Positions 1 to 64,000 of a stretch of 64,000 nt of DNA are shown here, piece by piece. The DNA is from Deltaproteobacteria bacterium (GTDB taxonomy: Bacteria; Desulfobacterota; Binatia; Binatales; Binataceae), in contig PMOH01000316.1 in the NCBI GenBank assembly GCA_003161515.1, positions 1,210-65,209 of the forward strand. The letters are read 5' to 3'. The notes below the pieces were generated by a model that worked only from the letters and a program-made list of their open reading frames with translations, was not told the origin of the DNA and made no database searches. Positions within the stretch are counted from its first letter, which is position 1. Each line of letters starts with the position of its first letter. Both the position numbers and the translations under genes were made by a program.

Positions 1-46
1 GATGTTGCCCATGACTCGATTCTCCTGTGATTTGGATTCGTCTCTC

Positions 47-90
47 TAATAAAAGAGCCCGCAGAGCCGATTAAAGAGACCCTGCGGGCT
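47..90 (-). terminator. Putative intrinsic terminator after minus-strand VWA gene
   Basis: 9-bp stem AGCCCGCAG/CTGCGGGCT (56-64 and 82-90). On the minus strand it is followed by a T-rich tract (the reverse complement of TAATAAAAG at 47-55). The loop is long at 17 nt. Confidence 0.3.
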
Positions 91-188
91 ATCCGCCGCA
101 CCACACATCCCCAGAAAGTTTAAGGCCGTTCGCCCCATTGCGAGACGGCCCGTTCCCGATTTCAGGGGAGTTAGAAACCGGTACGTCT

Positions 189-761
189 CTAGAGTCTAAT
201 CACGTTGCCCGATGGCGGCGGGAGCATCAGAGCGACCGCGCCCGCGAACCCGAGGGCTTTCTGACTCAGATCGAAAGTTGAGAAGCGCCCGTGTCCGATG
301 TGCGCCAGCTCGCGCATGAAGGCTTCCGCTTCGGGGTTCGCCTCGCCGATATAGAGCGTGTCGATAATGCCCGAGGTCTTGCGCGCGAGGCTCAAGGTGT
401 CCTCGGGATCGGCCACCGCGCCGTCTGACATGACGAGCGAATAGTCGGGCCTGCGAGTTACCAGAATGCGAAACGCGGTGCTCATGTGAGTGGTCCCGCC
501 GCTCCACAATTCGTCGGCTGATTTGAGTTCGCGAGCCGATGAATCGAATCCGATGATGCGGACCTTGCCGGAATATGGCGCGAGGGCCTGGCGCACGCAA
601 TCTTGACGGCGCATCCCACGTTCTGGCGTGGGTGATTCCATAGAGCCTGAGCAATCGGCGATTACCCAATCGCCACCGAGCGCGTCCGATAACACAAGCG
701 AATTGGCGTCACTGGATTGACGCGCGAGTCGTGAATTGTTCCTGAGAGTTAGGCTTGACAT
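189..761 (-). CDS. von Willebrand factor A (VWA) domain protein
   Basis: MIDAS-like DCSGSM, plus SGGTT and SDG motifs. A strong AGGAGA Shine-Dalgarno sits 9 nt upstream of the ATG at 761. The longer ORF runs to 878 but has no RBS. Confidence 0.5.
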   Translation of the reverse strand: MSSLTLRNNSRLARQSSDANSLVLSDALGGDWVIADCSGSMESPTPERGMRRQDCVRQALAPYSGKVRIIGFDSSARELKSADELWSGGTTHMSTAFRILVTRRPDYSLVMSDGAVADPEDTLSLARKTSGIIDTLYIGEANPEAEAFMRELAHIGHGRFSTFDLSQKALGFAGAVALMLPPPSGNVIRL

Positions 762-895
762 TGTGATTTCGATTCTCCTGATTCGGTTTGGGCGTTTTGT
801 CGTGACACAGAGTCTATATTGGAAAAAGCGTACCAAGCAGATTGTGCCGGCGCCGCATGGCATCCAAGATGCATACATACGGCGCCGGTTGCCCT

Positions 896-1279
896 TCAGG
901 AGTCTAGGAATCTTTGGGGCTTGTAGACTAGGTGACGTTGCGCGAGGGCAGCGACCAGAGACCGGAAAGCTAGGTCGGTGCGAAACCAGACTTGCGCGCC
1001 AGCAATCGGGCCAGCCGCGCGCAACGTGATTAGCGGTTCCTCGCGATGCTGACCTTTTGCGAAGCCTGAAAATTCAACGCGCGCAATCGAATCTCCTAAG
1101 TTGAGAGATAGTCCTGTGTAGGCGTCAAGTTGAGCCGACCATTCCGCATTGCACGGTGCTACTTGAAAGAGAACACCATGCGCGATCACTTTCAGCGCTA
1201 ATTCACTGGCAGTCATTTGAGTATGAAGACTCGCGCGAGCATCAGGACAGTTACAATCAAGGCAGACATCAGGAGGCAA
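896..1279 (-). CDS. hypothetical protein
   Basis: ORF of 127 aa in the same orientation as its neighbours. No recognisable motif. Confidence 0.3.
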   Translation of the reverse strand: MPPDVCLDCNCPDARASLHTQMTASELALKVIAHGVLFQVAPCNAEWSAQLDAYTGLSLNLGDSIARVEFSGFAKGQHREEPLITLRAAGPIAGAQVWFRTDLAFRSLVAALAQRHLVYKPQRFLDS

Positions 1280-1467
1280 AAGATTGTTGCGGCCTGTCCG
1301 TTCAATCCCATAGTCTCTTGATGGTCCAGAATCGCGCGATCGCTTGCGCTTAATTCACCGCGCAAGTCGTGCGAATGATAGCAAGGCCAGCATGTGAGCA
1401 AACCCTTGCCCTTGCGTCCGTTGCAGAACGGGCAGACTAGTGAATTTCGAATGAGCGGATAATCCAT
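1213..1467 (-). CDS. hypothetical small Cys/His-rich protein
   Basis: 84-aa ORF with a CPFCNGRKGKGLLTCWPCYHSH cluster, which could bind zinc. It overlaps the downstream ORF. Confidence 0.25.
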   Translation of the reverse strand: MDYPLIRNSLVCPFCNGRKGKGLLTCWPCYHSHDLRGELSASDRAILDHQETMGLNGQAATIFCLLMSALIVTVLMLARVFILK

Positions 1468-1589
1468 GATTCAATTCTCCCTGAATGAAAGTTTCGGGCA
1501 GACACATCAATAGAGAACGCGCGAGCTATTCCCGCGCGTCTCTATCGATAGTGTTTCGTCTCATTTCAGAGACTCATCAGTGCTTTTCG

Positions 1590-2264
1590 TTATGCGACTT
1601 TGTGTCCGTAAGCGTATCCGTTCCCATTCGCGCGCATGGTGTTCCAAGCGCGTTTGGCAGCATGCGAGCGACACGCGCACGTTACCGCGTCACCATTGCA
1701 AGATGACTGAGAGGCAGACTTGCGCGCGCTACTCTTAGATGACGCACGGTCAGACATTCCAGAATCCTTCCGCGCATTCTGATATTCCGCGCGGGCCCAC
1801 TGTGATGCGCGTTCTGACTGTTCCATCTTCTCGCGCAAGGCATCGAGTTTCGCGCTAGCGGCCTCGCGCGCGGCCTTCTCAGTAGCTTTCCGCAGTGCAT
1901 CCTGTTTTGCAGCGTCGGCGGCCTCTTGGGCTCGCTTTGCACGTTCTGCACGGACCTTTTCTTGCGCGGCCTTCTCCGCGGCCTTCACATCCGGAGCAAA
2001 TGCACGGTCGATTAGTTCAGCATCGACTAGCAGATACTTATCTGCGAGCGATTGCGCGAGTTTGACCGCGGACACCATTTCATCCTGAGTACATCCGTTC
2101 TCTATGGTCTTACGGCGCAAGTAAATGACCTTTTCGATTTTCGAGCATCGAGGACAGTTACGGTCAAACTTCCCTAGTTGAAACATGGTCGCGCAACCGG
2201 CTTTGTGATCCAGCGTGCTCCCTGCATTCGTTCCCGTGTCTGATTGATTCGTTGAAGTATCCAT
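1590..2264 (-). CDS. hypothetical coiled-coil protein (Ala/Lys/Glu-rich)
   Basis: 224-aa ORF. It has an N-terminal CxxC pair and a long AEKAAQEKVRAERAKRAQE-type coiled-coil segment. Confidence 0.4.
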   Translation of the reverse strand: MDTSTNQSDTGTNAGSTLDHKAGCATMFQLGKFDRNCPRCSKIEKVIYLRRKTIENGCTQDEMVSAVKLAQSLADKYLLVDAELIDRAFAPDVKAAEKAAQEKVRAERAKRAQEAADAAKQDALRKATEKAAREAASAKLDALREKMEQSERASQWARAEYQNARKDSGMSDRASSKSSARKSASQSSCNGDAVTCACRSHAAKRAWNTMRANGNGYAYGHKVA

Positions 2265-3057
2265 TTGATTCGTTCTCCTGTAGGCAATTTAGGCAGACAC
2301 TATCGATTGAGTTTTCAATCGTCGCTCGCATCTCACTGCAAGTGTTCCGTCTCGCCGGAGAATCAAGTCTTAGTTGATTTACTCTCTGTCCGAGCAAACA
2401 TGGTTATCGGTAATGTTCAAACTACAGACTAGTGCGTAATTTGTCAAGCGACAATCTGCATTTATTTCGTTCTCTGTATGATTATCGAACGTATATAAGG
2501 CATATTTCTTTTTAATCAGTGCGTAGCATGTACATAGGGACTAGTCCGCAGTGCGCTACAGGCGCGATGTGAGCCCCTTCCCTTACTCTCTTACTATGAT
2601 CTCTCTTGTATCATCACAGATGCTTCATATGGGTATGATGCTATGAGATAGAGTTTCTATGCTCTTTCCTGTACGCACTAGTCGCCACGATAGAACGGAT
2701 TCGCATCCCTCGATACATAGAGCACATCTTGCGTTATTTTGTCGCTTCAAGGCCTAATTCAGTACTATCATGCCCGTAGCATTGTATTGAGAATACAACG
2801 TCACGCTTTCGGGATTGTCCTTTGTTTCATTGATGTTTATGCCGATTACTCCATTGCCGGGTGGGTGCCCTCGGCCAATGGCGTTTCCGTGCGGGCAGCG
2901 GCGTCCCCGCGTAACTGGGGTAAAATTTAGGGAAATTGGGAAGGAATTGCGAAAACCGGGAGGAGAAATTACAGAAAAATAATTACAGAATTTTGGAGAA
3001 CGTGGAATCCGGGGCTTGTTCTAAGGGTGGACGGGGGAGTAATTAGTTTTTCGTACC
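2265..3057. promoter_or_regulatory. AT-rich divergent intergenic control region
   Basis: About 800 bp without a credible ORF and with visibly lower GC than the rest of the window. It lies between the minus-strand block (ends 2264) and the plus-strand block (starts 3058). It contains direct repeats AATTACAGAA x2 and GGAAATTGGGAAGGAATTG-type GGAA/ATT iterations near 2929-2990. Confidence 0.4.
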
Positions 3058-4185
3058 GTGGGTGATGAACAGATGAACAGATTGAAGCCAGAGAGAAGAG
3101 CGGAAGTGGAGCGGCGGCTGCGAGCTGGGGAAGGGGTTCGACAGATTGGGGCAGAGACGGGGGTGTCGAAAGAGACGGTGAGTCGGATCGCGGCAGAGAT
3201 GGGGATTAAGTTCGGGGGACCAGGGAGCAGACCTCGAGCAGGGGGCCGTGGGGTAGCGGTTCCCGGGCCGCGCGAGCCCCGAATTGAATTAGGGCTGACG
3301 CCAATTCAAACTGGAGACCCGATTGGGGAGACGATCGAAGCTTTCGAGAAGCGCGTGGGGGAGATAGACACAGAGTTGGCAAGCTTGGGGCCGCGGGTCG
3401 AGGTGCTGCAGGCCGAGGCAGCTCAGTTGAGGAAGGCGACGGAAGCGCTGTACGAGGTGTTTCACACGAAACCATCGTCGGGAGCTTCGGGGACGATACA
3501 CCCAGCGGAAAGAAAAGGTCATTGGGGAGACGGCGAGGTCTATCACCCGACGTACGGAGGCGGCGCAGCGAAGCGGACGACGACTACGTGGTGGATCCGG
3601 TATTACGCGGATGGAAAGCGAATTGCGGAAAACGCGCATACGCGCGACGAGGGAGTGGCGCGCGCGTTGGTGCAGTCGAGGGGATTGACCCGCAGCATCG
3701 GGCCGAACTTGCGACAGCGGATCGCGGAGAGGAACAGTTCCGGAAGGGTGGCCGAGCGGATTAAGGCTCCGGTCCTGAAAACCGATGAGGGGAAACCCTC
3801 CGCGGGTTCGAATCCCGCCCCTTCCGCCAAAATATCTGGGAATGGCGGGGCGCCACCGCCGGAAAAACGTGCAAGCACGGCCGGCGGCGTCGAAGCCGGC
3901 GCATCAAGCTCCGTCACCCTGTCGGCGTCGATCGCGCGCGAGATCTCGAGCAGCATGACGGCGCGCGTCAAACCGCCGATACAGCCTGCACGGCCGCGGC
4001 CCAAGCCAGCAGCGCCTCAACTGAGCGCCAGCTTACCGGAGGGTTCGCGGCTGAAATGGTCGGACAAGCAGAACAAGATGGTGATGACGGCGCCGGATGG
4101 GACCGAATTTGCGCCTGACCCCGGCCACGGCCCGAAAGAGGCGAACAATTGGAAGCCGCACTTCGATGGACTCCGGAATGCGTAG
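3058..4185 (+). CDS. HTH DNA-binding protein with Pro/Gly/Ala-rich low-complexity C-terminus
   Basis: N-terminal resolvase/transposase-type HTH (VRQIGAETGVSKETVSRIAAEMGI) followed by a coiled coil. There is no DDE or serine-recombinase catalytic motif. Start is GTG at 3058 or ATG at 3073. Confidence 0.4.
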   Translation: MGDEQMNRLKPERRAEVERRLRAGEGVRQIGAETGVSKETVSRIAAEMGIKFGGPGSRPRAGGRGVAVPGPREPRIELGLTPIQTGDPIGETIEAFEKRVGEIDTELASLGPRVEVLQAEAAQLRKATEALYEVFHTKPSSGASGTIHPAERKGHWGDGEVYHPTYGGGAAKRTTTTWWIRYYADGKRIAENAHTRDEGVARALVQSRGLTRSIGPNLRQRIAERNSSGRVAERIKAPVLKTDEGKPSAGSNPAPSAKISGNGGAPPPEKRASTAGGVEAGASSSVTLSASIAREISSSMTARVKPPIQPARPRPKPAAPQLSASLPEGSRLKWSDKQNKMVMTAPDGTEFAPDPGHGPKEANNWKPHFDGLRNA

Positions 4186-4485
4186 CGAGATTCGTGTGGA
4201 TTGCGGTATTGAGGGTTGCGGGCGTCCATTCTATGCTTTGGATTTATGCAACAAACATTGGGCGCGCCCACGCGGTCAGCCTCATGTCCCTGCTCAGTAT
4301 TTTCTTCGCATCATGTGGTATTTGGGCCGGTGCGCCCGACATCTCAGTGTGCGTCGGCGGGCAGCATCAGGGCCGTAATTCATGGCAGCCGCTCGTATAT
4401 GTCTGTTCGAATTGGGATTCCAAACCGTAGTGCTCGCATTCGGGGAGCGCTTGGTGTATGACTCTCGAAACGGAGGACGGGTTTT

Positions 4486-5163
4486 ATGGACGGATTGACG
4501 GAAGGGCGCATTGTTCACCTCGCACGGCCGAACGAAGTCAAAGACCACTGCCTGGCGGCGATCGTTACTCGAGTGTTCGAACCGGGATTTGGACGTCCGG
4601 TGGGCTTCGACTCGCTGGGACGCGCGATCGATGCGCAGGGACGCCTGGTGCAGTTCGACTCAGCCGGCGTACCGCTGGCGCCTGGCTCGGCGGTGCCGGT
4701 TCTTCATCCCGCGCGCCAAGTCATGCCGAACGCGCCAGCCGCGGTCACGGATGACGACGCAGACTCGATTCGATTGCGTGTGCGTGATGGAGCCCCCGTC
4801 GACGAGCGCGTGATGGTTAATCTGCATGTGTTCAAAGACGGCGCGCAGCAATTCGTGACCGGCGGCGGTATCCAGCAGACGCTTCATGTGCGCGGCGTTT
4901 TCGAGGCTCCCGAAGGCGAGCTCCTGGAAAATACCTTCCACGATCCGCGCAACTGCCCGCGCCTGCACCCCGAGGTGATCGCCGAAAAAGCGGCCGCCAA
5001 AGAGCGCGACCGGCTCGCCAGGGAAAATCAGACCGACGACGAAGCGCGGCGGATTCGTGAGCTTCACGAGAGCGGCGAAGTCCAAGCCGGGCAGGCCGAA
5101 CAGGTCAAACTCGTCGGACAGGCCGACAATTCCGAGCGGAGCACCTTCGGGGAGCAGCATTAA
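4486..5163 (+). CDS. hypothetical protein
   Basis: 225-aa ORF with a coherent codon pattern. No recognisable motifs. Confidence 0.35.
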   Translation: MDGLTEGRIVHLARPNEVKDHCLAAIVTRVFEPGFGRPVGFDSLGRAIDAQGRLVQFDSAGVPLAPGSAVPVLHPARQVMPNAPAAVTDDDADSIRLRVRDGAPVDERVMVNLHVFKDGAQQFVTGGGIQQTLHVRGVFEAPEGELLENTFHDPRNCPRLHPEVIAEKAAAKERDRLARENQTDDEARRIRELHESGEVQAGQAEQVKLVGQADNSERSTFGEQH

Positions 5164-5168
5164 GCCAT

Positions 5169-5465
5169 ATGGGAAAGAAGAGCACGCTTGAGCATCCGGC
5201 CGTCGGCAGGCATCGCACGGGCAACGGCTATGCGGCCATCGCTTCATCTGCTGTTAAGGAGACGCGCGAGCGCTGCCAGCGCTACTTCGCCCACTGCGAA
5301 AAATGCGCGCGCTGTAAGAAGGCGGGGCCGGGTAAGCATTTCTGGAACAAGCGTTCTTGGATGTGCCCGGTCGGCTGGCTCCTCTTCATCGCCTGGTACG
5401 GCGAGCGCGAGTACGAGGCCGCGACTGCGATGGCCCGGCGGAAAATAGTATCTGCCAGTGATTGA
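5169..5465 (+). CDS. hypothetical Cys-rich small protein
   Basis: 98 aa, with CQRYFAHCEKCARCKK and a later CPVGW. A possible zinc-binding protein. Confidence 0.3.
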   Translation: MGKKSTLEHPAVGRHRTGNGYAAIASSAVKETRERCQRYFAHCEKCARCKKAGPGKHFWNKRSWMCPVGWLLFIAWYGEREYEAATAMARRKIVSASD

Positions 5466-5501
5466 CACTATGACCGACAGCGAGTAATAACTGTCGGTCA
5501 T

Positions 5502-5822
5502 ATGAGCCAACTAACTCACTGTCCTAGCTGCGGCGACAAGATCATGCCGGACCCGGCTGACTTCAAGGAAACCCGCACCGCCGCCGGATTGACTCAGCGC
5601 GATATGGCCAAGCTGCTCGGCGTCAAGGCCAGCCACGTTGCTTATCTCGAGAGTGGCCTGCGCCATCCGAGCGGAGAACTGATCCTGAAGTTCAACGCTG
5701 TCCGCGACAAGCTCGCCGCGCGCACCGAGCGCAAGGCCGTGCGCACGCTGAAGCAAGTGCATAAACGAATGCAGCAACAGAATAAGCGGCGGCCGAAGTC
5801 TAAAGTCAAAAAGGCGGCTTAA
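5502..5822 (+). CDS. XRE-family HTH transcriptional regulator with N-terminal zinc ribbon
   Basis: CPSCGDK ribbon, then a classic XRE HTH (LTQRDMAKLLGVKASHVAYLESGLRHPS) and a basic tail. Confidence 0.5.
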   Translation: MSQLTHCPSCGDKIMPDPADFKETRTAAGLTQRDMAKLLGVKASHVAYLESGLRHPSGELILKFNAVRDKLAARTERKAVRTLKQVHKRMQQQNKRRPKSKVKKAA

Positions 5823-5825
5823 CTG

Positions 5826-6290
5826 ATGCCGACCGTGAACATCCCGCCTTGGCTGCGAAAACTCAAACAGAGCTGGTGGTTTCAACTGATCGTCCAGCCT
5901 TTCGTAGTCGCGGCGATGCCGGTCTTATATCTGTCGTCGAACGGGTTTGCTGACATCACATCTAACTCCATCAAGGCCGCCGCGATCGCCGGTGGATCGT
6001 CACTCTACTCCGCATACCAGAAGGGCTTTAACGACCCATCGTACAATCCATCGGGGACGGACAATCAGCAAATCGCCGAAGTCGTGAAAGCCGACGCCGC
6101 CAACTCGCCGGTTGCCGTCGTTCCAGTCTCATCGCCGCAAGTGCGCGAGCGGATTCGTGATGTGGTAGACTCGGGCGCTCCCGTGGCCGTGGTGACGCAA
6201 CCGACTCTCGCGCTGAGTGACGCGATGCAAAAAGCGAACGCGGATAGCAGCGTGCCGACAACCGCATCGATAGCGAATAAGCCATCGTGA
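5826..6290 (+). CDS. membrane protein
   Basis: N-terminal transmembrane segment (WWFQLIVQPFVVAAMPVLYL). Function unknown. Confidence 0.4.
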   Translation: MPTVNIPPWLRKLKQSWWFQLIVQPFVVAAMPVLYLSSNGFADITSNSIKAAAIAGGSSLYSAYQKGFNDPSYNPSGTDNQQIAEVVKADAANSPVAVVPVSSPQVRERIRDVVDSGAPVAVVTQPTLALSDAMQKANADSSVPTTASIANKPS

Positions 6291-6465
6291 GGCGAGTCGC
6301 GCTTATCGCGTTCTGGTTCCTCTACACAGTCGGCGGCGTCCCCGATAAGGCCGGTCCCTTCGCTTCTCCGATCCGCTGCCAGCATTTTATGGAAGCATTT
6401 CTCGCCAACGACCCAACTTACCAGATACTTGTTACCAAACTTCGTTTCTCGGACGGAGAGACAAA

Positions 6466-6936
6466 ATGACCCCGGAACAGCAGGAGAGGACGATGCAGAC
6501 ACCGCCGTACGAAGAGCGTTTCGATAACGAATACTGGCGCATCAAGTCGATCACGATAATATGGGCGTCCTTCTGGGTGATGGTATTCCTCCTGGGACTG
6601 CTAGTGATCGTATTCTTCAGCGGTTGCGCCACGATCGAGTTGGACTGCCCGACGACTGGGGGCGAGACCATCGCGGTTGGCGGTAGCACCGTCGGCAATC
6701 AGATCGTGGCGCTAGGTATCCTGGCGGCCCAAGGCGCGATGAAGTCGGGTGGCCTGGCGGCGCGTGAAGGAGCGACAGCGGCCGCCCCACCGCCGGTGAT
6801 GCACGTACACTATTCGTACGTTCCGATATTCGGATCCGACTATGTGTCATGCCAGGCGACGGGAGGCGGAGCGCCAGCGCCGATTCCCGTGGCGGTTATG
6901 AGCATGCCTGCGAACACGACGACGACGACTCACTGA
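6466..6936 (+). CDS. membrane protein
   Basis: Transmembrane segment IIWASFWVMVFLLGLLVIVFF followed by a Gly/Ala-rich region and a Thr-rich C-terminus. Confidence 0.4.
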   Translation: MTPEQQERTMQTPPYEERFDNEYWRIKSITIIWASFWVMVFLLGLLVIVFFSGCATIELDCPTTGGETIAVGGSTVGNQIVALGILAAQGAMKSGGLAAREGATAAAPPPVMHVHYSYVPIFGSDYVSCQATGGGAPAPIPVAVMSMPANTTTTTH

Positions 6937-7113
6937 TAGTCGGGTGAAAAAGAAACCGAAGGCGCCGAAGAAGCTCACGGTTGCGCAACGGCTCGCTGCC
7001 CTTGAACGAGTAGCGCACGACCCGAAGGACGTAACAGACAGGTTCCTTAAAATAGAGAAGCGGATTGCTGCCCTCGATAACGGCTATCGCAACTCAGGTC
7101 TAGGATTAGGTCG

Positions 7114-7623
7114 ATGATCATTGACATCGGCGACGCCATCGTGGTGCTCGGAGATTCCGCGCTAAGTTGGGCCATCAGCAAAATTACCGGGCCAGTTTCT
7201 CATATTGGCTTAGTAACGAAGGTTGTGCCGGTCGTCGAGGTCACGCAGGCGCTCGGCGACGGCATCAAGACTCTCACGCTGCCCGAGACGATGGCGACCG
7301 CGCGCTACGGCTACTGTCTGCACGACAACCTCTTCCCGCTGGCCGATCGCCAAAAAATGGTCGCTTGGGGCTTGAAGCAACTCGGAACTCCGTACGCATT
7401 TGCGGATCTGGCGCTCGAGGCCATCGACGCGCTCACCGGAAGCGAGAAGGCCAGCATTTTCTTCGATCAAGACGGCGCCGATATTTGCAGCCAGTATTTT
7501 TCGCTCGCGGCGATCCAAGTCGGGCGGTCTTGCGGTATCACGCCGCGCAAGGCGACTCCCTCGGACTGGCTTCATTATTCTCTGGCACAGACGAGCTGGT
7601 CGACGCAGCCGATCGCGAAGTAA
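7114..7623 (+). CDS. possible permuted papain-fold (YiiX/NlpC-P60-like) hydrolase
   Basis: 169 aa. The layout resembles the YiiX/DUF830 family (SHIGLV ... C..H). This is weak, by-eye similarity only. Confidence 0.3.
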   Translation: MIIDIGDAIVVLGDSALSWAISKITGPVSHIGLVTKVVPVVEVTQALGDGIKTLTLPETMATARYGYCLHDNLFPLADRQKMVAWGLKQLGTPYAFADLALEAIDALTGSEKASIFFDQDGADICSQYFSLAAIQVGRSCGITPRKATPSDWLHYSLAQTSWSTQPIAK

Positions 7624-7633
7624 GGGAAAGCGG

Positions 7634-8920
7634 ATGAAGATCGTGTTCGTGACGACCTGTAAGAATCGTGCCGCCCATCTGGCCAGAACGCTGCCGAAGA
7701 ACTTGGAGGACAATCCTCGATCGACGTTCCTGGTTCTGGACTATGGCAGCCAAGATGATTTGACATCTGTGCTGATGCCTTACCGGGACTTCAAGTACGG
7801 ACGGCTAGTTGTCTATCATTATCCGACCGACGGACCGTTCCGCATGGCCCACGCGAAAAACATGGCGCACCGGCTCGGAATCTTGGAAGGCGCCGACGTC
7901 TTGGTAAACCTCGACGCGGATAACTACCTCGGCGCCGGGTTCGAAGACTTTGTCGCGGAGAGATTTGAGAGCGACACGTTTCTCTGGTCCGGGCTGGTGC
8001 AGGGTCTCGGCCGCAAAATGCGGGGGGTCAGCGGCCGGATCGCGGTGACGCCGCAGGCGTTTCTCAAAGCCGGCGGTTACGATGAGAAGAAGTACGACAC
8101 TTGGGGGCCTGACGATAAGGATTTCAATGCCCGACTCTGTCACTTGGGCTACCGGCCCGTCCAGATCGATCGAAACTATCTGGCGGCGATCCCGCATGGC
8201 GATGGCGTGCGTTTTAAGGAGTACCCCGAGGCGCGTGAGAACGCGTTAGGAGAAGAGGCGGAACTGCCGCCGCCGGAGACCGCGGTCGCCAACTTTGGAA
8301 AGTTTGGCATGGGCGAGGTTCTCGGGCCCGGTGGCGCCCTGCAACTCGGCCCGATACCGACGCGCATCTTCGGAATCGGGTTGCACAAGACCGCGACCAG
8401 CTCGCTGCACGCCGCTCTTCAAATCCTGGGTTACGAGAGCGCTCACTGGGAGTCGGGGGCTTGGGCCAAAAGCGTCTGGGATGAAGTGCGCGCGGGAGGG
8501 ATTGCTCCGACCTTGGAGAAGTTTTATGCGGCGTCGGACCTGCCGATTAGCATTCTCTACAAAGAGCTGGATCGCGCGTATCCGGGATCGAAGTTCATCC
8601 TGACGATTCGGAATGAAGCCGAATGGCTGCGCAGCGTGCGCGATCACTTTTCGTACAAGAATCCGTTTCGGTGGGAATGGGACGTCTACCCGTTCAGCAA
8701 CGTGATCCATCAGGCGATTTACGGGCGCAAGACCTTCGACTACCACACCTTCCGGGCGCGCTATCGTTGGCACAACGCGGAAGTGATCGAGCATTTCAAG
8801 AATCGGCCCGATGATTTACTGGTGATGCGCACGCCGGCGTGGACAGATCTCTGCCGGTTTCTCGGAAACCCGGTTCCGAGCGTCGACTACCCGAGAAAAT
8901 TCGTAACTAACGGAGGATAA
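7634..8920 (+). CDS. bifunctional GT-A glycosyltransferase / sulfotransferase fusion protein
   Basis: ATG at 7634 with a GGGAAAG RBS. The N-terminal half has a beta4GalT/GT2-like GT-A fold with LVLDYGSQDD and a DAD metal motif. The C-terminal half has the sulfotransferase 5'-PSB P-loop GLHKTATSS and 3'-PB-like RNEAEWLRS. Confidence 0.5.
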   Translation: MKIVFVTTCKNRAAHLARTLPKNLEDNPRSTFLVLDYGSQDDLTSVLMPYRDFKYGRLVVYHYPTDGPFRMAHAKNMAHRLGILEGADVLVNLDADNYLGAGFEDFVAERFESDTFLWSGLVQGLGRKMRGVSGRIAVTPQAFLKAGGYDEKKYDTWGPDDKDFNARLCHLGYRPVQIDRNYLAAIPHGDGVRFKEYPEARENALGEEAELPPPETAVANFGKFGMGEVLGPGGALQLGPIPTRIFGIGLHKTATSSLHAALQILGYESAHWESGAWAKSVWDEVRAGGIAPTLEKFYAASDLPISILYKELDRAYPGSKFILTIRNEAEWLRSVRDHFSYKNPFRWEWDVYPFSNVIHQAIYGRKTFDYHTFRARYRWHNAEVIEHFKNRPDDLLVMRTPAWTDLCRFLGNPVPSVDYPRKFVTNGG

Positions 8921-8923
8921 CCA

Positions 8924-9808
8924 ATGACGCGTTTTAAGCTGGGGCAATTGCCGCCCGAACCAGATCCTAAAGCCAAGCTGCTCAAGAACTATCTCGATCG
9001 CAAGGCGATCACACCCCCGGCGACCGAACCGATCGACATGAGCAAGTACGCGGCGAAGTACGACTATGTGATGACTGCCATGATGGCTAACGGGCCTGAC
9101 CCGGTCGCGCCGCTAAAAATCGCGCCGTTCGGAGTTGGCGACTGCGTATTCGCAGCAGCGGTACGCTTCGCTGCCCTTGAAGGGCTGAGCCGGGGGCGTG
9201 TCCTGTTCAAGAACGCGGCTGATATGTGTACCGCCGCGCTCGATGGATACGCGAGCACCGGTTGGGACATCAACCAGACCGACTCGCAGGGCAACAACCC
9301 GACTGACCAAGGCACGATCCCGAACCGCGCTTTCAAGTGGCTCCAGACCAAGGGCTTGCTGTGCTCGAATGGTTCGCGCCACAAGTTCGGCCCGATGCTG
9401 CAGGTCAATCCCCTCGACTTCGCGGAAGTCATCATCGCGATGAATATCGCCCAAGGTATCATGATCGGGGTCAACTTCCCGGCTGCCTGGGACAACTCGC
9501 CGATATGGGACGTGACCAACACGCCACTCGAAGGTGGACACGAGATCCCCGGCTACTCGGACCTGAAGCTGACGACCAGCGGTATCCAGATCGACACTTG
9601 GGGCAACGCGGCGCCGGGGCCGCGCATCATTACGCCGGGTGGTCTCGCGCAGCAATGCAACCAACTCACGGTCATTATCGATCCGCTGGAGTTCGGATTC
9701 GGGCGCCACGGCAAGAAGGCCAACGGAAAGCGCCGGCGCGGGCGGAACATCGAGGGCTTCAACCATGCTCAGTGGCTCGCGGATGTTGCGGCTGACGGCG
9801 GATTTTAG
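8924..9808 (+). CDS. hypothetical protein, possible papain-like peptidase
   Basis: 294 aa. It has a GDCVFAAA Cys-containing motif and a downstream GGHEIPGY, which could be a Cys/His dyad. Speculative. Confidence 0.3.
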   Translation: MTRFKLGQLPPEPDPKAKLLKNYLDRKAITPPATEPIDMSKYAAKYDYVMTAMMANGPDPVAPLKIAPFGVGDCVFAAAVRFAALEGLSRGRVLFKNAADMCTAALDGYASTGWDINQTDSQGNNPTDQGTIPNRAFKWLQTKGLLCSNGSRHKFGPMLQVNPLDFAEVIIAMNIAQGIMIGVNFPAAWDNSPIWDVTNTPLEGGHEIPGYSDLKLTTSGIQIDTWGNAAPGPRIITPGGLAQQCNQLTVIIDPLEFGFGRHGKKANGKRRRGRNIEGFNHAQWLADVAADGGF

Positions 9809-9925
9809 AAAAGCTCCGAGCGCGGGCGTCCGGGCCTAACCGGAGCCTCCGGACTTTGCCAGCCGGTATCTGGCGGCTCGCGCTCGGTTCTTTGATCGTG
9901 CTAAGGGGAGAGGAGGGATACCTAC

Positions 9926-10408
9926 ATGGCACGCGACAAAAAAGGTCGGTTCATCTCGGAGCGCACGCGGATTCGATTGGCGGCAGCGGCGGCTAAGAGA
10001 GCGGCGGCGCTTCTCGCCGTGCCGCACGAGGAAGTAGCCAAAGAGTTGCTGTCCGGAGACACCTACAGTCTCGGAGACGCACCGAATTCGCCGGGCAAAG
10101 AAGCAGAAGCGCCGCTCGACACTCTCGACCTCGAGGCGACGCATCACTCTCCGGAATCCGAAAGCAAGGCATGGAAAGCCATCCTCATCGCTCTGTCGGT
10201 GATCGGGTTGCTATGCGCCGCTGGCTGGTACGCGCTAAATCGCTCGCAGTTGGAGTCGCCCCCGGAGCCGACCGAACTTGTTTCCCCGGCCGCGTCGAGC
10301 GCGAGCGCATCGCCAAGTGATACGCCGACGCCGATGGTGACTCCTTCGCCGAGCGCGTCCGCCACGCCGGTCGATTTTCGCAAATACAGCGAACCGGATA
10401 ACGACTGA
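9926..10408 (+). CDS. membrane-anchored Pro/Ser-rich protein
   Basis: Single transmembrane segment (ILIALSVIGLLCAAGWYAL), then an SPSAS low-complexity extracytoplasmic tail. Confidence 0.35.
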   Translation: MARDKKGRFISERTRIRLAAAAAKRAAALLAVPHEEVAKELLSGDTYSLGDAPNSPGKEAEAPLDTLDLEATHHSPESESKAWKAILIALSVIGLLCAAGWYALNRSQLESPPEPTELVSPAASSASASPSDTPTPMVTPSPSASATPVDFRKYSEPDND

Positions 10409-10418
10409 AGTTGTAAGA

Positions 10419-11060
10419 ATGGCGGCTGCGGTTCCAGAACGACGAGTCCCCAAGGACCTCACTCCCGACGCGTTGCTCAAAGCGCGCGACGAAGCCGAGC
10501 GTCGTAAAAAGGCGTTTAATCTTCGAATCCTGAACGCTAGCTACGAGGACATCGCCAAACAAACTGGCATCCATGTAAAGAGAGTCGGCCGCGAAATCCG
10601 CAAGGCACTCGGCGAGCTCGACGAGATCGATCTGCTCGATCGCCGCAAGCTCGCGGCCGAGCGGCTCGACGCGCTCGAGCGGCCGTTCTGGGCGCGCGCT
10701 CTCGGGGGCGACGTCAAGGCCGGGAATTTCATCCTGCGCTGCGAGACCCAGCGCGCCGAACTGTTCGGGTATGCCGCCGGCAAACCGGATTCACCCGATG
10801 GGCCCCGGCTCGGGGAGATAGCGCGCGGCCTTCCCCCTGGAGCGCGGGCGACGGTCGAACTCTCGAGCGTGTGGCAGAGCCCCGATGTCATCGCCGCGGT
10901 GCAGAAAGCTCGCCGGGAGAAGATGATCAGCGGGCCCAAGGAATCCGCGATCGATGCGAGTTTTATGCGCGGGTCCGATGAGAACGCCGTTGACCCTGAC
11001 GAGCAACTCTACGACGAGGTTCTCGCCGAGGGAGTTGCGCAAGCGAGTGAGTCAGCATAA
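10419..11060 (+). CDS. putative terminase small subunit / sigma-70 region-4-like HTH protein
   Basis: HTH (ASYEDIAKQTGIHVKRVGREIRKAL). Its position a few genes upstream of the large terminase fits a small terminase, but the call is tentative. Confidence 0.3.
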   Translation: MAAAVPERRVPKDLTPDALLKARDEAERRKKAFNLRILNASYEDIAKQTGIHVKRVGREIRKALGELDEIDLLDRRKLAAERLDALERPFWARALGGDVKAGNFILRCETQRAELFGYAAGKPDSPDGPRLGEIARGLPPGARATVELSSVWQSPDVIAAVQKARREKMISGPKESAIDASFMRGSDENAVDPDEQLYDEVLAEGVAQASESA

Positions 11061-11105
11061 AGAGTAAGCGACCAATCTTGGCGACAATGTCGGGAGGATG
11101 CGGGA

Positions 11106-11654
11106 ATGAAAGTGCGGAAAAATGTAGCGCGACTGATAGGGCTAGCTGCAATTATTGCTTTGTTCGGCACGCTCAGCCTCAAACCGGATCCGCTCCGGGT
11201 CTTCCAGACGATCGCCGCCGCCGTAACCGCGACCGTAACCGCGACCGCAACCGCGACCGCAACCGCGACTACGACCGCTACGGCCACGCCGGTTGTCGCA
11301 GTATTTCCCACGCCGACTGTCGTCGCCGCGCCCGCCGGCTGCGCATCTATCGCAGGCCTCGGGCCCTATACCATCGGCGTGAGCTGGTGTCAGGATCAGA
11401 GCCAATCGCCCTACGTGCTCATGGTCTGGAACGGAGTTTCGTTCGTCCGGCCCGCTGCGCTCACGAAAGGCGTCACGCCGCCATCGACCGCACCTGATAC
11501 CGCGCTGTGGCTGAACACCAACGATTATCCGCCGGTGCTCGAACAGTGCAGCGCCTCGACCTGCTCGCCGGCACGGTGCCTAGTCGGAGTTTGCGGCATT
11601 TGGAATCCCCTGATGATTCCAAACTACGGGCCGCTGGCGTCGCCCGTGCCCTAA
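11106..11654 (+). CDS. secreted protein or lipoprotein with (Thr-Ala)n repeat
   Basis: Signal peptide MKVRKNVARLIGLAAIIALFGTLSL. The TATVTATATATATATTTATATP tract is encoded by a 12-bp tandem DNA repeat. Confidence 0.4.
   Translation: MKVRKNVARLIGLAAIIALFGTLSLKPDPLRVFQTIAAAVTATVTATATATATATTTATATPVVAVFPTPTVVAAPAGCASIAGLGPYTIGVSWCQDQSQSPYVLMVWNGVSFVRPAALTKGVTPPSTAPDTALWLNTNDYPPVLEQCSASTCSPARCLVGVCGIWNPLMIPNYGPLASPVP
11224..11285 (+). repeat. 12-bp tandem repeat (GTAACCGCGACC / GCAACCGCGACC) x about 5
   Basis: Tandem iterations are directly visible in the sequence. They lie inside CDS 11106-11654. Confidence 0.7.
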
Positions 11655-12064
11655 AGAAAAACACCCCAAAAAAGGGCGGGGAGTCGATTATTGGTTTACC
11701 TCTAGCGACTTCCCGCCTTGACTTCAGAGCGTTGGCGAATGTGGATTTTCGACTCGGTAGCTCACAGTTATTCTGGGACGGACAATTAGAACTTCCGTGT
11801 CCTCTCTGCCAAGCGCTTAATCTCAAAACTTCAGATCACTCGACCGAGACCTGTCGTAGCTGTAGGCGCTGGTTTAACTGGCGCTGGATCGCTTATCGCA
11901 TGTTCCACGAGTACGTCGATGGCCCGAGCGAGAAACCATCTGACCCCAATGAGCCGATAAGGGCTTGGACCCCGAGCGACGAACTCAAAAGTATGCGACC
12001 GCGCGCGCGGGGGCTTGATGGAAAATATGTCAAAGGCCCCGGAGGCGCAGGCGATGGCGCGTGA
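11507..12064 (+). CDS. hypothetical protein (start uncertain)
   Basis: 185-aa ORF. Its first 148 nt overlap the upstream CDS. No better candidate covers 11655-12014. Confidence 0.2.
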   Translation: MAEHQRLSAGARTVQRLDLLAGTVPSRSLRHLESPDDSKLRAAGVARALKKNTPKKGGESIIGLPLATSRLDFRALANVDFRLGSSQLFWDGQLELPCPLCQALNLKTSDHSTETCRSCRRWFNWRWIAYRMFHEYVDGPSEKPSDPNEPIRAWTPSDELKSMRPRARGLDGKYVKGPGGAGDGA

Positions 12065-12302
12065 CGATTCCTATACCGGCAAGGCCGCATCGATCGTTCA
12101 AGAGGTCGAAGACATCGCAATTTTATTTGGCTGGTCGTTCGAGCGCCTCTACAACGGATTCTGGCAAAGCCCCCGCGGGCTCGCGGCGGTGCTTCTCGAC
12201 GACGATCAGATCGACTCAATCGACGAAAACTACGCCATCATTCGCCCCAAGCAGGCCGGCGGGAAGACCCTCAAATTCTGGCGTGTGACCAATGGCTACT
12301 GA
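12015..12302 (+). CDS. hypothetical protein
   Basis: 95-aa ORF directly upstream of the terminase and overlapping its start. Confidence 0.3.
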   Translation: MMENMSKAPEAQAMARDDSYTGKAASIVQEVEDIAILFGWSFERLYNGFWQSPRGLAAVLLDDDQIDSIDENYAIIRPKQAGGKTLKFWRVTNGY

Positions 12303-13902
12303 GAGTTTCGAATCACTATCTTCCGCCGAGCAGGAGGTTATTCTGACCCGCGCCTGTCCTGACTATTGGCTCGAAAAGACGACTGGCGAAAAGGCTTGGG
12401 CTAGGCAGGTCGAGGTCATGCAGGCGGTTGCGATGCACCCGCGGGTGGCGGTCGCGTCCGGGAATGGAATTGGGAAAACGTGGCTCGCTGCTCGGTTGGC
12501 GGCCTGGTTCCTAAGCGTCTTCTCCCCTGCGACCGTGGTGACTACCGCGCCGAACATGCGTCAAGTGAAAGACCTCCTCTGGAAAGAAATTCAGGTCGTC
12601 GCTGGCAAGGCCAAAGAGAATGGGCATGATCTTGGCGGCGAACTGTTCACCGCGAGTTGGGAATTTCCCGCGCTCAAGAGAAGGGGCATTAGGCACTACG
12701 GCGTCGGCTTCGCCTCGAAAGAATACGACGTCAACCAATTTCAGGGCTATCACAACTCACACATTTTGGTGATAGAGGATGAGGCCGCCGGCATCAGTGA
12801 GCCGGTCGACGAAGGGATCAACTCGATACTCAAAGGCGCCTTCACCCGCTGGCTGAAAATCGGCAACCCGACCACACTCAAAGGGCCGTTCTTCGGAGCC
12901 TTCAAGAGTAAAGACTGGGTCTGTTATCACATTTCGCAATTCGATACCCCGAACGTAAATGCCGTCCCTCCACCGCGAATATTTGAACAGGATCTCGGCA
13001 CGCGCAAAGAAATCATGGAGCGGTTCCTCGATAGCCTCCTCACGATGCCGATCAGTATCGATGGCGTTGTAACCCCGGCAAATATCAAGAGCGACTTCTA
13101 CAAATGGGGCGAAGATCATCCGCTCTGGCAGGCGCGTGTGCTCGGGCAGTTTCCGGATCGGACGGAGGACACCTTCATCGCGATCTCGTGGGTCGAGCGC
13201 GCCGCGGCGGCGACTCGCAATCTGGAAGGCGCGACTATCGACGTCGGTGTCGACGTCGCGCGCTATGGCAGCGCGAACACGGTCTTTGTCGCGCGCATCG
13301 GCGATCGGCCTGCACAGGGAAACGCATTCGCTTGGGAGAAGTACGGTCAGCAGGGCTTGATGGTTACGTGCGGCCGCATTATCCAGTTTATTTCAAAGAT
13401 CCGTGCCTTTTGGAAGGAAGTGGCCCCCGCGAATCTGCCCTGCCCGCTGATTCGAGTCAAAATCGACGCAGTTGGCCTCGGTGCGGGCGCCTACGATCGC
13501 TGCAAGGAGATCTTCGACGGTGAAGAATGGCGCGTGGATGGCCGACGTACCGTCACGGTCCACGAAATGATCGAGCATCGCACCGCGCGCAATCCCATCC
13601 AATACACCAACGCTACTACCGAATGGTGGGCGCTGACAGCACGAGGCTTCGAAGCCGGGGACATCTCCGGCGAGGTCTTCGCTGACAAAGACCTGATGGA
13701 CGAATTGGTCTCGCGCAAATACGAATACGGGTCCGATGGGAGAATGCGAGCAGAGAGCAAGGAGGCCATGAAGACACGCGGCGAGGCTTCACCGGACTTC
13801 GGCGACGCCGTGGTGATCGCTTACGCAGACATACCAATGAGTTTATTCGATGATGAGGAGCCGTCATCCGGCCTACACGCAGGTCTTGTCTACGGCAGGT
13901 AG
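12292..13902 (+). CDS. terL: terminase large subunit
   Basis: Walker A (GNGIGKTW) and Walker B (ILVIEDEAAG) motifs. The C-terminal half is RNase-H-like nuclease (IDAVGLGAGAYD ... DFGDAVVIA). It lies directly upstream of the portal. Confidence 0.8.
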   Translation: MATESFESLSSAEQEVILTRACPDYWLEKTTGEKAWARQVEVMQAVAMHPRVAVASGNGIGKTWLAARLAAWFLSVFSPATVVTTAPNMRQVKDLLWKEIQVVAGKAKENGHDLGGELFTASWEFPALKRRGIRHYGVGFASKEYDVNQFQGYHNSHILVIEDEAAGISEPVDEGINSILKGAFTRWLKIGNPTTLKGPFFGAFKSKDWVCYHISQFDTPNVNAVPPPRIFEQDLGTRKEIMERFLDSLLTMPISIDGVVTPANIKSDFYKWGEDHPLWQARVLGQFPDRTEDTFIAISWVERAAAATRNLEGATIDVGVDVARYGSANTVFVARIGDRPAQGNAFAWEKYGQQGLMVTCGRIIQFISKIRAFWKEVAPANLPCPLIRVKIDAVGLGAGAYDRCKEIFDGEEWRVDGRRTVTVHEMIEHRTARNPIQYTNATTEWWALTARGFEAGDISGEVFADKDLMDELVSRKYEYGSDGRMRAESKEAMKTRGEASPDFGDAVVIAYADIPMSLFDDEEPSSGLHAGLVYGR

Positions 13903-13983
13903 AATCGATGGAGCAGTCCCATCTTTAAGACAATCGGCAATAAGATCACTTTCGCGAGCTGGGCGACCGCGCGCTACAAAAAG

Positions 13984-15672
13984 TTGGATCTATACGACCG
14001 CCTGTTAGACGGAACCTTCTACGATCATTTGCCCAATTCGTTTTATGAAGAGACGGGACAACGAAACCACTACATCCCGCTGCATGAGCGCCGGCCGTCG
14101 GTCCAGTACAATCTCTGTGCGTTCGTGGCCAGGAAGATCGCGCGCAAGCTCTTCGCGGGACGCCACGCGCCTCGCTTCGCGCACGAAAACGACGACCTCA
14201 AGGAAGCGGCTACCGCACTCGCGCGCGAGGGCTTCCTCGAGCAGAAGCTCCTTCGTGCAGCGGTCTGGGGCTCCGTCGGCGCCGTTTGCGTCACTTTCAA
14301 AATCGAGCCCGATGGCGCCGAACAGCAGCGCATCGTATTCGAGGTCTGGCGCGCGAAATGGTGCGAGCCGGAATTCGACAAGCTCGGCGAGCTGAACTCG
14401 CTGCGCATCGCCTACCTGACTTATGGCTACCAGTTCAAGGCGATCTACGGGGTCGAAAAGGACGATGAGGGCAAGCCGATCGATGATGGCGCCCTCTATT
14501 GGCATGTCTCGGACATCGACACGCAGCAATGGATTGTCTACCAACCGAGAGCCAAGGACTCATGGCCCCCTGGCGATGAAAAGCCACTCTTGGCGATGGA
14601 CGAGTTGAAGCAACCTACGCCGCACAACTTCGGGTTCGTGCCGGCGCATTGGTTCGTGAATCTGTCGAGCGGGGATGACATCGACGGCCAATGCCTGTTC
14701 AAAGATGCGATCAACACGGCGATCGATATCGACTACACCATCAGCTCGCTCGGCCGCGGCGTCCGCTACAATGCCTCGCCCGAGGTAGTGCTAATCGGCA
14801 AACGCAAGAATGCCGACCTGGACGAACGCACCGGGACGATGGTGATCCGCGGGCCGACTCACGTCATCGAGATGGAAGGCACCCGGCGCGATTCCGCCGG
14901 CAACCAGATCGGCGGCGGTGACGCGAAGCTCCTCGAAATGAGCGGCCAGGGGATTGCCGTCGGCCTGCAGCTCGTGGAGACGCTCCGGAAGTTTGCGCTG
15001 GAATCGATAGCCGCCTCCAGGAAGGACCCCGACAAGATAGGCGGTCCCCAAAGCGGCCGTGCGATGGAGATGCTCGACGACGATCCGCTCGATCTCTATG
15101 ACGAGATGCGCCAGACGTACGGCGAGAACGGATCCCTGCCTCTGATGCGCAAGGCGATGCGCGCGGCGGCGAAGGTAAAGCACGCCTTGCTTGAAGGCGT
15201 TAGTCTCACCGACATTGATGCGCTCGCTTACTACTGGCCGAAGCCGTACCAGCCGGGCGCGCAGGAGATATTCCAGCTTGGGCAAGGACTTGTTGCGCTC
15301 ACCACGCCGATTCCGGACGAGCACGAAACTGCTCCTGGGCCTGCTGTACCCGGCGCCGACGGGAAACCGGGGAAGCCCGGCGCGGCGCAGCAGACTGGCA
15401 CGGTCGCGATGCGGCCGATTATGACGATCGAGAAGGCGTCCCGCTTGGTCGACACTATGCTCGACGTTCCGCCGGACGTTGCGACTATGCCCGCGCAACA
15501 GGAGCCCGCGCCCACCGGAGACGATGGCGGGCATCCTTCTCCGGAGCCGGTCGAGACGCCGGAGCACGACAAAGAAGACGAAGGAGACGCCCTCGCGCGC
15601 GCGTCGAAGCTCTCGCAGCCTAAACCGAAACGTCCGAGCGGGCGAGCGCCACGCAAGAAGGTAAGTAAGTGA
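13984..15672 (+). CDS. portal protein
   Basis: 562 aa, immediately after terL, with an acidic/Pro-rich C-terminal tail. The call rests on position and size. Confidence 0.6.
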   Translation: MDLYDRLLDGTFYDHLPNSFYEETGQRNHYIPLHERRPSVQYNLCAFVARKIARKLFAGRHAPRFAHENDDLKEAATALAREGFLEQKLLRAAVWGSVGAVCVTFKIEPDGAEQQRIVFEVWRAKWCEPEFDKLGELNSLRIAYLTYGYQFKAIYGVEKDDEGKPIDDGALYWHVSDIDTQQWIVYQPRAKDSWPPGDEKPLLAMDELKQPTPHNFGFVPAHWFVNLSSGDDIDGQCLFKDAINTAIDIDYTISSLGRGVRYNASPEVVLIGKRKNADLDERTGTMVIRGPTHVIEMEGTRRDSAGNQIGGGDAKLLEMSGQGIAVGLQLVETLRKFALESIAASRKDPDKIGGPQSGRAMEMLDDDPLDLYDEMRQTYGENGSLPLMRKAMRAAAKVKHALLEGVSLTDIDALAYYWPKPYQPGAQEIFQLGQGLVALTTPIPDEHETAPGPAVPGADGKPGKPGAAQQTGTVAMRPIMTIEKASRLVDTMLDVPPDVATMPAQQEPAPTGDDGGHPSPEPVETPEHDKEDEGDALARASKLSQPKPKRPSGRAPRKKVSK

Positions 15673-16199
15673 ACCCTCAACTAATCCAGGTACGCGAGCC
15701 CGAGATCGGGTCCAAGGGCTTTCTCATCGAGAAAGATGGGCTCTTCGTCTTATCGACCGGACCGGGATTGTTGCGCGGTATCGCGTGCACCCACGCGGGA
15801 TCCGGAATGCTCGTGGTGCACGACGGGGTGCCTACTTCGAATGGCTTCTTCGAGAATCGCGGACACCGGCAGATGGCGGCCGGCAGCAGCGACGAGATCT
15901 GGCGGTGCGCGCGGTGCGATGGCGCTCAATGCCCGATGTGTTTTGGTGCCGGGGAGATTGCTCATGCGATCGAACGCGTCCCTTGCCCGGTAGGACCTCG
16001 GCATTGTTCAGCCTGCAGGGGCACCGGAATAGAGGGAGACTACTGGTCACGAAACGGCCGCGTGATGATGCGGCTGAATCAAATGGGGATGTGGATGTTC
16101 GATGCGGGGTTTCACCACGGCCTCTCGATCGCAGTTGCCGGCGGAACCCCATCGGTGCACATCATCGCGACGATCACTTGGCTGACGCATGGCGACTAA
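15669..16199 (+). CDS. DnaJ-type zinc-finger (CxxCxGxG) protein
   Basis: CARC, CPMCFGAG and CSACRGTG repeats typical of the DnaJ cysteine-rich domain. The start overlaps the portal stop. Confidence 0.45.
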   Translation: MNPQLIQVREPEIGSKGFLIEKDGLFVLSTGPGLLRGIACTHAGSGMLVVHDGVPTSNGFFENRGHRQMAAGSSDEIWRCARCDGAQCPMCFGAGEIAHAIERVPCPVGPRHCSACRGTGIEGDYWSRNGRVMMRLNQMGMWMFDAGFHHGLSIAVAGGTPSVHIIATITWLTHGD

Positions 16200-16458
16200 A
16201 CAAAAAGCACATCGAAAGCCGGGCAAGGTTGTGAAGTTGCACGCGATCGACGGGCAGCATGGGGTCCACGCGACGCTGGCCAGGCTCTATCGGAATTTAG
16301 AGAAGGATTTTCCGGGCGCCAAGCAAGTCTTGGTCGTGATTCAGAGTTACCCCGACAAGAACCACGAATGCGAATGGGCGACGGTTACTAACAATCTGAC
16401 GCGGGCTGAAAAGCTCTATTTGTTGGAGATGGGGAAACGGGTGATGTTCGGTGACTGA
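16189..16458 (+). CDS. hypothetical protein
   Basis: 89 aa. Chained to its neighbours by overlaps. Confidence 0.35.
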   Translation: MATKQKAHRKPGKVVKLHAIDGQHGVHATLARLYRNLEKDFPGAKQVLVVIQSYPDKNHECEWATVTNNLTRAEKLYLLEMGKRVMFGD

Positions 16459-16753
16459 GTTGTTCACACCGGCCGGGCCCGGAAGCCTCATGCGATCGGT
16501 AACGATCGATGATGTCGGCGTCTTCCACGTAGCCCGTCGGACCTGCGAGCTGTACTCGGTCGAGATTATGAGCGGTTGGGGCAGACTCAGGGCGAGCAAT
16601 GGACGCGGTCGGAGCCTCTGGTATCAGCCGTCCATTTTCACAGGATCGTTTGTGATTGGGTGCGAGGCCGAAGAAGGATTGATCGTGGAGATCCAAGGTG
16701 GACCGCCGACGGTGAACGTCAACTTTAGAGAGAAAACGCGCGACCTAGTGTGA
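16451..16753 (+). CDS. hypothetical protein
   Basis: 100 aa. Overlapping-coupled to its neighbours. Confidence 0.35.
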   Translation: MTELFTPAGPGSLMRSVTIDDVGVFHVARRTCELYSVEIMSGWGRLRASNGRGRSLWYQPSIFTGSFVIGCEAEEGLIVEIQGGPPTVNVNFREKTRDLV

Positions 16754-16986
16754 TTCAAATCAAGTCCCCAATGACAGGTTCGATACAGCTCTTTTTGCGC
16801 GAGAACGGGGCGACGGTCGCGGCTGGGGACAAGATCATCGGCATCGAGAGTATGAAGATGATGAACGAGGTAAAGACGCCGGCTGCGGGTCGGCTGAGTT
16901 TTAAGGTACGTCTTGGACAAGTAGTGAATCGCGGACAAGTTCTGGCGGAGGTGGATGATGGCGCTACCAATCAAACTAACAGCTAG
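16750..16986 (+). CDS. biotinyl/lipoyl-domain (BCCP-like) protein
   Basis: 78 aa with IESMKMMNEV. This matches the (E/S)(A/S)MKM biotin-attachment hairpin flanked by a hybrid-barrel pattern (GDKIIGIE ... GQVVNRGQVLAEV). Confidence 0.5.
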   Translation: MIQIKSPMTGSIQLFLRENGATVAAGDKIIGIESMKMMNEVKTPAAGRLSFKVRLGQVVNRGQVLAEVDDGATNQTNS

Positions 16987-17266
16987 CGGGGCGGGGATCG
17001 CGGCGAGTGCACAGCTCCAAAGTTCGGGGTTAGTGGTCGCCATTAAAGGCGTGGCTGGCGTCGCGGCTCTCGATGCTGCGGTCTGGGTCGCCCCGCAGAA
17101 CAACGCTACTACGAACGGCGACGAGATCGCGCATATGAAAGCGTCGGCCGCAGGGACAGACACACTGGCGGTGCCAAACGGCATAGCTGTCGAGTCGGGT
17201 CAGTACCTGCTGGTGAACTTTGTCGACACTGACGCCAATCACGAAGTCTGGATATATTTCGACTGA
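16955..17266 (+). CDS. hypothetical head-module protein
   Basis: 103-aa ORF. Its start overlaps the upstream CDS. Confidence 0.35.
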   Translation: MMALPIKLTASGAGIAASAQLQSSGLVVAIKGVAGVAALDAAVWVAPQNNATTNGDEIAHMKASAAGTDTLAVPNGIAVESGQYLLVNFVDTDANHEVWIYFD

Positions 17267-17288
17267 TAGTCGAATAAGGGAGAGAAGG

Positions 17289-18041
17289 ATGTTCATACAA
17301 GGCTTCTTCGGTAGAGAGTTGGACCGACGGATGTTGCTGCTTGAGGGCGAAGGCGAAGGTGGTGGGGGAGGAGGAGCTGGCGGCGATCCTCCTGCCGGCG
17401 GTGGCGCACCCGCAGGCGGAGGCGGAGCGCCGCCAGCCGCTGAGAGCGGCGAGGTGGATATCGCCAAGTTGCCGAAAGCAGCTCAGGAATACATCCAGAA
17501 AATCCGCGGTGAGTCCGCGAGTGAACGCACTAAGCGAATCGCTGTCGAAGCCGAGCGCGATCGCCTGTCGAAAGAGAAAAAAGACAGCGACGACAAAGCT
17601 TCCGTCGAAAAAGGCGAGTTCAAAACCCTCTACGAGAATACCAAAAAAGAACTCGATACCGAACGCACCGCGCGCCGAGCACAGACCATCGACGGTGCGA
17701 TCCGCGAGGCTGCCGCCGCCGCTGGTATCTTAGATCCCGACCTCGTCACTCTCATCAAGCGCGAGACCGTCCAAGTAACCGATTCCGGTCAGGTCGCCGG
17801 TGCCCGCGAGGCTGTTGAGGCGTTCAAAGCCGAGAAGCCCAATCTCTTCAAGGCTGCTGCGCCTGCTGGCGGTGGCGGGGGAGGCGGCGGTGGTCCTACC
17901 CCTCGGGGGACCGGGCCCCGCAGTCCCGCCCCGGCTGGTGATGGCGGCGGCGGCGCACCGAAGGATGTCGGCACTTTGGAGCAGAAAGAGTATAACGCCC
18001 ACAAAGCTCAGACGCTTCGCAGTCTGCGAAACGTACGGTAG
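17289..18041 (+). CDS. scaffolding-like protein
   Basis: ATG at 17289 with an AAGGGAGAGAAGG RBS. It has a Gly-rich N-terminus, a charged coiled-coil core (AERDRLSKEKKDSDDKASVEKGEFKTLYENTKKELDTER) and a Gly-rich C-terminus. Both composition and position fit a scaffold. Confidence 0.45.
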   Translation: MFIQGFFGRELDRRMLLLEGEGEGGGGGGAGGDPPAGGGAPAGGGGAPPAAESGEVDIAKLPKAAQEYIQKIRGESASERTKRIAVEAERDRLSKEKKDSDDKASVEKGEFKTLYENTKKELDTERTARRAQTIDGAIREAAAAAGILDPDLVTLIKRETVQVTDSGQVAGAREAVEAFKAEKPNLFKAAAPAGGGGGGGGGPTPRGTGPRSPAPAGDGGGGAPKDVGTLEQKEYNAHKAQTLRSLRNVR

Positions 18042-18051
18042 GAGGGCCGCC

Positions 18052-18705
18052 ATGAAAAGCATACCTAGTTGGCTATTGGCACTTTTAATCTTGCTGACAC
18101 CGGTGACGGCTATGCCGCAAAGCGGCTCCTTCACCGCGCGCGGCTACACATCCAGTGATCGGAGTGTAGGCGCCGTACGAAGCGGCAGAATCAGCACGCA
18201 CATCGGTACTCACGCCCATCTAGTTTGTCGCGACCGCAGCGGAAAGGTGGTTTGGACCCGCGACGCCGATAACATGCTGACCACGGTGGGCGCGAATCTA
18301 TATCTGACTGATACGATCGTGAGCGGCGTCTCGTCGCCAACTTGGTACGTCGGACTGCTTTATGGGACGAGCGTCGCGACGTTCGCGACTGCGGATACCA
18401 TGTCGTCGAACGGCTGGGCTACCGGCACCGGCGGTGGGGAAGTTACCGGCACGCAGGTCACCAACTCGACGCGGCCGGCGTTTACCCCAGGCAGCGTTTC
18501 GGCCGGAAGCGTCAGCAATACCGGATCGCCGGCGGTCTTCACCGGCAACGCCACGGTTACCCTTCAGGGCTTTATCTTCGTGAATAATTCGACGCTCGCA
18601 GGCACGACCGGAACTTTGATGGGCGAGGGGACTTTTACTGCCGCGCCGATCGCGGCGGGCTACACCATCACCGTAACGGTGACCGATAACGTAACCCCTG
18701 GTTGA
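18052..18705 (+). CDS. signal-peptide protein (Thr/Gly-rich beta-type)
   Basis: Signal peptide MKSIPSWLLALLILLTPVTA. Start is ATG at 18052 after the scaffold stop. Confidence 0.45.
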   Translation: MKSIPSWLLALLILLTPVTAMPQSGSFTARGYTSSDRSVGAVRSGRISTHIGTHAHLVCRDRSGKVVWTRDADNMLTTVGANLYLTDTIVSGVSSPTWYVGLLYGTSVATFATADTMSSNGWATGTGGGEVTGTQVTNSTRPAFTPGSVSAGSVSNTGSPAVFTGNATVTLQGFIFVNNSTLAGTTGTLMGEGTFTAAPIAAGYTITVTVTDNVTPG

Positions 18706-20696
18706 GAGCTAGCCCGATGCGGCGTTGGGGAATAATCGGCGTTCTGCTTGCGCTGCTCCTGTTTTGGATCGGCAATGCCAGCGCCGGCGTCAAGTTCTTC
18801 AGTGGCTTTGAGACGGGCGATTTTAGCGAATGGTCATCAACCACGGGTTCACCTGGCGTAGTTACATCACCCGTAACACTTGGTGGCTATTCGGAACAAA
18901 CTACTTGGGGCTCGGTAAACTATGCGGTAAGCGGTAGCGTTCTGAGTGGCACAACAGGGGTTTTGCGGTTTTCGTTTAATACCAATGCAGCCTCACCAAC
19001 TACTACCAATCAGATTGTTTTTACTCAGATTTTTAATACCTCCGCTCAGGTTCCTGCGGCAATCCGGCTGCAAACTGACTCGACTGGGAATCTCACTTTC
19101 GGGGTTAGAAGCCTTGCCGGCACTTTAGGAAACTTCACGCTCCAACCCAATACCTGGTACACGATAGAACTAAAGTGTCTGGTCGGAACTACGACGAGCA
19201 ACGGTACGGTCGAAGCACGGGTCAATGGGTCTGTAGTCTTTACAACTAGCTCCACCAATACCGGTACTGTCAATCTGGACCACATATGGCTAGGCCCGAT
19301 GACCAATCCGGGGGGATCGCTAACCGGCCACCTGTGGTTCGACGATGTTATGGTCCGCGACGATCAATATCCCGGCCGCGGTTATTGCATCGCGCGACAA
19401 GGCGTCACTGGTACTCCTACCTATACAGGTTGGACCGCGAATGGCTTGAGTACCGCAGCTTTGAATTGGTCGGAGACGCCCTACAACGCGACCGATAATG
19501 AAAGCACGACTACGGCGTCGACGCCGGAACAGAGCATGCTGATGGGCTCGTTCAACTCCGCGGGATCGGCCTCGGAAGGCAGCGGCGTCCTGACCAGCGC
19601 GGCTACGATCAACGCCGCCAAGACGGCGATGGTCGCTCAGTCCTCTTTCACCACCTCCAAGGCATTACAGATTCTCGATCGCCTCAGCGGCTCAGACACT
19701 CTCACCACCGTCACCGCGACCTCGAGCGACGCCTACTACGACGGCGGAATCTATACTCCTACCTATGCCAACCTGACTTCATCCAGCACCGAGATCGGCG
19801 TCAAGAACACCGGCACTGGAACCGGGACCGCGCGGGTTGAGGATATGTGGGAGATGGTCGATTTCGCATCGACGGTCCCGGTATCGAGCTCGTTCGGCAA
19901 TGGCGGTTCTGTCACGGCTTCGAGAGCGGCGACCGTATCGAAGTCGAGTCCCTTCGGCAACGGCGCGCCTATCACCGGATCGCGTGTCGCAAGCCTCGCG
20001 CGTTCTGCGCCATTTGGCAACGGGGGGATCATCAGTGGAGCGCGCGCGCCCAGCACGCGACCCTCGGGTTCGTTTGGAAATGGAGGCTTGGTCTCAGGCG
20101 CGCGGGCGGCGGCCGTCGCCAAGACCCCCAACTTCGGTAACGGCGGATCGGTCCTAGGATCGAGCGCCGAACAGCTAGCGAGGTCGGGCACCTTGGGCAA
20201 CGGGGGCATTGTCGCGGGTTCTAGATCGGCGTCACTCACGAGGTCCGCCGCATTTGGGAATGGCGGGACGATCTCTGGCCTCATCCATAAATTAGTTGTG
20301 CTATTCGGTTCTTTCGGAAATGGGGGCGGTATGGCAGCAACACGCACGGCCAAAGTTACAAAGTCGGGTTCGTTCGGTCATGGTGGCGTACTTCTGAGTT
20401 CGCGGGCCGTCTCGGTCGCACGGGGAGGCAACTTCGGGAATGGCGGCCTGATCTCAGGGTTGCGCAATCTGTTGGCGCGAATCGTTGCATTCTTCGGCGG
20501 GGGCGGTTCGGTGATTGGGAATGCTACCGCGACCAAGACCCCGACCCCGGTGGCGACCCCGACCCCGGTGGCGCCGATCGTTAATCTGACAATGCCGATC
20601 TATCCGACGGTTTACGAAGACCCCGCGATGTGGCCGACCGTGCCTTTGACAGCGCCGCTTTATCCGAGGATCTATCTTGAAGCGAGGATGCCCTGA
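18702..20696 (+). CDS. signal-peptide protein with about 12 tandem FGNGG repeats
   Basis: Signal peptide ...LLFWIGNASA. The N-terminal roughly 200 aa may be a lectin/LamG-like beta domain. These are followed by about 12 repeats of roughly 17 aa (xS.FGNGGxxxGxRAxSxx) and a TPTPVATPTPVAP tail. Confidence 0.5.
   Translation: MRASPMRRWGIIGVLLALLLFWIGNASAGVKFFSGFETGDFSEWSSTTGSPGVVTSPVTLGGYSEQTTWGSVNYAVSGSVLSGTTGVLRFSFNTNAASPTTTNQIVFTQIFNTSAQVPAAIRLQTDSTGNLTFGVRSLAGTLGNFTLQPNTWYTIELKCLVGTTTSNGTVEARVNGSVVFTTSSTNTGTVNLDHIWLGPMTNPGGSLTGHLWFDDVMVRDDQYPGRGYCIARQGVTGTPTYTGWTANGLSTAALNWSETPYNATDNESTTTASTPEQSMLMGSFNSAGSASEGSGVLTSAATINAAKTAMVAQSSFTTSKALQILDRLSGSDTLTTVTATSSDAYYDGGIYTPTYANLTSSSTEIGVKNTGTGTGTARVEDMWEMVDFASTVPVSSSFGNGGSVTASRAATVSKSSPFGNGAPITGSRVASLARSAPFGNGGIISGARAPSTRPSGSFGNGGLVSGARAAAVAKTPNFGNGGSVLGSSAEQLARSGTLGNGGIVAGSRSASLTRSAAFGNGGTISGLIHKLVVLFGSFGNGGGMAATRTAKVTKSGSFGHGGVLLSSRAVSVARGGNFGNGGLISGLRNLLARIVAFFGGGGSVIGNATATKTPTPVATPTPVAPIVNLTMPIYPTVYEDPAMWPTVPLTAPLYPRIYLEARMP
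19880..20470 (+). repeat. tandem roughly 51-bp coding repeats (FGNGG units)
   Basis: The FGNGG pentapeptide recurs about 12 times at roughly 17-aa spacing in the translation. The DNA periodicity is visible (ttcggcaa(c/t)gg(c/g)g...). Confidence 0.65.
20538..20573 (+). repeat. perfect 18-bp tandem duplication ACCCCGACCCCGGTGGCG x2
   Basis: Seen directly in the sequence. It encodes TPTPVA x2. Confidence 0.8.
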
Positions 20697-21073
20697 TGAA
20701 AACTCTCAAAAGACTTGGCTTCTCAATTCCGCTCGCCCTGCTCCTCGCTTTTCCGACGTTCGCGGCCCAGCAGCAACAGGTCTATGTCGCCGGGGCGAAG
20801 GGCGTCGTCCTCAACATCACCCCGAACACCGCGACCCAGCCGCCGGTAAATTTAACTGGGGCGACGGTCACCCTCGTAATCATCTCGCCAATCAGTGTGC
20901 GCCATGTGGTCACAGCGACGGTCGCCAACGGTGGGACGAGTGCAACCTACACTACTCTCGCAACGGATTTCCCTACCGCCGGCGCCTACCAACTGCAACT
21001 CGTTGCGCAGTGGGGATCGGGGGTGCTCATATCGAGTGCGGCCTTCAATCTCACGGTGAGCCCCGCTCTCTGA
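20696..21073 (+). CDS. signal-peptide small protein
   Basis: Signal peptide MKTLKRLGFSIPLALLLAFPTFAA and a beta-rich body. The start overlaps the upstream stop (ATGA). Confidence 0.45.
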   Translation: MKTLKRLGFSIPLALLLAFPTFAAQQQQVYVAGAKGVVLNITPNTATQPPVNLTGATVTLVIISPISVRHVVTATVANGGTSATYTTLATDFPTAGAYQLQLVAQWGSGVLISSAAFNLTVSPAL

Positions 21074-21337
21074 GGTTTGACAAGCGTTCGGTAAAGGCAT
21101 AGTTGCACCAAGCAGAGAGCCTGAGATAGCGGCGGAGCGGCTGGCGGCAGATCCAAAGGCGACTCCCAAACTATTTCGCCGGATGAAGAGCTGGCAGATC
21201 CAAGCGCAGACCGGCAAGAACCTGGGGCGGGTAGGGAACGGCGCGAAGCGGTCCCCCCGGAAAAAGCGGAAGATCCGATGACCGTGGAAAGTTGGTAAGA
21301 ACGTCACAACTTTTTACGGAGACGGAGTTCTCGCAAA

Positions 21338-22708
21338 ATGTCGAGCCCAGGCACTTTCGTAAATTTCCCGCCGCAACTCCTTGGGATGTTGCAGCAAAAT
21401 TTCCTCGATCGCGAACTCGAGGAAGGTCTCGATTCCTATCTGGCCTACCGGCGCGAAGCGGTCCAGGAGACTATCCCAGCGCGGATCGGCGCGACCCTCA
21501 CTATGACCAGAAAGGGGCGTAAGACCCCGATCACGCAACCGCTCGATCCGACCCAGGTCGGCACCAACCTCGACAATGGGATGACGCCCTCGACGTTCTC
21601 CATCGAGCAGTACAGCTTCTCGATGAAGGAATGGGCGGATACCGTCGATACCGATTTGATGGGCGAATTGGCGGGCATAGCCAATCAGCTTATCGCCAAC
21701 TCGCGGAACAACGGCGTCCAAGCCGCGCAGTCGATGGAGCGCATCGCGCGTAATGATTTGTTCGCCGCATACATGAGCGGCAACTCGCGCGTCCTCGCCG
21801 TCAACTCGCAGACGTCGATCCAGGTCGACGATATCCGCGGCTTCGGCACGGTCCTCGTAAACGGCACACCGCAGGGTGTGAGCTCGGCGACTCCGTTGGC
21901 GATCACCGAATACAACGATTCCGGAACTTTGGCGACGGCCACGCAGGCGCTCAACGTCACGGGCGTCGCCCCGGACGCGACGAACGTGAGCTCCACCAGC
22001 ATCACCGGTGGGCTGTCGGGAGTGCTGACCTTGGCGGCCGGCGCGGCCAATACGATCCAGGTGGGCGACTCGGTCATCTCGAACAATGCCCCCAAGGTGT
22101 TCCGGCCGTTCGGCAAACGCCTGACGAGTTTGCTAAATGGCGCCGACGTTCTCACCATGTCGATCGTCGATGATGTCCGGGCCTATCTGCTGGATAACGG
22201 CGTTCCGCCGATGCCCGATGGCACCTATCACATGATTTTGGATAACACCTCGATGCGTCAGTTGAGGGCCGATCAGGACTTCAAAGTCCTGTTCGCAGGG
22301 CGCGAGGAGACTCCGGAGTTTCGCGGCGGCGATATCGTGCGCCTGCTTGGCATAACTTTCATCCCCACCACGGAAACCTTTGTCCAAAATCCCGGCTCCG
22401 GCGTTGGGGTGCGAGTACGCCGGCCGATCATCATGGGGGCCGAGAGCTTGATGCAGGGTAACTTCGAAGGGCTGGACATCTGGCTCAATCGAGAGGGCGT
22501 CAATCCGATCGGCGAGATCATGCTGATCGATAACGTCGCTCAGATTGTGAGGCCACCGCTCGATCGCCTGCAGCGCAACATCGCGCAGACCTGGACTTGG
22601 ATCGGAGACTTCGCGGTCCCGACCGACGTCACCGCCACCACAGACACTATCCCCACCGCTAGTAACTCCTTGTTCAAACGCGCAGCGGTGATTGAGATAG
22701 CTGGCTGA
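21338..22708 (+). CDS. major capsid protein candidate
   Basis: 456 aa, the largest head-module ORF, downstream of the scaffold. No signal peptide. The call rests on size and position only. Confidence 0.45.
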   Translation: MSSPGTFVNFPPQLLGMLQQNFLDRELEEGLDSYLAYRREAVQETIPARIGATLTMTRKGRKTPITQPLDPTQVGTNLDNGMTPSTFSIEQYSFSMKEWADTVDTDLMGELAGIANQLIANSRNNGVQAAQSMERIARNDLFAAYMSGNSRVLAVNSQTSIQVDDIRGFGTVLVNGTPQGVSSATPLAITEYNDSGTLATATQALNVTGVAPDATNVSSTSITGGLSGVLTLAAGAANTIQVGDSVISNNAPKVFRPFGKRLTSLLNGADVLTMSIVDDVRAYLLDNGVPPMPDGTYHMILDNTSMRQLRADQDFKVLFAGREETPEFRGGDIVRLLGITFIPTTETFVQNPGSGVGVRVRRPIIMGAESLMQGNFEGLDIWLNREGVNPIGEIMLIDNVAQIVRPPLDRLQRNIAQTWTWIGDFAVPTDVTATTDTIPTASNSLFKRAAVIEIAG

Positions 22709-22892
22709 TCGTTATATCGTAATCCGATGACTAAGAGTTGCCCGAGAAAGGGAATATCATTCCGGCCTGTTTGCCGTGTAATGCGTCGAAGCAGGAACGG
22801 CCGTTCGAGGAATTCTGTCGAGAGCGAGGAGTCGATCCCGACCAGATTCTCAACGGCCTGCCCAACTAAAGCAGGGAGAGAGGAGAACTCAG

Positions 22893-23138
22893 ATGGCCGA
22901 AGTAACGCGAGTAGATAAAGAGTTTCCACGGGTTCCCGCCGACGCGGCACCCACCAAGAGAGGATTGCGCAGCGGCGGGCCCTCGATGAATGTTCCGGGC
23001 GACGGCGGCGTGCGCAAGGCCAAAGGTACGCTACCGGGAAATCGCGCAGGTCGTTCGGCGGTGGACTATGCCGATGCGATGTCATCGGTGGGCGGGCCCG
23101 CTGACTCGGGCGACGGAAAGCGCGTCGATAACAAGTGA
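22893..23138 (+). CDS. hypothetical protein
   Basis: 81-aa ORF. Confidence 0.3.
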   Translation: MAEVTRVDKEFPRVPADAAPTKRGLRSGGPSMNVPGDGGVRKAKGTLPGNRAGRSAVDYADAMSSVGGPADSGDGKRVDNK

Positions 23139-23153
23139 CCGGCGGTTAGCCCA

Positions 23154-23486
23154 ATGCCCACGGTGAGAAAAATCGTTACGGCGAAGCGACCAAGCAAGCA
23201 GGTCAAACATCCGGTGCAACCCGGCACCTATTGGCCCGGCCAAGAGATTCGGGAGCAAAAGCAGACCGATACGGTCAAGGCGCTTTATTCCCGAACCGGC
23301 GCTACCGTCGAGCGCGAAACGATTCCCGGAATCGGTGTCGTGCGCGAGGTAGACGCCGACGATCGCTATGTTCCGGGATGGGACAGGCTGCCCGGCGCCT
23401 CGGCCGCCGCAGAACGGGTTGCGGAGCGCCGCGAGGACGGCCAGAGAAAGACACCGATCGGCGGGCCAGGCTTGATCAGGAGATAA
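23154..23486 (+). CDS. hypothetical virion-module protein
   Basis: 110-aa ORF in the structural operon. Confidence 0.35.
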   Translation: MPTVRKIVTAKRPSKQVKHPVQPGTYWPGQEIREQKQTDTVKALYSRTGATVERETIPGIGVVREVDADDRYVPGWDRLPGASAAAERVAERREDGQRKTPIGGPGLIRR

Positions 23487-23492
23487 ATTTAG

Positions 23493-23813
23493 ATGCCGAC
23501 AGCACCGACGCCCCTGCAGGGCAATCCCAATGTGTTCGATGGGCGTCAACCGACGCTGATCCCGAACTTCGATCCTGTCTTCTACGAAAACGGCGCTTTG
23601 CAGTCCGAGAGCCCGCGCCAGATGAAAACCCTGCATCCGACGTCCGGTGCGACGACGTGCATGGTGCCGACCAACAATTTTACCTACGTCAGCCACCCCG
23701 GCGGCGCCGCTGCGGCGGGCATCATTGTCTCGTATTATTACGGCAGAACCTACGAGATCTCGACCTCGCTCTATAACGAGATGGTGACTGCGGGAATGCC
23801 GGTATCGGCATAG
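23493..23813 (+). CDS. hypothetical virion-module protein
   Basis: 106-aa ORF. Confidence 0.35.
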   Translation: MPTAPTPLQGNPNVFDGRQPTLIPNFDPVFYENGALQSESPRQMKTLHPTSGATTCMVPTNNFTYVSHPGGAAAAGIIVSYYYGRTYEISTSLYNEMVTAGMPVSA

Positions 23814-23853
23814 TAGAAGAGAAGATCGCGTTCGACAGGGAGAGAGAAACCAG

Positions 23854-24282
23854 ATGGCGGAATTACCTGAACTAGCGGATGCGTCGCCGCCTTACCGGGC
23901 GGTGAAGCCGGGAGTTGCAAAGGCAGGGGCGGGAGCGATGGCCAACCCGGCCGAGGAAAAACTCTCCCTGCGGCGGGGTGAAACGGAGTCCGCCCCTGCC
24001 GGCGCACACTCTGAAGAAAAGCCGGAACAGCTCCCCGTTCATAAGGCGCTGTCGAGCTTCAACGTGATGATAGGCCCGCAGATGCGAAGTTTCGAGATGG
24101 GCGAGACCATCGTTGAGCAGGGCACCATCAGGACGCTCCTCGACCTCGGCTGCCCCATCGGACAGGCTCGCGACATGCTCCGGCATCGTTGCGGATCGTG
24201 TGGATCTATGGCTGCGATAAGCCCGACCAAGAGCGAATTGCGATCCGTCGCGGAAGCGATGGGTCTGGAGCTAATCGGATAG
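23854..24282 (+). CDS. hypothetical virion-module protein
   Basis: 142-aa ORF. Confidence 0.35.
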   Translation: MAELPELADASPPYRAVKPGVAKAGAGAMANPAEEKLSLRRGETESAPAGAHSEEKPEQLPVHKALSSFNVMIGPQMRSFEMGETIVEQGTIRTLLDLGCPIGQARDMLRHRCGSCGSMAAISPTKSELRSVAEAMGLELIG

Positions 24283-25098
24283 GTGCTGACCGGACAACAA
24301 AAGGTCACGATACGCCGGCAGCTTCGGTATCCGGCGATCGGCGTCTCGCGTACTTCGGTTGGCGGCCAATCGTTAGCCAGTGGTGGGCAGGGCTTCCGCT
24401 ACTTTCAGGCGTACGGCCGGCTCGAGTACATCCTGAACAATCTTCAGCCGTATGAAGAAGCGCAGATCATCGGATCTGCCGTAGGGTCGATCTCGATTCT
24501 CGGTCTGACAGCGGTCGGCGATACTGTCTCGGTCACTCTGTCGGGCGCAGGACTGGTGAGCCCAGTCACACTGACCGTAACCGCTGTCCTCGGCGATAAT
24601 CCGGTCAGCCTCTCGAATAAGTTGGCGGCCTTGGCTCTTCAGAATCCCGCGCTCATCAGTGCAGGCTTCATGGCGGTGACTCCATACGGAACGGGACCTT
24701 TCGCGCAGAACGCTGTCCCTCTGCCGGAAGTGGCGTTCTTCAATCCCAAGCCTTTCACCATCGCGGCGGCAGCCACGGGACAAACCGGGTCGGCTGTCAC
24801 CACAGATGGCAGCCCGGTTACGGATCCGATAGCGATAGTTGACGATTCGACGAGCCCCGTGACGACGCTAACCGGCTTCATTCCAATTCTGATCTACCTC
24901 GAGGGCGCGATCGCGGGCACGACGCAGAATCTCGATACTTCGAAAGCGGACGTGTGGACCGCGCGCACCGATGAGCCCGAGATGCGGATCAAGCTCTATA
25001 ATTACTGGCGTCGAGCGTTGGCGCGGCATCTCGAGGTTCCGCTCTGGGAAGACTTTAACGATTACGGCGGCGGCGTGCCGACGATGGCTACAATCTGA
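24283..25098 (+). CDS. hypothetical structural protein
   Basis: 271-aa ORF. Its start abuts the upstream stop. Confidence 0.4.
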   Translation: MLTGQQKVTIRRQLRYPAIGVSRTSVGGQSLASGGQGFRYFQAYGRLEYILNNLQPYEEAQIIGSAVGSISILGLTAVGDTVSVTLSGAGLVSPVTLTVTAVLGDNPVSLSNKLAALALQNPALISAGFMAVTPYGTGPFAQNAVPLPEVAFFNPKPFTIAAAATGQTGSAVTTDGSPVTDPIAIVDDSTSPVTTLTGFIPILIYLEGAIAGTTQNLDTSKADVWTARTDEPEMRIKLYNYWRRALARHLEVPLWEDFNDYGGGVPTMATI

Positions 25099-25919
25099 TG
25101 TCCCACTTCAACCACATCGAAAGGCAAATTGATCGTGGTAGAGGCAAGGCCGCGAAGCATCTCGGTCCGCCCTTCGACGTTTATCGCATCCAAGCCAATG
25201 CGGCGCTGAACTATCTCGACGCGGCGAACAAAATCAGAAGCAACTTTCCGGTCTTCCGCCGAGTGCTGAAGGGCCTCGAACACAAGGAAGGCCCGGATAT
25301 GGGATCGCTGTTTTTCGAAATGATCGCCGACATGAGCAACTTCGTGACCGGCGATGTTTTCGTTGAACGCGACCCGTTCTATGGAACCAGCGGGTATCCT
25401 ACCGCGGGTGACATCACTCCTTTCCCGACTCCGCAGTTCAACGGGATCTGCCTGGCGTTTCATGCGCCTATTCGAAAGAACATCGGCGCGCGCGTGAACC
25501 GACTCGGCATCGTATTCCGTCCGACGGGTGCTCCGGACGCGAATGGCTACTGGTCGCCGGATATCAACTCCGCGCAGCCTCTCCTGCTGTCGAATGGCAG
25601 TTGGGCTCTCGCGGCGCCGGGCGCGGCCAACGCGCTGATACCGATGGGCGTCTCAGCCAACGAGCGCTTCCATGGGGAACTCATCCATGGATTGCCGTCG
25701 TCGACGCCGCTCACCCGCTGGTTCATATTCGTACCGGCGCTGAAGGGGTTTCAGTTTCTTGAGGGGGACATCATCGCAAGTCTCGACGCGGACGCGCCGG
25801 TAGAGGACTATGCTGACATTCTCCAAAACGGCTCCCGGTACATCGTGATTCATCCGTTCGGTCAGGAGTCCGGGTTGGTCGGTAACCAGTTGGTATGTGA
25901 GCGCATAGGGCAGAACTGA
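25098..25919 (+). CDS. hypothetical structural protein
   Basis: 273-aa ORF with an ATGA overlap. Confidence 0.4.
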   Translation: MSHFNHIERQIDRGRGKAAKHLGPPFDVYRIQANAALNYLDAANKIRSNFPVFRRVLKGLEHKEGPDMGSLFFEMIADMSNFVTGDVFVERDPFYGTSGYPTAGDITPFPTPQFNGICLAFHAPIRKNIGARVNRLGIVFRPTGAPDANGYWSPDINSAQPLLLSNGSWALAAPGAANALIPMGVSANERFHGELIHGLPSSTPLTRWFIFVPALKGFQFLEGDIIASLDADAPVEDYADILQNGSRYIVIHPFGQESGLVGNQLVCERIGQN

Positions 25920-26209
25920 TGGCGAAGCTTAGAAAAGACGAAGTAGGCCAAGGGCGGGCGTTCTACGTTTTTTATTGCCCCGGCTGTGGGAACTGCCACT
26001 CGTTCGAAGTGCCGCGTTGGACCTTCAGCGGTTCGATGGACAAGCCGACCTTCACGCCGTCCCTGCTCTGCAATCAGAGCGATCCGGCAAGCCGATGTCA
26101 TCTTTTTGTGACAGACGGGAAAATTAAATATCAGCCTGATTGTCACCACAAGTTCGCTGGTCAAACAGTCGATATGGTCGAGTTGGAAGATTTGGCAGAT
26201 GGACGTTGA
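25919..26209 (+). CDS. zinc-ribbon small protein
   Basis: CPGCGNCHSF ... C..C pairs. Confidence 0.4.
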   Translation: MAKLRKDEVGQGRAFYVFYCPGCGNCHSFEVPRWTFSGSMDKPTFTPSLLCNQSDPASRCHLFVTDGKIKYQPDCHHKFAGQTVDMVELEDLADGR

Positions 26210-27077
26210 TGAGGTCATGACGCTGCTAACCACCGAATTGCAAAGAGCGATCGGTGCTCTGTCGCCTGCATTCACGGCGCCTATCGTGTTTGGCGAGGGC
26301 TATCCCACGGAGTCGTTCCTGCTACAGCAGGTCGCTTCCAAGGGTAGTGTCTCCATCACGATCTTTGATCGCAGGCCAGCGGCGAACGTGACGCGCTGGA
26401 TGCCGTTCGTCGCAGTCGAGAAGCCGCATTCCACGGGGGTCACGGTCGAACTCAGCGGCAGCCCGCTTGCCGTCGATGGCGAGCAAACCATCACGCTCAG
26501 CGGCGTCGTCAATCAGAACGATGCCGTCGCGTTGACCGCGTTCCTTCGCGGCGGCCCGTCTGTCAATGGCGGTGTGAGCGCGATCGCGGGACCGCAGGAT
26601 ACGCCGGCGACCCTTGCCGCGAAGCTCGCGGCGGCCATCAATGCAGACTCGTTCCTGCCGGAGTGGATGACGGCCAACGCCACCGGCGCGGTTGTCACGC
26701 TTGAAGGGACCGGCGCGCAGCCGATTCAGCTTGCGGTCGCGGTCGGAAACATCCGGTTCCAAAAAGTCGAGAACGCGCGGTTTCTGCGCGAGCTGCAGAT
26801 CATCGTCTACACGAACAGCAGTGCCGCTCGCATGATCCTCGGGAAAGCCATCATGGGCGACCTCGCCCAGCTCTATGCGAACTTCGGTTTGCAGGACGAT
26901 GACGGCGAGTGGGTGCGTGTCATTCCGTTCGGAGACGTGCTCAACGATCAGGACGCAGGACGCGCTCTCTATCGCCGCGACATCCTGCTCAACGCCGAAT
27001 ACGGAATCACCGCCGAGCAAATTGCGTACGACATTCTATCGCCGCGGCCAAATCTCACCGTGGAACAAGGAGCGTAA
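26199..27077 (+). CDS. hypothetical structural protein (neck or tail-completion position)
   Basis: 292 aa, immediately upstream of the sheath. Confidence 0.4.
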   Translation: MDVDEVMTLLTTELQRAIGALSPAFTAPIVFGEGYPTESFLLQQVASKGSVSITIFDRRPAANVTRWMPFVAVEKPHSTGVTVELSGSPLAVDGEQTITLSGVVNQNDAVALTAFLRGGPSVNGGVSAIAGPQDTPATLAAKLAAAINADSFLPEWMTANATGAVVTLEGTGAQPIQLAVAVGNIRFQKVENARFLRELQIIVYTNSSAARMILGKAIMGDLAQLYANFGLQDDDGEWVRVIPFGDVLNDQDAGRALYRRDILLNAEYGITAEQIAYDILSPRPNLTVEQGA

Positions 27078-27083
27078 GGCGCG

Positions 27084-29006
27084 ATGGGTCAGATCATTGT
27101 TAATGGTGGGAGCTTCAACGCGGCTGGTCTGCAGGCCGACGATCTCTACATTCAGATTATTCCGCCGCCTGCGTCGGTTGTGGGCGTGCCGGTCGACGTC
27201 GTCGGAGTAGTGGGAACCGCGTCGTGGGGACCGCTCAACGCGCCGACGTTACTCGGGACTCCGGGCGACGGTGCTCGAAACTTCGGACCCATCCCGGTCT
27301 GGGGCAGCGGAACGATCGACCTGCACGATTTGGCGACTGAAATCGTGATGCTCTTCCAGCAGGCGCCATCCCAGGCGCAGCTCCAAGTTTGGGCCTCGCG
27401 TATCAGCGATGGTACTGACGCCCCGGCATTCGGATCAGTCATGGACGGCGAGGGTACTCCGGTGGCCGGCGGCGTTGTCGAGGCGCTCTACAGCGGTATC
27501 GCAGGCGACCAACTCTCGTTGACGATCTCTCCGGGAGCCTTGGCCAATACCTTCAACGTCGTTATCGGCGGTTTCCCCGGCGTGCCGGCGGAGCTGTTCC
27601 CGAACATCCCGAACTCAGCGGGAAGCTTTTGGCAGAACCTCGCGAATGCGCTCGCGCTGGGCCAGTCCGGTATCCGGCCGCCTTCTCAATTCGCGCGCTT
27701 CATTCCAGGAACGCCGACGGAGGTTCCCACGGAGGCGCCCACCCTTTCGCCGGCGCCAGACGGAACGCATACGCAGTTCACCTTCACTCTCGCGAATGGT
27801 CCCGTGCAGCAGGGAACTCTCATTCTGACCGATAGTCACGGAGTGATCTTCGCTGACTCTGAGGGCAACGGCACGCTACAGGGCGTCGGCGGGACCGGAA
27901 CTGTCAACTATGTGACCAAGCAAGTCGCGCTGACCTACTCGGTCGCTCCGATAACCGCTACCACGATGGCGGCGGATTACGACTACATGGTGGCCAATAC
28001 CCACGCTCCGGTGGCCGGCTCGACGCCTCTCGCAAACGGCGCCGACGGGCGCGCCGGTGTGAACACGGCCGCTTTGCTCGGCAGCGACGCATCGCTTCCG
28101 AAAACTGGTCTGTATGCGTTGCGCAGCCTCAATCCCGCGCCAAGCATGGCTTACCTCGCCGGCATGACGGATGGGACGATCGTCTCGAATCTTCAGGGCT
28201 TCGCCGACAGCGAGGGCGTTGCGATGGCGTTCGCCTTCCCGACCGGAACCTCGAGCCAAGCGGCGGTCACCGCGAAGCAGGGCTACGGCATCCTCGACTT
28301 CGAGATGCTTTGGTTGAAGGACTGGATCTATTGGTACGACCCGGTGAACCAGCAGGTCCGGCTCGTGCCGCCCTATTCCACGATTCTCGGCCGCACCGCG
28401 ACTCTGCCGCCATACGTCTCGCCCGGAAACAAGCAAGTCTTCGGGATTATCGGGACCGAGCGGAACAGTCCGTACAGCGGGAACATTCCTTATTCGAACG
28501 CTGAGATTGGGCTCCTAGAGTCGGCCGGCATCCTGTTCGTAACGAACCCCATTCCGGCGGGACAACAGTGGGGCATCCGTCATGGGCAGAACGGAAATCC
28601 CGTGCCGCCGGCTGATGACGTTGCGTACACCCGGATGACGAATATGCTGGCGCAGTTGATGAACCGCATCCTTGGCCAGTTCGTCGATCAGCCGCAGAGT
28701 CAATCGCCGAAGGATCCTACCCGCGATGCGATGAAGACGATTTCGAATGCCGAGCTCCAGTCCCTCCAAGACCTCGGGATGATCGATACGCAGGATATGA
28801 ATGGAGGACCTGGCTACCTGGTCGTCTGCGATCTGACAAACAATACGCCGGCCCAGATCGCCGCGCGCTACTCTTCCATCGCCTGGAGAGTGGTTTACCT
28901 GAGTAACATCCGATTCCTGATCGGTTCGCTTCAGGGCGGTACGACGGTGGTCACGCAGGGTAACAGCCAGTCGCAAGCGCTGGCGGGACAGGGACTCTCG
29001 GTCTAG
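27084..29006 (+). CDS. contractile tail sheath protein
   Basis: 640 aa, directly upstream of a 163-aa tube-sized ORF. This is the canonical sheath-tube pair. Confidence 0.65.
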   Translation: MGQIIVNGGSFNAAGLQADDLYIQIIPPPASVVGVPVDVVGVVGTASWGPLNAPTLLGTPGDGARNFGPIPVWGSGTIDLHDLATEIVMLFQQAPSQAQLQVWASRISDGTDAPAFGSVMDGEGTPVAGGVVEALYSGIAGDQLSLTISPGALANTFNVVIGGFPGVPAELFPNIPNSAGSFWQNLANALALGQSGIRPPSQFARFIPGTPTEVPTEAPTLSPAPDGTHTQFTFTLANGPVQQGTLILTDSHGVIFADSEGNGTLQGVGGTGTVNYVTKQVALTYSVAPITATTMAADYDYMVANTHAPVAGSTPLANGADGRAGVNTAALLGSDASLPKTGLYALRSLNPAPSMAYLAGMTDGTIVSNLQGFADSEGVAMAFAFPTGTSSQAAVTAKQGYGILDFEMLWLKDWIYWYDPVNQQVRLVPPYSTILGRTATLPPYVSPGNKQVFGIIGTERNSPYSGNIPYSNAEIGLLESAGILFVTNPIPAGQQWGIRHGQNGNPVPPADDVAYTRMTNMLAQLMNRILGQFVDQPQSQSPKDPTRDAMKTISNAELQSLQDLGMIDTQDMNGGPGYLVVCDLTNNTPAQIAARYSSIAWRVVYLSNIRFLIGSLQGGTTVVTQGNSQSQALAGQGLSV

Positions 29007-29016
29007 GAGAACAAAC

Positions 29017-29508
29017 GTGGGATTCCAACTTAACGGTTACAACCTGGGCACGGACGTTTCGATGACGCTGCAGCACGTCGAGAGTGGCGTCGTGCTGCCG
29101 GCGGCGTTGCTGGGCCACCTGATGGAATTCCAGTTCGATCAGGAAGACCAAGTCATTCGCGTCGTGCCGATTACGAACGGCGGAAAGCCGCTGTACAACG
29201 TGGTCTACATGGGTTGGCGCGGGCACGCGATGTTCACCCGAGTCAACGGCGCCCTGACCGCGATCTTGGCGGCGACCGAGAAAGATTACTTCGACAACGG
29301 CCACCTCAATCACTTCAACATGCTGGCCACCGTGCTGAATCGCGACTCGACGGTGGATCAGTATATGTTCACCGCCGGTGTTCTGAGTCGGCATCAGGGC
29401 GGCAACTTCCGCGCGGACAAGGAAGTCGATCAGCGGATCGAGTTTAATTTCCAGCGGATGGTGCTGACGGCCGGGTACGCGGCGCTGCTTCCGATCGCGG
29501 CGGGATAA
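29017..29508 (+). CDS. tail tube protein
   Basis: 163 aa between the sheath and the chaperone/tape-measure genes. Confidence 0.55.
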   Translation: MGFQLNGYNLGTDVSMTLQHVESGVVLPAALLGHLMEFQFDQEDQVIRVVPITNGGKPLYNVVYMGWRGHAMFTRVNGALTAILAATEKDYFDNGHLNHFNMLATVLNRDSTVDQYMFTAGVLSRHQGGNFRADKEVDQRIEFNFQRMVLTAGYAALLPIAAG

Positions 29509-29562
29509 GAATGGCATAACTAAGCCTTAATTAAGGCATACTTACGACAGGGAGAGAGACAC

Positions 29563-30111
29563 ATGCCTGAAGAGACCAAACCGCCAGAGGAAGCATCTGG
29601 ACCCGGACCTATCCGGCGCCAAGTGCGCGAGGTAGATCCCGCGCGCGCGTCGAGGCAGCCGAACTTCCAGGACGCACAAGCCCAATCGGACGCTGTTGCC
29701 GATACGTTGCGCAAGGCAGCCGGAGGCGGGTTCGAACGCCCCGACTCACAGAACGGCGCGGCTTTCATTCCGAACGCAACAGGGGAGCGACCGTTTGTGC
29801 AGCTCCAACTTCCCGACGGTCGGACGTTGACCCTAGCCCAACCCGAGGTCGCCGTCGGCTTCATCCTCGGTCGAATTCTCGGACCCCAAGAGTCGAGCAA
29901 CCCACTCTCAGTTGGCTATGCGAAGGCCCTCATGTACGTCGCCGAGATCGATGGGCAGCCGGTCAGACGCCCGACCAATATGGCCGAGTTGCAGAATCTC
30001 TCGAACGTGATAGGTGATCGCAACCTAGATCTTGTATCGATGGAGTTCGCTCGATACTGGCCGCAGATGACCGAACTCACGGTCCTAAAAAAAAATGGGG
30101 TCGTCGGATGA
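29563..30111 (+). CDS. tail assembly chaperone
   Basis: Lies between the tube and tape-measure genes. A poly-A9 slippery run (30087-30095) sits in its last codons, with an overlapping extension ORF. Confidence 0.45.
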   Translation: MPEETKPPEEASGPGPIRRQVREVDPARASRQPNFQDAQAQSDAVADTLRKAAGGGFERPDSQNGAAFIPNATGERPFVQLQLPDGRTLTLAQPEVAVGFILGRILGPQESSNPLSVGYAKALMYVAEIDGQPVRRPTNMAELQNLSNVIGDRNLDLVSMEFARYWPQMTELTVLKKNGVVG

Positions 30112-30304
30112 CGTCCGCGAGATCGTGGCGGCGGTTAAGCACGGCCTCAGTTATTACGATGCCGTGAGGATGCATCCCAGTGAACGGCAGGCATTTCTTT
30201 ACGTGGCAGCGGAGATGGACGGGATGCGTGTCAACTGGGAAACCGGCGAAATCAGCGAGCCGCAGCAGCCGGGACGAGATCCGCGCGTGGCTGGGCGGGA
30301 GTAG
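30095..30304 (+). CDS. tail assembly chaperone extension ORF (frameshift or slippage product)
   Basis: 69-aa ORF in the +1 frame relative to the upstream gene. It starts within the A9 run. This is the classic two-ORF chaperone architecture. Confidence 0.35.
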   Translation: MGSSDDVREIVAAVKHGLSYYDAVRMHPSERQAFLYVAAEMDGMRVNWETGEISEPQQPGRDPRVAGRE

Positions 30305-30307
30305 GCG

Positions 30308-30922
30308 ATGCGCGACTTCGATAGTTTTGAAGCCTTCGGCGCGTTCTGGGAATTTGCGGTCATACCCGGCTACTTGCTCGCCATGCACGCGGCGCTCGAT
30401 GAATGCGGCGCCGCCGTCAAAGAACGCATCCAAGAGAAGATAGGCGTCTCCCAAGGTCCGAGCCACGGCTACCCCGGCTGGGCTCCGCTCGCCGATACGA
30501 CCCTGCATGGATGGGGACCGAACCCCGGAAAGATAGCTCTCGGTCAGACCGGGCGGCGCAGCGGCGAAGATCCGCTCATGGCAACCGGGAAATCGCGCGA
30601 CGAAATCGAGTATGTCGTTCATCGCAACGATCTCGCGGTCACGATCGGCAGTAACAGCGACGGCCTTTTCTACGCGGAGTTCGGGACCGTGAACGAACCG
30701 CCGCGACCAACCTTTCGGCCAGCAGCAGAAGAGATCGTCGAAGAGGTCATGCTCGCGCGCATCGGCGAATTCGCCGTCGCGGGCATCACCGGCATAGGAA
30801 TCAGAACGCTCTACACCTCGGCTCAACTGTCTAATTTCGGCACTGGTCGCGAATACGTGAATACTTCGCGCGCGAGCTTCCGCGGATTCGCGCGCGGGAT
30901 GGGCATGAGGAGTCGATTTTAG
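30308..30922 (+). CDS. hypothetical tail-module protein
   Basis: 204-aa ORF between the chaperone and the tape measure. Confidence 0.35.
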   Translation: MRDFDSFEAFGAFWEFAVIPGYLLAMHAALDECGAAVKERIQEKIGVSQGPSHGYPGWAPLADTTLHGWGPNPGKIALGQTGRRSGEDPLMATGKSRDEIEYVVHRNDLAVTIGSNSDGLFYAEFGTVNEPPRPTFRPAAEEIVEEVMLARIGEFAVAGITGIGIRTLYTSAQLSNFGTGREYVNTSRASFRGFARGMGMRSRF

Positions 30923-33025
30923 ATGGCTGGTTTCTCCGGATTTAAGGTCGGTATCTCGATTTTCCTGCTGGATCAGGCAAGTCGCGGGTTGATGGGAATC
31001 ACCCGCTCGATCGCGAGCGCAACCGGGGCGAGCAGAGCTTTGCGCGCCGAGCTCGCCGGCATTCAGACTTCGATGCGGATCGGGATGGGTATGACCATGA
31101 TCGGCGGCGCTGGACTTGGGCTGATCGGAAAGGCAGTCAAGGACGCTGCCGAATTCCAGATCAACATGGTGCGCGTCGCGAATATGTTCAAGCTCTCGAC
31201 CGATCAGGCGCGCCTATTCAAAAACGAGCTATTCGAGATCTCGCACCGCACGATGTTCTCCGCGGAAAACATCCAAGACGTAGCGCTCGGCATGAAGAAT
31301 GTCGGTATTAACTTCGAGAACATCAGCAAGTTGCTGCCGCAATTCAGCGCCGCTGCGGAAATCTTATTCAGAGTCAGCAAGGGCGGCGTGTCGCCGCAGC
31401 AAACCGGACAAGTCCTGGGCGAATTCGCGCATACCTTGGGGGTCTACGATCCGAAAGGGCTGGCGCGGCTGAGTAACGTGCTGGTCAACGCCGCGCAACT
31501 CATACCAGGAGGAGCGCAGGGACTCATCACACAGCTCGGCTATCTCCGTCCAGCGCAGCTTATGGGGATTCCTCCGGGTAATCTCACTCCGCAACAAACA
31601 GAGGAGTTCCAGGTCCGCGGCGGAATCAAAATGGTTGAACTGTCCGCGCTGGCGCAGCAGATCGTCGGCGGCAGAGGTTCGGGCGCCAGAGGTCCGGCTT
31701 CTGGCGCGGCGATGCTCAATTTCCTAATGGGTGCCGCTGGCGTAGGTACAACTCTGACGGGTTTTGGATTCATTCAGAATCAACTCGGTCGAGCAGCGCT
31801 CGGATTTCTCGATCCTGCGACCGGAAAATCCCCGGCGATGGCAAGCGGCGCCCTCGATATTTGGAAGGAGGTACAGACAGCACAGGCGGCATTCAATCAG
31901 GCCCGGACACTCCAAGGTCAGCAGCAGATGGTACGGCGAATGGTCCAGGAGATGAGTCATGCGCACATGACTCTCCGTCAGGTCACCACGATTATGAATG
32001 CGCCGATGATCAAGGGAGTGCTGGCAGGACAGGTGCAAAACCCCGGCGCGTTAGTAGATATGTTCGAGAAGTTCATCGGTGGGCAGACCGGGATGCGTTT
32101 TGCTGCGACAGTGTCCGCGCCCGGCACCGTCACTGCGATGCAGAATCTCGTCAAGTCCATCGAGGGCGGCGCCAGCATCGCCGAGCAGCAGCAGAAGTTT
32201 CTCGACACCCTGCCCGGTCGTTGGGCCCAGCTCACGACCGATATTCACAATGTATCGATCGAGATCGGGACAACGCTGCTACCCATCCTTACGCGGTGGG
32301 TGGTGAGCATCGACAGCGTCGTCGAAAAGTTTCGGATTTGGATCGAGGCGCATCCGGTTGCTACGAAGCGGCTAACAGAGTTGGCGGCCGCCATCTCCGG
32401 ACTTACACTCGCCGGCGGAGTAGCGATTTCCCTTTTGGCAGTTGGCCGTGCGCTCCGGATCATAGCGGGGATAGGAGGTTTCGGGTCGATCGCTGGCGCG
32501 ATCGTAACGGCGCTTACAGGACCAACGGCTCTCATAATCGGTGGCGCAATCGCGGCGGGGTTCATCGCCTGGATGATAACCAAGTGGACCGGTCTAGGAG
32601 GTCCCGACGATCCGCTTGCTAAGCTGCATCGTGACGCCGAGAAGGATCGTCCGAAGACGATGAGTGAATGGTGGCGCCGTATGGTTGGGCCATCGACGCC
32701 TATTCCCGGTGCCTTCAAAGACAGCCCTGAATACGAAGAGTGGCGGAAGCGAATTCATCCGTTTGGCACACCGGCGCCGGTGCCAGCGCATAAGAGTCCG
32801 TCGGCATATTTCGGTCGGCCGTTCGGTGGCGGCATCGAGCCCGCGATGGCAACAGGTGGCGTCACGATCGCACCTGGCGCGATCCATATCGAAGTTCACG
32901 GCGACATCGCCGGCGACTCGACGATCGAGAAGCTCCGGCGCGAGCTGCACGCGGCGCTGCTCTCGTTCGGCAGCGGCGGGGGCGTTACCGAATCTACATT
33001 CGCTCATGGAGCGGCGTCGATCTAA
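30923..33025 (+). CDS. tail tape measure protein
   Basis: 700 aa, predicted to be helical. It has a central hydrophobic/TM-like segment (AAAISGLTLAGGVAISLLAVG ... IIGGAIAAGFIAWMI) and sits downstream of the chaperone. Confidence 0.65.
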   Translation: MAGFSGFKVGISIFLLDQASRGLMGITRSIASATGASRALRAELAGIQTSMRIGMGMTMIGGAGLGLIGKAVKDAAEFQINMVRVANMFKLSTDQARLFKNELFEISHRTMFSAENIQDVALGMKNVGINFENISKLLPQFSAAAEILFRVSKGGVSPQQTGQVLGEFAHTLGVYDPKGLARLSNVLVNAAQLIPGGAQGLITQLGYLRPAQLMGIPPGNLTPQQTEEFQVRGGIKMVELSALAQQIVGGRGSGARGPASGAAMLNFLMGAAGVGTTLTGFGFIQNQLGRAALGFLDPATGKSPAMASGALDIWKEVQTAQAAFNQARTLQGQQQMVRRMVQEMSHAHMTLRQVTTIMNAPMIKGVLAGQVQNPGALVDMFEKFIGGQTGMRFAATVSAPGTVTAMQNLVKSIEGGASIAEQQQKFLDTLPGRWAQLTTDIHNVSIEIGTTLLPILTRWVVSIDSVVEKFRIWIEAHPVATKRLTELAAAISGLTLAGGVAISLLAVGRALRIIAGIGGFGSIAGAIVTALTGPTALIIGGAIAAGFIAWMITKWTGLGGPDDPLAKLHRDAEKDRPKTMSEWWRRMVGPSTPIPGAFKDSPEYEEWRKRIHPFGTPAPVPAHKSPSAYFGRPFGGGIEPAMATGGVTIAPGAIHIEVHGDIAGDSTIEKLRRELHAALLSFGSGGGVTESTFAHGAASI

Positions 33026-34006
33026 ATGGGCGCGATACCCATACTGACGAACTTAGGGACGGCCGTCATCGGAAATGCGGCGCGCCTTCTTTTCGGTGGA
33101 CCCCAACCGCTCGACTTCTTCATCGGGACGTCGACCGCCAACCCCGAGATCGTATTCGGCGACGGGAGCAATCTCCGCGGCAACGTCGGGATGGAGATCC
33201 CGGAAGAGTTCGATGGTTTGGGAGGCACCCAGATGTTCGCCGGCCACGACTTCCCCGGCGGTGTCAGGACACTCCAGCAGATGGGGGCCTTTCCCGAGAC
33301 GCTCAAGTGGAAGGGGACCCTGATAGGCGGTCAGGCTTTCGCGCGCGCGGCATCCATGGACCGTCTACGCATCAATGCCGCTGGAACTTTGCTCTTCCTC
33401 AACTATGGTCCGTGGCAGTGGCAGGGCTTACTGATTCGATTCAAAGGCCGGGTGCGCCATCAATGGTTGATCGAATACGAGGCCGAATTCGAACCGTTCA
33501 TCGACCTGACGAACACCAACCAAGTGATTGCCGCCCAGGGCTCTCAGAGCTTGCTCACCGAACTGATGAACAGTCTGAGCACGTTCGTCGGCAACACGAC
33601 CGGACTCTCGGCTGACGTACTCAGCGAGATCAGCTTAGTAATCGCGTCGATTGGTTCCGCTGGATTGGCAGCAGATCCATCGTTGGTATCGAATGCGATC
33701 GACGCTGTGACGGGATCTGATAGCGCCGTGTTCGCACAAGCGAAGAGTCCTAACCCGGCGGATGCCGCGCTGGTCGGAGACGTGCTTTCTAAACTTCTGC
33801 TCCTGGCGCAACTCTACCCGGTGGCCCCGCCGATCAAGACTCAAATCAATCGCATCAATCCGAATCTGCCGGCGTTGGCGGCCGAGCAGCTTGGGGATCA
33901 GAAGCAATGGCCAGCGATCGCAGCGGCGAACGGTCTCTTGGAGACGATGCCCAAGGGGGTGTTCGTACATCTCAACATTCCCCAAGCGGTGAGCGGGGGA
34001 GGATGA
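33026..34006 (+). CDS. tail/baseplate protein
   Basis: 326 aa, directly after the tape measure (ATGA overlap). Confidence 0.4.
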   Translation: MGAIPILTNLGTAVIGNAARLLFGGPQPLDFFIGTSTANPEIVFGDGSNLRGNVGMEIPEEFDGLGGTQMFAGHDFPGGVRTLQQMGAFPETLKWKGTLIGGQAFARAASMDRLRINAAGTLLFLNYGPWQWQGLLIRFKGRVRHQWLIEYEAEFEPFIDLTNTNQVIAAQGSQSLLTELMNSLSTFVGNTTGLSADVLSEISLVIASIGSAGLAADPSLVSNAIDAVTGSDSAVFAQAKSPNPADAALVGDVLSKLLLLAQLYPVAPPIKTQINRINPNLPALAAEQLGDQKQWPAIAAANGLLETMPKGVFVHLNIPQAVSGGG

Positions 34007-34013
34007 AAGGAGC

Positions 34014-34211
34014 ATGGCAATGCCGGAAGACACTAAATATACGGAATTGGCGAAGTGGCATCCTGAAGCCAAGGCAGTGATCGAATCGCGAATAAACGCT
34101 GCCGACTTCGGAAGTGAGAACATCGACAAGATAATCACAATCGCAGCGGATCTCCTTCTAGATAATGAAATTCTGGCCATAGCTTGTGGCCAAAAAAAAC
34201 AGAATGCCTAA
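34014..34211 (+). CDS. small tail-module protein
   Basis: 65 aa. It ends in a poly-A8 run (34192-34199) that overlaps the next gene. Confidence 0.25.
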   Translation: MAMPEDTKYTELAKWHPEAKAVIESRINAADFGSENIDKIITIAADLLLDNEILAIACGQKKQNA

Positions 34212-35430
34212 AATCGTTCCACAGGTTGTGATCGCGGGGAGGACGATCCCGGTATCCAGTTTTCGAACGCAGCGCGGAAGCTATGGGGCAATCGGGACCT
34301 GTGCGTTCACAACCGACGTGGAGCAATTGAAGACGAACAGTCTCAACATACTCAAAGCGAATCAGGCGGCGGTCGGAGGCCAACTCGGCGCCAGTCTCCC
34401 GATCGTAATATCGATCAGCACGGATGGGGGCAACAACTTCACCAAGCTCTGGACCGGCGATATGGACGATGCCGATTTCGACTTCCAAGGAGACACCGTC
34501 ACGATCCGTGGCCGAGATCAGGCGGCGCGGCTTTTCGACGATCGCGTCGTGCTCAAGGCGGACGAATATCAGAACAAGCGTCCGTACGAAATTGCGATCA
34601 AGTTGGCTGGCGACTACGGTCTCACTCCAAAAGTAACGGTCGATAGGACCCAGCCATTGGCGGGCGACCTCTATAAGATCGACGCGGTGAGCCTACCTCT
34701 GCCACGGCCAAAGTGGGACTTGTTGGTTTTCCTTGCCCGGTCAGTAGGATGGGAAGTCTTCGCCGGACTCGATAACGATCTGTTCTTCGGTCCTGCGGTC
34801 CCCGGCAAGCCGCACAAATTTACTTGGAAGATGAATGACCCTAGCGCGGGTATCCCCGTGATGAATCTTCACATGGAGTACCAGCCGCGGCGGAACATGA
34901 CCTTTCAGATCCTGGTGATGAGTCAGCACGCCGCGACCGAAGAAGTCTACTCAGAACGAATCATGGTAATTAATCAGGAGATCACCATTGACACTGTTCG
35001 CAAGGTGAAGGCCGGGGTCTACAAGGGATCTGCCGCACAGCGGTTGCGATCCGCGATCTCGAGCAAGCTCGACGGACGGCCACTCTACATTTTTTATCCA
35101 CAAGGCAAGACGCTCCAGCAGGTCCAGGGGCTTGCCGAACGCATCTATTACGACATTGCGCGCAAGCTGTTCGTCGCGTCGGGCGAGGTCGATGGCTTGG
35201 TGACTCTGAATCTTCAGGACTCGATTCAGCTTGTCGAGGCGAACGCCGGAGATCTCCAAGGCTTCGCGGGGCAGCAGCTTTCGCTGGTCAGCGTGGCGCA
35301 TCGCTTCCAGATGGCGCCGCGTGGTAAGAACGAGGCGGGATTCGTAACCGATTGGAAGGCGCATTTTCTTCCTGCGAGTCCGAGTTCGGGGACCGAGGAT
35401 CCGATCTTGGTAACGGGAGGTGAGGGTTAA
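34204..35430 (+). CDS. baseplate hub / tail protein
   Basis: 408 aa from the ATG at 34204. The longer ORF from GTG 34186 is also possible. Position fits gpD in P2-like layouts. Confidence 0.4.
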   Translation: MPKIVPQVVIAGRTIPVSSFRTQRGSYGAIGTCAFTTDVEQLKTNSLNILKANQAAVGGQLGASLPIVISISTDGGNNFTKLWTGDMDDADFDFQGDTVTIRGRDQAARLFDDRVVLKADEYQNKRPYEIAIKLAGDYGLTPKVTVDRTQPLAGDLYKIDAVSLPLPRPKWDLLVFLARSVGWEVFAGLDNDLFFGPAVPGKPHKFTWKMNDPSAGIPVMNLHMEYQPRRNMTFQILVMSQHAATEEVYSERIMVINQEITIDTVRKVKAGVYKGSAAQRLRSAISSKLDGRPLYIFYPQGKTLQQVQGLAERIYYDIARKLFVASGEVDGLVTLNLQDSIQLVEANAGDLQGFAGQQLSLVSVAHRFQMAPRGKNEAGFVTDWKAHFLPASPSSGTEDPILVTGGEG

Positions 35431-35432
35431 AG

Positions 35433-35942
35433 GTGATGATGCCAGTGGTCGCCCCATATCTGACTACCTCGAAGGTTCTGACCATTGCTGCGAGCGGAGC
35501 GGTCGGCAGTGCCGTCTCTGCGCTTGCCGCACCTGCCTTCGATTGGAACACCGCTATCGCTGCGGGAATCGGTGCGGTGGTCTCTTCCACAGTCTCAGGG
35601 TTGATCATCGTTACCTTCGGGGCTTATTTGAATCGGCGGCTAAATGCCATCACTACCCACGTAGATGGCAAGATGGAAGAGTTGATACGCGCCAAAGAAA
35701 GCGTGGCGCTACGAACAGGATGGGACGCGGGGACTCAACACGCGGATGATCGCGCACAAGACGCCGCCGAGAAGACCGCTGTTGCTGCGACCGCGCTAGG
35801 TGATGCTCGCGAGCGGGCGGCCACTGCAGAAGGCAGACATATAGGCGCAATCGAGGAACAGTCTCGCAAGGCAGACGAAGATGCGACAATTGCGGCAGCG
35901 GCTAAGTCTGGCGTACATCCGCCGGATAAACCAGAGAAATAG
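35433..35942 (+). CDS. hypothetical membrane-anchored protein
   Basis: Hydrophobic N-terminal segments, then an Ala-rich helical tail. Confidence 0.35.
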   Translation: MMMPVVAPYLTTSKVLTIAASGAVGSAVSALAAPAFDWNTAIAAGIGAVVSSTVSGLIIVTFGAYLNRRLNAITTHVDGKMEELIRAKESVALRTGWDAGTQHADDRAQDAAEKTAVAATALGDARERAATAEGRHIGAIEEQSRKADEDATIAAAAKSGVHPPDKPEK

Positions 35943-35947
35943 AATAA

Positions 35948-36874
35948 ATGTTTCAATCTTACGATGAAGTCCTGCATCTGCTTGTGCACGCCGCCGCGCG
36001 CCAGCAAGGTGACAGGCGGATGACCTTCTACGGTCACATCGTTGCTTATGACGCGAAGAACCATTGCGTCAAAGTCCAGATCCCGACGCTCGCGGTCGAC
36101 GAAAGCTCGCCGGGGGTCGTTACCGGATGGATACCCCTAGGGAGCCATATGGTCGGAAACGGATGGGGCGCGCAGTTTGCGCCCGAGGCCGACGCATCAG
36201 GAATCCAGACGACCACGCCGACCGGAACTCCGTGCGAAATCCAACTCAACGAGCAGGACGGCGCCGCGACGATCGTGGCGCTTCGCTACACCGATAAGCA
36301 TCGCGCGCCGTTCCCGAACATGGTTGCCGGCGAATTCGCCCTGAAGTCAAAGGCAGGCAGCTACATCTACTATTTCAAAGACGGTTCGGCGGCACGGACA
36401 TTTCAGAAAGACCCGATGGGCAACACCATCAAGGAGACACTCGACGCTCAAGGGAACCTGAGTTTCCTCTTGCCGGGAGGCGCTCAAGTTAGCGCGACGC
36501 CGACAGGCTATAGCGTTACGGGCCCTGGCGAGGGCGGTGGGGGCGGAGGAGCCTCGCCGGCATCGGTCCAACTGAGTAACGACGGAAGCTACTCGGTCCA
36601 GAACAGCAAATGCTTCGTCATAGGTACGAGCGATGGCGCGGTCGCGATCGAGAACACTTTCGGCAACGTAGAGATCAATGAAGAGGGTATTATAACTCTC
36701 ACGACTCTCGGTATGGTGATGACCTTCAATCACCTACTAGGTTGGACCATCATCACGCTATCGGGTGTCATCAACATTCCGCTGGTTGGCCCGATGGTGG
36801 TGAGTTCTACGATCGGAATTCAACTGGTCGCTCCTACGAACACGATTAAAGCAAACGGGAACGTGCTTGGCTGA
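35948..36874 (+). CDS. baseplate spike (gpV-like) protein
   Basis: 308 aa with an N-terminal OB-like region and a Gly-run (GEGGGGGGA), upstream of the W/J-like genes. Positional call. Confidence 0.4.
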   Translation: MFQSYDEVLHLLVHAAARQQGDRRMTFYGHIVAYDAKNHCVKVQIPTLAVDESSPGVVTGWIPLGSHMVGNGWGAQFAPEADASGIQTTTPTGTPCEIQLNEQDGAATIVALRYTDKHRAPFPNMVAGEFALKSKAGSYIYYFKDGSAARTFQKDPMGNTIKETLDAQGNLSFLLPGGAQVSATPTGYSVTGPGEGGGGGGASPASVQLSNDGSYSVQNSKCFVIGTSDGAVAIENTFGNVEINEEGIITLTTLGMVMTFNHLLGWTIITLSGVINIPLVGPMVVSSTIGIQLVAPTNTIKANGNVLG

Positions 36875-37275
36875 TGGATCTTTTTTTAGACTACGGAGCG
36901 GATCTAGTGCTCGACCAGAATGGCGGGATGCAAACTGCCGTGGGTTGGGATGAAACCAGGCAAAGGATTCTCCGCGACCTCTGTACTAACTCGCAGTCTA
37001 TTTTGCCTGACGGGTCTCCCGTTCAACCTGAATATATTTATGACACGAGTTACGGCCGCAATTTTCGGGTCTTAGTCGACCAGCCCATCGGCGCCGCATA
37101 TCGATCGCAACTGTTGCAGGCGGTTTTCGCAGCGGTGATGGTGGACGTGGCGGTGAATTCTAACGTCCCGCCGGGCATTCGGCTGATACGCCCCGACGTC
37201 CGAACCCTATTGGTCATAATCTCCGTGCCGCTGCAGAATCAGACCGTCGGTACGATCGCATTGCAGGTGACCTGA
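36874..37275 (+). CDS. baseplate wedge gpW/gp25-like protein
   Basis: 133 aa. Size and position immediately upstream of a J-sized gene fit the conserved V-W-J order. Confidence 0.4.
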   Translation: MDLFLDYGADLVLDQNGGMQTAVGWDETRQRILRDLCTNSQSILPDGSPVQPEYIYDTSYGRNFRVLVDQPIGAAYRSQLLQAVFAAVMVDVAVNSNVPPGIRLIRPDVRTLLVIISVPLQNQTVGTIALQVT

Positions 37276-38444
37276 TGGGCGCAGGACTTCCATCGACCGC
37301 AAATCTTCAATTCAAGAGCTTCGATCAACTCGTCGCCGATTTGAGCAATCGATGGGGCGGCGCTACGGGCACGACGCCGAATCTGAAGTCGGGGAGCGTG
37401 GCGAAGGCGCTATTCGAAACCTTCGCGACGCAGTTCGTTTACTTCGAGTTCTTGCTGCAGGCCATCCAAGCGATGGCACGCCTGTCGACCAGCGTGGGGT
37501 CGGACTGCGATAGCTTCGTCGGCGACTTCGGGATGCCTCGGTTGCCGGCGACCCTCGCGAGCGGATCCGTCACACTCGGCCTGTTGTCGCCGAGCATCGG
37601 CGTGACCCCGGTCGCGGTGGGGACGGTTGTTCAGAGCCAAGGCGGCGTATTCCAATATCAACTTGTGGCCGATCTAACGCAGCCTGCCTACAATGCCTCG
37701 CTCCAAGCGTATGTCTTTCAGCCCGGACAGACTTCGATAACAGCGACCGCTCAGGCGGTCCTTCCCGGATCTTCCCAGAACGTCCAAGCCTCAATCCTCA
37801 CGCAGCTCGCGCAGGCCGGAAGCGGCGTCGACACGGTCACTAATCCTTCGCCCATCCAGAACGGCAAGGACCAGGAGACCGACGCGCAACTCAAGGCCAG
37901 GTTCGTTCTCTTTATCGCGGCGTTTTCGGAGGCAACCGAGGCGGCCATTCTCTTCGCGATCGCGTCGACCCAGCAAGGACTCGATGTGGCCCTGCTCGAT
38001 AATACGAATACCACCGGCAATCCGGAGCCAGGCTTTTTTACGGCGGTGGTCGAGGACGGCAGCGGCACTTTGCCGCTCGCGCTGCAAACCGCGCTCTACA
38101 ACGCGATCGACGTGGTGCGCGCCTTTACTATTGAGTTTGCGGTCATCGGGCCGACGCTGATCAGCCCTACCGTGGCGCTGCCGATCCACGTCGCTGCAGG
38201 AGCCAACGTCGGCCTTGTTACGCAGGCAGTGGCAACCGCGATCTTGGACTATGTGAATTCGCTAACGATCGGCCAATCTCTCAATTTAAGTCGGCTGATA
38301 CTGGTAGCCGAGGATGCGGACCCGAACGTCGCGAACGTGAACAGCGAGGGCGTCCTAATCAATGGCCTCGATAGCGACTTGGTGGTGAATCAGGTATCGC
38401 TGATCAGGCTCACATCCGGGAATTTGACGGTGAGCACTTTCTAA
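37275..38444 (+). CDS. baseplate J-like protein
   Basis: 389 aa. Follows the conserved V-W-J synteny. Confidence 0.45.
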   Translation: MGAGLPSTANLQFKSFDQLVADLSNRWGGATGTTPNLKSGSVAKALFETFATQFVYFEFLLQAIQAMARLSTSVGSDCDSFVGDFGMPRLPATLASGSVTLGLLSPSIGVTPVAVGTVVQSQGGVFQYQLVADLTQPAYNASLQAYVFQPGQTSITATAQAVLPGSSQNVQASILTQLAQAGSGVDTVTNPSPIQNGKDQETDAQLKARFVLFIAAFSEATEAAILFAIASTQQGLDVALLDNTNTTGNPEPGFFTAVVEDGSGTLPLALQTALYNAIDVVRAFTIEFAVIGPTLISPTVALPIHVAAGANVGLVTQAVATAILDYVNSLTIGQSLNLSRLILVAEDADPNVANVNSEGVLINGLDSDLVVNQVSLIRLTSGNLTVSTF

Positions 38445-38449
38445 CAAAC

Positions 38450-39910
38450 ATGCCTGAGATCCCACAGTTAGCGCAGAGCGACCTGCTCAATCAGTTTCTC
38501 AGCCTCTTCCCTGAAGGTTGGGCGGGTGATGACGCGCGCGGCCCCGGCGGCAAGCTCTGGGCTCTATATCAGTCTCTCGCTGGGGGACTCGCGGACCAAC
38601 TTGGTGCCAATCCGAAAATTGCGGGCGCGCCGACAATTCAGTTCGCGCGGGACCTCACCAGGATATCCACGGCGACGGGAGTGGGACTCGATACCCTCGC
38701 GCAAGACTTCTTTGGTGCCACTTTTCCGCGGATGCCGACGGAGAACGATGTCTCGTACCGCGCGCGCATCCTTGCGGCTCTCTTGGTCCCGCGCGTTACC
38801 AGGCCGGCGATCTCAAACGCGATCGCAAAGCTGACCGGACAGATTCCCCGGATGACTGAGCCGTGGAACCCCGGCGATACTTCGGCCTACGACGAGCTAT
38901 CATTCTTCGATACCGACTACGCGAATGCCCCAGCGCGATATGGCGATGAGTTGCCCTATCAAGGAATGATCGAGCTGAACGTGCCCCTGTTTTCGATCAC
39001 TGGCGCGCAAGCGATATGGGGCTTCGACGACGGGGCGGCCTTCGACGTTCCGACCTCGGCGTACTTTGATTTCACTCAAGAACTGAGCCCGACATTCGAA
39101 GCCGAGGTGGCAGCCCTCATTGCCGCCTTCAAGGCCGAGGGAACGCTGGTTTGGCTGCGCAATTGGGCCGCTGTCCCCTCCGGGCTTCTTGGTAGCACTG
39201 CGCTGGGCGTCATAGCGTTTTTGCAAGGGGCCGTGCTCGCCGGGCAAGTAGGCACGGGCAGCACCTTCCTATTACGAAATCTGAACGGAAAGTTCACGAT
39301 CCTGCTTGAGACCCCATCCTGGATGACGTCGACGTGGATCGTGAGAGAGGGCGTGAACTTCACCGTTGCATTCTCGGATGTCGCTCCCGCTGCGGGGCAA
39401 TTGGGTTGGCTCGCTCTCGGATTCGATCGTAGCTTTGTTGTACCGGTCAACCAAGGCCAGACACGCGTCGAACTAATCATTCCGACAGGGCCGGGGTCGC
39501 CATGGCAGTCGGGTGTTGTGAGCAACCAGGTGCCCGCTTTGCTCCCGCTGATCACCGCTCTTTTCAATACTCGGTGTTGGATCGACACCTTGGCCGTATT
39601 GACCGGCTCGGTGACAGTAGGAATAAGTCTCTCGGCACCAGGTCCAGGCAATCTTTACGTCGTGCCGCTGCCCGCGGGCGGGCCAATTATAACCGGACGC
39701 ACCATCATTCCAGCGGAGGGCGTGACAGCCACAGTGCCGATCACCGGGATACCCGCTGGCGCTGCGTATGCGGTGATGACCATCCCGACTTGGAATACGG
39801 AAGTGGCGATTACCCAGAAAAACAACGGCAGTTTTGTGGTAGCGTTTAGCGATCCGGCGCCTTCGACCGGAGTGGGCACACTTTTTTGGGCAGTGGTGGA
39901 GGGAGTCTAG
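38450..39910 (+). CDS. baseplate/tail protein (gpI-like position)
   Basis: 486 aa, after the J-like gene. Confidence 0.4.
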   Translation: MPEIPQLAQSDLLNQFLSLFPEGWAGDDARGPGGKLWALYQSLAGGLADQLGANPKIAGAPTIQFARDLTRISTATGVGLDTLAQDFFGATFPRMPTENDVSYRARILAALLVPRVTRPAISNAIAKLTGQIPRMTEPWNPGDTSAYDELSFFDTDYANAPARYGDELPYQGMIELNVPLFSITGAQAIWGFDDGAAFDVPTSAYFDFTQELSPTFEAEVAALIAAFKAEGTLVWLRNWAAVPSGLLGSTALGVIAFLQGAVLAGQVGTGSTFLLRNLNGKFTILLETPSWMTSTWIVREGVNFTVAFSDVAPAAGQLGWLALGFDRSFVVPVNQGQTRVELIIPTGPGSPWQSGVVSNQVPALLPLITALFNTRCWIDTLAVLTGSVTVGISLSAPGPGNLYVVPLPAGGPIITGRTIIPAEGVTATVPITGIPAGAAYAVMTIPTWNTEVAITQKNNGSFVVAFSDPAPSTGVGTLFWAVVEGV

Positions 39911-41844
39911 TGAACCGACCCTTAATATATACCGGCGAGATCATACGAACTTTCGACATAGCCTCGGCGTGGCGCGACGCACTCGAAGCCCTCGCTCAAC
40001 TAACCGAGGACTTGCTCGGCGGTTCTACGTCCGTAGCCGCCGGACTCGCAGCGACGCAGCAATCGCCGGAAAGCCTGAGCATCAACATCGCGCCGGGGTC
40101 TTTGTATCTTCTCACAACCGTCGATCCGACCGCCGCGGGCGCGCTGCCCGCGTCGGCGGATATCGCGATGGTGCAGGGTATTCTCGCCGCACAGACGGCT
40201 TTGCTGCTGAGCACATCAGGTCTTGGCGCCGGGCAGAATCGCTACGCGCTAATCGAAGCGACTGTAGTTTTCAACGACGGCGTTCGCGTCGGGGATCCTT
40301 CGGGCGGCGTATTGCCCTTCTACAATTCTCAAAACCCGGCACAGCCCCTTCAGGGACAAGGCGGATCGGGCGGCGTGCTCAATACCGAGCGGTTCGCGAT
40401 AGTCCAATTTCAGATCAATTATGGGGCTCCCGCAGCGACCGGATCGGAAGCACCCCCGAATCCCGATACCAACTATGTGCCTCTATTCTTGATTGATCTG
40501 ACCTTCGGGCAAACCCAGATCAGTCAGGGTGAGATTTTGGTCGCGGGCCCGAGCGTCGGTACGGGTGTACCGAACAATTATCCACAGGCTCCGTTTTTGG
40601 CAGGCTTACTCAACTCTCATCATGGAGGTCTGGCCGGGCAGGCTCCGCAGGTGCGCCTCGCGGCTGCTGGCGGAAATCCTCAAGAAGTCCAAGGAATTCT
40701 TCCGCTGGCCAATCTGCCGGTGACGAACACAGTCGGTGGGGCCGTGATCCCCGTTATCAGAGTGGGAGCTGCGACACCTTCAGGGAATGTCGCGGGCAAC
40801 ACAAACGATCTCTATTGGTCGACGGGATCCGGCAGTCTTTACGTTTGCACCGCCAGCGGAACGGCGTCGACCGCAGTCTGGACAATCGCGGTGACGGTGG
40901 CTGGCGCCGCCCCTACGGGCGCGGCCGGCGGTGCCTTGAATGGCTCGTTTCCGAACCCTGGTATTATCAAAGTCCCCGATGGCGCTGGCGGCGGAGGCGT
41001 GACAGTTGATCCGGCGACGGCCGCAGCGGCAGGAAAGGTTATTCAGGCTTCTAGCTCGAGCGCGGCCGCATGGGCGACGCTTCCGACGCCAAACGCCTTG
41101 GCGGGCGCGCTGAACCTTCGCGGCGACCCCGATGGAAGCAATCCGACGACTACCTTTGATATCACCGCCGACCAGTTGATCTTGCGGGTTCCTGGAACGG
41201 GATTGGCGATCTTAATCACGGCCTTCGCCGCGAATGTCATAATCAATGGCTCGCAGTCCGGATCGCAGGCCAACGGCCGAGATCAAGCCGGGAATTTCAG
41301 CGCGAATACTTTCGTGCATCTGTACGCGATCGGCGGAAATGCGAACACCCCCGCGCTGCTCCTGAGCAACACGGCTCCGCCGACCGGTCCGACCTTGCCG
41401 GGAACTTACTCGGCATGGACGTTTCTCGGGACTTTCCGGCTCGGAGGGACCGGGTTCTTCACGGCGCAGCGATTGCGCGGTTCGAAGATCTACTATGATG
41501 CGCAACAGACGACACCTCTTGTAGCCGGGACGGCGACCACCGAAACCAGCGAGTCGATCAGCTCTCAGGTTCCAGCGATAGCGCTGAGAGCCACGCTGAA
41601 TCTGTTCGGCGCCGCCGCCCCCGGCTCCGGCATCGACGTTTGGGCTTCGATTCGAATCTCAAGCGGCAATGAGTTCTTCCGCTTCGCCTTCAGGGAGGTT
41701 GTTTCGGTGGTTTCGGAGCTAAGCGCGCAGATCGACATACCTAATGTGGGGCAAGCGTTTTTGTATCTGTGGAATACTGGAACCGGGAGTCCCGCCTTGA
41801 CTGCATGGGTGGGTGGCTACGAGGTGCCGAATGGATCGCACTAA
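39886..41844 (+). CDS. tail fibre protein
   Basis: 652 aa, Gly/Ala/Thr-rich beta-type composition, after the baseplate genes. Confidence 0.5.
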   Translation: MGSGGGSLVNRPLIYTGEIIRTFDIASAWRDALEALAQLTEDLLGGSTSVAAGLAATQQSPESLSINIAPGSLYLLTTVDPTAAGALPASADIAMVQGILAAQTALLLSTSGLGAGQNRYALIEATVVFNDGVRVGDPSGGVLPFYNSQNPAQPLQGQGGSGGVLNTERFAIVQFQINYGAPAATGSEAPPNPDTNYVPLFLIDLTFGQTQISQGEILVAGPSVGTGVPNNYPQAPFLAGLLNSHHGGLAGQAPQVRLAAAGGNPQEVQGILPLANLPVTNTVGGAVIPVIRVGAATPSGNVAGNTNDLYWSTGSGSLYVCTASGTASTAVWTIAVTVAGAAPTGAAGGALNGSFPNPGIIKVPDGAGGGGVTVDPATAAAAGKVIQASSSSAAAWATLPTPNALAGALNLRGDPDGSNPTTTFDITADQLILRVPGTGLAILITAFAANVIINGSQSGSQANGRDQAGNFSANTFVHLYAIGGNANTPALLLSNTAPPTGPTLPGTYSAWTFLGTFRLGGTGFFTAQRLRGSKIYYDAQQTTPLVAGTATTETSESISSQVPAIALRATLNLFGAAAPGSGIDVWASIRISSGNEFFRFAFREVVSVVSELSAQIDIPNVGQAFLYLWNTGTGSPALTAWVGGYEVPNGSH

Positions 41845-44800
41845 GCTGGGCACGAGGATACTCTTCGCGGTCGTGATGCTGCTGATGCTGGCCAGCAGCG
41901 CGCGCGCGGACGTGGGCATCTTCCGTCGGAACAACTGCCAGAGCGGTCCGGACGCAGTGACGGCTCCTGTCAACGATCAGACGTGGTGCTTCGACTCGGC
42001 GACCGACAGCCTGTTGCTCTACACTGGAAACGCGTGGGTCAAACAGACCGGGGCAAGTGCCCTCGGCAGTCTCGCAGGAGACACCACCGGGCCGGCAGGC
42101 GCGAACATCACCCATCAGTGGCACCGCACGACCGTCTTGGTGACGACGGCGATGTCCCCCTACACGCAGCTTAGCACCGACTCCTATATAGACTGCCTGC
42201 CAAACACGGGGGCCGTAACTATCAATCTGTTAGTGACCTCCGATGTCGGGAACCCCACCGGGAACGTCCTGACGGTCAAGAACCAACTTCCAGCGAGTGC
42301 GGCCTGCAACATCGTTCCTCACGCTGGAGATACCATCGATGGTGCGTCGGGCACTTATGCCGTCACCAGCCCGCAACCGCTAAATCTTCACAATGCGAAT
42401 ATCGCTGGAACAGGTTCGTGGGAACGATGGTCGGGAATTCTCCCCGGCACGACCTGCGTAAATCAGTTCGCGAGCGCGATCGACACCACGGGAACGTTGA
42501 CGTGCTCGAGCGTCAATTTGTCCAACTCGGTAACCGGAACCCTGCCGAACGCCAATGGTGGAAGCGGCACCGTCTATGGAGCGCCCGCGTATTTCTCCCA
42601 GATTTCCAATGCGGGCGGCGCGATCGGCACGACCGCCAACAAGCTCGCCAAAGTGACCGGTAATCCCTCGACGGCCCTTATTTCAACCGCGGGCGATACG
42701 TCTGGCGCGTTGGGCATCGTTACCGCCGGCGCTGGCATCGGTGGAACGGCCACGATTCAGATGTCGGGCCTCACCAATTGCGTATTCGATAATTCGACCT
42801 TGGCGGGCGACTATGTGGCTATCAGCCCGAGCGTCGCGGGGGATTGCCACGACGCCGGAGCTTCTTTCCCGACCAGCGGTCAAGTCCTGGGGCGCGTGCT
42901 ATCGACCAACGGCTCGGCGGGCACCTATCAGATGTTCCTGTTTGCGGCCGAGCAACAAGGATCGTCGGCGTCTAGCAGCGGGACTGTCACCAGCGTCGGC
43001 GTGTCGGTTGCGTCAGTGCCGGAGATCGCGGTGTCGGGCGGACCCATCACCGGCGCGGGGACATTCACCTTTACGAAGAACTCCGAGAGCGCGAATACGT
43101 TCGCCGGTGGCCCTGCCAGTGGTGGTGCGACGGCATGGGCTTTCCGCCTCCTGGTAGGTGCGGACCTTCCGAATCCTTCGAGTACCAGCTTGGGCGGTAT
43201 TCAAAGCATCGTCGCGCAGACTCACAAATGGATCAATTCGATCTCGACCTTGGGCGTGCCGAATCTCGTGCAGCCTGCGTGCGCTGACCTCTCGGATTCG
43301 AGTCCATCGTGTTCGACCGATACCACGAACGCGGCGAATATCAGCTCGGGAACTTTGGCGGCAGCGCGGCTTCCGAATCCCTCGGCCACGACGATCGGCG
43401 GAGTCGAGAGCGAAGTAAATTCAGCGCACTTCTTTCTGACTGGCATCACGACGCTCGGTGTTGTATCGAATGCCCAGCCTGACTTCAGCGATCTCACGGG
43501 CACAGCGACCGACGCTCAACTCGCGAATGGCTATTCCGGGACAGGCGCGTGCGCCGCGCATAAGTGGGCGAGCACGCTCAATCGCAACGCGATCCAGACC
43601 TGCACGCAGCCGGACGCGAGCGACATCACCAGCCTGGTCGCGTCCGCGACGACGGACACAACCAACGCATCCAACATATCGAGCGGGACTCTTGCGCAGG
43701 CGCGACTTTCCGCCGGCTATGCAGCGCCGACGGCACATTCGTTTATCATTGGGCAAGGAACAAGCGCCCCGACAGCGTTGAATTGCGCGAGCGGCACCTT
43801 CGCGTATGGGCAGGGAGCGAGCGTGGACCCGATATGCCATACGCTCGGTGCGGCTGACATCAGCGGGGCATTCGGAAGTCAGACGGCGAATACGTTTTAC
43901 TCGGCACCGAACGGAAGCTCGGGAACGCCAAACTTTCGCACGATCGCTGGTGCGGACCTTCCTAATCCCTCCGCGAGTTTGCTCGGTGGCACCGAGAGCA
44001 AGGCGAGCGCGGCGCATTTCTTTCTCACCGGCATTTCGACATCGGGCGTACCCTCTTCAGCGCAACCTGATTTCACAGATCTAACTGGTGGTGCTACCGC
44101 CGCACAAATCTTAACCGCGCTCGCATCTCCACCGCCTGAGGGCACCGGCACGCCGAACACAGGTATCTTCAGTCCGTTCAAAGGTTCTGGGAACGGCGCA
44201 ACTATAGATACTACGGTTGCGAATCCATTTATAGGCGGGATTAGCGGAGTGCGCGCCAATGAGAAGAGCGTGGATGCTTTTGGTGCACCGACTGGTACAA
44301 CCGGAACCTCACTTACTTTGAATGGCACAACGACCTTGACTATGGCGGGCGGAGTGCCTGCCACTTGGCTCCCTAATACTTATTTTGCAATTCCTAAGGG
44401 TGGCCCTGCGCCTATGGTAAACACTCCGAGTGTCACCACCAACGGCACCACAACCGCAATTCTGATGCAACTTACCGGCGATAATACCGGCGGAGGAACC
44501 AACGCTGCTCGCGTCAAGGCAGGTTGCGCCACGCCAATAGTTAAGGTGTATTGCCCAGGAGGCAGCACAACTTGCACAGTGACTAACCAGAGTGATTTTG
44601 AAGATCCGTCCATAGTGGGGGGTGCTAAATCTTGCATCGACATCGCAGGCCAGACCGTAGGTGGTTCAACTCACTGCGCAGGAGGGACGGGGACCACTTT
44701 CCAGGTTGTCGCTATAAGTGGTTCGGATTCGATTATTCTCGACGTTGCACCAACTTCAACAAGTGCTGCGGCAGTGACGTTCAATGCCCCAACCGCTTGC

Positions 44801-47005
44801 GGTACGACCAGACGAGCACAGACCTTTGCCTGCGACGAGTATCATGGCTGTTCGGGTCCGACTGCCGTTCAACAGATTACCAACGGAGCGGCAGCACTCA
44901 ATCACGGAAACTCGTTGCTGTGGCAGTCGCCTTCGTGGCCGACAGGAACTCCGATCACAGTTAGCGGAGTTTCGTGGGCAAGTGGGTTGGTTACGGCTAC
45001 TACTTCAAGTCCTCACGGTTGGGTTGGAAATCCTTTTCTTACGATAGCGTCCACTAACGGCAATTTGGTTTATACAGGTCCGGTGACTATCACTGGGGCC
45101 AGCACGTTTGCTTATCCTGTCGCCGCAACTCCAGGTGCTGTGGGTACTACAACCGCCGCCCTTGAGGCCAGCTTCGTAGGTTACTGCGGATGTACGGGAG
45201 CAGCCTGTACGCCAGTGCTTCGGCAATCAAAAACGCCGGAATATACTTCTAATAACGGGGAGGTAGAGCCGTTCAACAGTGATTTGTATGCATTCTTAGA
45301 TGCTCACACACCAGCCTTTCCGAAGAATCTAAGCATCTTCGATTTTGATAGACCGTGGGCCTACGATCCTCAAAACAGCGGGACTGTGTGCCCTGCTACG
45401 GCCTCGAACGGAACTCTCTACGGGAAAATCATCTCGACGACCTCAACCACGGTAGTTTTTACGAATCTCTATAACACTACGATTCAGACTGGAAGCTTTA
45501 CCGGATACTTGAATGCCGGACCCCATATCCAAGCTACGAGTGTTGCTTCTGGTGCTGGCAACGACGCTTCCGGTAAGACATATCTTCCAAGGGCGATATA
45601 TCCGATCTTTGGTAATCCAGGAAATATCAACAGCGTTGGTATTCAAACTCTTAACGTTCTAACGCCTGAATTTGAAAGCTCGGGCAATGATAGTGTCGAA
45701 TACACCGCAAATACTGGTGTTGGCGGAAGTGAATTGGTGCCGATGGAATTCGGCATGACGATGTTTGGGCTTTATCAAACATTGAGTCCACAACTGTCCG
45801 GTCTTACAATGATCAACGATGGTGGCGCTACCCCGTCGATCTATATTGATTTTGATGGCTTCGATGTAGGTAACGGGAACGGGGTTGGGCACACGCCAAG
45901 TCGGATGCAGTTAAGTCATATTCATACGAGTGCTGCTCACATCGGACTGCGTAAGGCCAACATCAATAATCAGAATGTTGAAAACGGCTTATTTACCGAT
46001 GTCGTTCTTGGACCAGGAGGGACAAGCCTGAATAGCGACATCTCGTGGTGGAATGGAAATGGCAACGCGCTTGAAGATACGTGGATCAATAGTAATTGGG
46101 ACGCGAGCATAGGAGTCGCAGACAACTTAGCCGGCTTCACTCGTATATCTACCTCATGCTCACAAGTCGGAGCGGTCTGTATTTGGGAACTGGGTGGCTA
46201 CGGCGGACCTATATCGATTACTGGCTACAATCGAGATGAGCATCTTGAGAGGGAGTACTTCGGTGCTGGTTTAGGCGCATTAGGCGCTGGTCAAAATGTT
46301 TCTATTTCTGGAGCGGAGTTTACGGACGCAACGGTTCCCCCCGATGGGATGTACTTCGCGATGACGGGAGCCGGAACAGTCAGGATTACGGACTCAGAGT
46401 TCGATCAAGTTCCGGCTGGCATACAGAGCGATTACTCTACAGTGTTATTTCCAAATGGAGTGCTCTGGCCTGGTCAGTCAAACGGGGCTACTGGGGGTTG
46501 GACTATTTCTGATGGCACCCAGTGGGGTCCGGGGTTCTGTACGGGAGCTGCCTTTAATCAAGTCAATGGTGGAGAAGAGCGCGCAGATAGGTGTCTTAAT
46601 TCGTCTGGCATAGTCCAACCCGTCTCTACCATGTACGAGAGAACTTCTGGCAAAGGATTTCAATTTGGACTACCAAGTGGGGGTGGGAAAGGTCAAGGCA
46701 CAATTAACGTACAGAATGGCTTATATCTCAACGGTAGTCTTAAGGGGATACCGTTCGCGTCGGCTACGATGTCAGTTACTGCCCCTACAGCAGTCGGTTG
46801 CGTAGATGGGACTGTTGCGGTAGCCGGTTCAACTATAGGCATGTCGGTGAATTGCACACCGCAAACAAATCCTACAGGGACAGGCGGACTAATTGCTCTC
46901 TATGGATTTCTCTCCGCTGCCGGGACAGCGGATTGCCACGTCTGTAATCTAGCGGTCGAAACATCTCCACCGGCAACCACTTATAACGTCACGGTCTCAA
47001 ATTGA
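41813..47005 (+). CDS. giant tail fibre / host-recognition protein
   Basis: 1730 aa, Thr/Ser/Gly/Asn-rich. It has an N-terminal signal/anchor-like hydrophobic segment, three internal repeats of about 110 aa, and a C-terminal beta-helix-like region. Confidence 0.5.
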   Translation: MATRCRMDRTKLGTRILFAVVMLLMLASSARADVGIFRRNNCQSGPDAVTAPVNDQTWCFDSATDSLLLYTGNAWVKQTGASALGSLAGDTTGPAGANITHQWHRTTVLVTTAMSPYTQLSTDSYIDCLPNTGAVTINLLVTSDVGNPTGNVLTVKNQLPASAACNIVPHAGDTIDGASGTYAVTSPQPLNLHNANIAGTGSWERWSGILPGTTCVNQFASAIDTTGTLTCSSVNLSNSVTGTLPNANGGSGTVYGAPAYFSQISNAGGAIGTTANKLAKVTGNPSTALISTAGDTSGALGIVTAGAGIGGTATIQMSGLTNCVFDNSTLAGDYVAISPSVAGDCHDAGASFPTSGQVLGRVLSTNGSAGTYQMFLFAAEQQGSSASSSGTVTSVGVSVASVPEIAVSGGPITGAGTFTFTKNSESANTFAGGPASGGATAWAFRLLVGADLPNPSSTSLGGIQSIVAQTHKWINSISTLGVPNLVQPACADLSDSSPSCSTDTTNAANISSGTLAAARLPNPSATTIGGVESEVNSAHFFLTGITTLGVVSNAQPDFSDLTGTATDAQLANGYSGTGACAAHKWASTLNRNAIQTCTQPDASDITSLVASATTDTTNASNISSGTLAQARLSAGYAAPTAHSFIIGQGTSAPTALNCASGTFAYGQGASVDPICHTLGAADISGAFGSQTANTFYSAPNGSSGTPNFRTIAGADLPNPSASLLGGTESKASAAHFFLTGISTSGVPSSAQPDFTDLTGGATAAQILTALASPPPEGTGTPNTGIFSPFKGSGNGATIDTTVANPFIGGISGVRANEKSVDAFGAPTGTTGTSLTLNGTTTLTMAGGVPATWLPNTYFAIPKGGPAPMVNTPSVTTNGTTTAILMQLTGDNTGGGTNAARVKAGCATPIVKVYCPGGSTTCTVTNQSDFEDPSIVGGAKSCIDIAGQTVGGSTHCAGGTGTTFQVVAISGSDSIILDVAPTSTSAAAVTFNAPTACGTTRRAQTFACDEYHGCSGPTAVQQITNGAAALNHGNSLLWQSPSWPTGTPITVSGVSWASGLVTATTSSPHGWVGNPFLTIASTNGNLVYTGPVTITGASTFAYPVAATPGAVGTTTAALEASFVGYCGCTGAACTPVLRQSKTPEYTSNNGEVEPFNSDLYAFLDAHTPAFPKNLSIFDFDRPWAYDPQNSGTVCPATASNGTLYGKIISTTSTTVVFTNLYNTTIQTGSFTGYLNAGPHIQATSVASGAGNDASGKTYLPRAIYPIFGNPGNINSVGIQTLNVLTPEFESSGNDSVEYTANTGVGGSELVPMEFGMTMFGLYQTLSPQLSGLTMINDGGATPSIYIDFDGFDVGNGNGVGHTPSRMQLSHIHTSAAHIGLRKANINNQNVENGLFTDVVLGPGGTSLNSDISWWNGNGNALEDTWINSNWDASIGVADNLAGFTRISTSCSQVGAVCIWELGGYGGPISITGYNRDEHLEREYFGAGLGALGAGQNVSISGAEFTDATVPPDGMYFAMTGAGTVRITDSEFDQVPAGIQSDYSTVLFPNGVLWPGQSNGATGGWTISDGTQWGPGFCTGAAFNQVNGGEERADRCLNSSGIVQPVSTMYERTSGKGFQFGLPSGGGKGQGTINVQNGLYLNGSLKGIPFASATMSVTAPTAVGCVDGTVAVAGSTIGMSVNCTPQTNPTGTGGLIALYGFLSAAGTADCHVCNLAVETSPPATTYNVTVSN
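43150..44110 (+). repeat. three tandem roughly 110-aa domain repeats inside the giant fibre gene
   Basis: The block ADLPNPS..LGG.ES...AHFFLTGI.T.GV.S.AQPDF.DLTG.AT.AQ recurs three times in the translation. Confidence 0.6.
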
Positions 47006-47093
47006 GAGGATAAGGATTCGGGCGGGCTGTGCGGCGGAACTTTGGAAAGGGTTACTGCCCGCCCGATGACTCAGAAAGATACTTATCCGAGGC
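47006..47093 (+). terminator. nested inverted repeat after the fibre gene
   Basis: TCGGGCGGGC ... GCCCGCCCGA is a 10-bp GC stem. It is nested inside GGATAAG ... CTTATCC. There is no clean U-tract. Confidence 0.3.
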
Positions 47094-47160
47094 ACCCTGA
47101 TCAAGTAACATGCGCGATGGACCGAATCACGTATGCGTCCGTCAATTCGGAGCAACCCTG

Positions 47161-47676
47161 ATGTCATTTGCCAAGGCACTCAACTTCACTCTCATGGACT
47201 TGGAAGGCGGCTACGTGCTTACCGACCGCCCCGGAGACGCGGGGGGCCCCACCTATGCGGGCATCACCGAACGTCTCGCGGTCGCGGCTGGCTATCAATG
47301 GCATCCGCCCTTTGACCCCGTCGAAGTAGCCAACATCTATCGCTCGCAGTTCTGGGATACTTGCCGCTGTAGTGAACTCCCCGAGCCTTCCGATGCCGTC
47401 CTGTTTCAATGCGCCGTGAACATCGGGCAGGGCGAGGCGCTTAAGATCGACCACGAAGAAGTAAAGATATTTCAACGCGCGATAGGCGTGACCCCTGATG
47501 GTGATTTTGGACCGAAGACACTGGCGGCGGCCCTGTCAGTGGCGCGCGACACGCTCCCCGACCTGATCCTAGAGGAGCAGGACGCGTACTATCGCATGAT
47601 AGGCGGGTCTAACGTGAAGGGCTGGCTCAACCGCACCGAGAAGGTCCGCAAGGCGATCGCTACCGGGGTGTTGTAG
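47161..47676 (+). CDS. endolysin (GH108 lysozyme-like domain + PG_binding_3)
   Basis: LEGGYVLTDRPGDAGGPTYAGIT is the GH108 catalytic-region signature. The C-terminus is IGVTPDGDFGPKTLAAA peptidoglycan-binding. The ORF could start at ATG 47110. Confidence 0.6.
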   Translation: MSFAKALNFTLMDLEGGYVLTDRPGDAGGPTYAGITERLAVAAGYQWHPPFDPVEVANIYRSQFWDTCRCSELPEPSDAVLFQCAVNIGQGEALKIDHEEVKIFQRAIGVTPDGDFGPKTLAAALSVARDTLPDLILEEQDAYYRMIGGSNVKGWLNRTEKVRKAIATGVL

Positions 47677-47953
47677 GAGGTGCCCCTGCCGCTGCTGCGG
47701 AATCTGCACGCTGCTGAGGCGATCCCGATTGCTTCTTTCTCACCCGCGAGAATGAAACGGCCAGATACTTCGACAGAGCTTTGTTCGCAGCCTCTTTCAC
47801 CCACGCGCTAATCGGGAATCTGAACGTAAACTTGCAGTGCGGGCAGGTGATCTCTCCGTTGCCCTGGTAGTCGGGATCGGGCTTGCCGGGCCGCTGTCGC
47901 TTGTTCTTGTAGAGCGCTCCGGAGTTGGGGTAGTAATTTCGCTGCGCCTGCAT
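47660..47953 (-). CDS. small CxxC protein
   Basis: 97 aa with CPHCKF and basic tails. Confidence 0.3.
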   Translation of the reverse strand: MQAQRNYYPNSGALYKNKRQRPGKPDPDYQGNGEITCPHCKFTFRFPISAWVKEAANKALSKYLAVSFSRVRKKQSGSPQQRADSAAAAGAPPTTPR

Positions 47954-47956
47954 TTC

Positions 47957-48064
47957 TCACCTCAGGATTAAAACAATGTAAGCGATTGCGACAAGCACAT
48001 ACACGAAGGCGATAATGACGCGTGTGCGCAGCGACAGATTGAATAAATGCAGCTTACCTATCAT
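47957..48064 (-). CDS. 35-aa hydrophobic membrane peptide
   Basis: Translates as MIGKLHLFNLSLRTRVIIAFVYVLVAIAYIVLILR. An ATGA overlap with the upstream exonuclease stop suggests translational coupling. Not in the ORF track because it is under 60 aa. Confidence 0.3.
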   Translation of the reverse strand: MIGKLHLFNLSLRTRVIIAFVYVLVAIAYIVLILR

Positions 48065-48819
48065 CGCGTTGCGAATTCCTTCATTGCCGCACCTTCAAGC
48101 TCAACGACCTGTTCCAACCCGAGATTACCACGTAGCATCTCATACCGAAGAAACAGGATATAGGTCCGGAGAACGTTGTCGCCACAGTAACCAGCGATGA
48201 GCTCGAGCTCCCCGGCGTCCCAGTATTCCTGCACCAACGAGCCGTCGATCCCGCTTTTGGCCGGCCCTCCCAAGAATTGCATGATGAGGTCGAGCCCGCC
48301 GCGGCGCATATCCATGCGCACGGCGTCCATCAGGTCGATGTGACGCGTCGCGCGGTAGCGATCGCGCCCCTTGGCCATGTGCAGCGGCGCAGAGAGGCCC
48401 AGCTTCATCGCGTGGAGATCCAGGAGCGGCAGATCGTACCCTCGGCCGTTGAAACTGACCAAGCGGCCGTCGAAAGCCTCGTAGCGGCGCCAGAAATCCA
48501 GAACCAGGTCGTTCTCGACGGCCTTCGTTTCGATGCCCAACAGATTGAAGTTCCCGTCCACCTGGCCGTATGCGATCGCGATCGGTATGTGGCAGGCGAG
48601 CGGAGCCATCGGCGCGCGGCCGTTGGGCAGCCGGAAGCGCCCGAGGAATTCCTGGTACGCTGCAGCGTCGCGCTCCTCTTCCGTCGCGTCGCGGGTTTCG
48701 CCCTTATCTTGGTCGAACGCGAACCGGGTGAAATCGATGCCTTCGGTGAGCTGCGGGAAGGCTTGGCGGAGCAGGGATTTATTTACCCGAGCCTCTACAT
48801 CGAAAATTACGTGATTCAA
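48061..48819 (-). CDS. RNase-H-fold 3'-5' exonuclease (DnaQ/PolB-exo-like)
   Basis: Starts IFDVE, with acidic motifs and a YCGDNV (Exo III-like YxxxD) motif. Confidence 0.5.
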   Translation of the reverse strand: MNHVIFDVEARVNKSLLRQAFPQLTEGIDFTRFAFDQDKGETRDATEEERDAAAYQEFLGRFRLPNGRAPMAPLACHIPIAIAYGQVDGNFNLLGIETKAVENDLVLDFWRRYEAFDGRLVSFNGRGYDLPLLDLHAMKLGLSAPLHMAKGRDRYRATRHIDLMDAVRMDMRRGGLDLIMQFLGGPAKSGIDGSLVQEYWDAGELELIAGYCGDNVLRTYILFLRYEMLRGNLGLEQVVELEGAAMKEFATR

Positions 48820-49010
48820 GATTTGTCCTCGATCAGCCGTTTTGGAGTAACATCGATCGAGGCGGGCTCCCTGATGCCGATGACGACGATAAATTTGGCC
48901 GACATAGGATCGGTCGCATCCACCTCGATCCGGTGCATCAGAGTGATCGGTAACTCGTCTTCTAAAAGTTGATGGATAGCCTCTCGTACATCAGCGATCG
49001 TGACAATCAT
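48816..49010 (-). CDS. hypothetical small protein
   Basis: 64 aa, overlap-coupled. Confidence 0.3.
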   Translation of the reverse strand: MIVTIADVREAIHQLLEDELPITLMHRIEVDATDPMSAKFIVVIGIREPASIDVTPKRLIEDKS

Positions 49011-49723
49011 CGCCGGTTCACCGGGGTCTTATCCTTGACGACGTTGATGCCGTCGATCTTGAGCTGACCCTGACTGAGTTGGAACGCGTCGTCGAGCGCC
49101 GATTGGTTGATGAGCAGCAGCGTCATTCGAAGCGCGGGGTTAGCCGCGATCGCGCGCACCGCCTTGTCGAAGTCCTCGACCTCACCCTTCCAGACCGTGC
49201 GATAGGAGATCCCTGGTGTCGACGTCACAGCCGGCGCCGAGACTTGGCGCATGGCCACGGGTGCTGGCTGGGCAGCGAGGTCCCGGGCGGCGGTTTCCTG
49301 TCCCGAGGCGCGTAGCTGAGTGACCTCCGCCTCGCGGGCGGCTTCCAAGGCGATCTGGACGTCCGGGTCGACCGCCGGCGCGGACGCGATCTCCTCGAGT
49401 TCGGTCCACCGCTTCATAATCTTGCGGCAGATTTCCCTGGTGTCGTCGATCGGGTTCAGGATCTTGTTTTCCTGAGCCACGGCCGCCTTCCATGCCGCGT
49501 GCGTGGTTTTCTTGACGTCGGCGCAGAATGCGACTGCCGCCGGGCGTAAGTCCTTGGCGAGCGTGTCGAGGTCGACCGCTTCGAGGTAGGTCTCGATATC
49601 GGGGTCCGCGGCGCGATCGCGGAGTGCTTCGGCCTGCCGGATCAGCTCGTTTGCCTGCAGGTCGACCTTGGGGGATTCGCCCGCGGCTGGAATCAGTTCA
49701 CGCTGCGACGCCGATGCGCTCAT
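49007..49723 (-). CDS. hypothetical protein
   Basis: 238-aa Ala/Glu-rich helical protein. Confidence 0.4.
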   Translation of the reverse strand: MSASASQRELIPAAGESPKVDLQANELIRQAEALRDRAADPDIETYLEAVDLDTLAKDLRPAAVAFCADVKKTTHAAWKAAVAQENKILNPIDDTREICRKIMKRWTELEEIASAPAVDPDVQIALEAAREAEVTQLRASGQETAARDLAAQPAPVAMRQVSAPAVTSTPGISYRTVWKGEVEDFDKAVRAIAANPALRMTLLLINQSALDDAFQLSQGQLKIDGINVVKDKTPVNRR

Positions 49724-49940
49724 ATCGATACCTATTCCTGACTTTGTAGTAAAAGAGCTGGCCCGGCTTTTTGAGCGTCATCAGTTCGCGGAACACCTGC
49801 TCAGGCACGTCGAAGTATTGATAGATCTCCGCCGGCTTGATGCCGTTCTTCGTTTCCTTGGCACGGAATTCTACTTCTAGCGTTCCTGCCTCCCACCCCA
49901 CGGATGCGAGGTCGCTACTTTCGACAGGTATGCGTTTCAT
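49698..49940 (-). CDS. KTSC-domain protein
   Basis: IESSDLASVGWEAGTLEVEF ... YQYFDVPEQVFRELMTLKKPGQ matches the KTSC domain pattern. Confidence 0.5.
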   Translation of the reverse strand: MKRIPVESSDLASVGWEAGTLEVEFRAKETKNGIKPAEIYQYFDVPEQVFRELMTLKKPGQLFYYKVRNRYRYERIGVAA

Positions 49941-49944
49941 TCTG

Positions 49945-50205
49945 TTAGTTACCCCCGATCAGGCGTTCAGGCTCATTTATACAATAGAGCGCTTCGGCGA
50001 GCATGGATTTCACTTGCTCGGGATCCGATTCATTTGGTACCCACAGATGGCTCACCTGCGTTTGCGCGTCCCATGCGAAAATTGCAAACACGCTTCCGTG
50101 CCCCAAACCTTTAACCAATACTTCGCCCGCTCGCTCAAGCGTCGCGTAGGTTTCTTGAATCCCTCGCTCGGTTGCGGCATCGTCCGGGATCTTAGTATCT
50201 GCCAT
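49945..50205 (-). CDS. hypothetical protein
   Basis: 86-aa ORF. Confidence 0.35.
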   Translation of the reverse strand: MADTKIPDDAATERGIQETYATLERAGEVLVKGLGHGSVFAIFAWDAQTQVSHLWVPNESDPEQVKSMLAEALYCINEPERLIGGN

Positions 50206-50863
50206 CGCCGTATAACTCCTTCCTCGCGTACGAGGACTTTACGACCGCGCGGGCCCACTCGTAGTCGCGCACATCGTCCATCCATTCCAAACGCCCCGGC
50301 GAGCCGTCTTCCTTGAGATGCAGCGTCGCGCGCCGGTGCGCCTCCCCCCGCCACGGATAGACTTCGACTGGGAGATAAAGCACACCACGTCGATACAACG
50401 CAGTCTGCAACCGATGCCAACGCTCCTTCTCCCCGGTCTTGAGGTCCAGGACAACCAACCAGTCTTCGATAACGCACAAAAGATCGATCGTGCCGCAATA
50501 GCCGTCTTCGGGATTGAAGAAAATCTGTTCGATGAGCAGCGGCGTGATGCCATTCCGATCGACCGCGAGCTGGCACGACAGGACGAATCCCGCCCAAGCC
50601 GGTGCGCTGTGGAGGGAATCCCAGCGCAACCGGCCCTGTAGGAGCAAAGCGCACGCAGCGTGCACCCAATGCCCTCGGTAAGACAGCTCCTCGCCGCGGT
50701 TCTCGAAGCGCGGATCGCGCGCCGGGCGGTAGGCGAGGAAACTGTAATCGGACCAACCTTCATCGCTCAGAATCTGCGTCACTGACGGATATACAACCCG
50801 ATTGACCTTGTAAGTATGCGTCTCGGCGTCGAAATCGATCTTCATGTGGGCGGGTGTCCCCAT
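50192..50863 (-). CDS. PD-(D/E)XK nuclease (Cas4/RecB-like fold)
   Basis: N-terminal THTYKV...PSVTQIL, the D...DLKTGEK (D-E/D-x-K) core and Y...RGVLY motifs. Confidence 0.5.
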   Translation of the reverse strand: MGTPAHMKIDFDAETHTYKVNRVVYPSVTQILSDEGWSDYSFLAYRPARDPRFENRGEELSYRGHWVHAACALLLQGRLRWDSLHSAPAWAGFVLSCQLAVDRNGITPLLIEQIFFNPEDGYCGTIDLLCVIEDWLVVLDLKTGEKERWHRLQTALYRRGVLYLPVEVYPWRGEAHRRATLHLKEDGSPGRLEWMDDVRDYEWARAVVKSSYARKELYGDGRY

Positions 50864-50943
50864 ACCTATTGCACGGCCTTGGCCTACCCATCAGTACAGG
50901 CAGAGGTTGTTCAGACGCTCCATTAACACCCGCCACTCTTATT

Positions 50944-52356
50944 CTATTTTCCTGCTGCCAGCCGCGTCATCAGCGGCTCGAAAAACTTGATTTTCACAGA
51001 CGCGCTGATGTCGACGCCCGCGACATCTTTGATGATTTTCTTGATCGCACCGATCGCGAGACCGGCCTGCTGGCCCACGGTGAACAGTTGCTTCTGCTGC
51101 TCCTTGGAGATCAGCTTTTCGCCGTCGGCATCCGAGGCGGGCGCAGTCGCTTCCTGCTTAGGAGCTTCCTGTTTCGGAGGTTCCTGCTGCTTGGGCGGCT
51201 CGGCTTTTTTCAGTTCTGCTTTCGGCGCCTCGGCCTTTTCTTTCTCAGGTTCCGGCTTCGCTTCCGACACGCCCTTGTGGCTCTCGAAGATCGCACCCGC
51301 ACGCTCGATGAATTTCGGGAGCTGCCCGCGAGTTAGCTCGAAGGTCTCACCGACCTTGAACTCTTCGAGGATGCCCGCCACTTCAGCCTCGGTGAATCCA
51401 CCGAGCGCCTTCTGTGCGAGCGCGTCCTGCTCGGGCGAGATCTTGGCGTTGGGGTTCGGGCGGTCTTCCGCCAACTTCTCGTCCTTCTTGACCTTCTCGC
51501 CGGTCGCCTCGGGCATCGCGGGCCCGCGCGCCTCGACGCCGGCTTGCGCGGCTGCTTCCTCGTCGCTCAGAGAGCCAGCAGGCAGCAGGTCCGAGAAGAT
51601 CGATTCCTTCGTACTGAAACCGTCCTTGATGGCGTTGTACGCGCCCGCGAGGCGACGCAGCTCGGGTTCCTTGCAGGCTTCGAGATTATGTCCGACGAAC
51701 TTCACGAGCGATTCCTTGGGCACACCGATCACACCGAAGCGTTCGATCGCCTTCGCGATGCGCTCGCTCAAAGGTCCGGCGTTCCTCTGGATCGTCTTTT
51801 TGCACTCGTTCACCGCTTCGTCGACGATATCGCCGGGTATCGCGCGCAGGATGCACGCGCGCAGCCGACGCGATCCCAAGTTGGCGACCATCTCATAGAC
51901 ATCGCGCCCATCGCGCAGCGGCTTGCGGCCGTTCTTGGTATCACGGAAATGCGGCACGACGAACTTTACCGACCAGCGATTGTTCGTCTGGAGATCCCAG
52001 CAGAACGCTTCGACGTCGGACATATTCCCGTGCTGGGCGAGCTCCTGGATGCCGCTGGACATATTGCCCCAGTGGCGCGCGAGGACCTCGGCCAAGCGAA
52101 TCGACGGGCCCTCGATCTCCTCGTCGCCGCGGGGGTATGCGTACAGCGCGTCTTCGGCGAGCCCGAGACGGCGGCACTCCTCGAGGATATTGTCGCGCGC
52201 GACGGCAATCTCGCGCGGGAATCGGCGGGCCATCAGAATCTGACCTTGGACTTCGGCGATTGCGCGCTGCTCATCGGCGCCGGCCATTGCCGAGCGCTCG
52301 CCGCCGCGGTCCGGGTGGATTAGAACTCGATCGTTGCTGTTATCGGACTCAGCCAT
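50944..52356 (-). CDS. putative recombination/ssDNA-annealing protein with Lys/Pro/Glu-rich linker
   Basis: 470 aa. An N-terminal roughly 300-aa globular domain is followed by a KPEPEKEKAEAPKAELKKAEPPKQQEPPKQEAPKQEA linker and a small C-terminal domain. The recombinase assignment is speculative. Confidence 0.3.
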   Translation of the reverse strand: MAESDNSNDRVLIHPDRGGERSAMAGADEQRAIAEVQGQILMARRFPREIAVARDNILEECRRLGLAEDALYAYPRGDEEIEGPSIRLAEVLARHWGNMSSGIQELAQHGNMSDVEAFCWDLQTNNRWSVKFVVPHFRDTKNGRKPLRDGRDVYEMVANLGSRRLRACILRAIPGDIVDEAVNECKKTIQRNAGPLSERIAKAIERFGVIGVPKESLVKFVGHNLEACKEPELRRLAGAYNAIKDGFSTKESIFSDLLPAGSLSDEEAAAQAGVEARGPAMPEATGEKVKKDEKLAEDRPNPNAKISPEQDALAQKALGGFTEAEVAGILEEFKVGETFELTRGQLPKFIERAGAIFESHKGVSEAKPEPEKEKAEAPKAELKKAEPPKQQEPPKQEAPKQEATAPASDADGEKLISKEQQKQLFTVGQQAGLAIGAIKKIIKDVAGVDISASVKIKFFEPLMTRLAAGK

Positions 52357-52368
52357 CTTCCTCTCTCC

Positions 52369-54021
52369 CTAAGCGGCGTGCCGCTTCACGATAATGCTGT
52401 CTTTCATGCCCTCGACGGCCTTGAAACCATTCTTGCCGTCTTTGTAGAGAAACCCTTTGCCGACCAACTCGTTCAGCGGCGGATAGATGTTCGGCGGTGC
52501 CGTCGAGATCCCTCGCGTCTTGAGCAGACTCAGGGTAGCTCCGCCAGTCTGGAAGCTGTCGAAGAATCCTTCATGGATGAGCAGAGCGCAAGCACCGAGC
52601 AGGGTATCCGAGCGCGCCTCGATGGTATGGCGCTGGACCTCGATATGGATTTCCGACTTCGAAGTGATCAGCTTGAGGATGCCGGGCGCTTCCTGTGTGA
52701 GCCGCGCCTTGACCATCTGATAGATGCGCTCGTCGGTCGGCAGGTTGACGTACTTGTCGGCCACGGTGTCGCCGACCTTGAGCGCTGGCGCGGGCGCGAC
52801 GCGCTGCAGGTCGGCGACGATCTCGCGCATCGCGTCGATCTTTTCTTCGAGCCGCTTATTCTCTTCGCGCAGCAGCGCGTTGCTCGTATCGAGGGCCTTC
52901 GCCTCTGCTTCTGTCACGGTCGATTCCTCCTCGTCCAATTGCTCGTCGATGTGGGCCATCGCCGCCACGCTATCTCGTAGTTCATGCTCCTCGTTAAGAA
53001 AGAACGTCTTGGCCTTAACCGGCGGCTCCGGCAACGGCAGCCCGCCGACGGCTACTTCCTGCGCATGATCTTCATCCAGCCATGCCGGTTGCACGTAGAC
53101 TTTGTGGACCTCGCGCCCGAAGCACGCGAAGAATTCGCCCTTGCCGAGTTGCATCACGTCTTCCGCCTTCGGCTTTCCGACGCCAGCGGGGATATGCGAC
53201 AGCGTGCGCTTGACCTCGTTCATCTCGCGTTGCACGCCGAGAATCCACACCTGGCACTGGCGCACGATGTCTTTCTGTATTCCAGCGAGGTCCTGGCTGT
53301 CCAAGTACAAATAGTTTTTCGATGCGCCGCCCTTGCGAATCAGGCTCTCCGCCGCGAGCATCACCGGGCTGCTGCGCTTCTGCGGCAGCATTTCCCATGC
53401 TTCCGGGATGATCGAGATGACCTCGTTCTCGTTCTCGTAGATCCATTCGAGCACGGAGCGAATCACCAACGCTTGAACCTCCGTCGAGTACGCCGCCAGG
53501 TCCATCACGTTGAGGCCGGTCTCCAGTTTGAGGGTTTTCGTATAAGGCAGTCGATCGATCTGGGGGATGACGATCTTCAGATACTCCGAGAGCTGGAGAT
53601 ACATATCGGCTTCGAAGCCGCGTGCCTGCTTCTTCCCGGTGAGGCGCCTTTCGACATTGTTCAGCACACCGGCGAGATTACGCGCGCCACGCGAAGCCTT
53701 GATGATTGAAGCGCGGATGATGCGGTTCTTCTCCCGCATGGTTGCTTCGATGATGGATTCAACGAAGCGCCAATCAGCGCGTTCTTTGAAGTACGGGGGT
53801 AGGCGATGCCCTTCGAGCAACGACCCTTCCGCGCGCTTTGTAACGAATGCGATCGCCCTTCGACCAGAGCGAGCAATCAAACCTTCGAGTGTGGTCGTCT
53901 TGCCTGAGAGTTGGGTGGCACCTGTAACGACGGTATGGCCGACGGGTATCGCGACAGCCGTCCCGGTGCCAATCTCAAACCCGAGATGTATCCCCCAGAT
54001 CGATCGACTGCTAGCGACCAA
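52369..54021 (-). CDS. P-loop ATPase with coiled-coil and C-terminal domain
   Basis: Walker A (GATQLSGKTTT) and a candidate Walker B (LYLDSQD). There is a central coiled coil. The ORF begins with a TTG at 54021, so the true start may be internal. Confidence 0.45.
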   Translation of the reverse strand: MVASSRSIWGIHLGFEIGTGTAVAIPVGHTVVTGATQLSGKTTTLEGLIARSGRRAIAFVTKRAEGSLLEGHRLPPYFKERADWRFVESIIEATMREKNRIIRASIIKASRGARNLAGVLNNVERRLTGKKQARGFEADMYLQLSEYLKIVIPQIDRLPYTKTLKLETGLNVMDLAAYSTEVQALVIRSVLEWIYENENEVISIIPEAWEMLPQKRSSPVMLAAESLIRKGGASKNYLYLDSQDLAGIQKDIVRQCQVWILGVQREMNEVKRTLSHIPAGVGKPKAEDVMQLGKGEFFACFGREVHKVYVQPAWLDEDHAQEVAVGGLPLPEPPVKAKTFFLNEEHELRDSVAAMAHIDEQLDEEESTVTEAEAKALDTSNALLREENKRLEEKIDAMREIVADLQRVAPAPALKVGDTVADKYVNLPTDERIYQMVKARLTQEAPGILKLITSKSEIHIEVQRHTIEARSDTLLGACALLIHEGFFDSFQTGGATLSLLKTRGISTAPPNIYPPLNELVGKGFLYKDGKNGFKAVEGMKDSIIVKRHAA

Positions 54022-54175
54022 GGCTCAATCCTTGTTCCAGGAGCATCTCGATCGTCATTTTGACCGTGCGGCGATTCTCCCTCGCCACCTCGCGGATTTT
54101 TTCCATGAGCGCGCTATCTATCTTGACGCTCTCAGGTGCCCTCTCTAGGGGTTCTTGGGGTTTTACTTTAGCCAT
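54011..54175 (-). CDS. ribbon-helix-helix (Arc/MetJ/CopG-like) DNA-binding protein, repressor candidate
   Basis: 54 aa: MAKVKPQEPLERAPESVKIDSALMEKIREVARENRRTVKMTIEMLLEQGLSLGR. This fits the RHH beta-alpha-alpha pattern. It sits at the strand-switch point and is too short to appear in the ORF track. Confidence 0.4.
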   Translation of the reverse strand: MAKVKPQEPLERAPESVKIDSALMEKIREVARENRRTVKMTIEMLLEQGLSLGR

Positions 54176-54237
54176 TGCGAGTAGAAAATCTATATCGGTG
54201 GTAGACAGAAGTCAAGAGGTGAGTTATATATCCACCA
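54176..54237. promoter_or_regulatory. divergent promoter/operator region
   Basis: AT-rich (GTAGAAAATCTATATCGGTGGTAGACAGAAGTCAAGAGGTGAGTTATATATCC) with TATAT-type -10 candidates on both strands, between the minus and plus blocks. Confidence 0.35.
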
Positions 54238-54455
54238 TGACGCGCGACGAAGGACTCATCCATCAGCTCGCAGAGAGCATCATGTTCCGGCTGGTCCGAC
54301 ACCCGGAGAAGCTGCCGAAGGTGCTCATGTTCGAGACCGACAAGGCCGCCAAGATGTTCATGGATGAGATCCGTAGGATGGTGAGCGAGGCGGGGTTGCC
54401 TAAGGGAACCGTCGACGTCGTGGGAAAACTCGTCAGGAGGAGACCCGGGCATTGA
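54238..54455 (+). CDS. hypothetical small protein
   Basis: 72 aa from the ATG at 54238 (MTRDEGLIHQLAESIMF...). This is the first gene of the plus-strand block. Confidence 0.3.
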
Positions 54456-55183
54456 CGACACCCGAACTTGTAATGGCAGCAAGTGGCATTCTCTTCGGGG
54501 GCGGGGTGCTATTCGCGGAATTTCGACGACGTATAGTCGACGAGAAACAAGAATCTGCGGATAAGCTCGCGCACGTGAAGGAACTCAACGACGCAAAGTT
54601 AGAAGCGGCGAAAAATCATGCGAATCTGTCGGGCAAACTGGATATGGCGGCTCTCCTACAGAGTGTGCAGTTCCAGCACCTTCAAGGTGTCACCAAAACA
54701 GCCGCCGAATCGCCAGCAACCACCATCGAAGTAGCCAACAACACGATTCAATCCCTAAGCAACCAAGTCAAGGAATTGACGGAATACACTCGCCACGTCA
54801 CACATGATCAATTCCGTCGCTTTGGAGAAGCCGTCCCTAACATTTTGGCCCTAGAACGTGGCGACGGCCATGCATACTGGCGGGACTACGCTGGCGTTCG
54901 GATACTCTATTGCCACTACATCGAGTCGATTAACTATGCCCAAGAGCTGATGGGTTTATTCGGGGCCTCAGCGATCACGGTCACTAGTTGGGAAGACAAT
55001 AGCTACGAAGCACTTAATATTGCTGGCCTCAAATTGCTGATCGCCGATCCGGGCAACCCAACAGACAACAATGTCAAGACAATGGCGCTTCTTCGAGCAG
55101 CGGATATTCAATTTGAAGTCGAAAAGCGGGAGACGGACGCCCCCCTTATCTCAACGTTACGCGTCGGTCGGTGCGCGGGATGA
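54452..55183 (+). CDS. membrane-anchored coiled-coil protein
   Basis: Transmembrane segment (VMAASGILFGGGVLFA) followed by a coiled coil. Local GC is lower, so it could be a moron. Confidence 0.4.
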   Translation: MTTPELVMAASGILFGGGVLFAEFRRRIVDEKQESADKLAHVKELNDAKLEAAKNHANLSGKLDMAALLQSVQFQHLQGVTKTAAESPATTIEVANNTIQSLSNQVKELTEYTRHVTHDQFRRFGEAVPNILALERGDGHAYWRDYAGVRILYCHYIESINYAQELMGLFGASAITVTSWEDNSYEALNIAGLKLLIADPGNPTDNNVKTMALLRAADIQFEVEKRETDAPLISTLRVGRCAG

Positions 55184-56028
55184 ACTATCAGCACCTTCGC
55201 GCACTCGTAGTCAACGACTACGCGATCAACAATCAGCGCTCGGATGTATTGAATGCCCGCCTGAAGCACCTCGACGACGCCTTCGCCTTGTCAACAGGCT
55301 CTATCTCGGCTGTGGATATCCAGTCATATACCGCCGGTAGATTAGCTCAAGGTACAGCCCCCGGAACCGTCAACCAAGAGTTAGCTGCGCTGCGCCGGAT
55401 GTTCAGTCTTGCGGTCAAACTCCGTCTGATCACTCTCGATCAAAAGCCTTGGATTCAACTTCTTCGCTTGCGCAACGCGCGCAAAGGCTTCTTCGAGAAA
55501 GACCAGTACGAGAGTGTCAAACGTGCTCTGCCAGAGCCGTATCGCCCGATCGTCACCACGATGTTCATCACGGGTTGGAGATGCCAAGAAGTTTTGTCCC
55601 GGCAGAAAAAGCATCTCGACCTAGCTAATGGATGGTTGCGGCTCGACCCAGGTGAGACCAAAAATGGCGAGGGCCGCGAGTTTCCGCTGACCCGCGATCT
55701 CCGCGCGTGTCTTACTCCGCAGCTCGCGGAAGTCAAGGCTTTTGAGCATCGCACGGGCAGGATCGTGCCGTGGCTTTTCCACAGGGACGGCGAGCGGATC
55801 TGTGGATTCAGGCGCGCTTGGGAGAACGCTTGCAAGCAGGCCGGCGTGCCGGGGCGGATGCTTCACGACTTCCGGAGAACAGCCGTTCGTAACATGGAGC
55901 GGAAAGGTGTCCCGCGCTCGGCCGCGATGAAGATGGTTGGAATGCTGACTGAGTCGATCTATCGTCGCTACGCGATCGTTGATGAGACTGTGCTGAAGGA
56001 GGCCGGCGCTAAGCTGGATGCATTATGA
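55171..56028 (+). CDS. int: tyrosine recombinase (phage integrase family)
   Basis: Catalytic-domain motifs are present (R in ...TGWRCQEV, LHDFRRT with His/Arg, and a terminal ESIYRRYA with the nucleophilic Tyr). At 285 aa it is short, with a core-binding but no arm-binding domain. Confidence 0.7.
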   Translation: MRGMNYQHLRALVVNDYAINNQRSDVLNARLKHLDDAFALSTGSISAVDIQSYTAGRLAQGTAPGTVNQELAALRRMFSLAVKLRLITLDQKPWIQLLRLRNARKGFFEKDQYESVKRALPEPYRPIVTTMFITGWRCQEVLSRQKKHLDLANGWLRLDPGETKNGEGREFPLTRDLRACLTPQLAEVKAFEHRTGRIVPWLFHRDGERICGFRRAWENACKQAGVPGRMLHDFRRTAVRNMERKGVPRSAAMKMVGMLTESIYRRYAIVDETVLKEAGAKLDAL

Positions 56029-56420
56029 TGGCCGAGGCTGACCACAGACTGCTGGCGACGCTGGCCTACCCTGAGTACAAGCCGGGGCAGATGTGCGAAG
56101 ATGTTATGGCTGCCCATCGGCACGAGCCTGTCATCTGCATGAAGCACAATAAGTCTTATCCCCACGAAATCCCGCCGCCTCCCGTAGACACCTATGAGGC
56201 GATGGGGCGGATCATCGCGGCGCTGTTCAAGCGGGGCCTCTACCTAAGCCCTAGTCGTCGTCATTTCCCGGTCTGGACCGGTGTCTGTCTCATGCAAATG
56301 GATAATGACTACCCAGAAGAGCCTGTATTGATCGTGCAGAAATCAATCACCAATTCCACTGACTTCATCGCCGCCGTCTGCGAGGCCGCGTTGCAGGTAC
56401 GGCGCAAGGAGCAGGTATGA
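56025..56420 (+). CDS. hypothetical protein
   Basis: 131 aa, ATGA-coupled. Confidence 0.35.
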   Translation: MMAEADHRLLATLAYPEYKPGQMCEDVMAAHRHEPVICMKHNKSYPHEIPPPPVDTYEAMGRIIAALFKRGLYLSPSRRHFPVWTGVCLMQMDNDYPEEPVLIVQKSITNSTDFIAAVCEAALQVRRKEQV

Positions 56421-56638
56421 ATAGTCATCACCCAAAAGGTTTACGATATACGATGACGATCCTACGGAGCGACGGCACCTACTGGGTCAAGGAGCATGTC
56501 AAACACGTTATCATCAAGCCGGGGTTCGTCGTGGTCTACGAGGGCGAGCATGGCGTGGATCGTGTGCAATCGTGGATACCGAACGAGAGGATCGATCACT
56601 TTACTCTCGAAGAGGAACGCAAGGAACAAAGTAAATGA
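56417..56638 (+). CDS. hypothetical protein
   Basis: 73 aa. Confidence 0.35.
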   Translation: MNSHHPKGLRYTMTILRSDGTYWVKEHVKHVIIKPGFVVVYEGEHGVDRVQSWIPNERIDHFTLEEERKEQSK

Positions 56639-57138
56639 GCGATTACACGAAAGACTTGATTGTAGAAGCTCGTGCTACCTGTGTCCGTGAGCATTCTAAG
56701 GAACCTCACCCCTGTCTGGAGCGGGCGTTGGCACTAGCCCTCGAAGCTGAGTCCGCGAAGGTGAAACGAGTGGAAGCGCTGCAAAAGCAAATGCACGATT
56801 GGAATGCCACCTCTGTAGGCGTCGTTTGGGTACGCGGTTTAGTAGATGTTTGCCTCGCCCCACCGAACAGCGGCGAGCAGGCAATGAGGTGTGAAGTCCT
56901 ACGCGGTTGTGTCGGAGATACAGGTCATTTCGGCGAGCACACGTTCGGGCCATCCACCCCTCCCGCACCCACTGAGGCCGCGACGCGGGAGCACCTAATC
57001 AAGAAAATCAATGCTATTGTCGATCCGTTCTTGTATCTACGGAATATCGACAATACGCGACCTATGGGCACCGGCTCTTGGGAACAGGTGGTCGTAGACT
57101 TAGCCGACGCCATCATCGCAGTAGCGAGGGCCAAATGA
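56635..57138 (+). CDS. hypothetical protein
   Basis: 167 aa. Confidence 0.35.
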   Translation: MSDYTKDLIVEARATCVREHSKEPHPCLERALALALEAESAKVKRVEALQKQMHDWNATSVGVVWVRGLVDVCLAPPNSGEQAMRCEVLRGCVGDTGHFGEHTFGPSTPPAPTEAATREHLIKKINAIVDPFLYLRNIDNTRPMGTGSWEQVVVDLADAIIAVARAK

Positions 57139-57410
57139 GCCAGCTCCGCCGCGAAAGTCGAGAGGACGGTTTCAAGCCTTTCGAGCCTAAGCCCCTTCCC
57201 TCGTCGGCAGTTTTAGCCGCCGTCCGCATAGCTGGTGGCCCCGACAAAGTCGCTGAACTCCTAGGAGTACATCGAAGTCAGGTTTACCGATGGATAAGGG
57301 CGCGGACTATGGCGCGGGCGCGTTATCAGTACGTTGAGACGCTGGCGGATTTGTCCGGCGTCGATATGCGCCTACTAGGCGTGAAAGGCTTGACATCCGC
57401 GCGCGACTGA
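57135..57410 (+). CDS. Cro/YdaS-like HTH DNA-binding protein
   Basis: AGGPDKVAELLGVHRSQVYRWI matches the YdaS/Cro HTH pattern. The ATGA overlap at 57135 couples it to the upstream gene. Confidence 0.45.
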   Translation: MSQLRRESREDGFKPFEPKPLPSSAVLAAVRIAGGPDKVAELLGVHRSQVYRWIRARTMARARYQYVETLADLSGVDMRLLGVKGLTSARD

Positions 57411-57611
57411 GTATCATCGCGGGCAGACTGGCTGATCCCCGGTCATAGGTTCGCGGCGCGCGGCCCGGCTCTGGTTTGTCTCAACCCCAAATCACCCGGC
57501 CGCGATGCCATAGGGTTGAAATGCGGAACGATTCAGACATAGACCCATCACGCGTCGAAAAATCATGGGGTAGTTGCGCCCGCGTGATCCGATCGTGGCG
57601 GAGAGGAGGCG

Positions 57612-58457
57612 GTGATGAGCGGATTGGTGATGGGGCTCGCCCTGCGGGTATCACAAGCCGAAGGTTATGATCGTCTCGTGCTCGTAGCGATCGGTGATTG
57701 CTGCGAAGACGACGGAACCGGCGCATGGCCGAGTATTCCCACCCTCGCAAAGCGCGCGCGTATCAGCGAGCGCACCGTCCAACGAAGTATTCAGGAATTG
57801 CAGGCCCTCGATGAGCTTGATGTAGAGAAGGGGGCCGGGCCTAAAGGAACCAACCTCTATTCGATCAACGTCGGGCTGCTTCTGGATCGGCTTCAAGCCG
57901 AGCGGAGAGGTGACTCTGTTGTCACCGGTGCCACAGCGTCACCCCCGTCAACGGCGACACCGGGGGGTGACACAGCTATGGCACCCGATCCGTCCACAGA
58001 TCCGTCAATAGAGAAAGAACATCACAGATCTAGGTTTCCTTCTTCTCCTAAGAGACAGAAGAAAGTAACTAACCCTTTGGACCCCGGCACCGATACATTC
58101 GAATTTCTATTTTGGCCGATTTACCCTCGGCCAGAGAAAAAACAAACCGCCTTGCATGAGTGGGCGTTGATGACCGACGACGAGCGCCAGCTAGCGATCG
58201 ACGACGTGCCGCAGCGCATCGCTAAAAATTGGCACGGGACGGAAACCGGCATGATCCCTCACCCGAGTTCATACCTGCATCAGAAGCGATGGACCGAGCC
58301 GCTACTCGACCTCAAGGGCAACGGCCATCACCAACGCGAAAATGCGTCCACGCGCTTCAAACAATGGGTCGACAAGGAAAGAGCCAATGGAAGCCAACCA
58401 AGCCTTAGCATTAACGGCAATGTTGACAGCAGCCTATCCCTCATGGGCAAGCGGTGA
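57612..58457 (+). CDS. replication initiator/organiser protein (N-terminal winged HTH plus phage conserved C-terminal domain)
   Basis: N-terminal HTH_36-like segment (DRLVLVAIGDCCEDDGTGAWPSIPTLAKRARISERTVQRSIQEL). The C-terminus (FWPIYPRPEKKQTALHEWALMTDDERQLA) resembles the Phg_2220_C domain. Confidence 0.5.
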   Translation: MMSGLVMGLALRVSQAEGYDRLVLVAIGDCCEDDGTGAWPSIPTLAKRARISERTVQRSIQELQALDELDVEKGAGPKGTNLYSINVGLLLDRLQAERRGDSVVTGATASPPSTATPGGDTAMAPDPSTDPSIEKEHHRSRFPSSPKRQKKVTNPLDPGTDTFEFLFWPIYPRPEKKQTALHEWALMTDDERQLAIDDVPQRIAKNWHGTETGMIPHPSSYLHQKRWTEPLLDLKGNGHHQRENASTRFKQWVDKERANGSQPSLSINGNVDSSLSLMGKR

Positions 58458-58920
58458 AGAGACCTTCAGGCTCTACCAGATCTTTTTGCAGGAGCTCGAT
58501 GCGCGCGACGGTCGCGCTGCCGTGATGGAGATTATCCGATCACCGCGCGAATTCGCGCCTCCGGTCGGAATACTCCTCGACCTCGGCAAACAGTTCGAGA
58601 GGAGACGGCTCGAACATGAATTTTGGCGCGAACGCTGGTACGAGCCCGGCAGCATAGCTTACACACCCGACGGCCAACGATGCGCGGCTGATGCCGATGG
58701 CCATATGCAGCCCGCCCCTGAGCCCGAACCTCCCGCTATAAGCGATCAGCGGCGCGACGAGATAGCTCAACTCGTCGGTCAACTAGCCGAGCAGGCTGAG
58801 CAACCACGAATTCGAGCACGAATTGACGGCGCGGCACGTAACGATGCGCTCCGCCGCGGATTGCGCATTGGCGATATTCTGAGAATCGATCACAAATCCA
58901 AAGGAGAATCGAATCAATGA
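58387..58920 (+). CDS. hypothetical replication-module protein
   Basis: ORF overlapping the end of the initiator gene. Start is ambiguous (58342, 58387 or 58420). Confidence 0.3.
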   Translation: MEANQALALTAMLTAAYPSWASGEETFRLYQIFLQELDARDGRAAVMEIIRSPREFAPPVGILLDLGKQFERRRLEHEFWRERWYEPGSIAYTPDGQRCAADADGHMQPAPEPEPPAISDQRRDEIAQLVGQLAEQAEQPRIRARIDGAARNDALRRGLRIGDILRIDHKSKGESNQ

Positions 58921-59315
58921 GTTGTTCACACGCAGGCTGTACGAACTGCCGAGAGTTGGAAGCGCAAGAAGCGCAAGTTCAGTGGAACGAGACGCTCTGG
59001 GCGCTACGCGCATCGGAGATACTGACGCTGGTGACCCGAGCGTACCACCTTGAACACTTCGACCTGACCGGCCCGCTGCGCACAGCGCATATTGCGAGTG
59101 CGAGACAAATCGCGTGCTATCTTTTGCGACGGCTCACGGGATATAGCTACCCCATGATCGGCGAGATACTGCACCGCGACCACTCGACGATAATTCACGC
59201 GTACAACGTGGTGGCTAAACAGATGGCCATGATGCCGGATCGAAAGCGTGTCATCGACGCGATGGCTTACGCGATCGAGCATCCGGCGGAACAGCAAAGG
59301 CAGGTGGCGGTATGA
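58917..59315 (+). CDS. DnaA domain IV (DnaA C-terminal DNA-binding) homologue, standalone
   Basis: ARQIACYLLRRLTGYSYPMIGEILHRDHSTIIHAYNVVAKQMA reproduces the DnaA-box-binding HTH signature (R.IAMYL.R.LT..S...IG..FGRDHSTV.HA). It has no AAA+ domain. Confidence 0.55.
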   Translation: MSCSHAGCTNCRELEAQEAQVQWNETLWALRASEILTLVTRAYHLEHFDLTGPLRTAHIASARQIACYLLRRLTGYSYPMIGEILHRDHSTIIHAYNVVAKQMAMMPDRKRVIDAMAYAIEHPAEQQRQVAV

Positions 59316-59341
59316 TTCCGAAGGGAGCCCGAGTTTCGAAA

Positions 59342-59364
59342 GGGAATTATTGATTTGAGTCCCT
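59342..59364 (+). repeat. TIR (left, cassette A)
   Basis: GGGAATTATTGATTTGAGTCCCT. Confidence 0.85.
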
Positions 59365-59371
59365 TATTACG

Positions 59372-60025
59372 ATGAAGCCGTATTTTGAAGAGGCGGGGAT
59401 TACGATTTTTCACGGTGACTGCCGCGAAGTGCTCGGAATGTATTCGGGCTTTATCGTTACCGACCCGCCTTACGGTATCGACCATCCGACCGACTATAGG
59501 GCGCGGGGGCGGGGTGCGTTGGCTGAGTGTGCTGATTATCCGCGCGTGGCTGGCGATGCCGAGCCTTTTGAGCCGTCTTTCTTGCTTGACCGACCCTGCG
59601 TGCTATTCGGAGCCAATTACTTCGCTGACAGGCTGCCGCCGTCGTCGGGCTGGCTAGTCTGGGACAAGATGCGCCCACATGGCCTCGACCAAGCGACTGC
59701 GGAACTGGCGTGGTCGAATTTCGTCAAGGGTGTTCGGGTGTTTCGCTATCTCTGGAACGGCATGATCAGGGATGGCAACGAGGCATTAGAGCACCCGACA
59801 CAGAAGCCGGTCGCGCTAATGAAATGGATTCTGGCGCTGAAATGGACGCCTGCGGGGCGGGTAATTGACCCCTTTATGGGCGCAGGCTCGACCCTAATCG
59901 CGGCGAAAGACATGGGGCGCGAGGCTGTCGGCATCGAACTCGAAGAACGGTATTGCGAAATTGCGGCACGGCGATTGAGCCAGTCAGCGATGCAATTCGG
60001 GACGCAAAATGAATCAAGGGACTAA
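59372..60025 (+). CDS. beta-class amino-DNA methyltransferase (N6-adenine or N4-cytosine)
   Basis: Motif IV TDPPYG near the N-terminus and motif I (FMGAGSTLIAAKDMGR) near the C-terminus. This circular permutation defines beta-class N6A/N4C MTases. Confidence 0.7.
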   Translation: MKPYFEEAGITIFHGDCREVLGMYSGFIVTDPPYGIDHPTDYRARGRGALAECADYPRVAGDAEPFEPSFLLDRPCVLFGANYFADRLPPSSGWLVWDKMRPHGLDQATAELAWSNFVKGVRVFRYLWNGMIRDGNEALEHPTQKPVALMKWILALKWTPAGRVIDPFMGAGSTLIAAKDMGREAVGIELEERYCEIAARRLSQSAMQFGTQNESRD

Positions 60026-60218
60026 ACTATATAATTCCCTTTCGAAAGCGGTTGGGGAGTACGACCGCCTGGTCACCGAGATGGTGGGCGTTTCCAATGT
60101 CTTAGTGCGACGCGGCGGCACCTCACGCAAGAATCTGTGGCGGGAAGAATCCCCCGAAGAGGCGATGAAGCGGTTCGGGCAGCCAGCGCCGACGAATCCG
60201 CTGCATGTGAACCGATGA
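60009..60218 (+). CDS. hypothetical small protein (N-terminus encoded by TIR; start doubtful)
   Basis: 69-aa ORF. Its first roughly 13 codons lie in the right TIR and TSD of cassette A. Confidence 0.25.
   Translation: MNQGTKLYNSLSKAVGEYDRLVTEMVGVSNVLVRRGGTSRKNLWREESPEEAMKRFGQPAPTNPLHVNR
60017..60039 (-). repeat. TIR (right, cassette A, degenerate)
   Basis: The reverse complement reads GGGAATTATATAGTTTAGTCCCT. Ends are conserved and the centre has diverged. Confidence 0.6.
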
Positions 60219-60448
60219 CTCTACCTGTCGACCCGAGAGTCCGGCGCTTGGAACCGGAAGTGGTTTCGCCGGAGACCGAACGCGAAGCGCTCCACGTTCG
60301 TTTCCAATTCGACACAATCTACGAACATGGCTGCGGCCTAGCTCTCGGCATCGGTCACATCGAGAGCAGCGACCACAGCTATGCCGTAACGATGCGGCGA
60401 CTAGCCGACGGACGTGTCGAGGTTCTGCACGTCCGGGAGATGCGGTAA
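60215..60448 (+). CDS. hypothetical small protein
   Basis: 77 aa from the ATG at 60215. ATGA overlap upstream and TAATG overlap downstream. Confidence 0.3.
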   Translation: MTLPVDPRVRRLEPEVVSPETEREALHVRFQFDTIYEHGCGLALGIGHIESSDHSYAVTMRRLADGRVEVLHVREMR

Positions 60449-60777
60449 TGGCAATTCGAATCCAGCGGAAGCGCACGCGTGGTTGGAAAGCTCCTGAAGG
60501 CGCTGTCTACGTCGGGCGTCCGACCGAATGGGGGAATCCTTGGACGGTTGGGCTCGTGGCCTGCGGCTGTCGCTCAGCAGGCGAATGCGATCACAATTGC
60601 TTTCGCGTCGAAACCGCCGAAGAGGCCGTCGATATGTACCGTCGGTGGGCGTCCGGTTGGAGCGATGAGAAAAAGCAGCGTTGTCGAGATCAATTGAGTG
60701 GAAAAGATCAGATGGACTGGTGTTCACTCGACAAGCCCTGCCACGCGGACGTGACGTTGGAGATCGCGAACGCATGA
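60448..60777 (+). CDS. DUF4326-family protein
   Basis: RKRTRGWKAPEGAVYVGRPTEWGNPW is the characteristic DUF4326 N-terminal signature. Confidence 0.5.
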   Translation: MAIRIQRKRTRGWKAPEGAVYVGRPTEWGNPWTVGLVACGCRSAGECDHNCFRVETAEEAVDMYRRWASGWSDEKKQRCRDQLSGKDQMDWCSLDKPCHADVTLEIANA

Positions 60778-61355
60778 GAGTCCTGCTAACCCAGAGCGAG
60801 CGCCTGAACTTCTTCGTCGCCAAGCTGACGTATTGGGACCTCACGTTCGAGCCTCGAGGCCTCGCCAGCGTCGAACTCTGTCTCTGCGAAGAGACCGAGA
60901 AAAGAGACCACCGCCTCCGCCGGTCGGCCGGCATGAAACACCTGGCCGAGTGCCCCGCCACGGATAGCGAAATGGAATTCATCGAGCCGCTTTGGGCCCG
61001 ATGCTGCGCGATCGCCATCGTCGGCCGCATCGGATTCATCAAGCACGCGCCGAAGCCTTGGCGAGTCTATTTCCGCGACCTGCTCGATCAGCGCGAGCCG
61101 CGCGCGGCCGCCCTCGAGGACGGCAGGATGCGGATGCTCGCCGTGGGCGCCCGGCTGCAGGGAATCAACGCGAAGTACAACGAGAAAGAGGCGCTGGTGT
61201 TCATGCTCAAGATCGTCGCGACGATCGCGCGCGCCGGCGGCCGCGAAGAGATTCGGGAATTCCTCAACGGGAATCCGGTTCCCGCGTCGATCCGATCGCT
61301 GGGCTACAGAACCATTGTCGACGATCTCTTGCGCGCAATGGAGTTGCCGTCGTGA
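60774..61355 (+). CDS. hypothetical protein
   Basis: 193 aa from the ATG at 60774 (ATGA-coupled). The ORF extends upstream to 60681. Confidence 0.35.
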   Translation: MRVLLTQSERLNFFVAKLTYWDLTFEPRGLASVELCLCEETEKRDHRLRRSAGMKHLAECPATDSEMEFIEPLWARCCAIAIVGRIGFIKHAPKPWRVYFRDLLDQREPRAAALEDGRMRMLAVGARLQGINAKYNEKEALVFMLKIVATIARAGGREEIREFLNGNPVPASIRSLGYRTIVDDLLRAMELPS

Positions 61356-61362
61356 AAGTAAG

Positions 61363-61385
61363 GGGAATTATTGATTTGAGTCCCT
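61363..61385 (+). repeat. TIR (left, cassette B)
   Basis: GGGAATTATTGATTTGAGTCCCT. Confidence 0.85.
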
Positions 61386-61394
61386 CGCCGCACA

Positions 61395-61862
61395 ATGCAA
61401 ATCCGTAGAGCACAACCATGCGAAACGCGAAAACTAAAAGACTGGATCGCAGCGAATCACTACCTGCAATCCGCTCCTCCGGGATTTGTGCATCTCTACG
61501 AGTTCATCGAGGGCAAGGAATTGATCGGCGGGATGATTTTGGGCCGCCCATCCGCGAAGCAATACAACCCCGACAAAATCCTCCAACTTCACCGCGTCTT
61601 TTTCATCGACGATACCGCCCCGAATGTCGAGAGTCAGGGACTTTCCATGATGCGCCGCATGGTTCGGGTTTGGATACCGCAGATTCGCGGTCTCTTGTCC
61701 TATTCCGATCCAAGCATCGGCCACGAAGGGACGATTTACGAGGCCGATATGTGGTGTCCGCTCGGCCTGACCGACGAACACTGGGGCTACGGGTGGAAAA
61801 GCCGCGAAGGACGGCGCGATCAACGGGTCAGTCGCAAGATGCGATGGTTTAGAACGCCATGA
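61395..61862 (+). CDS. hypothetical protein (cargo of cassette B)
   Basis: 155 aa with a hydrophobic-core-like pattern (IAANHYLQSAPPGFVHLYEF ... GGMILGRP). No motif I can assign. The stop overlaps the next start (ATGA). Confidence 0.4.
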   Translation: MQIRRAQPCETRKLKDWIAANHYLQSAPPGFVHLYEFIEGKELIGGMILGRPSAKQYNPDKILQLHRVFFIDDTAPNVESQGLSMMRRMVRVWIPQIRGLLSYSDPSIGHEGTIYEADMWCPLGLTDEHWGYGWKSREGRRDQRVSRKMRWFRTP

Positions 61863-62215
61863 AGGGACTCAAATCAATAATTCCCAAAGTAAGTCTCGGC
61901 GGCGAGAGCGGCAACAAGTACGGCGCGCGCAAGACAAGCTGCGGGAAGCACATCCATGATTCCAATCGCGAAGCTCAACGATGTGCAGAACTGCGGCTCA
62001 TGGAGAAGGGCCGCTTGATCGCTGATTTGATATTCCAGCCAGCGTTTCCCATGTGGTACGGCGACAACCTGATCTGCACTTACGTCGCTGATTTTATGTA
62101 CCACGAGGAAGATGAACTCGTTGTCGAAGACGTGAAGGGTAAAGCCACAGATAGTTACATTATCAAGCGCAAAATGCTCAAGGCATTTTATGGAATCACG
62201 GTGAGGGAGACTTGA
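61859..62215 (+). CDS. DUF1064-family protein (restriction-endonuclease-like fold)
   Basis: NKYGARKTSCGKHIHDSNREAQR ... YVADFMY ... VEDVKGKATDSYIIKRKMLKAFYG matches the DUF1064 pattern. The first 9 codons (MKGLKSIIP) are encoded by the right TIR of cassette B. Confidence 0.5.
   Translation: MKGLKSIIPKVSLGGESGNKYGARKTSCGKHIHDSNREAQRCAELRLMEKGRLIADLIFQPAFPMWYGDNLICTYVADFMYHEEDELVVEDVKGKATDSYIIKRKMLKAFYGITVRET
61863..61885 (-). repeat. TIR (right, cassette B)
   Basis: AGGGACTCAAATCAATAATTCCC, a perfect inverted copy. Confidence 0.85.
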
Positions 62216-62856
62216 ACGTCAGAGATCGCATAATCGGCTTTAGTCGGGTCAGGGCTTCTGAACTTAAGGCCAATCCTTCCAATCCGAGGCAGCACGATGA
62301 GCGCGAGCGCGAGGTCTTTGGCGACCTACTCTCACGGATCGGGTTTGCCGGAGCACTTCTCGCATATCGCAACGCCGACGGCGAACTCGAGCTGGTAGAT
62401 GGCGCGCTACGCAAGGATCTGATGGAGGACCAAGAAGTCCCCGTGCTCGAGACTGACCTGACTCCCGACGAAGCGCGCGAGCTTCTGCTGTTCTTCGATC
62501 GCGTCGCCGGGATGGCGACCTACAATCCGGAGATCACGCTCGAGCTGGTCGAGCGTCTCAACCTGAACGGCGACGCGGCCGCGCTCGCGCACCTCGCCGA
62601 TGAGATGGAGGCGGAGGCGCAGATCGAGAGCATGTCCTCGGAAGCCAATCCGGAGACCGCGGGCGGTACGTCGCAACCAGGTGGTCGGAAGAAGCGCGGC
62701 GAGGATACGGGACCCACGCCGATCAAGGCTGTGATTTCAGTTTTCGAGCTCCAGATAGTGGAACGTGCGCTCAGTGCGACCCAAGAAAAAAATCGCGGGA
62801 CCGCACTCAGCATCATCTGCCAAGCATTTCTCAATTCGATAGGAGAGACGAATTGA
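62212..62856 (+). CDS. ParB-like nuclease domain protein
   Basis: ParB N-terminal domain box (LKANPSNPRQH ... ELVDGALR), then an acidic helical C-terminus. Confidence 0.55.
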   Translation: MNVRDRIIGFSRVRASELKANPSNPRQHDEREREVFGDLLSRIGFAGALLAYRNADGELELVDGALRKDLMEDQEVPVLETDLTPDEARELLLFFDRVAGMATYNPEITLELVERLNLNGDAAALAHLADEMEAEAQIESMSSEANPETAGGTSQPGGRKKRGEDTGPTPIKAVISVFELQIVERALSATQEKNRGTALSIICQAFLNSIGETN

Positions 62857-63053
62857 AAACTCTACGTCCAAAGAAAAAACCAATCTGGGGGATGCTTATC
62901 TATCGCACTACCAGCAAAGGCGTAGACCACATGCCGGAGATCCTGAATCAGATGACCGCCCAAGAGGCTCGGCAAGCGAAGGTCTGCATGGCGGGCGGCA
63001 ACACGATGGTCGTGTTCTACCCGATGCTCAAGAAAGGGGAATTATTGATTTGA
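62853..63053 (+). CDS. hypothetical small protein
   Basis: 66 aa. Its last codons run into the left TIR of cassette C. Confidence 0.3.
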   Translation: MKTLRPKKKPIWGMLIYRTTSKGVDHMPEILNQMTAQEARQAKVCMAGGNTMVVFYPMLKKGELLI

Positions 63054-63059
63054 GTCCCT
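63037..63059 (+). repeat. TIR (left, cassette C)
   Basis: GGGAATTATTGATTTGAGTCCCT. Confidence 0.85.
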
Positions 63060-63076
63060 CAATCAAAAACTCTCTC

Positions 63077-63757
63077 GTTTGGTTAGACCTTTGCTCCGGC
63101 CTAGGTGGCGCGAGTCAGCCGGCGTTGGATCGCGGTTGGAGGGTTATCAGAATCGACCTTGACTCTCGCTTCAGGCCCGACATCGTGGCCGACGTTCGCG
63201 CGCTGCCGCTCAAGGGCTATTGGGAATCTAGGGCGCTCCGCATCGATGTGCTGTGGGCGAGTCCGCCTTGCCAGGATTTTAGCAAACACGGACTGCGTTG
63301 CTTCTATCCGAATCCGCCGGAGCCGGATTTATCAATCGCTAACGCCGTCGGGGCGTTGATCAACCGACTTCAACCGCGTTTCTGGGTGATTGAGAACGTG
63401 TGGGCGGCTCGTCCGTGGTTCACGAAGCTGTTCGGTCAGGTACGCGCCAAGCCGCCAGGCCACGCGCTGTGGTCCAACCTCGCATTCCTGCTTCCGAACA
63501 TCGAGCCGCACAAGAGTTCCAGCGTCCAACTTAAGTCGAGAGGCATCGGAGCGATTCCAGGAAAACCAGGCGATTGGCGCAAGACCTATCGAGGCCTTAG
63601 AGAGAGGCATGCCACCGGAATAAGACCCGTCAAAGCTACGCCGGGGCGCTGGATGGGCAGTCACCACGATATGACGCCAGCGGAAGCAGCCGTAATTCCC
63701 TATCCGATCGGTGAGGCCATCTGCGCAGCGGTGGAGCGAAGGGACTCAAATCAATAA
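63077..63757 (+). CDS. DNA cytosine-5 methyltransferase-like protein (short)
   Basis: Motif I (DLCSGLGG), motif IV (SPPCQDFS, the catalytic Pro-Cys) and motif VI (ENV). It is only about 227-235 aa with no clear motifs IX/X or target-recognition domain. Start is ambiguous (TTG at 63050 inside the TIR, or TTG at 63077). The stop TAA lies inside the right TIR. Confidence 0.5.
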   Translation, partial: VWLDLCSGLGGASQPALDRGWRVIRIDLDSRFRPDIVADVRALPLKGYWESRALRIDVLWASPPCQDFSKHGLRCFYPNPPEPDLSIANAVGALINRLQPRFWVIENVWAARPWFTKLFGQVRAKPPGHALWSNLAFLLPNIEPHKSSSVQLKSRGIGAIPGKPGDWRKTYRGLRERHATGIRPVKATPGRWMGSHHDMTPAEAAVIPYPIGEAICAAVERRDSNQ

Positions 63758-63762
63758 TTCCC
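63740..63762 (-). repeat. TIR (right, cassette C)
   Basis: AGGGACTCAAATCAATAATTCCC. Confidence 0.85.
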
Positions 63763-63795
63763 CAAGAAAGGGGTCAGGTACGAGGGGAGAGAAAA

Positions 63796-64000
63796 TTGAA
63801 AGCACTAACTTTAACGCAGCCGTGGGCTAGCCTTGTGGCCTTGGGGTTAAAACACATCGAGACTAGGAGTTGGAGCACGGGATATCGGGGACCGCTGGCT
63901 ATCCATGCCGCGAAAGGTTTTCCGAACGACTGCAAAGAACTATGTATCGAGGAGCCGTTTCGTTCCGTACTCTTGGTTGCAGGCATCGGCGGGGCAAGCG
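63796..64000 (+). CDS. ASCH-domain protein (partial, runs off the window end)
   Basis: LTLTQPWASLVALGLKHIETRSWSTGYRGPLAIHAA matches the ASCH/PUA-like N-terminal signature. TTG start with a GGGGAGAG RBS. Confidence 0.45.
   Translation, partial: MKALTLTQPWASLVALGLKHIETRSWSTGYRGPLAIHAAKGFPNDCKELCIEEPFRSVLLVAGIGGAS

Follow-up and report, generated by a model that had tools for sequence, protein, structure and literature searches.

Why should a phage genome carry several DNA-modification genes in close succession, and was such a set inherited as one system or acquired piece by piece? The window, as we call the whole 64,000-nucleotide stretch of DNA that was analysed, belongs to a phage, as it encodes terminase, head, sheath and tape-measure proteins together with an integrase. 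The original prediction took the genes near the end of the window for a multi-layered DNA-modification system. That inventory is broadly right, and richer by a Mom-family gene, but the idea of one integrated system finds no support. The region is very probably the early operon of a temperate myovirus, with replication and accessory functions, that holds three independent non-autonomous IS1595-type cassettes, putative plug-in anti-restriction genes mobile between phages.

A 22-nt sequence, GGGAATTATTGATTTGAGTCCC, overlooked in the original prediction, forms terminal inverted repeats around each of three modification genes. Six copies of this 22-24-nt repeat are present in the window, five of them with 0 mismatches (0.00 expected in shuffles), and they bound three single-gene cassettes inserted within 4.4 kb, each between perfect 8-bp target-site duplications. 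Cassette C1 (59342..60039, + strand, 698 bp) carries an N6/N4 methyltransferase; its left inverted repeat (59342-59363) is GGGAATTATTGATTTGAGTCCC, the reverse complement of its right inverted repeat (60018-60039) is GGGAATTATATAGTTTAGTCCC, and the duplication TTTCGAAA lies at 59334..59341 and 60040-60047. Cassette C2 (61363..61885, + strand, 523 bp) carries a Mom-like gene between perfect 22-nt repeats (61363-61384 and 61864-61885), with the duplication AAAGTAAG at 61355..61362 and 61886-61893. Cassette C3 (63037..63762, + strand, 726 bp) carries a short C5 methyltransferase, again between perfect 22-nt repeats (63037-63058 and 63741-63762), and is flanked by CAAGAAAG at 63029..63036 and 63763-63770. 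The insertion targets appear to be AT-rich NWWNNWWN octamers, and the cargo is in sense orientation in all three cassettes, a count that is not statistically significant. None of the cassettes contains a transposase, nor is a transposase homologue encoded within the window. Our scans detected no promoter-like site in or adjoining the cassettes and no excess of terminator-like sites over shuffled sequence.

Related contigs, all of them metagenomic assemblies, reveal the same sites without the cassettes. The empty C1 site is found in L111, which has a single TTTCGAAA, flanks 98% identical to those in the window and an intact 66-aa gene across the junction. The empty C2 site is found in L039 and L040, where a single AAAGTAAG lies between flanks that are 100% and 99.9% identical, and where the DUF1064 and ParB-like genes are part of a backbone that has no Mom cassette. 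One copy of the octamer and zero repeat sequence remain at both empty sites. Copies elsewhere complement this picture: C2 recurs with 100% identity at another site in L042, flanked by the perfect 8-bp duplication AAATTAAG, and C3 recurs with 100% identity at a different site in L002, a near-identical phage, flanked by the perfect 8-bp duplication ATTTTATG, whose unoccupied counterpart is at 6384..6391 of the window. Full identity at different sites points to recent movement and argues against decay. A further identical copy of C2 at an unrelated site in L041, and a 1081-bp C5 cassette in L018 and L023, lack duplications, so the repeats must also take part in homologous recombination, or some contigs are chimeric assemblies.

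The cassette ends connect these units to a known transposon family. The start of the repeat, GGGAATTAT, seems to resemble the ISNwi1-group end 'ggnnatTAT'. Elements with the same repeats and 8-bp duplications encode a DDE_Tnp_IS1595 plus Zn_ribbon_IS1595 transposase (PF12762, E=4e-47, and PF12760), and such ends also enclose transposase genes of the IS1595 family in genomes that are assigned to many different phyla. One such transposase-encoding element, on contig L079 of a Terriglobales genome, has exactly the pair of repeat variants seen in C1. We infer from these elements only a candidate for the cognate transposase of the cassettes. Duplications of 8 bp and a zinc-finger transposase are the hallmarks of the IS1595 family (PMC8101967). 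Pattern-seeded scans of public contigs, whose totals are lower bounds, returned at least 75 unique elements that have inverted repeats and are flanked by a perfect duplication, the sequence of which differs between elements. Among the matches listed, 15 of the 31 transposase-less cassettes (raw count) have DNA-modification cargo, namely N6/N4, Dam or C5 methyltransferases, Mom-family proteins or QueD, while other cassettes encode unknown proteins, DUF1643 or a nucleoside deoxyribosyltransferase. The modification cargo comes from several unrelated families that recur in viral contigs, and a methyltransferase is also present in at least five transposase-bearing elements.

The closest known systems are IS1595 insertion sequences and their passenger derivatives (Siguier, Gagnevin and Chandler 2009), which share the ends and the 8-bp duplication and also occur as transposase-plus-passenger forms. 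The window cassettes differ in having no transposase, in measuring only 0.5-0.7 kb, in packing cargo so tightly that start and stop codons fall inside the repeats, and in their setting, a phage genome with three cassettes in 4.4 kb, one with Mom-family cargo. Mobile insertion cassettes (MICs), a class to which the window units would belong and of which MIC231 from Bacillus cereus is an example, likewise consist of passenger genes between IS-type inverted repeats and no transposase, and are presumed to be mobilised in trans by the cognate IS; there the ends are of the IS4/IS231 type rather than IS1595, the cargo is metabolic or resistance genes rather than DNA modification, and the replicon is not a phage. 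Transposon-like restriction-modification units with inverted repeats and an 8-bp duplication were described in Xanthomonas oryzae (Furuta, Abe and Kobayashi 2010, PMC2853133). They resemble our cassettes in modification genes, bounding repeats, duplication and an empty site in a related genome, but they lie in the chromosome, their repeats measure 65 bp and a restriction enzyme is part of the unit, whereas here single orphan modification genes lie between 22-nt repeats in a phage and the transposase family is identified. PMC2853133 cites Siguier, Gagnevin and Chandler (2009) among reports of IS-flanked restriction-modification systems or solitary methyltransferase genes. Integron cassettes offer a functional analogy only: they too are small, apparently promoterless single-ORF units in sense orientation within an expressed array, but they rely on attC and an integrase, have neither inverted repeats nor target duplication, and move by an unrelated mechanism.

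Genes of the region are chained by 4-nt start/stop overlaps, as had been noted before; at the cassette borders such overlaps are products of the insertion events. Two reading frames run open through the right inverted repeat, so split downstream genes can restart in frame. The small gene split by C1 (60009..60218, + strand), the one intact in L111, originally started at ATG 59312 (MIPKGARVSK/AVGEY...) and now restarts at an ATG that lies in the 3'-terminal part of the C1 cargo gene, reading in frame through the right inverted repeat. C2 cut the DUF1064 gene (61859..62215, + strand; PF06356 E=1e-14; phrog_190) after codon 3, the original start being GTG 61352; the new ATG at 61859 likewise reads in frame through the right inverted repeat, and the uninterrupted 110-aa form persists in L039 and L040. 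The DUF1064 assignment was correct, and the PHROG match makes this backbone protein Holliday-junction-resolvase-like. To judge from the reconstructed pre-insertion sequence, C3 replaced the 3' end of a small ORF (62853..63053, + strand). Between C2 and C3, a 214-aa backbone protein (62212..62856, + strand) appears to have a divergent ParB/Srx-like N-terminal domain. The earlier call of a ParB-like nuclease draws some support from PHROG 8071, 620 and 498 (ParB-like and methyltransferase-N-terminus families, ~1e-6) and from Spo0J (E=0.027), but the protein has no Pfam match at E<0.1 and its GERR motif reads GALR; the ParB-like assignment is weakly supported and the nuclease function putative. 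Beyond C3, the 5' part of a backbone ASCH-domain gene (63796..64000, + strand; phrog_3193 E=3e-20) runs off the window edge. Its ASCH call was upheld by a match to the human ASC-1 ASCH domain in PDB (E=3e-7), though the Pfam score (E=0.002, 19.1 bits) is below the 21.2 cut-off.

The C1 cargo is a predicted 217-aa beta-class N6A/N4C DNA methyltransferase (59372..60025, + strand), as originally called (PF01555 N6_N4_Mtase E=6e-20; phrog_67 E=4e-39). It has DPPY near the N-terminus, FxGxG near the C-terminus and weak CcrM-type matches in NCBIfam; its stop codon lies inside the right inverted repeat. The C2 cargo, which the original prediction overlooked, is a 155-aa Mom-family GNAT (61395..61862, + strand; PF25680 E=8e-16, above cut-off; phrog_1384 E=3e-25). 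Phage Mu Mom carries out a tRNA-Gly-dependent N6-adenine carbamoylmethylation (PMC13219725, PMC7261163). Deletion of its HTH-like insertion (~residues 175-209) abolishes activity, and R151 is essential (PMC13219725, the source of the essential residues used in our alignment to PDB 8bv8). The C2 protein has equivalents of H58/Y59, R111, S124, D149 and Y159 but not the HTH-like insertion, aligns a Ser to R151, and is shorter than Mu Mom (231 aa). Regulation differs as well: Mu mom is expressed late, under the control of Com and Dam, whereas the C2 gene lies in an early operon on a transposable cassette.

The C3 cargo is a 235-aa C5-methyltransferase-like protein (63050..63757, + strand) whose TTG start and TAA stop both lie within the inverted repeats. 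PF00145 matches residues 64-117 only (E=4e-6), and by fold the protein is closest to M.HhaI, M.HaeIII and DNMT1, with the first two as best matches, which bears out the call of a short C5 enzyme. The protein has motifs I (DLCSGLGG), IV (PPCQDFS, Cys invariant) and VI (ENV, Glu invariant), and its C-terminal helix resembles motif X; it has no target-recognition domain, and motif VIII (QxRxR) is not evident. We found 187 homologues, and the 120 listed are 131-272 aa long, in contrast to ~325 aa for canonical enzymes. Across this family the small domain (target-recognition domain and motif IX) gives way to a variable linker of ~10-70 residues, predicted to be disordered, and GHxxW and HK motifs are conserved where QxRxR is lacking. 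By sequence, the C3 protein is a member of a conserved ~200-aa family without a target-recognition domain. A degenerate pseudogene, as once considered, is refuted: nearly all of the 120 listed homologues cover at least ~95% of the query, and an alignment of 32 sequences shows the catalytic motifs without variation. A homologue with 79% identity resides in a very different gene neighbourhood.

Could the genes nevertheless form one co-evolved system, inherited whole, with methyltransferases as writers, the ASCH protein as reader and the ParB-like and DUF1064 proteins as nucleases? This is quite improbable, even though the genes follow each other closely on one strand with 4-nt overlaps, several modification families and the ASCH domain are confirmed, and the products could still cooperate when co-resident. 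Each modification gene is a separate insertion with its own repeats and duplication, the overlaps at its edges come from the insertion, and near-identical phages keep the backbone without C1 and the DUF4326 segment (L111) or without C2 (L039, L040). Identical cassettes within unrelated flanks, and the changed surroundings of the 79%-identical C5 homologue, weigh in the same direction. It is highly improbable that the 22-nt repeats are instead phage regulatory or recombination signals (operators, terminator halves or module boundaries), at which genes are shuffled by homologous or site-specific recombination and not by transposition. Differing perfect duplications in at least 75 unique elements, single repeat-free octamers at empty sites, ends shared with IS1595-family transposase genes across many phyla, and the outcome of the promoter and terminator scans outweigh the location of repeats at gene boundaries and the duplication-free copies in L041, L018 and L023, which fit recombination between repeats.

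A rather unlikely alternative accepts the cassettes but gives the cargo another role: service to the element itself, for example control of its transposition by methylation, action on RNA or host DNA, or mere decaying passengers. Each of the three enzymes is a minimal form, the Mom-like protein and the C5 enzyme lack parts essential or usual in their relatives (the HTH-like insertion and R151; the target-recognition domain), and DUF1643, a nucleoside deoxyribosyltransferase or unknown proteins appear as cargo elsewhere. Decay fits poorly with catalytic motifs invariant in a large full-length family and with the recently moved, identical copies of C2 and C3, and unrelated DNA-modification families recur as cargo in viral contigs. 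Small adenine methyltransferases of Mu-like prophages substitute for mom as protective enzymes. That such small, non-specific enzymes occur in Mu-like prophages without mom, according to PMC3299994, also speaks against this alternative.

The preferred reading, independent IS1595-type cassettes with anti-restriction cargo, would entail the following mechanism. A cognate IS1595-family DDE transposase, encoded on the chromosome of the host or on a co-resident element and supplied in trans, would recognise the repeats and insert the cassette at an AT-rich octamer. A duplication of 8 bp accompanies each insertion, and one and the same cassette is found at different sites. Surviving insertions would be those in sense orientation at gene junctions, and, since the cassettes have no promoter-like site, they are probably transcribed by read-through from the early operon. 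The cargo, whose activities are predicted from homology, would then modify phage DNA (m6A or m4C, 5mC and an acyl-type modification of N6-adenine) and thereby shield it from restriction by the host; a phage modifying its own DNA in several ways is plausible. Our analysis suggests that anti-restriction genes travel from phage to phage in such cassettes, which would then act as plug-in units.

A 563-bp segment downstream of C1 (60212-60774), missing from L111, has no inverted repeats. It includes a 77-aa ORF with no assigned function (60215..60448, + strand) and a gene for a 109-aa DUF4326 protein (60448..60777, + strand; PF14216 E=3e-16; phrog_464 E=7e-26), correctly recognised before, absent in L111 and either backbone or mosaic. 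The adjacent 193-aa gene (60774..61355, + strand) has no assigned function and no family match in Pfam, PHROG or NCBIfam; comparison with L111 places its true start at ATG 60774, not TTG 60681. This gene and the ORFs at 60009-60218, 60215-60448 and 62853-63053 had been overlooked in the original prediction.

The DNA-modification genes between positions 59372 and 64000 had been read in the original prediction as one integrated, multi-layered system. They are instead carried by three independent and, we conclude with high confidence, recently mobile IS1595-type cassettes (C1, C2 and C3), and the genes around them (a DUF4326 gene on a variable segment, a 193-aa gene, DUF1064, a ParB-like gene and ASCH) are an accessory early region of an ordinary kind. 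The window as a whole is a temperate phage or prophage with a contractile tail. PHROG matches identify the large terminase (12292-13902), the major head protein (21338-22708), the tail sheath (27084-29006) and the tape measure (30923-33025), and a domain search places a tyrosine integrase at 55171-56028; after it, on the + strand, come genes for HTH regulators, an HTH_36 replication-type protein and a DnaA_C-domain protein (58917-59315). The region under study continues this early operon downstream of the DnaA_C gene, with an unremarkable GC content of ~0.57-0.59. Among 50,697 phage records, no DNA relative of the module was found other than an 80-90-nt patch of the DUF4326 gene in actinophages, and searches for exact copies of three of the proteins (DUF4326, DnaA_C and the N6/N4 methyltransferase) gave no match.

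A protein matching part of the short C5 methyltransferase exactly led to L002, a 4.5-kb JGI contig whose flanks match window positions 3799-7625 and whose methyltransferase segment equals window 63036-63762 at 100% identity; the same C5 gene thus sits at a different position in a near-identical phage. A repeat search located a 22-24-nt sequence, GGGAATTATTGATTTGAGTCCC, at six positions in the window, with forward copies starting at 59342, 61363 and 63037 and reverse-complement copies ending at 60039 (a variant), 61885 and 63762. Five copies are exact, versus 0.00 expected in shuffles. The repeat pairs enclose exactly the three modification genes, and each resulting cassette is bounded by a perfect 8-bp direct duplication: TTTCGAAA for C1 (59342-60039), AAAGTAAG for C2 (61363-61885) and CAAGAAAG for C3 (63037-63762). 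The copy of C3 in L002 has the duplication ATTTTATG, an octamer that is single and unoccupied in the window at 6384-6391. Each window cassette holds one ORF and no transposase gene; since tblastn with an IS1595-type transposase detected no homologue anywhere in the 64-kb window, C1-C3 are non-autonomous.

Both filled and empty sites are available for comparison. Contigs L039 and L040, which encode a ParB-like protein identical to that of the window, join window 61114-61362 directly to 61886-63014 at 100% and 99.9% identity. They have AAAGTAAG only once, and their 110-aa DUF1064 gene is uninterrupted, so that the C2 site is cleanly empty. For C1, a search of JGI metagenomes with the reconstructed pre-insertion sequence recovered L111, a contig from the same sample as L002, in which the window sequence up to 59341 is joined to 60040 onwards; TTTCGAAA occurs there once and the 66-aa gene (MIPKGARVSKAVGEY...) is intact, in full agreement with the prediction. 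The reconstructed empty sites of C1 and C3 are absent from IMG/VR, and that of C3 (63029-63036) was not found in the relative L039 either, because L039 diverges from the window before this point. Both L039 and L040 are 99.9% identical to the window up to 63014 and then diverge completely just upstream of C3, with an 81-aa ORF and a 220-aa protein where the window has a 66-aa ORF, C3 and ASCH. The Mom cassette (C2) recurs at 100% identity in contig L042 with a different duplication, AAATTAAG, and also in L041 (67-589), where it has cassette repeats at both ends, unrelated flanks and no matching 8-bp duplication. A 1081-bp cassette encoding a 352-aa C5 methyltransferase (L023:6882-7962, the same as L018:10396-11476) likewise has the same repeats without a matching duplication. 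Copies lacking the duplication could reflect deletions next to the element, recombination of one copy with another, or chimeric assembly.

The original prediction noted tight chaining of the genes by ATGA overlaps. Such overlaps are present, but those at the edges of C1 and C2 are products of the insertions. We rejected an assembly artefact given the perfect duplication at each insertion and the independent JGI, ENA and Logan datasets. Integron attC cassettes were likewise rejected, since a target duplication and inverted repeats mark the units found here. Transposition of separate cassettes is the reading we retain.

To place these elements in a family, we searched IMG/VR and the GTDB genomes for degenerate forms of the repeat, and took as an element any two inverted copies flanked by the same octamer. 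The scans yielded at least 75 unique elements with the repeats and a perfect 8-bp duplication, in four size classes: MITE-sized elements (214-330 bp), cassettes (369-1340 bp), and elements of ~1.3-1.8 kb and 1.9-2.8 kb. The 1.3-2.8-kb classes encode ~305-aa proteins with the PF12762 DDE_Tnp_IS1595 (E=4e-47) and PF12760 Zn_ribbon_IS1595 domains; 8-bp duplications and a zinc-finger transposase are hallmarks of the IS1595 family (PMC8101967). AT makes up 81% of the duplicated octamers, in which positions 2, 3, 6 and 7 are almost always W. The two repeat variants of C1 recur exactly in a 1641-bp element of L079, in a Terriglobales genome. Window-type repeats are found in two further contigs: L093, which belongs to an Acidiferrales genome and also encodes a short C5 methyltransferase homologue, and the viral contig L014, which shares its sample of origin with L002 and L111. 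These occurrences suggest that the phage host is probably an acidobacterium and that the cognate transposase would be present in the environment of the phage. The 22-nt repeat is almost invariant in genomes classified in very distant groups (loci L043-L110), comprising Acidobacteriota, Pseudomonadota, Chloroflexota, Bacteroidota, Bacillota, Cyanobacteria, candidate phyla radiation bacteria and a Woesearchaeote; so wide a range is uncommon for an IS end sequence and suggests extensive horizontal transfer. In another phage-like contig (L003:9204-10178), a different transposase gene of the IS1595 family, without a match to these repeats, lies 7 kb from a short C5 methyltransferase homologue.

Among the elements listed from these pattern-seeded scans, 15 of 31 transposase-less cassettes carry a recognisable DNA-modification gene: an N6/N4 methyltransferase in seven, Dam (PF05869) in one, a short C5 methyltransferase in three, a Mom-family protein in three and QueD/PTPS in one. 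Other cassettes encode DUF1643 (two), a nucleoside deoxyribosyltransferase (one) or unknown proteins, about a dozen of those listed having cargo of no recognised kind. A methyltransferase is also found in at least five transposase-bearing elements. L211, a second and unrelated viral contig, has two cassettes (1658-2462 and 11961-12588), one with an N6/N4 methyltransferase and the other with a 186-aa Mom-family protein. The census and this contig together argue that the association of the element family with DNA-modification cargo is general. The QueD/PTPS homologue (PF01242, E=5e-12) lies in a 1155-bp cassette (L130:9791-10945) with an unannotated 215-aa protein, and may belong to a pathway for 7-deazaguanine modification of DNA.

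The three insertions share a compact anatomy. All three read in the same direction as the early operon, and a promoter scan detected no promoter-like site in or adjoining the cassettes, so they are probably transcribed by read-through of that operon. In 56-64 kb, the only strong match to a sigma-70-like promoter (TTGACA, 16-nt spacer, TATCAT; 11/12) is at 57390-57417, ahead of the replication genes; it is a candidate early promoter for the whole chain, cassettes included. One terminator-like hairpin lies inside C1 (59431-59449), terminator-like sites being no commoner than in shuffled sequence. C1 splits the 66-aa gene after codon 10, C2 splits the DUF1064 gene after codon 3, and C3, judging from the reconstructed pre-insertion sequence, takes the place of the final 9 codons of a small ORF. 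In C1 and C3 the cargo gene stops inside the right repeat, and the C3 cargo takes its TTG start from inside the left one. In C1 and C2, an ATG among the final codons of the cargo gene runs in frame through the right repeat into the interrupted gene, giving the read-through junctions MNQGTKLYNSLSK joined to AVGEY... (C1) and MKGLKSIIP joined to KVSLGG... (C2). The right repeat (60018-60039, 61864-61885 and 63741-63762) is open in two reading frames and has a TAA in the third, and the cargo ORFs of many cassettes end inside it (...RDSSI*, ...RDSNQ*). Such an open repeat may have been selected to make insertion non-polar, or may just reflect which insertions survive.

The cargo of C1 is, as originally called, a beta-class N6A/N4C methyltransferase (59372-60025; PF01555, E=6e-20, 72.5 bits vs a cut-off of 26.7), with motif IV, TDPPYG, at residues 31-36, N-terminal of the AdoMet motif I, DPFMGAGST, near residue 157. 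The cargo of C2 had been missed from the initial gene list. Positions 61395-61862 encode a 155-aa Mom-family protein (PF25680, 58.8 bits vs a cut-off of 27.1; phrog_1384, E=3e-25), and the PF25680 match spans only profile positions 6-136 of 202. Residues R111, S124, D149, R151 and Y159 are important for activity of Mu Mom, and an HTH-like insertion (~residues 175-209) is required, its deletion being inactivating (PMC13219725). By our own mapping (chain offset +9), R67, S80, D105 and Y115 align to Mu R111, S124, D149 and Y159, and S107 aligns to R151; the equivalents of H58/Y59 are also kept. The HTH-like insertion is not present in the C2 protein, which ends 40 residues past the Y159 equivalent, the Pfam match stopping at 136 of 202. 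Given the change of R151 to Ser and the missing insertion, we call it a Mom-family GNAT of putative activity. Similar short homologues (41-43% identity) are found in Paenibacillus phages, with weaker matches in Vibrio and other phages.

The C3 cargo (63050-63757) matches PF00145 over motifs IV-VI only (E=4e-6, 26.9 bits vs a cut-off of 22), which upholds its assignment as a C5 methyltransferase. The suggestion that it might be degenerate or a pseudogene is contradicted by 187 homologues and by catalytic motifs that are invariant or nearly so in a 32-sequence alignment. The 120 homologues listed are 131-272 aa long, and nearly all cover ~95% or more of the query. The alignment contains motif I, DLCSGLGG(ASQ), motif IV, SPPCxxFS, with C74 invariant, and motif VI, ENV, with E115 invariant; GHxxW, HK and the C-terminal IPYEIGEAICRAVE helix are also invariant or nearly so, and motif VIII, QxRxR, is absent. 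A target-recognition domain is missing, as had been noted: the segment between HK and the IPYEIG helix is variable, ~10-70 residues long and predicted to be disordered (pLDDT <50). The best structural matches are M.HhaI, M.HaeIII and DNMT1. The protein thus appears to be a catalytic-core-only cytosine-5 methyltransferase of low or unusual specificity, for which a loose precedent is the small non-specific adenine methyltransferases of Mu-like prophages lacking mom (PMC3299994).

Of the genes around the cassettes, DUF4326 (60448-60777; E=3e-16, 60.4 bits vs a gathering score of 25) and DUF1064 (61859-62215; E=1e-14, 55.2 bits vs 24.7; a Holliday-junction resolvase in PHROG) agree with the original prediction. 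Its ParB-like nuclease (62212-62856) is a weak call: PHROG ParB-like families match at ~1e-6, but there is no Pfam match at E<0.1, and comparison with Spo0J gives E=0.027 with GALR in place of the GERR motif. The edge ORF from 63796 does encode an ASCH domain, its N-terminal 49 residues matching that of human ASC-1 (E=3e-7); the fragment falls below the Pfam cut-off (PF04266, 19.1 bits) because the gene is truncated at the window edge. A scan of IMG/VR with the last bases of the window gave no match to the continuation of this gene, and tblastn of the fragment against L039 gave one short match only (E=0.11, opposite strand), so that the 220-aa gene downstream in L039 is probably not the ASCH gene. 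Comparison with L111 also mended the gene map, adding a 77-aa ORF at 60215-60448 and moving the start of the 193-aa gene from TTG 60681 to ATG 60774. The 563-bp segment at 60212-60774, which holds the 77-aa ORF and the DUF4326 gene, is absent from L111, with neither inverted repeats nor a duplication at its junctions, and looks like an ordinary mosaic gene-boundary exchange alongside the transposon insertions; window 56063-57336 is likewise missing from L111.

The general view is that few transposable elements are tolerated by phages, whose orphan methyltransferases are usually regarded as fixed 'morons'. Passenger-carrying IS1595 elements were reportedly described in a 2009 paper on the family, and mobile insertion cassettes such as MIC231 are known in bacteria. 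Our literature search found no description of IS1595-type single-gene DNA-modification cassettes in phage genomes, nor of several per phage. Bacteria are known to have transposon-like units with 8-bp duplications that carry restriction-modification systems or orphan methyltransferases (PMC2853133), and a survey of MITEs common to viruses and hosts does not mention cargo (PMC11602168). In the present case the acquisition route is visible, as identical 0.5-0.7-kb cassettes with IS1595-type ends at sites both filled and empty in a natural phage population, and in many viral contigs the same element family is again found with DNA-modification genes. From homology, we hold with moderate confidence that the cargo would serve in anti-restriction. 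A broader proposal, to which we give slightly less than even credence, is that one IS1595 lineage has specialised as a shuttle for single-gene DNA-modification cassettes (m6A/m4C, Dam, C5, Mom-type GNAT and QueD), which would hop between phages via host-borne transposases as a mix-and-match anti-restriction pool, with ends that have evolved stop/restart signals for non-polar insertion. Such a pool would play a role comparable to that of integron cassettes for antibiotic resistance. If the acquisition route seen here is general, it would provide a concrete mechanism for rapid turnover of phage anti-restriction repertoires, a simple signature (inverted repeats and an 8-bp duplication) for mining new DNA-modification and anti-defence genes, and compact candidate enzymes, namely a ~200-aa C5 core without a target-recognition domain and a 155-aa Mom-like GNAT.

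Other features of the window lie apart from the cassettes. A perfect 22-nt inverted repeat (GCAGTCGATCGATCTGGGGGAT; 53547-53568 and 53990-54011) encloses 421 bp just upstream of the integrase region and has no flanking duplication. An isolated 38-nt inverted repeat (3674-3711 and 9382-9419) is 97% complementary over copies 5.7 kb apart, which lie inside two different + strand ORFs (3058-4185 and 8924-9808) in surroundings without extended similarity. The tail region contains a 1730-aa ORF (41813-47005) without a PHROG match at E<=1e-5, and the lowest GC of the window (0.52) is at 44-46 kb.

Follow-up and report, generated by a model that had tools for sequence, protein, structure and literature searches.

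Insertion of a Mom-like cassette with IS1595-type ends between the start codon and codon 2 of a temperate phage DUF1064 gene

Mobile insertion cassettes (MICs) and passenger-carrying "transporter" insertion sequences (ISs) are known from the IS1595 family (definitions in PMC3129680, citing De Palmenaer 2004 and Siguier 2009). Transposon-like units made of restriction-modification (R-M) systems or orphan methylases, with inverted repeats and 8-bp duplications, have also been described (Furuta et al. 2010, PMC2853133). [quoted passage not shown] In integrons, the leader ORFs of attI1, named ORF-11 and ORF-18, drive the translation of cassettes that lack an initiation region of their own (PMC8876359).

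Here we describe three cassettes, named A, B, and C, in a 64,000-nt stretch of the metagenome contig PMOH01000316.1, to which we refer as the window. By sequence, all three are non-autonomous MICs derived from an IS1595-family IS. They share with the described MICs the inverted ends of an autonomous IS, a duplication of the length typical of the family (8 bp), the carriage of passenger genes, the lack of a transposase, and a presumed mobilization in trans; they differ in residing in phage genomes, in carrying one gene each, cut to the exact codon to fit between the ends, and in that several different DNA-modification cargos are found between the same ends. Our literature search found no paper on such cassettes for phages or for Acidobacteriota. 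The units of Furuta et al. likewise hold DNA-modification genes between terminal inverted repeats (TIRs) with an 8-bp duplication, and their empty site was also recognized by genome comparison, but they are located in bacterial chromosomes, are often whole R-M systems, and have unique repeats, whereas here single modification genes without a nuclease ride in phages on a multicopy chassis derived from an IS. As in the fusions with small elements, some of which give 5' extensions or start codons, element DNA enters a host protein; in contrast to them, here a cargo gene gives the start with its tail (an ATGA overlap), a new overlapping pair arises in which the host gene takes the distal position, and the exact ancestral allele is at hand. 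With the integron leaders the likeness lies in a short ORF that has GGAG 8 nt before its start, crosses the recombination or insertion boundary, and ends in or just inside the cassette beside a gene start without a Shine-Dalgarno sequence, an arrangement that the 18-codon leader ORF across the left boundary of cassette B (61352-61408) matches exactly. The integron leaders, however, are part of the platform, have an experimentally shown function, and belong to site-specific recombination, whereas here an orphaned host-gene start, known from its sequence, was left by transposition.

The assignment to the IS1595 family comes from the ends, the duplications, and the full-length relatives. A full-length element (L014) has the same left and right ends as B and C, at 23/23 positions, and further full-length copies that have these ends and 8-bp duplications and encode a transposase are present in Terriglobales genomes and in other viral contigs. 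Their transposase is of the IS1595 type (NF033547, 206.6 and 210 bits, cutoff 75), with a DDE domain (PF12762, 150.5 bits) and an N-terminal zinc ribbon (PF12760, 33.5 bits), and 8-bp duplications flank A, B, C, and the full-length ISs alike. The end GGGAATTAT would fit ggnnatTAT, the end consensus of the ISNwi1 subgroup. The 23-mer of the B end occurs exactly five times in the window against none expected from shuffles, and a tblastn search of the window with an IS1595-type transposase found no transposase. Full-length relatives that carry passengers besides (L010, L014, L028, L037, and L050) were also found. The target preference is for AT-rich sites, with at least 6 A/T in nine of ten duplications as compared with 6.5% of the 8-mers of the window. 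A search for an excess of promoters or terminators found none. The right end of cassette A, a variant, was considered as a decayed repeat and this was rejected, since the same variant end is common to full-length IS copies (L010, L016, and L021). Naive ORF calling in GC-rich DNA was too noisy to sort the host ORFs around 19 elements into site classes, and one candidate for an informative gene-start insertion (L032) proved intergenic, beside a terminator-like hairpin.

Cassette B (61363-61885, 523 bp) consists solely of a predicted Mom-like DNA-modification gene and the two 23-nt inverted ends, perfect in sequence, that enclose it, and lies between two copies of the 8-bp duplication (Table 1). 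The cargo scores well above the gathering cutoff of 27.1 bits for the Mom family PF25680, and it has the full length of its close homologues, the majority of the 88 being likewise 155 aa. The Mom ATG stands only 9 nt from the left inverted end and is not preceded by a Shine-Dalgarno sequence, and the Mom stop abuts the right inverted end. Identical copies (523/523) were found at other sites (L020 and L027); overall, 100% identical copies of B are known at four to five sites and of C at two, two sites being within one phage lineage.

Table 1. Coordinates of the cassettes and of the phage genes that they touch (positions in the window)
Feature	Position	Strand	Remark
Cassette A with two TTTCGAAA duplications (59334-41, 60040-47)	59334-60047	+	
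Remnant of the ancestral 66-aa gene interrupted by A (start and first 10 codons, orphaned)	59312-59353	+	
Cassette A cargo, predicted N6/N4 DNA methyltransferase	59372-60025		
Re-headed ORF downstream of A, 69 aa	60009-60218	+	new ATG in cargo 3' end
Host gene upstream of B, 193 aa from ATG 60774	60774-61355	+	TGA stop 61353-61355 survived insertion
Orphaned ancestral GTG start, now 18-codon leader ORF MKVRGIIDLSPSPHNANP	61352-61408	+	
Left duplication copy AAAGTAAG	61355-61362	.	single copy in L006/L007
Cassette B left TIR GGGAATTATTGATTTGAGTCCCT	61363-61385	+	
Cassette B cargo, predicted Mom-family DNA-modification protein, 155 aa	61395-61862	+	PF25680, 58.8 bits; phrog_1384
New DUF1064 ATG	61859-61861	+	final base of cargo Pro codon CCA + TG of TGA (ATGA overlap)
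Fused DUF1064 ORF, 118 aa	61859-62215	+	ancestral 110 aa + KGLKSIIP after Met1
Cassette B right TIR	61863-61885	-	supplies codons 3-9 and part of codon 2 of fused DUF1064
Right duplication copy AAAGTAAG	61886-61893	.	ancestral DUF1064 codons 2-4
Cassette C with two CAAGAAAG duplications (63029-36, 63763-70)	63029-63770	+	ends 63037-63059, 63740-63762
Cassette C cargo, predicted C5 DNA methyltransferase, 235 aa	63050-63757		
ATTTTATG, intergenic	6384-6391	.	empty in window, occupied by identical cassette C in L018

The empty site of cassette B, which we traced via the protein database and contig look-up, was found in two metagenome contigs (L006 and L007) whose flanks are 100% and 99.9% identical. 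In both of them one AAAGTAAG lies right behind the GTG, and the upstream flank (61114-61362) is identical at 249/249 positions; the insertion point lies between the ancestral DUF1064 GTG start (61352-61354) and codon 2. The cassette-free orthologue in these contigs (P0001) has 110 aa, begins with MKVSLGGESGNKYG (MKVSLGG), and is 100% identical in the rest. This comparison, of the kind that the initial annotation had proposed as a check, shows the N-terminal extension to be absent from cassette-free DUF1064 and bears out the annotation's claim that cassette B supplies the start and N-terminal codons of the DUF1064 gene; the overlap of the cargo TGA (61860-61862) with the new ATG also holds at those positions. 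The further claim that codons 2-10 are all made of TIR and target duplication needs to be adjusted: codons 3-9 do lie in the inverted end, and codons 10-12 in the duplicated target, but the first base of codon 2, as well as the ATG itself, belongs to the cargo's CCA TGA. The fused protein begins MKGLKSIIP+KVSLGG, with MKGLKSIIPKVSLGG as the predicted N-terminal peptide, and its allele is known from two contigs only.

The comparison of both alleles shows that the insertion severed DUF1064 from its GTG start and its Shine-Dalgarno sequence, and as judged from the reading frames, a full-length nuclease can now be made solely from ATG 61859. A TAG (61850-61852) lies directly upstream in frame, no further in-frame ATG, GTG, or TTG is found until Met49, and ATG 61859 is the only start in the window that keeps the conserved N-terminus and the invariant region K20-L45. 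Met49 was rejected as a start because invariant residues would be lost. In the alignment, the invariant residues of the fused ORF are K20, D34, S35, E38, D78, E90, D91, and K93, K20 being the first. The fused ORF matches PF06356 (DUF1064) with 55.2 bits over residues 19-111 (cutoff 24.7), as well as phrog_190, and the protein is a predicted PD-(D/E)XK-like nuclease: a fold search found weak resemblance to the Bax1, Hjc, and RecU nucleases (best E 1.9e-3), and a PDB sequence search with DUF1064 gave no significant match. Residues 1-20 are predicted to be disordered, with pLDDT <50 in the AlphaFold2 model, and the N-terminal tails of homologues vary from 2 to 18 residues, both of which speak for a tolerated extension. 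In a scan of IMG/VR with the DUF1064 protein, the sole match was a 31%-identical relative.

Cassette A changes its downstream gene in the same manner as B. Cassette A, with inverted ends at 59342-59364 (left) and 60017-60039 (right), has its empty site in three contigs (L023-L025), where the ancestral protein is P0018. The orphaned start of the gene hit by A now reads only 13 codons, with its TGA stop within the left inverted end, and the re-headed ORF carries MNQGTKLYNSL in place of the ancestral MIPKGARV. That cassette A provides the downstream ORF with a new start was rightly proposed from the sequence; the ATG, however, is not within the right TIR but 8 nt upstream of it. For cassette C, it had been suggested that the ends contain the stop and possibly the start of the methyltransferase, and both the TAA (63755-63757) and the TTG (63050-63052) are indeed found, by sequence, within the inverted ends. 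The gene upstream (62853-63053) is truncated, its final 8 codons being replaced by cassette C, and its TGA (63051-63053) overlaps this TTG. An identical cassette C (726/726) is present at another site in a closely related phage contig (L018).

All of this takes place in an operon (58.3-64 kb) of successive 4-nt stop/start overlaps, which are found at all junctions of the reconstructed operon and at nearly every present one. An integrase is encoded at 55171-56028, so the phage is temperate and resides alongside the ISs of its host, and its structural and replication modules appear intact. A GenBank phage search with 58900-64000 returned only short matches of ~77% identity to actinophage genes, and no related isolate.

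We regard as the probable explanation that a MIC inserted into DUF1064, that the in-frame rescue was lucky, and that it was kept because insertions that kill neighboring phage genes are purged, with no signal having evolved in the termini. The transposase, acting in trans and probably encoded by full-length copies, either those of the Terriglobales host or those of other resident phages, would have moved cassette B recently into an AT-rich octamer, by chance codons 2-4 of DUF1064 in a temperate phage, with the duplication of 8 bp. The ribosomes that end the upstream gene may then restart at the orphaned GTG, which has its GGAG 8 nt upstream (61340-61343) and overlaps the upstream stop as GTGA, and may translate the 18-codon leader across the left inverted end to its TAG (61406-61408), 14 nt beyond the Mom ATG. 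Re-initiation would follow at the Mom ATG without a Shine-Dalgarno sequence, and past the Mom stop, at the overlapping ATG 61859, in which case DUF1064 expression would depend on Mom translation. Translation from this ATG and its coupling to Mom are what we infer; no Shine-Dalgarno sequence is found ahead of the new ATG, and the pairing of the two inverted ends of B gives a predicted 23-bp mRNA stem beside it, which could block initiation there unless opened by ribosomes. The insertion into DUF1064 is also so recent, judging from its flanks, that selection may not yet have acted. Survival of the tolerable insertions is the best account of the insertion pattern: all three insertions in the window lie within ~32 nt of a gene junction, with a probability of ~0.03 from target composition alone, as AT-rich 8-mers near gene junctions are enriched only 2-fold. 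The two in-frame rescues are the expected leftovers of selection against lethal insertions. As statistics they are weak, given that each cassette end offers start codons in one phase of three, sometimes two, and the right ends of A and B in a single outward phase; the chance of a frame match is 1/3 per event, and therefore two rescues in two have P ~0.11 by chance.

It is rather unlikely, in our judgment, that the insertions are plain damage, leaving DUF1064 and the 66-aa target gene of A effectively silent or impaired in a prophage that gathers host IS derivatives, and with the intact frame being a coincidence. The temperate life of the phage, the unaided new ATG next to a predicted stem, the one-in-three chance of a frame match, and the very recent date of the insertions all suit this explanation. 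In addition, the upstream gene of the empty-site relative is itself broken by other DNA with an IS1595-like transposase fragment, so this region tolerates insertions. Against damage, the three insertions avoid gene interiors to a degree that target composition hardly explains, both 5'-end hits fall in the sole phase that rescues the gene, the cargos are undamaged genes in the same orientation with functions that would serve a phage, and the structural and replication modules appear intact.

Still less probable is that the ends and the trimmed cargo were shaped by evolution so that the cassette can enter tightly coupled phage operons and keep both the cargo and the downstream phage gene translated. 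The initial annotation had taken the termini to carry translation signals that stitch the cargo into the host operon, and a part of this stands: A and B do donate starts, and the chain of overlapping reading frames runs unbroken through all three insertions. Moreover, across cassette types the cargo ORF leaves hardly any base of the element unused, its stop being in or next to the right inverted end (seen in A, B, C, the L004 and L002 types, L031, L032, and L036); the left inverted end shuts two of the three incoming frames within 17 nt and holds the TTGA stop/start overlap used by cassette C; the right one leaves two of the three outgoing frames open; both 5'-end insertions in the window were rescued in frame; and the cargo is co-oriented with the upstream host gene in all cases examined (A, B, and C in the window, L004, L009, L018, and L020). 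What lacks support is the evolved signal, since the B ATG comes not from the inverted end but as a by-product of CCA + TGA, with which the cargo ends (Pro, stop). A relative that bears a transposase (L028) already has the same ATGA, 13 nt off the inverted end, and the ATG is missing in a homologue outside an IS (L029, CCG TAA). An outward ATG no more than 10 nt from the end is present in only two of about nine cassette types, A and B, and when the other copies of B (L020/L026 and L027) are read outward, they give short dead-end ORFs unfused to host genes; the one in L027 parts a host ATG from its Shine-Dalgarno sequence, out of frame. Stop codons are expected in AT-rich 23-mers from composition alone, and the end sequence is common to transposase-bearing ISs, whose own genes leave it unused; being IS1595-family IS sequence, the inverted ends are constrained first by the transposase.

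We considered and rejected an assembly artefact, a chimeric join driven by the repeat that mimics an insertion, as extremely improbable: the data are metagenome assemblies, and L026 and a 1081-bp cassette (L002 and L003) have no matching duplications, but cassettes A and B, as well as copies of B and C, have perfect 8-bp duplications and matching empty sites, the supporting sites come from independent assemblies (ENA, Logan, and JGI), and records of the fused ORFs exist in NCBI, Logan, and ENA data.

In summary, the survival of a lucky insertion being our preferred explanation, the locus is a well-documented transposon insertion of a fairly ordinary sort and not clearly a device built for expression, and it leaves the knowledge of transposition or translation unchanged. 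It is unlikely, in our view, that the IS1595-derived single-gene cassettes form a shared, operon-compatible anti-restriction toolkit for soil phages, with ends and codon-exact trimming that were selected; if this were true, the cassette would borrow the ribosomes of a host gene via the leader ORF and pass them to the next gene, as a transposon counterpart to integron cassette expression. What the locus does provide is a rare natural before/after comparison: within the same peat metagenomes, one phage gene occurs both uninterrupted and split by a transposon between its start and codon 2, which makes start-codon replacement and termination-reinitiation directly testable. Beyond this gene, Mom-like and methyltransferase genes, which likely serve anti-restriction, travel on transposase-less IS1595 cassettes from site to site and from one temperate phage of Acidobacteriota to another, and this cassette traffic would be a route for the exchange of phage counter-defence that standard annotation does not flag.

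On sequence evidence, codons 2-4 of the DUF1064 gene, a predicted nuclease gene, are the transposition target of cassette B, one of three small elements of the window (A, B and C) that each carry one cargo gene between 23-nt inverted ends. A search with the 118-aa DUF1064 protein returned a related 110-aa protein, P0001, with the N-terminus MKVSLGGESGNKYG and a 100% identical remainder, so that this cassette-free orthologue lacks the added N-terminus, as the initial annotation had expected. Its contigs (L006, L007) read ...gccgtcGTGAAAGTAAGtctcggc... with one AAAGTAAG only, that is, the empty site, between flanks identical to the window at 249/249 and 1128/1129 positions, and they show that the ancestral start was a GTG, with GGAG 8 nt upstream and overlapping the upstream stop as GTGA. 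In the fused protein, the ancestral sequence carries the extra residues KGLKSIIP after Met1. The earlier view that all the new codons derive from the right end and the duplication holds for codons 3-9 (inverted end) and 10-12 (duplicated target), whereas the CCA TGA of the cargo, a Mom gene, supplies the ATG and also base 1 of codon 2. The proposed overlap of this ATG (61859) with the Mom stop (TGA, 61860-61862) is confirmed, and 61859 is the sole start able to yield a complete DUF1064 protein, because an in-frame TAG (61850-61852) lies just 5' of it and the next in-frame start, Met49, comes too late, its use removing the invariant K20-L45 region. The 8-residue extension sits in an N-terminal tail of variable length (2-18 residues among homologues), for which disorder is predicted (pLDDT <50 for residues 1-20). 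PHROGs names this protein family Holliday-junction resolvase, and the modelled structure shows a weak resemblance to PD-(D/E)XK nucleases. In a relative with the empty DUF1064 site (L024 3400-4662 joined to L007 1-150; window ~61043-61114), the upstream gene is broken by >1.2 kb of DNA that has ORFs on the minus strand as well as the C-terminal part of a distinct IS1595-like transposase; this IS family seems to have landed repeatedly in the region upstream of DUF1064.

Coordinates of the features in the window
Feature	Position	Description
Tyrosine integrase	55171-56028	
Cassette A duplication	left 59334-41, right 60040-47	TTTCGAAA
Cassette A cargo	59372-60025	N6/N4 DNA methyltransferase
Cassette B duplication	left 61355-62, right 61886-93	AAAGTAAG
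Cassette B cargo	61395-61862	155-aa Mom-family protein
DUF1064 ORF	61859-62215	118 aa; profile match 55.2 bits, residues 19-111
Cassette C duplication	left 63029-36, right 63763-70	CAAGAAAG
Cassette C cargo	63050-63757	235-aa C5 methyltransferase

The orphaned GTG (61352), still preceded by GGAG and still overlapping the stop of the upstream gene, heads an ORF of 18 codons that crosses the left end to a TAG at 61406-08, 14 nt beyond the Mom ATG; both this ATG and the new DUF1064 ATG lack a Shine-Dalgarno sequence. Translation may pass from this leader to the Mom start and, by the stop overlap, to the DUF1064 ATG. Given that structure prediction pairs the two cassette ends in a 23-bp mRNA stem (MFE and centroid structures, z = -3.98), initiation at 61859 would probably need ribosomes on the leader and Mom to open it. 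Promoters and terminators were not in excess. By analogy, the layout matches the integron attI1 leader, where ORF-11/ORF-18 drives cassettes without an initiation region (PMC8876359).

The pre-insertion protein of the cassette A target was reconstructed (MIPKGARVSKAVGEY...) and used as a search query, and the first 54 residues of a related 66-aa protein, P0018, all match it (54/54). The P0018 gene, on L023-L025, directly follows a DnaA_C-HTH gene, which it overlaps by ATGA; TTTCGAAA occurs there only once, and this empty site shows that cassette A split its target after codon 10. An ATG at 60009 restores the in-frame ORF (MNQGTKLYNSL+SKAVGEY), so that cassette A does re-head the downstream ORF, not from inside the right end, as had been claimed, but from the cargo 3' end, 8 nt before it. 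Cassette C was inserted in the final codons of the gene starting at 62853, which now terminates at a TGA within the left end, overlapping TTG 63050, the only start preserving motif I of the cargo methyltransferase; the suggested supply of the cargo TTG start by the left end and TAA stop by the right end is thus borne out. In silico excision of the three cassettes gives a chain of ~10 genes with ATGA, GTGA, TTGA or TAATG overlaps.

The window is a tailed temperate phage, with terminase, tail sheath, tape measure and replication initiator genes besides the integrase, and tblastn with the IS transposase found no transposase within its 64 kb. The 23-mer GGGAATTATTGATTTGAGTCCCT has five exact copies in the window and none in dinucleotide shuffles; together with a sixth end differing at four positions (60017-60039), these form three inverted pairs, each bracketed by a perfect 8-bp direct repeat, and one gene occupies nearly every base of each cassette. 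Other repeats are a 38-nt inverted repeat (3674-3711/9382-9419; 97% complementary, arms 5.7 kb apart in two long ORFs), a perfect 22-nt one in the minus-strand ORF 52369-54021 (53547-53568/53990-54011; 421 nt between arms, no target duplication seen), and repeats at 19884-20458 in ORF 18702-20696 that are spaced 60-240 nt apart, in steps of 60 nt, and each encode a Gly-rich motif of the FGNGG type.

Judged from their sequences, the cassettes are recently active mobile insertion cassettes (MICs), non-autonomous IS derivatives, of the IS1595 family. An end-sequence scan of public contigs found full-length elements of 1.57-1.79 kb with the same ends and 8-bp duplications (L010, L014, L015, L016, L021, L001/L008), two of them in Terriglobales and Acidiferrales genomes; they encode a 306-313-aa IS1595-family transposase (NF033547, 207-210 bits; PF12762 and PF12760) and varying passenger ORFs, and the odd right end of cassette A is the variant end of L010, L016 and L021. 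Every sequence-testable trait by which MICs are defined (PMC3129680) is thus found in cassettes A-C. Cassette B recurs at a different site each time, identically in L020 and L027 (523/523) and partially in L009 (92/92). An identical cassette C (726/726) lies in L018 (1243-1968), a close relative of the window phage (95.7-100% identical over window 3799-7625), at an intergenic site matching window 6384-6391; this site is empty in the window, so that one phage lineage carries cassette C at different sites. A relaxed scan found related ends on 28 viral contigs, including 263-285-bp mini-cassettes, 568-736-bp cassettes and 2.2-kb passenger-carrying ISs.

Cassette A pairs one canonical with one variant end, matching the two unlike ends of the full-length ISs in L010 (1822-1844), L016 (148-170) and L021 (355-377). 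Such cassettes may have arisen when a gene lay between two IS copies whose inner ends were used; the cassette at L035 5049-5784, retaining the first ~30 transposase codons, represents internal deletion, another route. In L002 (10396-11476 = L003 6882-7962, L012, L017), a 1081-bp cassette encoding a 347-aa C5 methyltransferase lacks a matching target duplication, and a cassette B copy (L026 67-589) has one flank of the L020 site and a different other flank; both cases suggest that cassette copies recombined, or possibly that the assemblies are chimeric. Further cassettes, whose ends are identical or related, lie in L004 (580-1051), L031 (2223-2507) and L036 (999-1261) and carry small ORFs of 136, 77 and 67 aa; each ORF has a Shine-Dalgarno sequence of its own, and its stop codon is inside or abuts the right end. 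Long ORFs of 81-485 aa running from a TTG in the inverted end antisense through the transposase gene (L010 217-1293, L016, L014) are probably GC-rich artefacts, though recurrent in three elements.

Nine of 10 duplications hold at least six A/T, versus 6.5% of window 8-mers (binomial estimate ~2e-10). Such AT-rich 8-mers show only a two-fold enrichment near gene junctions (61/201 lie within 30 nt of one, versus 15% of the region), whereas 3/3 window insertions fall at most ~32 nt from a junction, a stronger clustering which suggests that mid-gene insertions were lost. Since the right ends of A and B each offer a start codon in one of three outgoing phases, two in-frame rescues have a chance probability of ~0.11. 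An outward ATG at most 10 nt from the end occurs only in A and B among ~9 cassette types, both being insertions in gene 5' ends, and such a restriction of rescue to outward-ATG types in gene 5' ends is what survivorship predicts. It is unlikely that the ends and their trimming evolved for operon compatibility. Nearly all cassette types do have the cargo stop inside or next to the right end, and the left end, which also holds a usable TTGA, stops two of the incoming frames within 17 nt, but the cassette B ATG is not an end signal: in L028, a transposase-bearing relative, a Mom gene of 86% identity ends with the same ACG CCA TGA 13 nt before the inverted end, and a phage homologue of Mom that is not part of an IS (L029) ends CCG TAA. 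Moreover, the other cassette B copies read outward into dead-end ORFs, and the one in L027 parts a host ATG from its Shine-Dalgarno sequence. The initial proposal that the element ends carry signals stitching cargo into the host operon is thus partly supported: cassettes A and B do supply starts or first codons to the genes downstream, the B start being a cargo product.

Small mobile elements donating N-terminal sequence in frame (PMC10969869, PMC3184786) and modification genes flanked by inverted repeats with 8-bp duplications (PMC2853133) were already known; our literature search found no description of such IS1595-derived cassettes in soil phages of Acidobacteriota. What is unusual here is this phage setting, the use of one chassis for several single-gene DNA-modification cargos, and having the exact ancestral allele at hand.

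What the first reader, a model, noticed from the sequence alone, without database searches (positions are those of the whole stretch)
61395..61862. Unknown 155-aa cargo protein of cassette B: candidate novel DNA-modification or anti-defence function
The other two cassettes carry DNA methyltransferases. This one carries a compact globular protein (IAANHYLQSAPPGFVHLYEF ... ILGRPSAKQYNPDKILQLHRVFFIDD) with no motif I can assign. By association, it is a candidate DNA-modification, modification-dependent or anti-restriction factor.
Basis: inference. Interest (0 to 1): 0.6.

Follow-up and report, generated by a model that had tools for sequence, protein, structure and literature searches.

The report
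Mom-like DNA-modification gene on transposon cassette
The "unknown" 155-residue protein is a compact relative of phage Mu's Mom enzyme, which chemically masks adenines in phage DNA against restriction enzymes, and here it rides in a 523-bp transposase-less IS1595-type cassette that has recently hopped between soil (Acidobacteriota) phages.

Summary
The ORF (61395-61862, +, 155 aa) is real and under strong purifying selection (dN/dS about 0.08). It is not an orphan. It scores 58.8 bits on Pfam PF25680 (Mom; cut-off 27.1). Its AlphaFold model (pLDDT 90.9) has the crystal structure of phage Mu Mom (8BV8) as best PDB match. Six of seven Mu Mom active-site residues are kept, including the essential R111 and S124 (here R67 and S80). 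It lacks R151, and the essential helix-turn-helix-like insertion is cut to a 23-residue basic loop, so the exact chemistry is uncertain.

The gene sits in a 523-bp cassette bounded by perfect 23-nt inverted repeats and an 8-bp target duplication (AAAGTAAG). The same repeats bound autonomous elements that encode an IS1595-family transposase. Copies of the cassette, identical over all 523 bp, lie at other sites with other 8-bp duplications. Two metagenome contigs show the exact empty site, with 100% identical flanks.

The more interesting point is the vehicle. Minimal IS1595 cassettes carry DNA-modification genes (Mom, an N6/N4 methyltransferase and C5 methyltransferases) among phages.

The parts
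61355..61362 (.). Left copy of the 8-bp target-site duplication, AAAGTAAG
   Evidence: It is identical to 61886-61893. It is present only once in the empty-site contigs L106 and L107.
61363..61385 (+). Left terminal inverted repeat, GGGAATTATTGATTTGAGTCCCT
   Evidence: It is perfectly complementary to 61863-61885. The same 23-mer ends autonomous IS1595-family elements in L012, L016, L018, L006 and L023.
61395..61862 (+). mom-like gene: a 155-aa GNAT-fold protein of the Mom family
   Evidence: Pfam PF25680 scores 58.8 bits and PHROG 1384 gives 3.4e-25. hhalign against Mu Mom gives 97.6% probability. The AF2 model has pLDDT 90.9. The Foldseek top hit is 8bv8, E 1.5e-10, TM 0.79. dN/dS is about 0.08.
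61863..61885 (-). Right terminal inverted repeat
   Evidence: The mom stop codon TGA (61860-61862) abuts it.
61886..61893 (.). Right copy of the target-site duplication, AAAGTAAG
61352..61408 (+). Remnant of the pre-insertion GTG start of the DUF1064 gene. It now opens an 18-codon ORF that runs through the left repeat and ends 11 nt past the mom ATG.
   Evidence: Read from the sequence. In the empty site the same GTG (GTGA overlap with the upstream stop) starts the 110-aa DUF1064 gene. Any role in delivering ribosomes to mom is inference.
61859..62215 (+). Downstream DUF1064 gene. It now starts at an ATG supplied by the cassette (ATGA overlap with the mom stop) and has 8 extra N-terminal residues read through the right repeat.
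   Evidence: It is 118 aa here and 110 aa in L106 and L107. Pfam DUF1064 scores 55.2 bits.
59342..60039 (+). Sister cassette A (698 bp) carrying a 217-aa N6/N4 DNA methyltransferase (59372-60025). Its 8-bp duplication, TTTCGAAA, lies at 59334-59341 and 60040-60047.
   Evidence: Its right repeat is the GGGAATTATATAGTTTAGTCCCT subtype, also seen at the transposase end of L012, L018 and L023.
63037..63762 (+). Sister cassette C (726 bp) carrying a 235-aa C5-methyltransferase-like protein (63050-63757). Its 8-bp duplication, CAAGAAAG, lies at 63029-63036 and 63763-63770.
   Evidence: An identical 726-bp copy lies at another site in L020, with duplication CATAAAAT.

Best explanation
The ORF encodes a minimal member of the Mom family of GNAT-fold DNA-modifying enzymes. 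By analogy with phage Mu Mom, it most likely acts after replication on double-stranded phage DNA. Mu Mom takes glycine from Gly-tRNA(Gly) and transfers it to N6 of adenine, and the adduct then rearranges to N6-carbamoylmethyl-adenine. Such a bulky base blocks host restriction endonucleases. The gene is the only cargo of a 523-bp non-autonomous IS1595-family element (a mobile insertion cassette). This cassette is moved in trans by the transposase of full-length elements that share its 23-nt ends, and it makes 8-bp duplications at AT-rich targets. In this temperate myovirus-like phage it landed in the GTGA stop/start overlap between two early-region genes, co-oriented with them. It probably depends on read-through transcription. 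Together with two sister cassettes carrying methyltransferases, it would give the phage three different DNA modifications.

Shown here: family membership, fold, conserved catalytic residues, purifying selection, cassette anatomy, the autonomous partners, multiple insertion sites and the empty site.

Inferred: that DNA is the substrate, the acyl donor, the product, the anti-restriction effect, how the gene is expressed, and mobilisation in trans.
For: Family and fold:
- Pfam Mom scores 58.8 bits against a cut-off of 27.1, and PHROG 1384 gives 3.4e-25.
- phmmer against PDB finds 8BV8 'methylcarbamoylase Mom' as the only hit below E = 0.001.
- hhalign gives 97.6% probability.
- The model has pLDDT 90.9. 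Its best PDB match is Mu Mom (E 1.5e-10, TM 0.79), ahead of generic GNATs at E of about 1e-6.

Active site:
- Mu residues H58, Y59, R111, S124, D149 and Y159 align with H22, Y23, R67, S80, D105 and Y115. All are invariant or nearly invariant in 69 homologues.
- R111 and S124 are the residues reported as essential (PMC13219725).

Real gene: dN/dS is about 0.07-0.11.

Cassette:
- It has perfect 23-nt repeats and an 8-bp duplication.
- The same repeats bound elements that encode a transposase matching NF033547 (IS1595 family) at 206 bits, with the Pfam Zn_ribbon_IS1595 and DDE_Tnp_IS1595 domains.
- IS1595 elements are known to make 8-bp duplications (PMC8101967).
- A full IS1595-family element in L001 and L026 carries an 86%-identical mom as passenger, with duplication TAAATTTA.
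- The 523-bp cassette is 100% identical in L004 (AAATTAAG), L022 (CAAAATAG) and L003, and its left end (92 nt visible) is also in L011.
- L106 and L107 match the flanks at 100% over 249 and 1126 nt, with a single AAAGTAAG and no cassette.
- Ten duplications average 82% A+T, in a window that is 41% A+T.
Against: - Identity to Mu Mom is only 15-22%.
- Mu R151, reported as essential, aligns with a variable position (S107). An invariant H110 sits three residues later instead.
- The 35-residue helix-turn-helix-like insertion, whose deletion abolishes Mu Mom activity, is represented by a 23-residue basic, Trp-rich loop. That loop is predicted as coil at pLDDT 62-80.
- The N-terminal ~30 and C-terminal ~20 residues of Mu Mom are absent.
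- No member of this short subfamily has been assayed, as far as the searched literature shows.
- No promoter-like site was found in the cassette. At the L022 site the gene is convergent with its neighbour, so expression is unproven.
- No transposase is present in the window.
Confidence: 0.72

Rival explanations
1. The fold and family are the same, but the chemistry differs. The short enzyme would use another acyl donor (another aminoacyl-tRNA, or an acyl-CoA) or another target base or sequence, and so install a DNA modification that has not been described.
For: R151 is lost. The insertion proposed to bind DNA is shortened, and the N-terminal basic segment proposed to help tRNA binding is absent. 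An invariant H110 and an invariant or near-invariant G133-W134 have no noted counterpart in Mu Mom. The authors of the Mu structure state that co-substrate and substrate could not be predicted from structure or alignment.
Against: The residues around the acyl-transfer centre (R67, S80, D105, H22/Y23, Y115) are the Mu set. Nothing in the sequence points to a particular alternative donor.
Confidence: 0.25
2. It is a GNAT acyltransferase acting on something other than DNA, such as a protein, a small molecule or an aminoacyl-tRNA (as in TacT-type toxins). The Mom match would then reflect only shared ancestry.
For: After Mu Mom, the structural matches are ordinary GNAT acetyltransferases with TM 0.6-0.7. 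Some phage records annotate homologues simply as 'acetyltransferase'. The DNA-binding insertion is reduced.
Against: The sequence match is to the Mom family specifically and is above the curated cut-off. No other Pfam GNAT family was hit at E <= 0.1. Homologues are overwhelmingly phage-borne. The sister cassettes with the same ends carry DNA methyltransferases. The basic tail (9 K/R in 31 residues, pI 9.5) fits nucleic-acid binding.
Confidence: 0.12
3. The inverted repeats are not transposon ends. They would be regulatory or recombination signals of the phage (promoter/terminator modules, 'moron' boundaries or integron-like sites), and the gene would be an ordinary resident phage gene.
For: Close homologues in other phages (L025 at 88%, L002/L028 at 72%) have no such repeats and look resident. 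Cargo ORFs use start or stop codons inside the repeats.
Against: Every complete cassette in the window has a different perfect 8-bp direct duplication. The same ends flank IS1595 transposase genes. Copies identical over all 523 bp lie in unrelated flanks. The precise empty site exists. No promoter or terminator consensus lies in the repeats.
Confidence: 0.02
4. The gene is a decaying passenger with no function.
For: It has no promoter of its own and no regulator. Mu mom, by contrast, is tightly controlled because it is toxic (abstract of PMC3378877 as listed).
Against: The ORF is intact and dN/dS is about 0.08. Twenty-four positions are invariant across 69 homologues, including the catalytic set. 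Copies at different sites are identical, which implies recent spread.
Confidence: 0.03

Closest known systems
Phage Mu Mom (Pfam PF25680; PDB 8BV8). It is a tRNA-dependent adenine N6 hypermodification enzyme (Silva et al. 2026, PMC13219725; Karambelkar et al. 2020, PMC7261163).
   Same: Both have the GNAT fold, and Mu Mom is the best structural and profile match. H58, Y59, R111, S124, D149 and Y159 are conserved. An invariant Trp precedes the HY motif, as W48 does in Mu. Both are phage-borne and basic.
   Different: The window protein has 155 aa against 241, with 15-22% identity. R151 is not conserved. The essential HTH-like insertion (175-209) is reduced to a 23-residue loop, and the N- and C-terminal extensions are missing. 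There is no com-like regulator. The gene is carried by a transposon cassette rather than sitting at a fixed late-operon position.
Short 'Mom-like DNA modification protein' or 'acetyltransferase' of cultured phages, for example Paenibacillus larvae phages Vegas, Hayley and API480 (about 147-154 aa)
   Same: The proteins are of similar length and are 41-43% identical over 92-97% of the protein. They are annotated Mom-like in RefSeq.
   Different: Those genes sit in the lysis module and are not bounded by the repeats described here. As far as I could find, none has been characterised biochemically.
IS1595-family insertion sequences with passenger genes ('transporter IS'; Siguier, Gagnevin & Chandler 2009, cited in PMC8101967 and PMC3129680)
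   Same: L001 and L026 are exactly this: a Zn-ribbon plus DDE IS1595 transposase with mom as passenger, between inverted repeats and an 8-bp duplication. The repeat start GGGAATTAT fits, from memory of ISfinder, the ISNwi1-group consensus ggnnatTAT. I could not verify this in the library.
   Different: The window element has no transposase at all. Only the 23-nt ends are shared with the autonomous copies.
Mobile insertion cassettes (MIC231 of Bacillus cereus; De Palmenaer et al. 2004, cited in PMC3129680)
   Same: IS ends flank a non-transposase gene, there is a target duplication, and mobilisation in trans by the cognate IS is presumed.
   Different: The IS family differs (IS1595, not IS4/IS231). 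The hosts are phage genomes of Acidobacteriota. The cargo is DNA-modification genes, and the cassettes are extremely compact: 7-15 nt from repeat to start codon, with the stop codon at or inside the other repeat.
Replacement of mom by DNA methyltransferases in Mu-like prophages (hin1523/nma1821; PMC3299994)
   Same: It illustrates that Mom and methyltransferases are interchangeable anti-restriction modules in phages (abstract listed).
   Different: In that case the exchange is at a fixed locus. No transposon vehicle is described.

Membership tests
Mom protein family (Pfam PF25680) | Score above the curated Pfam gathering threshold | tested here: met
   58.8 bits against 27.1; residues 8-130 match profile positions 6-136 of 202. 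Most of the 88 homologues (all full-length ones) carry the same precomputed hit.
Mom protein family (Pfam PF25680) | GNAT fold with Mu Mom as the nearest solved structure | tested here: met
   The AF2 model has pLDDT 90.9 and pTM 0.83. Foldseek ranks 8bv8_B and 8bv8_A first and second, at E 1.5e-10 and TMq 0.79. Generic GNATs follow at E >= 1.7e-6.
Mom protein family (Pfam PF25680) | Catalytic residues R111 and S124, reported as essential in Mu Mom | tested here: met
   They align with R67 (invariant) and S80 (nearly invariant). Their roles are taken from PMC13219725.
Mom protein family (Pfam PF25680) | Other active-site residues: H58, Y59, D149, Y159 | tested here: met
   They align with H22, Y23, D105 and Y115, all invariant or nearly invariant.
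Mom protein family (Pfam PF25680) | R151 (the R151A variant had no detectable activity in Mu Mom) | tested here: not met
   It aligns with S107, a variable column holding S, E, T, Q, V and K. An invariant H110 aligns with Mu R154.
Mom protein family (Pfam PF25680) | HTH-like insertion between the last two strands (Mu 175-209); deleting it abolishes activity | tested here: not met
   Only 23 residues (125-147) lie between strands 121-125 and 149-153. They are predicted as coil at pLDDT 62-80. The pairwise alignment shows about 12 fewer residues than in Mu. The loop is basic, and Trp/Gly positions are conserved (G133 invariant, W134 nearly invariant), so a reduced equivalent is possible.
Mom protein family (Pfam PF25680) | Formation of N6-carbamoylmethyl-dA in dsDNA from Gly-tRNA(Gly), with protection from restriction | not testable with these tools
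   This needs nucleoside LC-MS and restriction assays.
XF1762 family (NCBIfam NF045478) | Score above the curated cut-off | tested here: not met
   25.2 bits against a cut-off of 50.
IS1595-family non-autonomous element (mobile insertion cassette) | Terminal inverted repeats shared with elements that encode an IS1595-family transposase | tested here: met
   The identical 23-mer ends L012/L023, L016/L017, L018 and L006/L010. Their 306-313-aa proteins match DDE_Tnp_IS1595 (150 bits), Zn_ribbon_IS1595 and NF033547 (206 bits).
IS1595-family non-autonomous element (mobile insertion cassette) | 8-bp target-site duplication | tested here: met
   AAAGTAAG here. Nine further elements have perfect 8-bp duplications, each different. 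The family property is taken from PMC8101967.
IS1595-family non-autonomous element (mobile insertion cassette) | No transposase inside, and a non-transposition cargo | tested here: met
   The 523 bp hold only the mom-like ORF. tblastn with the transposase finds nothing in the window; the best E-value is 0.37.
IS1595-family non-autonomous element (mobile insertion cassette) | Evidence of movement: identical copies at different sites, and an unoccupied site | tested here: met
   Identical 523-bp copies lie in L003, L004 and L022, and the left end is in L011. The empty site is in L106 and L107, with 100% identical flanks.
IS1595-family non-autonomous element (mobile insertion cassette) | Mobilisation in trans by the cognate transposase | not testable with these tools
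   This needs a transposition assay.
ISNwi1 subgroup of IS1595 | End consensus ggnnatTAT | tested here: inconclusive
   GGGAATTAT fits the consensus as I recall it from ISfinder. No paper in the library mentions ISNwi1, so I could not check the consensus.

The most novel reading that the evidence does not exclude
A family of minimal, transposase-less IS1595 cassettes acts as a shuttle specialised for anti-restriction genes among Acidobacteriota phages. Each cassette is gene-sized, and the cargoes seen are Mom, an N6/N4 methyltransferase, two kinds of C5 methyltransferase, and unknown cargoes that may be new anti-defence genes. In addition, the truncated Mom-like cargo (no R151, no HTH-like insertion) would install an adenine or other base modification that is chemically or mechanistically distinct from Mu's.
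Probability: 0.25. Interest if true: 0.7.

Novelty: new member of a known kind. Interest (0 to 1): 0.42.

Why it matters
The protein itself extends a family whose chemistry was only recently worked out: tRNA-dependent glycylation of adenine in DNA. This natural minimal version lacks two features reported as essential in Mu Mom. It could therefore show which parts of the enzyme are really needed, or reveal a different modification.

The vehicle matters more. Here is direct sequence evidence that phage DNA-modification genes move as gene-sized IS-derived cassettes. The evidence consists of identical copies at several sites, a different 8-bp duplication at each, an exact empty site, and autonomous partners with the same ends. 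This offers a concrete mechanism for how phages swap anti-restriction functions. It also offers a practical handle: the 23-nt repeat can be used to fish out further cargo genes, including unknown ones that are candidates for new anti-defence functions.

Tried and rejected
- **Transposase in the window.** tblastn with the L001 transposase found nothing (best E = 0.37). The cassette must be mobilised from elsewhere.
- **XF1762 family membership.** The score is below the cut-off.
- **Repeats around close mom homologues.** I tested whether they are always repeat-flanked. Only L001 and L026 are. L025, L002 and L027-L036 are not, so cargo status is a recent capture and not a family trait.
- **Related phages through neighbouring proteins.** Viral contigs gave nothing useful for the 224-aa neighbour or the DUF1064 protein. 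Exact look-up of the 224-aa protein failed. Exact look-up of the ParB-like neighbour succeeded and gave the empty site.
- **ArdA-like identity of the acidic cargo in L013.** It has no Pfam or PHROG hit, so this remains speculation.
- **Families for other cargoes.** The 136-aa cargo and the 125-aa and 159-aa second ORFs of the autonomous elements have no hits.
- **Promoter or terminator in the repeats.** The consensus scan found none.
- **ISNwi1 end consensus.** I could not verify it in the literature.
- **Prior description of IS1595 cassettes carrying Mom or methyltransferases in phages.** None was found. The library covers open-access papers only.
- **L003.** One flank equals the L022 site and the other does not, with no matching duplication. 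I treated it as a chimeric assembly or a recombinant, not as an independent clean insertion.

Full report
**1. Observation**

It is a real gene. A search of 5.8 billion proteins returned 88 relatives down to 46% identity, and nearly all of them carry the same precomputed Pfam hit. A search of 50%-identity representatives found 577 clusters at E <= 1e-3.

Seven homologues of the same length were compared codon by codon. Non-synonymous differences were 0.10-0.34 per site, while synonymous sites were near saturation (0.64-0.82). This gives dN/dS of about 0.07-0.11 where it could be computed.

The window is a temperate, myovirus-like phage. It encodes a large terminase, tail sheath, tape measure and integrase. 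The closest genomic relatives come from Acidobacteriota (Terriglobales and 'Acidiferrales' MAGs, and Acidobacteria bacterium AB60).

**2. What the protein is**

It is not an orphan.

- Pfam PF25680 (Mom) scores 58.8 bits against a gathering score of 27.1.
- PHROG 1384, 'Mom-like DNA modification protein', scores 3.4e-25.
- NCBIfam XF1762 is below its cut-off.
- Against PDB sequences, the only hit below E = 0.001 is 8BV8, 'methylcarbamoylase Mom' of phage Mu.
- A profile of 21 homologues aligns to Mu Mom with 97.6% probability.
- An AlphaFold2 model built on 69 homologues is confident (pLDDT 90.9, pTM 0.83). Its two best matches among 350,000 PDB chains are the two chains of 8BV8 (E 1.5e-10, TM 0.79). 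Ordinary GNAT acetyltransferases follow at E of about 1e-6.

**3. How Mom works, and how far that transfers**

Silva et al. (2026, PMC13219725) report that Mu Mom transfers glycine from Gly-tRNA(Gly) to N6 of adenine in dsDNA. The adduct then rearranges on the base to N6-carbamoylmethyl-dA, which blocks restriction.

They name H58, Y59, R111, S124, D149, R151 and Y159 as the active-site set. R111, S124 and R151 were required for activity. W48 is needed for dimerisation, and an HTH-like insertion (about 175-209) is essential.

In the profile alignment, read against family conservation:

| Mu Mom residue | Window protein | Conservation in the family |
|---|---|---|
| H58, Y59 | H22, Y23 | invariant, nearly invariant |
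| R111 | R67 | invariant |
| S124 | S80 | nearly invariant |
| D149 | D105 | invariant |
| Y159 | Y115 | invariant |
| R151 | S107 | variable column |

An invariant W17 precedes the HY motif, as W48 does in Mu. An invariant H110 lies three residues after S107.

After the shared Gly (G124 here, G168 in Mu) only 31 residues remain, against 73 in Mu. The segment between the last two strands is 23 residues long, basic and Trp-rich. It is predicted as coil with lower confidence. Mu's N-terminal ~30 and C-terminal ~20 residues are absent.

The acyl-transfer centre is therefore conserved, but the parts proposed to hold DNA and tRNA are reduced. I take 'Mom-type DNA base acylation' as the most likely function (about 0.7) and the identical product as roughly even odds.

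Short Mom-like proteins of this size are already annotated in cultured phages. Paenibacillus larvae phages carry homologues at 41-43% identity. I found no biochemical work on them.

**4. The cassette**

The gene is bounded by perfect 23-nt inverted repeats (61363-61385 and 61863-61885) and by an 8-bp direct repeat, AAAGTAAG (61355-61362 and 61886-61893).

Two sister cassettes have the same ends:

- Cassette A (59342-60039) has duplication TTTCGAAA and carries an N6/N4 methyltransferase.
- Cassette C (63037-63762) has duplication CAAGAAAG and carries a short C5-methyltransferase-like protein.

Scans of public contigs with the repeat recovered the following.

- **Autonomous elements of 1.57-1.79 kb with the same ends.** They encode a 306-313-aa transposase with Zn_ribbon_IS1595 and DDE_Tnp_IS1595 domains, scoring 206 bits on NF033547. 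L012/L023 have duplication AAAATTTT and L016 has ATTAATAG.
- **The Mom cassette, identical over all 523 bp.** It occurs in L004 (AAATTAAG), L022 (CAAAATAG) and L003, and its end occurs in L011.
- **Cassette C, identical over its 726 bp,** at another site in L020 (CATAAAAT).
- **Other cargoes.** These are a 347-aa C5 methyltransferase (L007/L008), a 136-aa protein of unknown function (L008/L009/L014) and, in L013, an acidic ORF of at least 199 aa.

Independently, L001 and L026 show an 86%-identical mom as passenger inside a complete IS1595-family element. Its ends are related but distinct, and its duplication is TAAATTTA. Its transposase is 67% identical to that of the same-end elements.

An 8-bp duplication and a Zn-finger plus DDE transposase are the published hallmarks of the IS1595 family (PMC8101967). 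'Mobile insertion cassette' and 'transporter IS' are the established terms for such derivatives (PMC3129680).

The cassettes share only the 23-24 nt ends with the autonomous copies. Cargo ORFs start 7-15 nt inside one repeat and stop at or inside the other.

Targets are AT-rich. Ten duplications average 82% A+T, whereas only 6.5% of the window's 8-mers have 6 or more A/T.

**5. The empty site**

An exact look-up of the ParB-like neighbour found two contigs, L106 and L107. They match window 61114-61362 and 61886-63011 at 100% identity. The 8 nt AAAGTAAG is present once and there is no cassette.

The junction reads gccgtcGTGAaagtaagtctc. The stop of the upstream gene overlaps the GTG start of the DUF1064 gene, which is 110 aa there.

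In the window the cassette split this overlap.

- The old GTG now opens an 18-codon ORF through the left repeat, ending just past the mom ATG.
- An ATG inside the cassette overlaps the mom stop (ATGA). It reads in frame through the right repeat into the DUF1064 gene, which is now 118 aa.
- Operon-style translation could therefore have survived the insertion. This last step is inference.

No promoter-like site lies in the cassette. In L022 the gene is convergent with its neighbour. Expression is not established.

**6. Comparison with the known, and novelty**

The protein is a new, minimal member of a known family. It passes the family's curated threshold and the fold and catalytic-residue tests, but fails two features reported as essential in Mu (R151 and the HTH-like insertion).

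The vehicle is a mobile insertion cassette of the IS1595 family, which is also a known kind. From memory, the end GGGAATTAT fits the ISNwi1-group consensus, but I could not verify this.

I did not find any description of the combination: gene-sized IS1595 cassettes that carry DNA-modification genes and hop among phage genomes. This was an open-access search only.

Of the six non-transposase cargo types seen with these ends, four are DNA-modification enzymes.

**7. Verdict**

The functional inference is supported, and the 'unknown/novel' label is not. The finding is of moderate interest, mainly for the cassette biology and for the natural minimal Mom variant.

Noticed in passing
window 59342-60039 and 63037-63762: The two sister cassettes have the same ends and perfect 8-bp duplications (TTTCGAAA and CAAGAAAG). 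Cassette A has one repeat of each subtype, like the autonomous elements. Cassette C's 235-aa C5-methyltransferase-like ORF starts at a TTG inside the left repeat and ends at a TAA inside the right repeat. It is short for a C5 methyltransferase: motifs I, IV and VI are visible, but no obvious target-recognition or C-terminal part.
   Followed up: partly
L013:1760-2431: One repeat plus the transposase-type promoter is followed not by a transposase but by a strongly acidic ORF of at least 199 aa (MLHTYKIDSSKSGHDATSWGDAF...). It has no Pfam or PHROG hit. It could be a DNA-mimic or anti-restriction protein, but this is speculative.
   Followed up: partly
L008:5111-5582 (also in L009 and L014): A 472-bp cassette with the same ends and duplication CTTCAAAT carries a 136-aa protein with no family hit. 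It sits next to a second cassette carrying a 347-aa C5 methyltransferase. That second cassette's flanks (TAAACATG / TTTTGTTA) do not form a duplication, which suggests a rearrangement between cassettes.
   Followed up: partly
L012:204-1844, L016:412-2020, L018:148-1719: In the autonomous elements, TTGACA, 17 nt and TATATT/TACATT follow immediately after one repeat, and the transposase ATG lies about 6 nt downstream. This looks like a promoter abutting the end with a nearly leaderless mRNA. These elements also hold a second ORF of unknown function (125 aa; or 159 aa and Cys-rich).
   Followed up: no
L106:1399-2110 compared with window 63012 onward: The empty-site contig diverges from the window 18 nt before cassette C's duplication. 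It carries instead a 220-aa ORF with a VLDAYAGYG motif, possibly another methyltransferase. It also diverges upstream of window 61114. This indicates a mosaic structure around the cassettes.
   Followed up: no
L003:1-720: The right flank of this Mom cassette copy equals the L022 site in reverse complement, but the left flank is different and there is no matching duplication. It is either a chimeric metagenome assembly across the repeat or a recombinant between two insertions.
   Followed up: partly
protein representatives P0127, P0133, P0135, P0141, P0171, P0203: Some relatives carry the Mom-like domain within proteins of 430-730 aa. The fused partner domains were not examined.
   Followed up: no
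window 60448-60777 and 62212-62856: The neighbouring genes are a DUF4326 protein and a ParB-like protein. The ParB-like protein also matches the N-terminal part of PHROG 498, a ParB-methyltransferase fusion family. The region between the cassettes is thus itself rich in genes linked to DNA modification.
   Followed up: no
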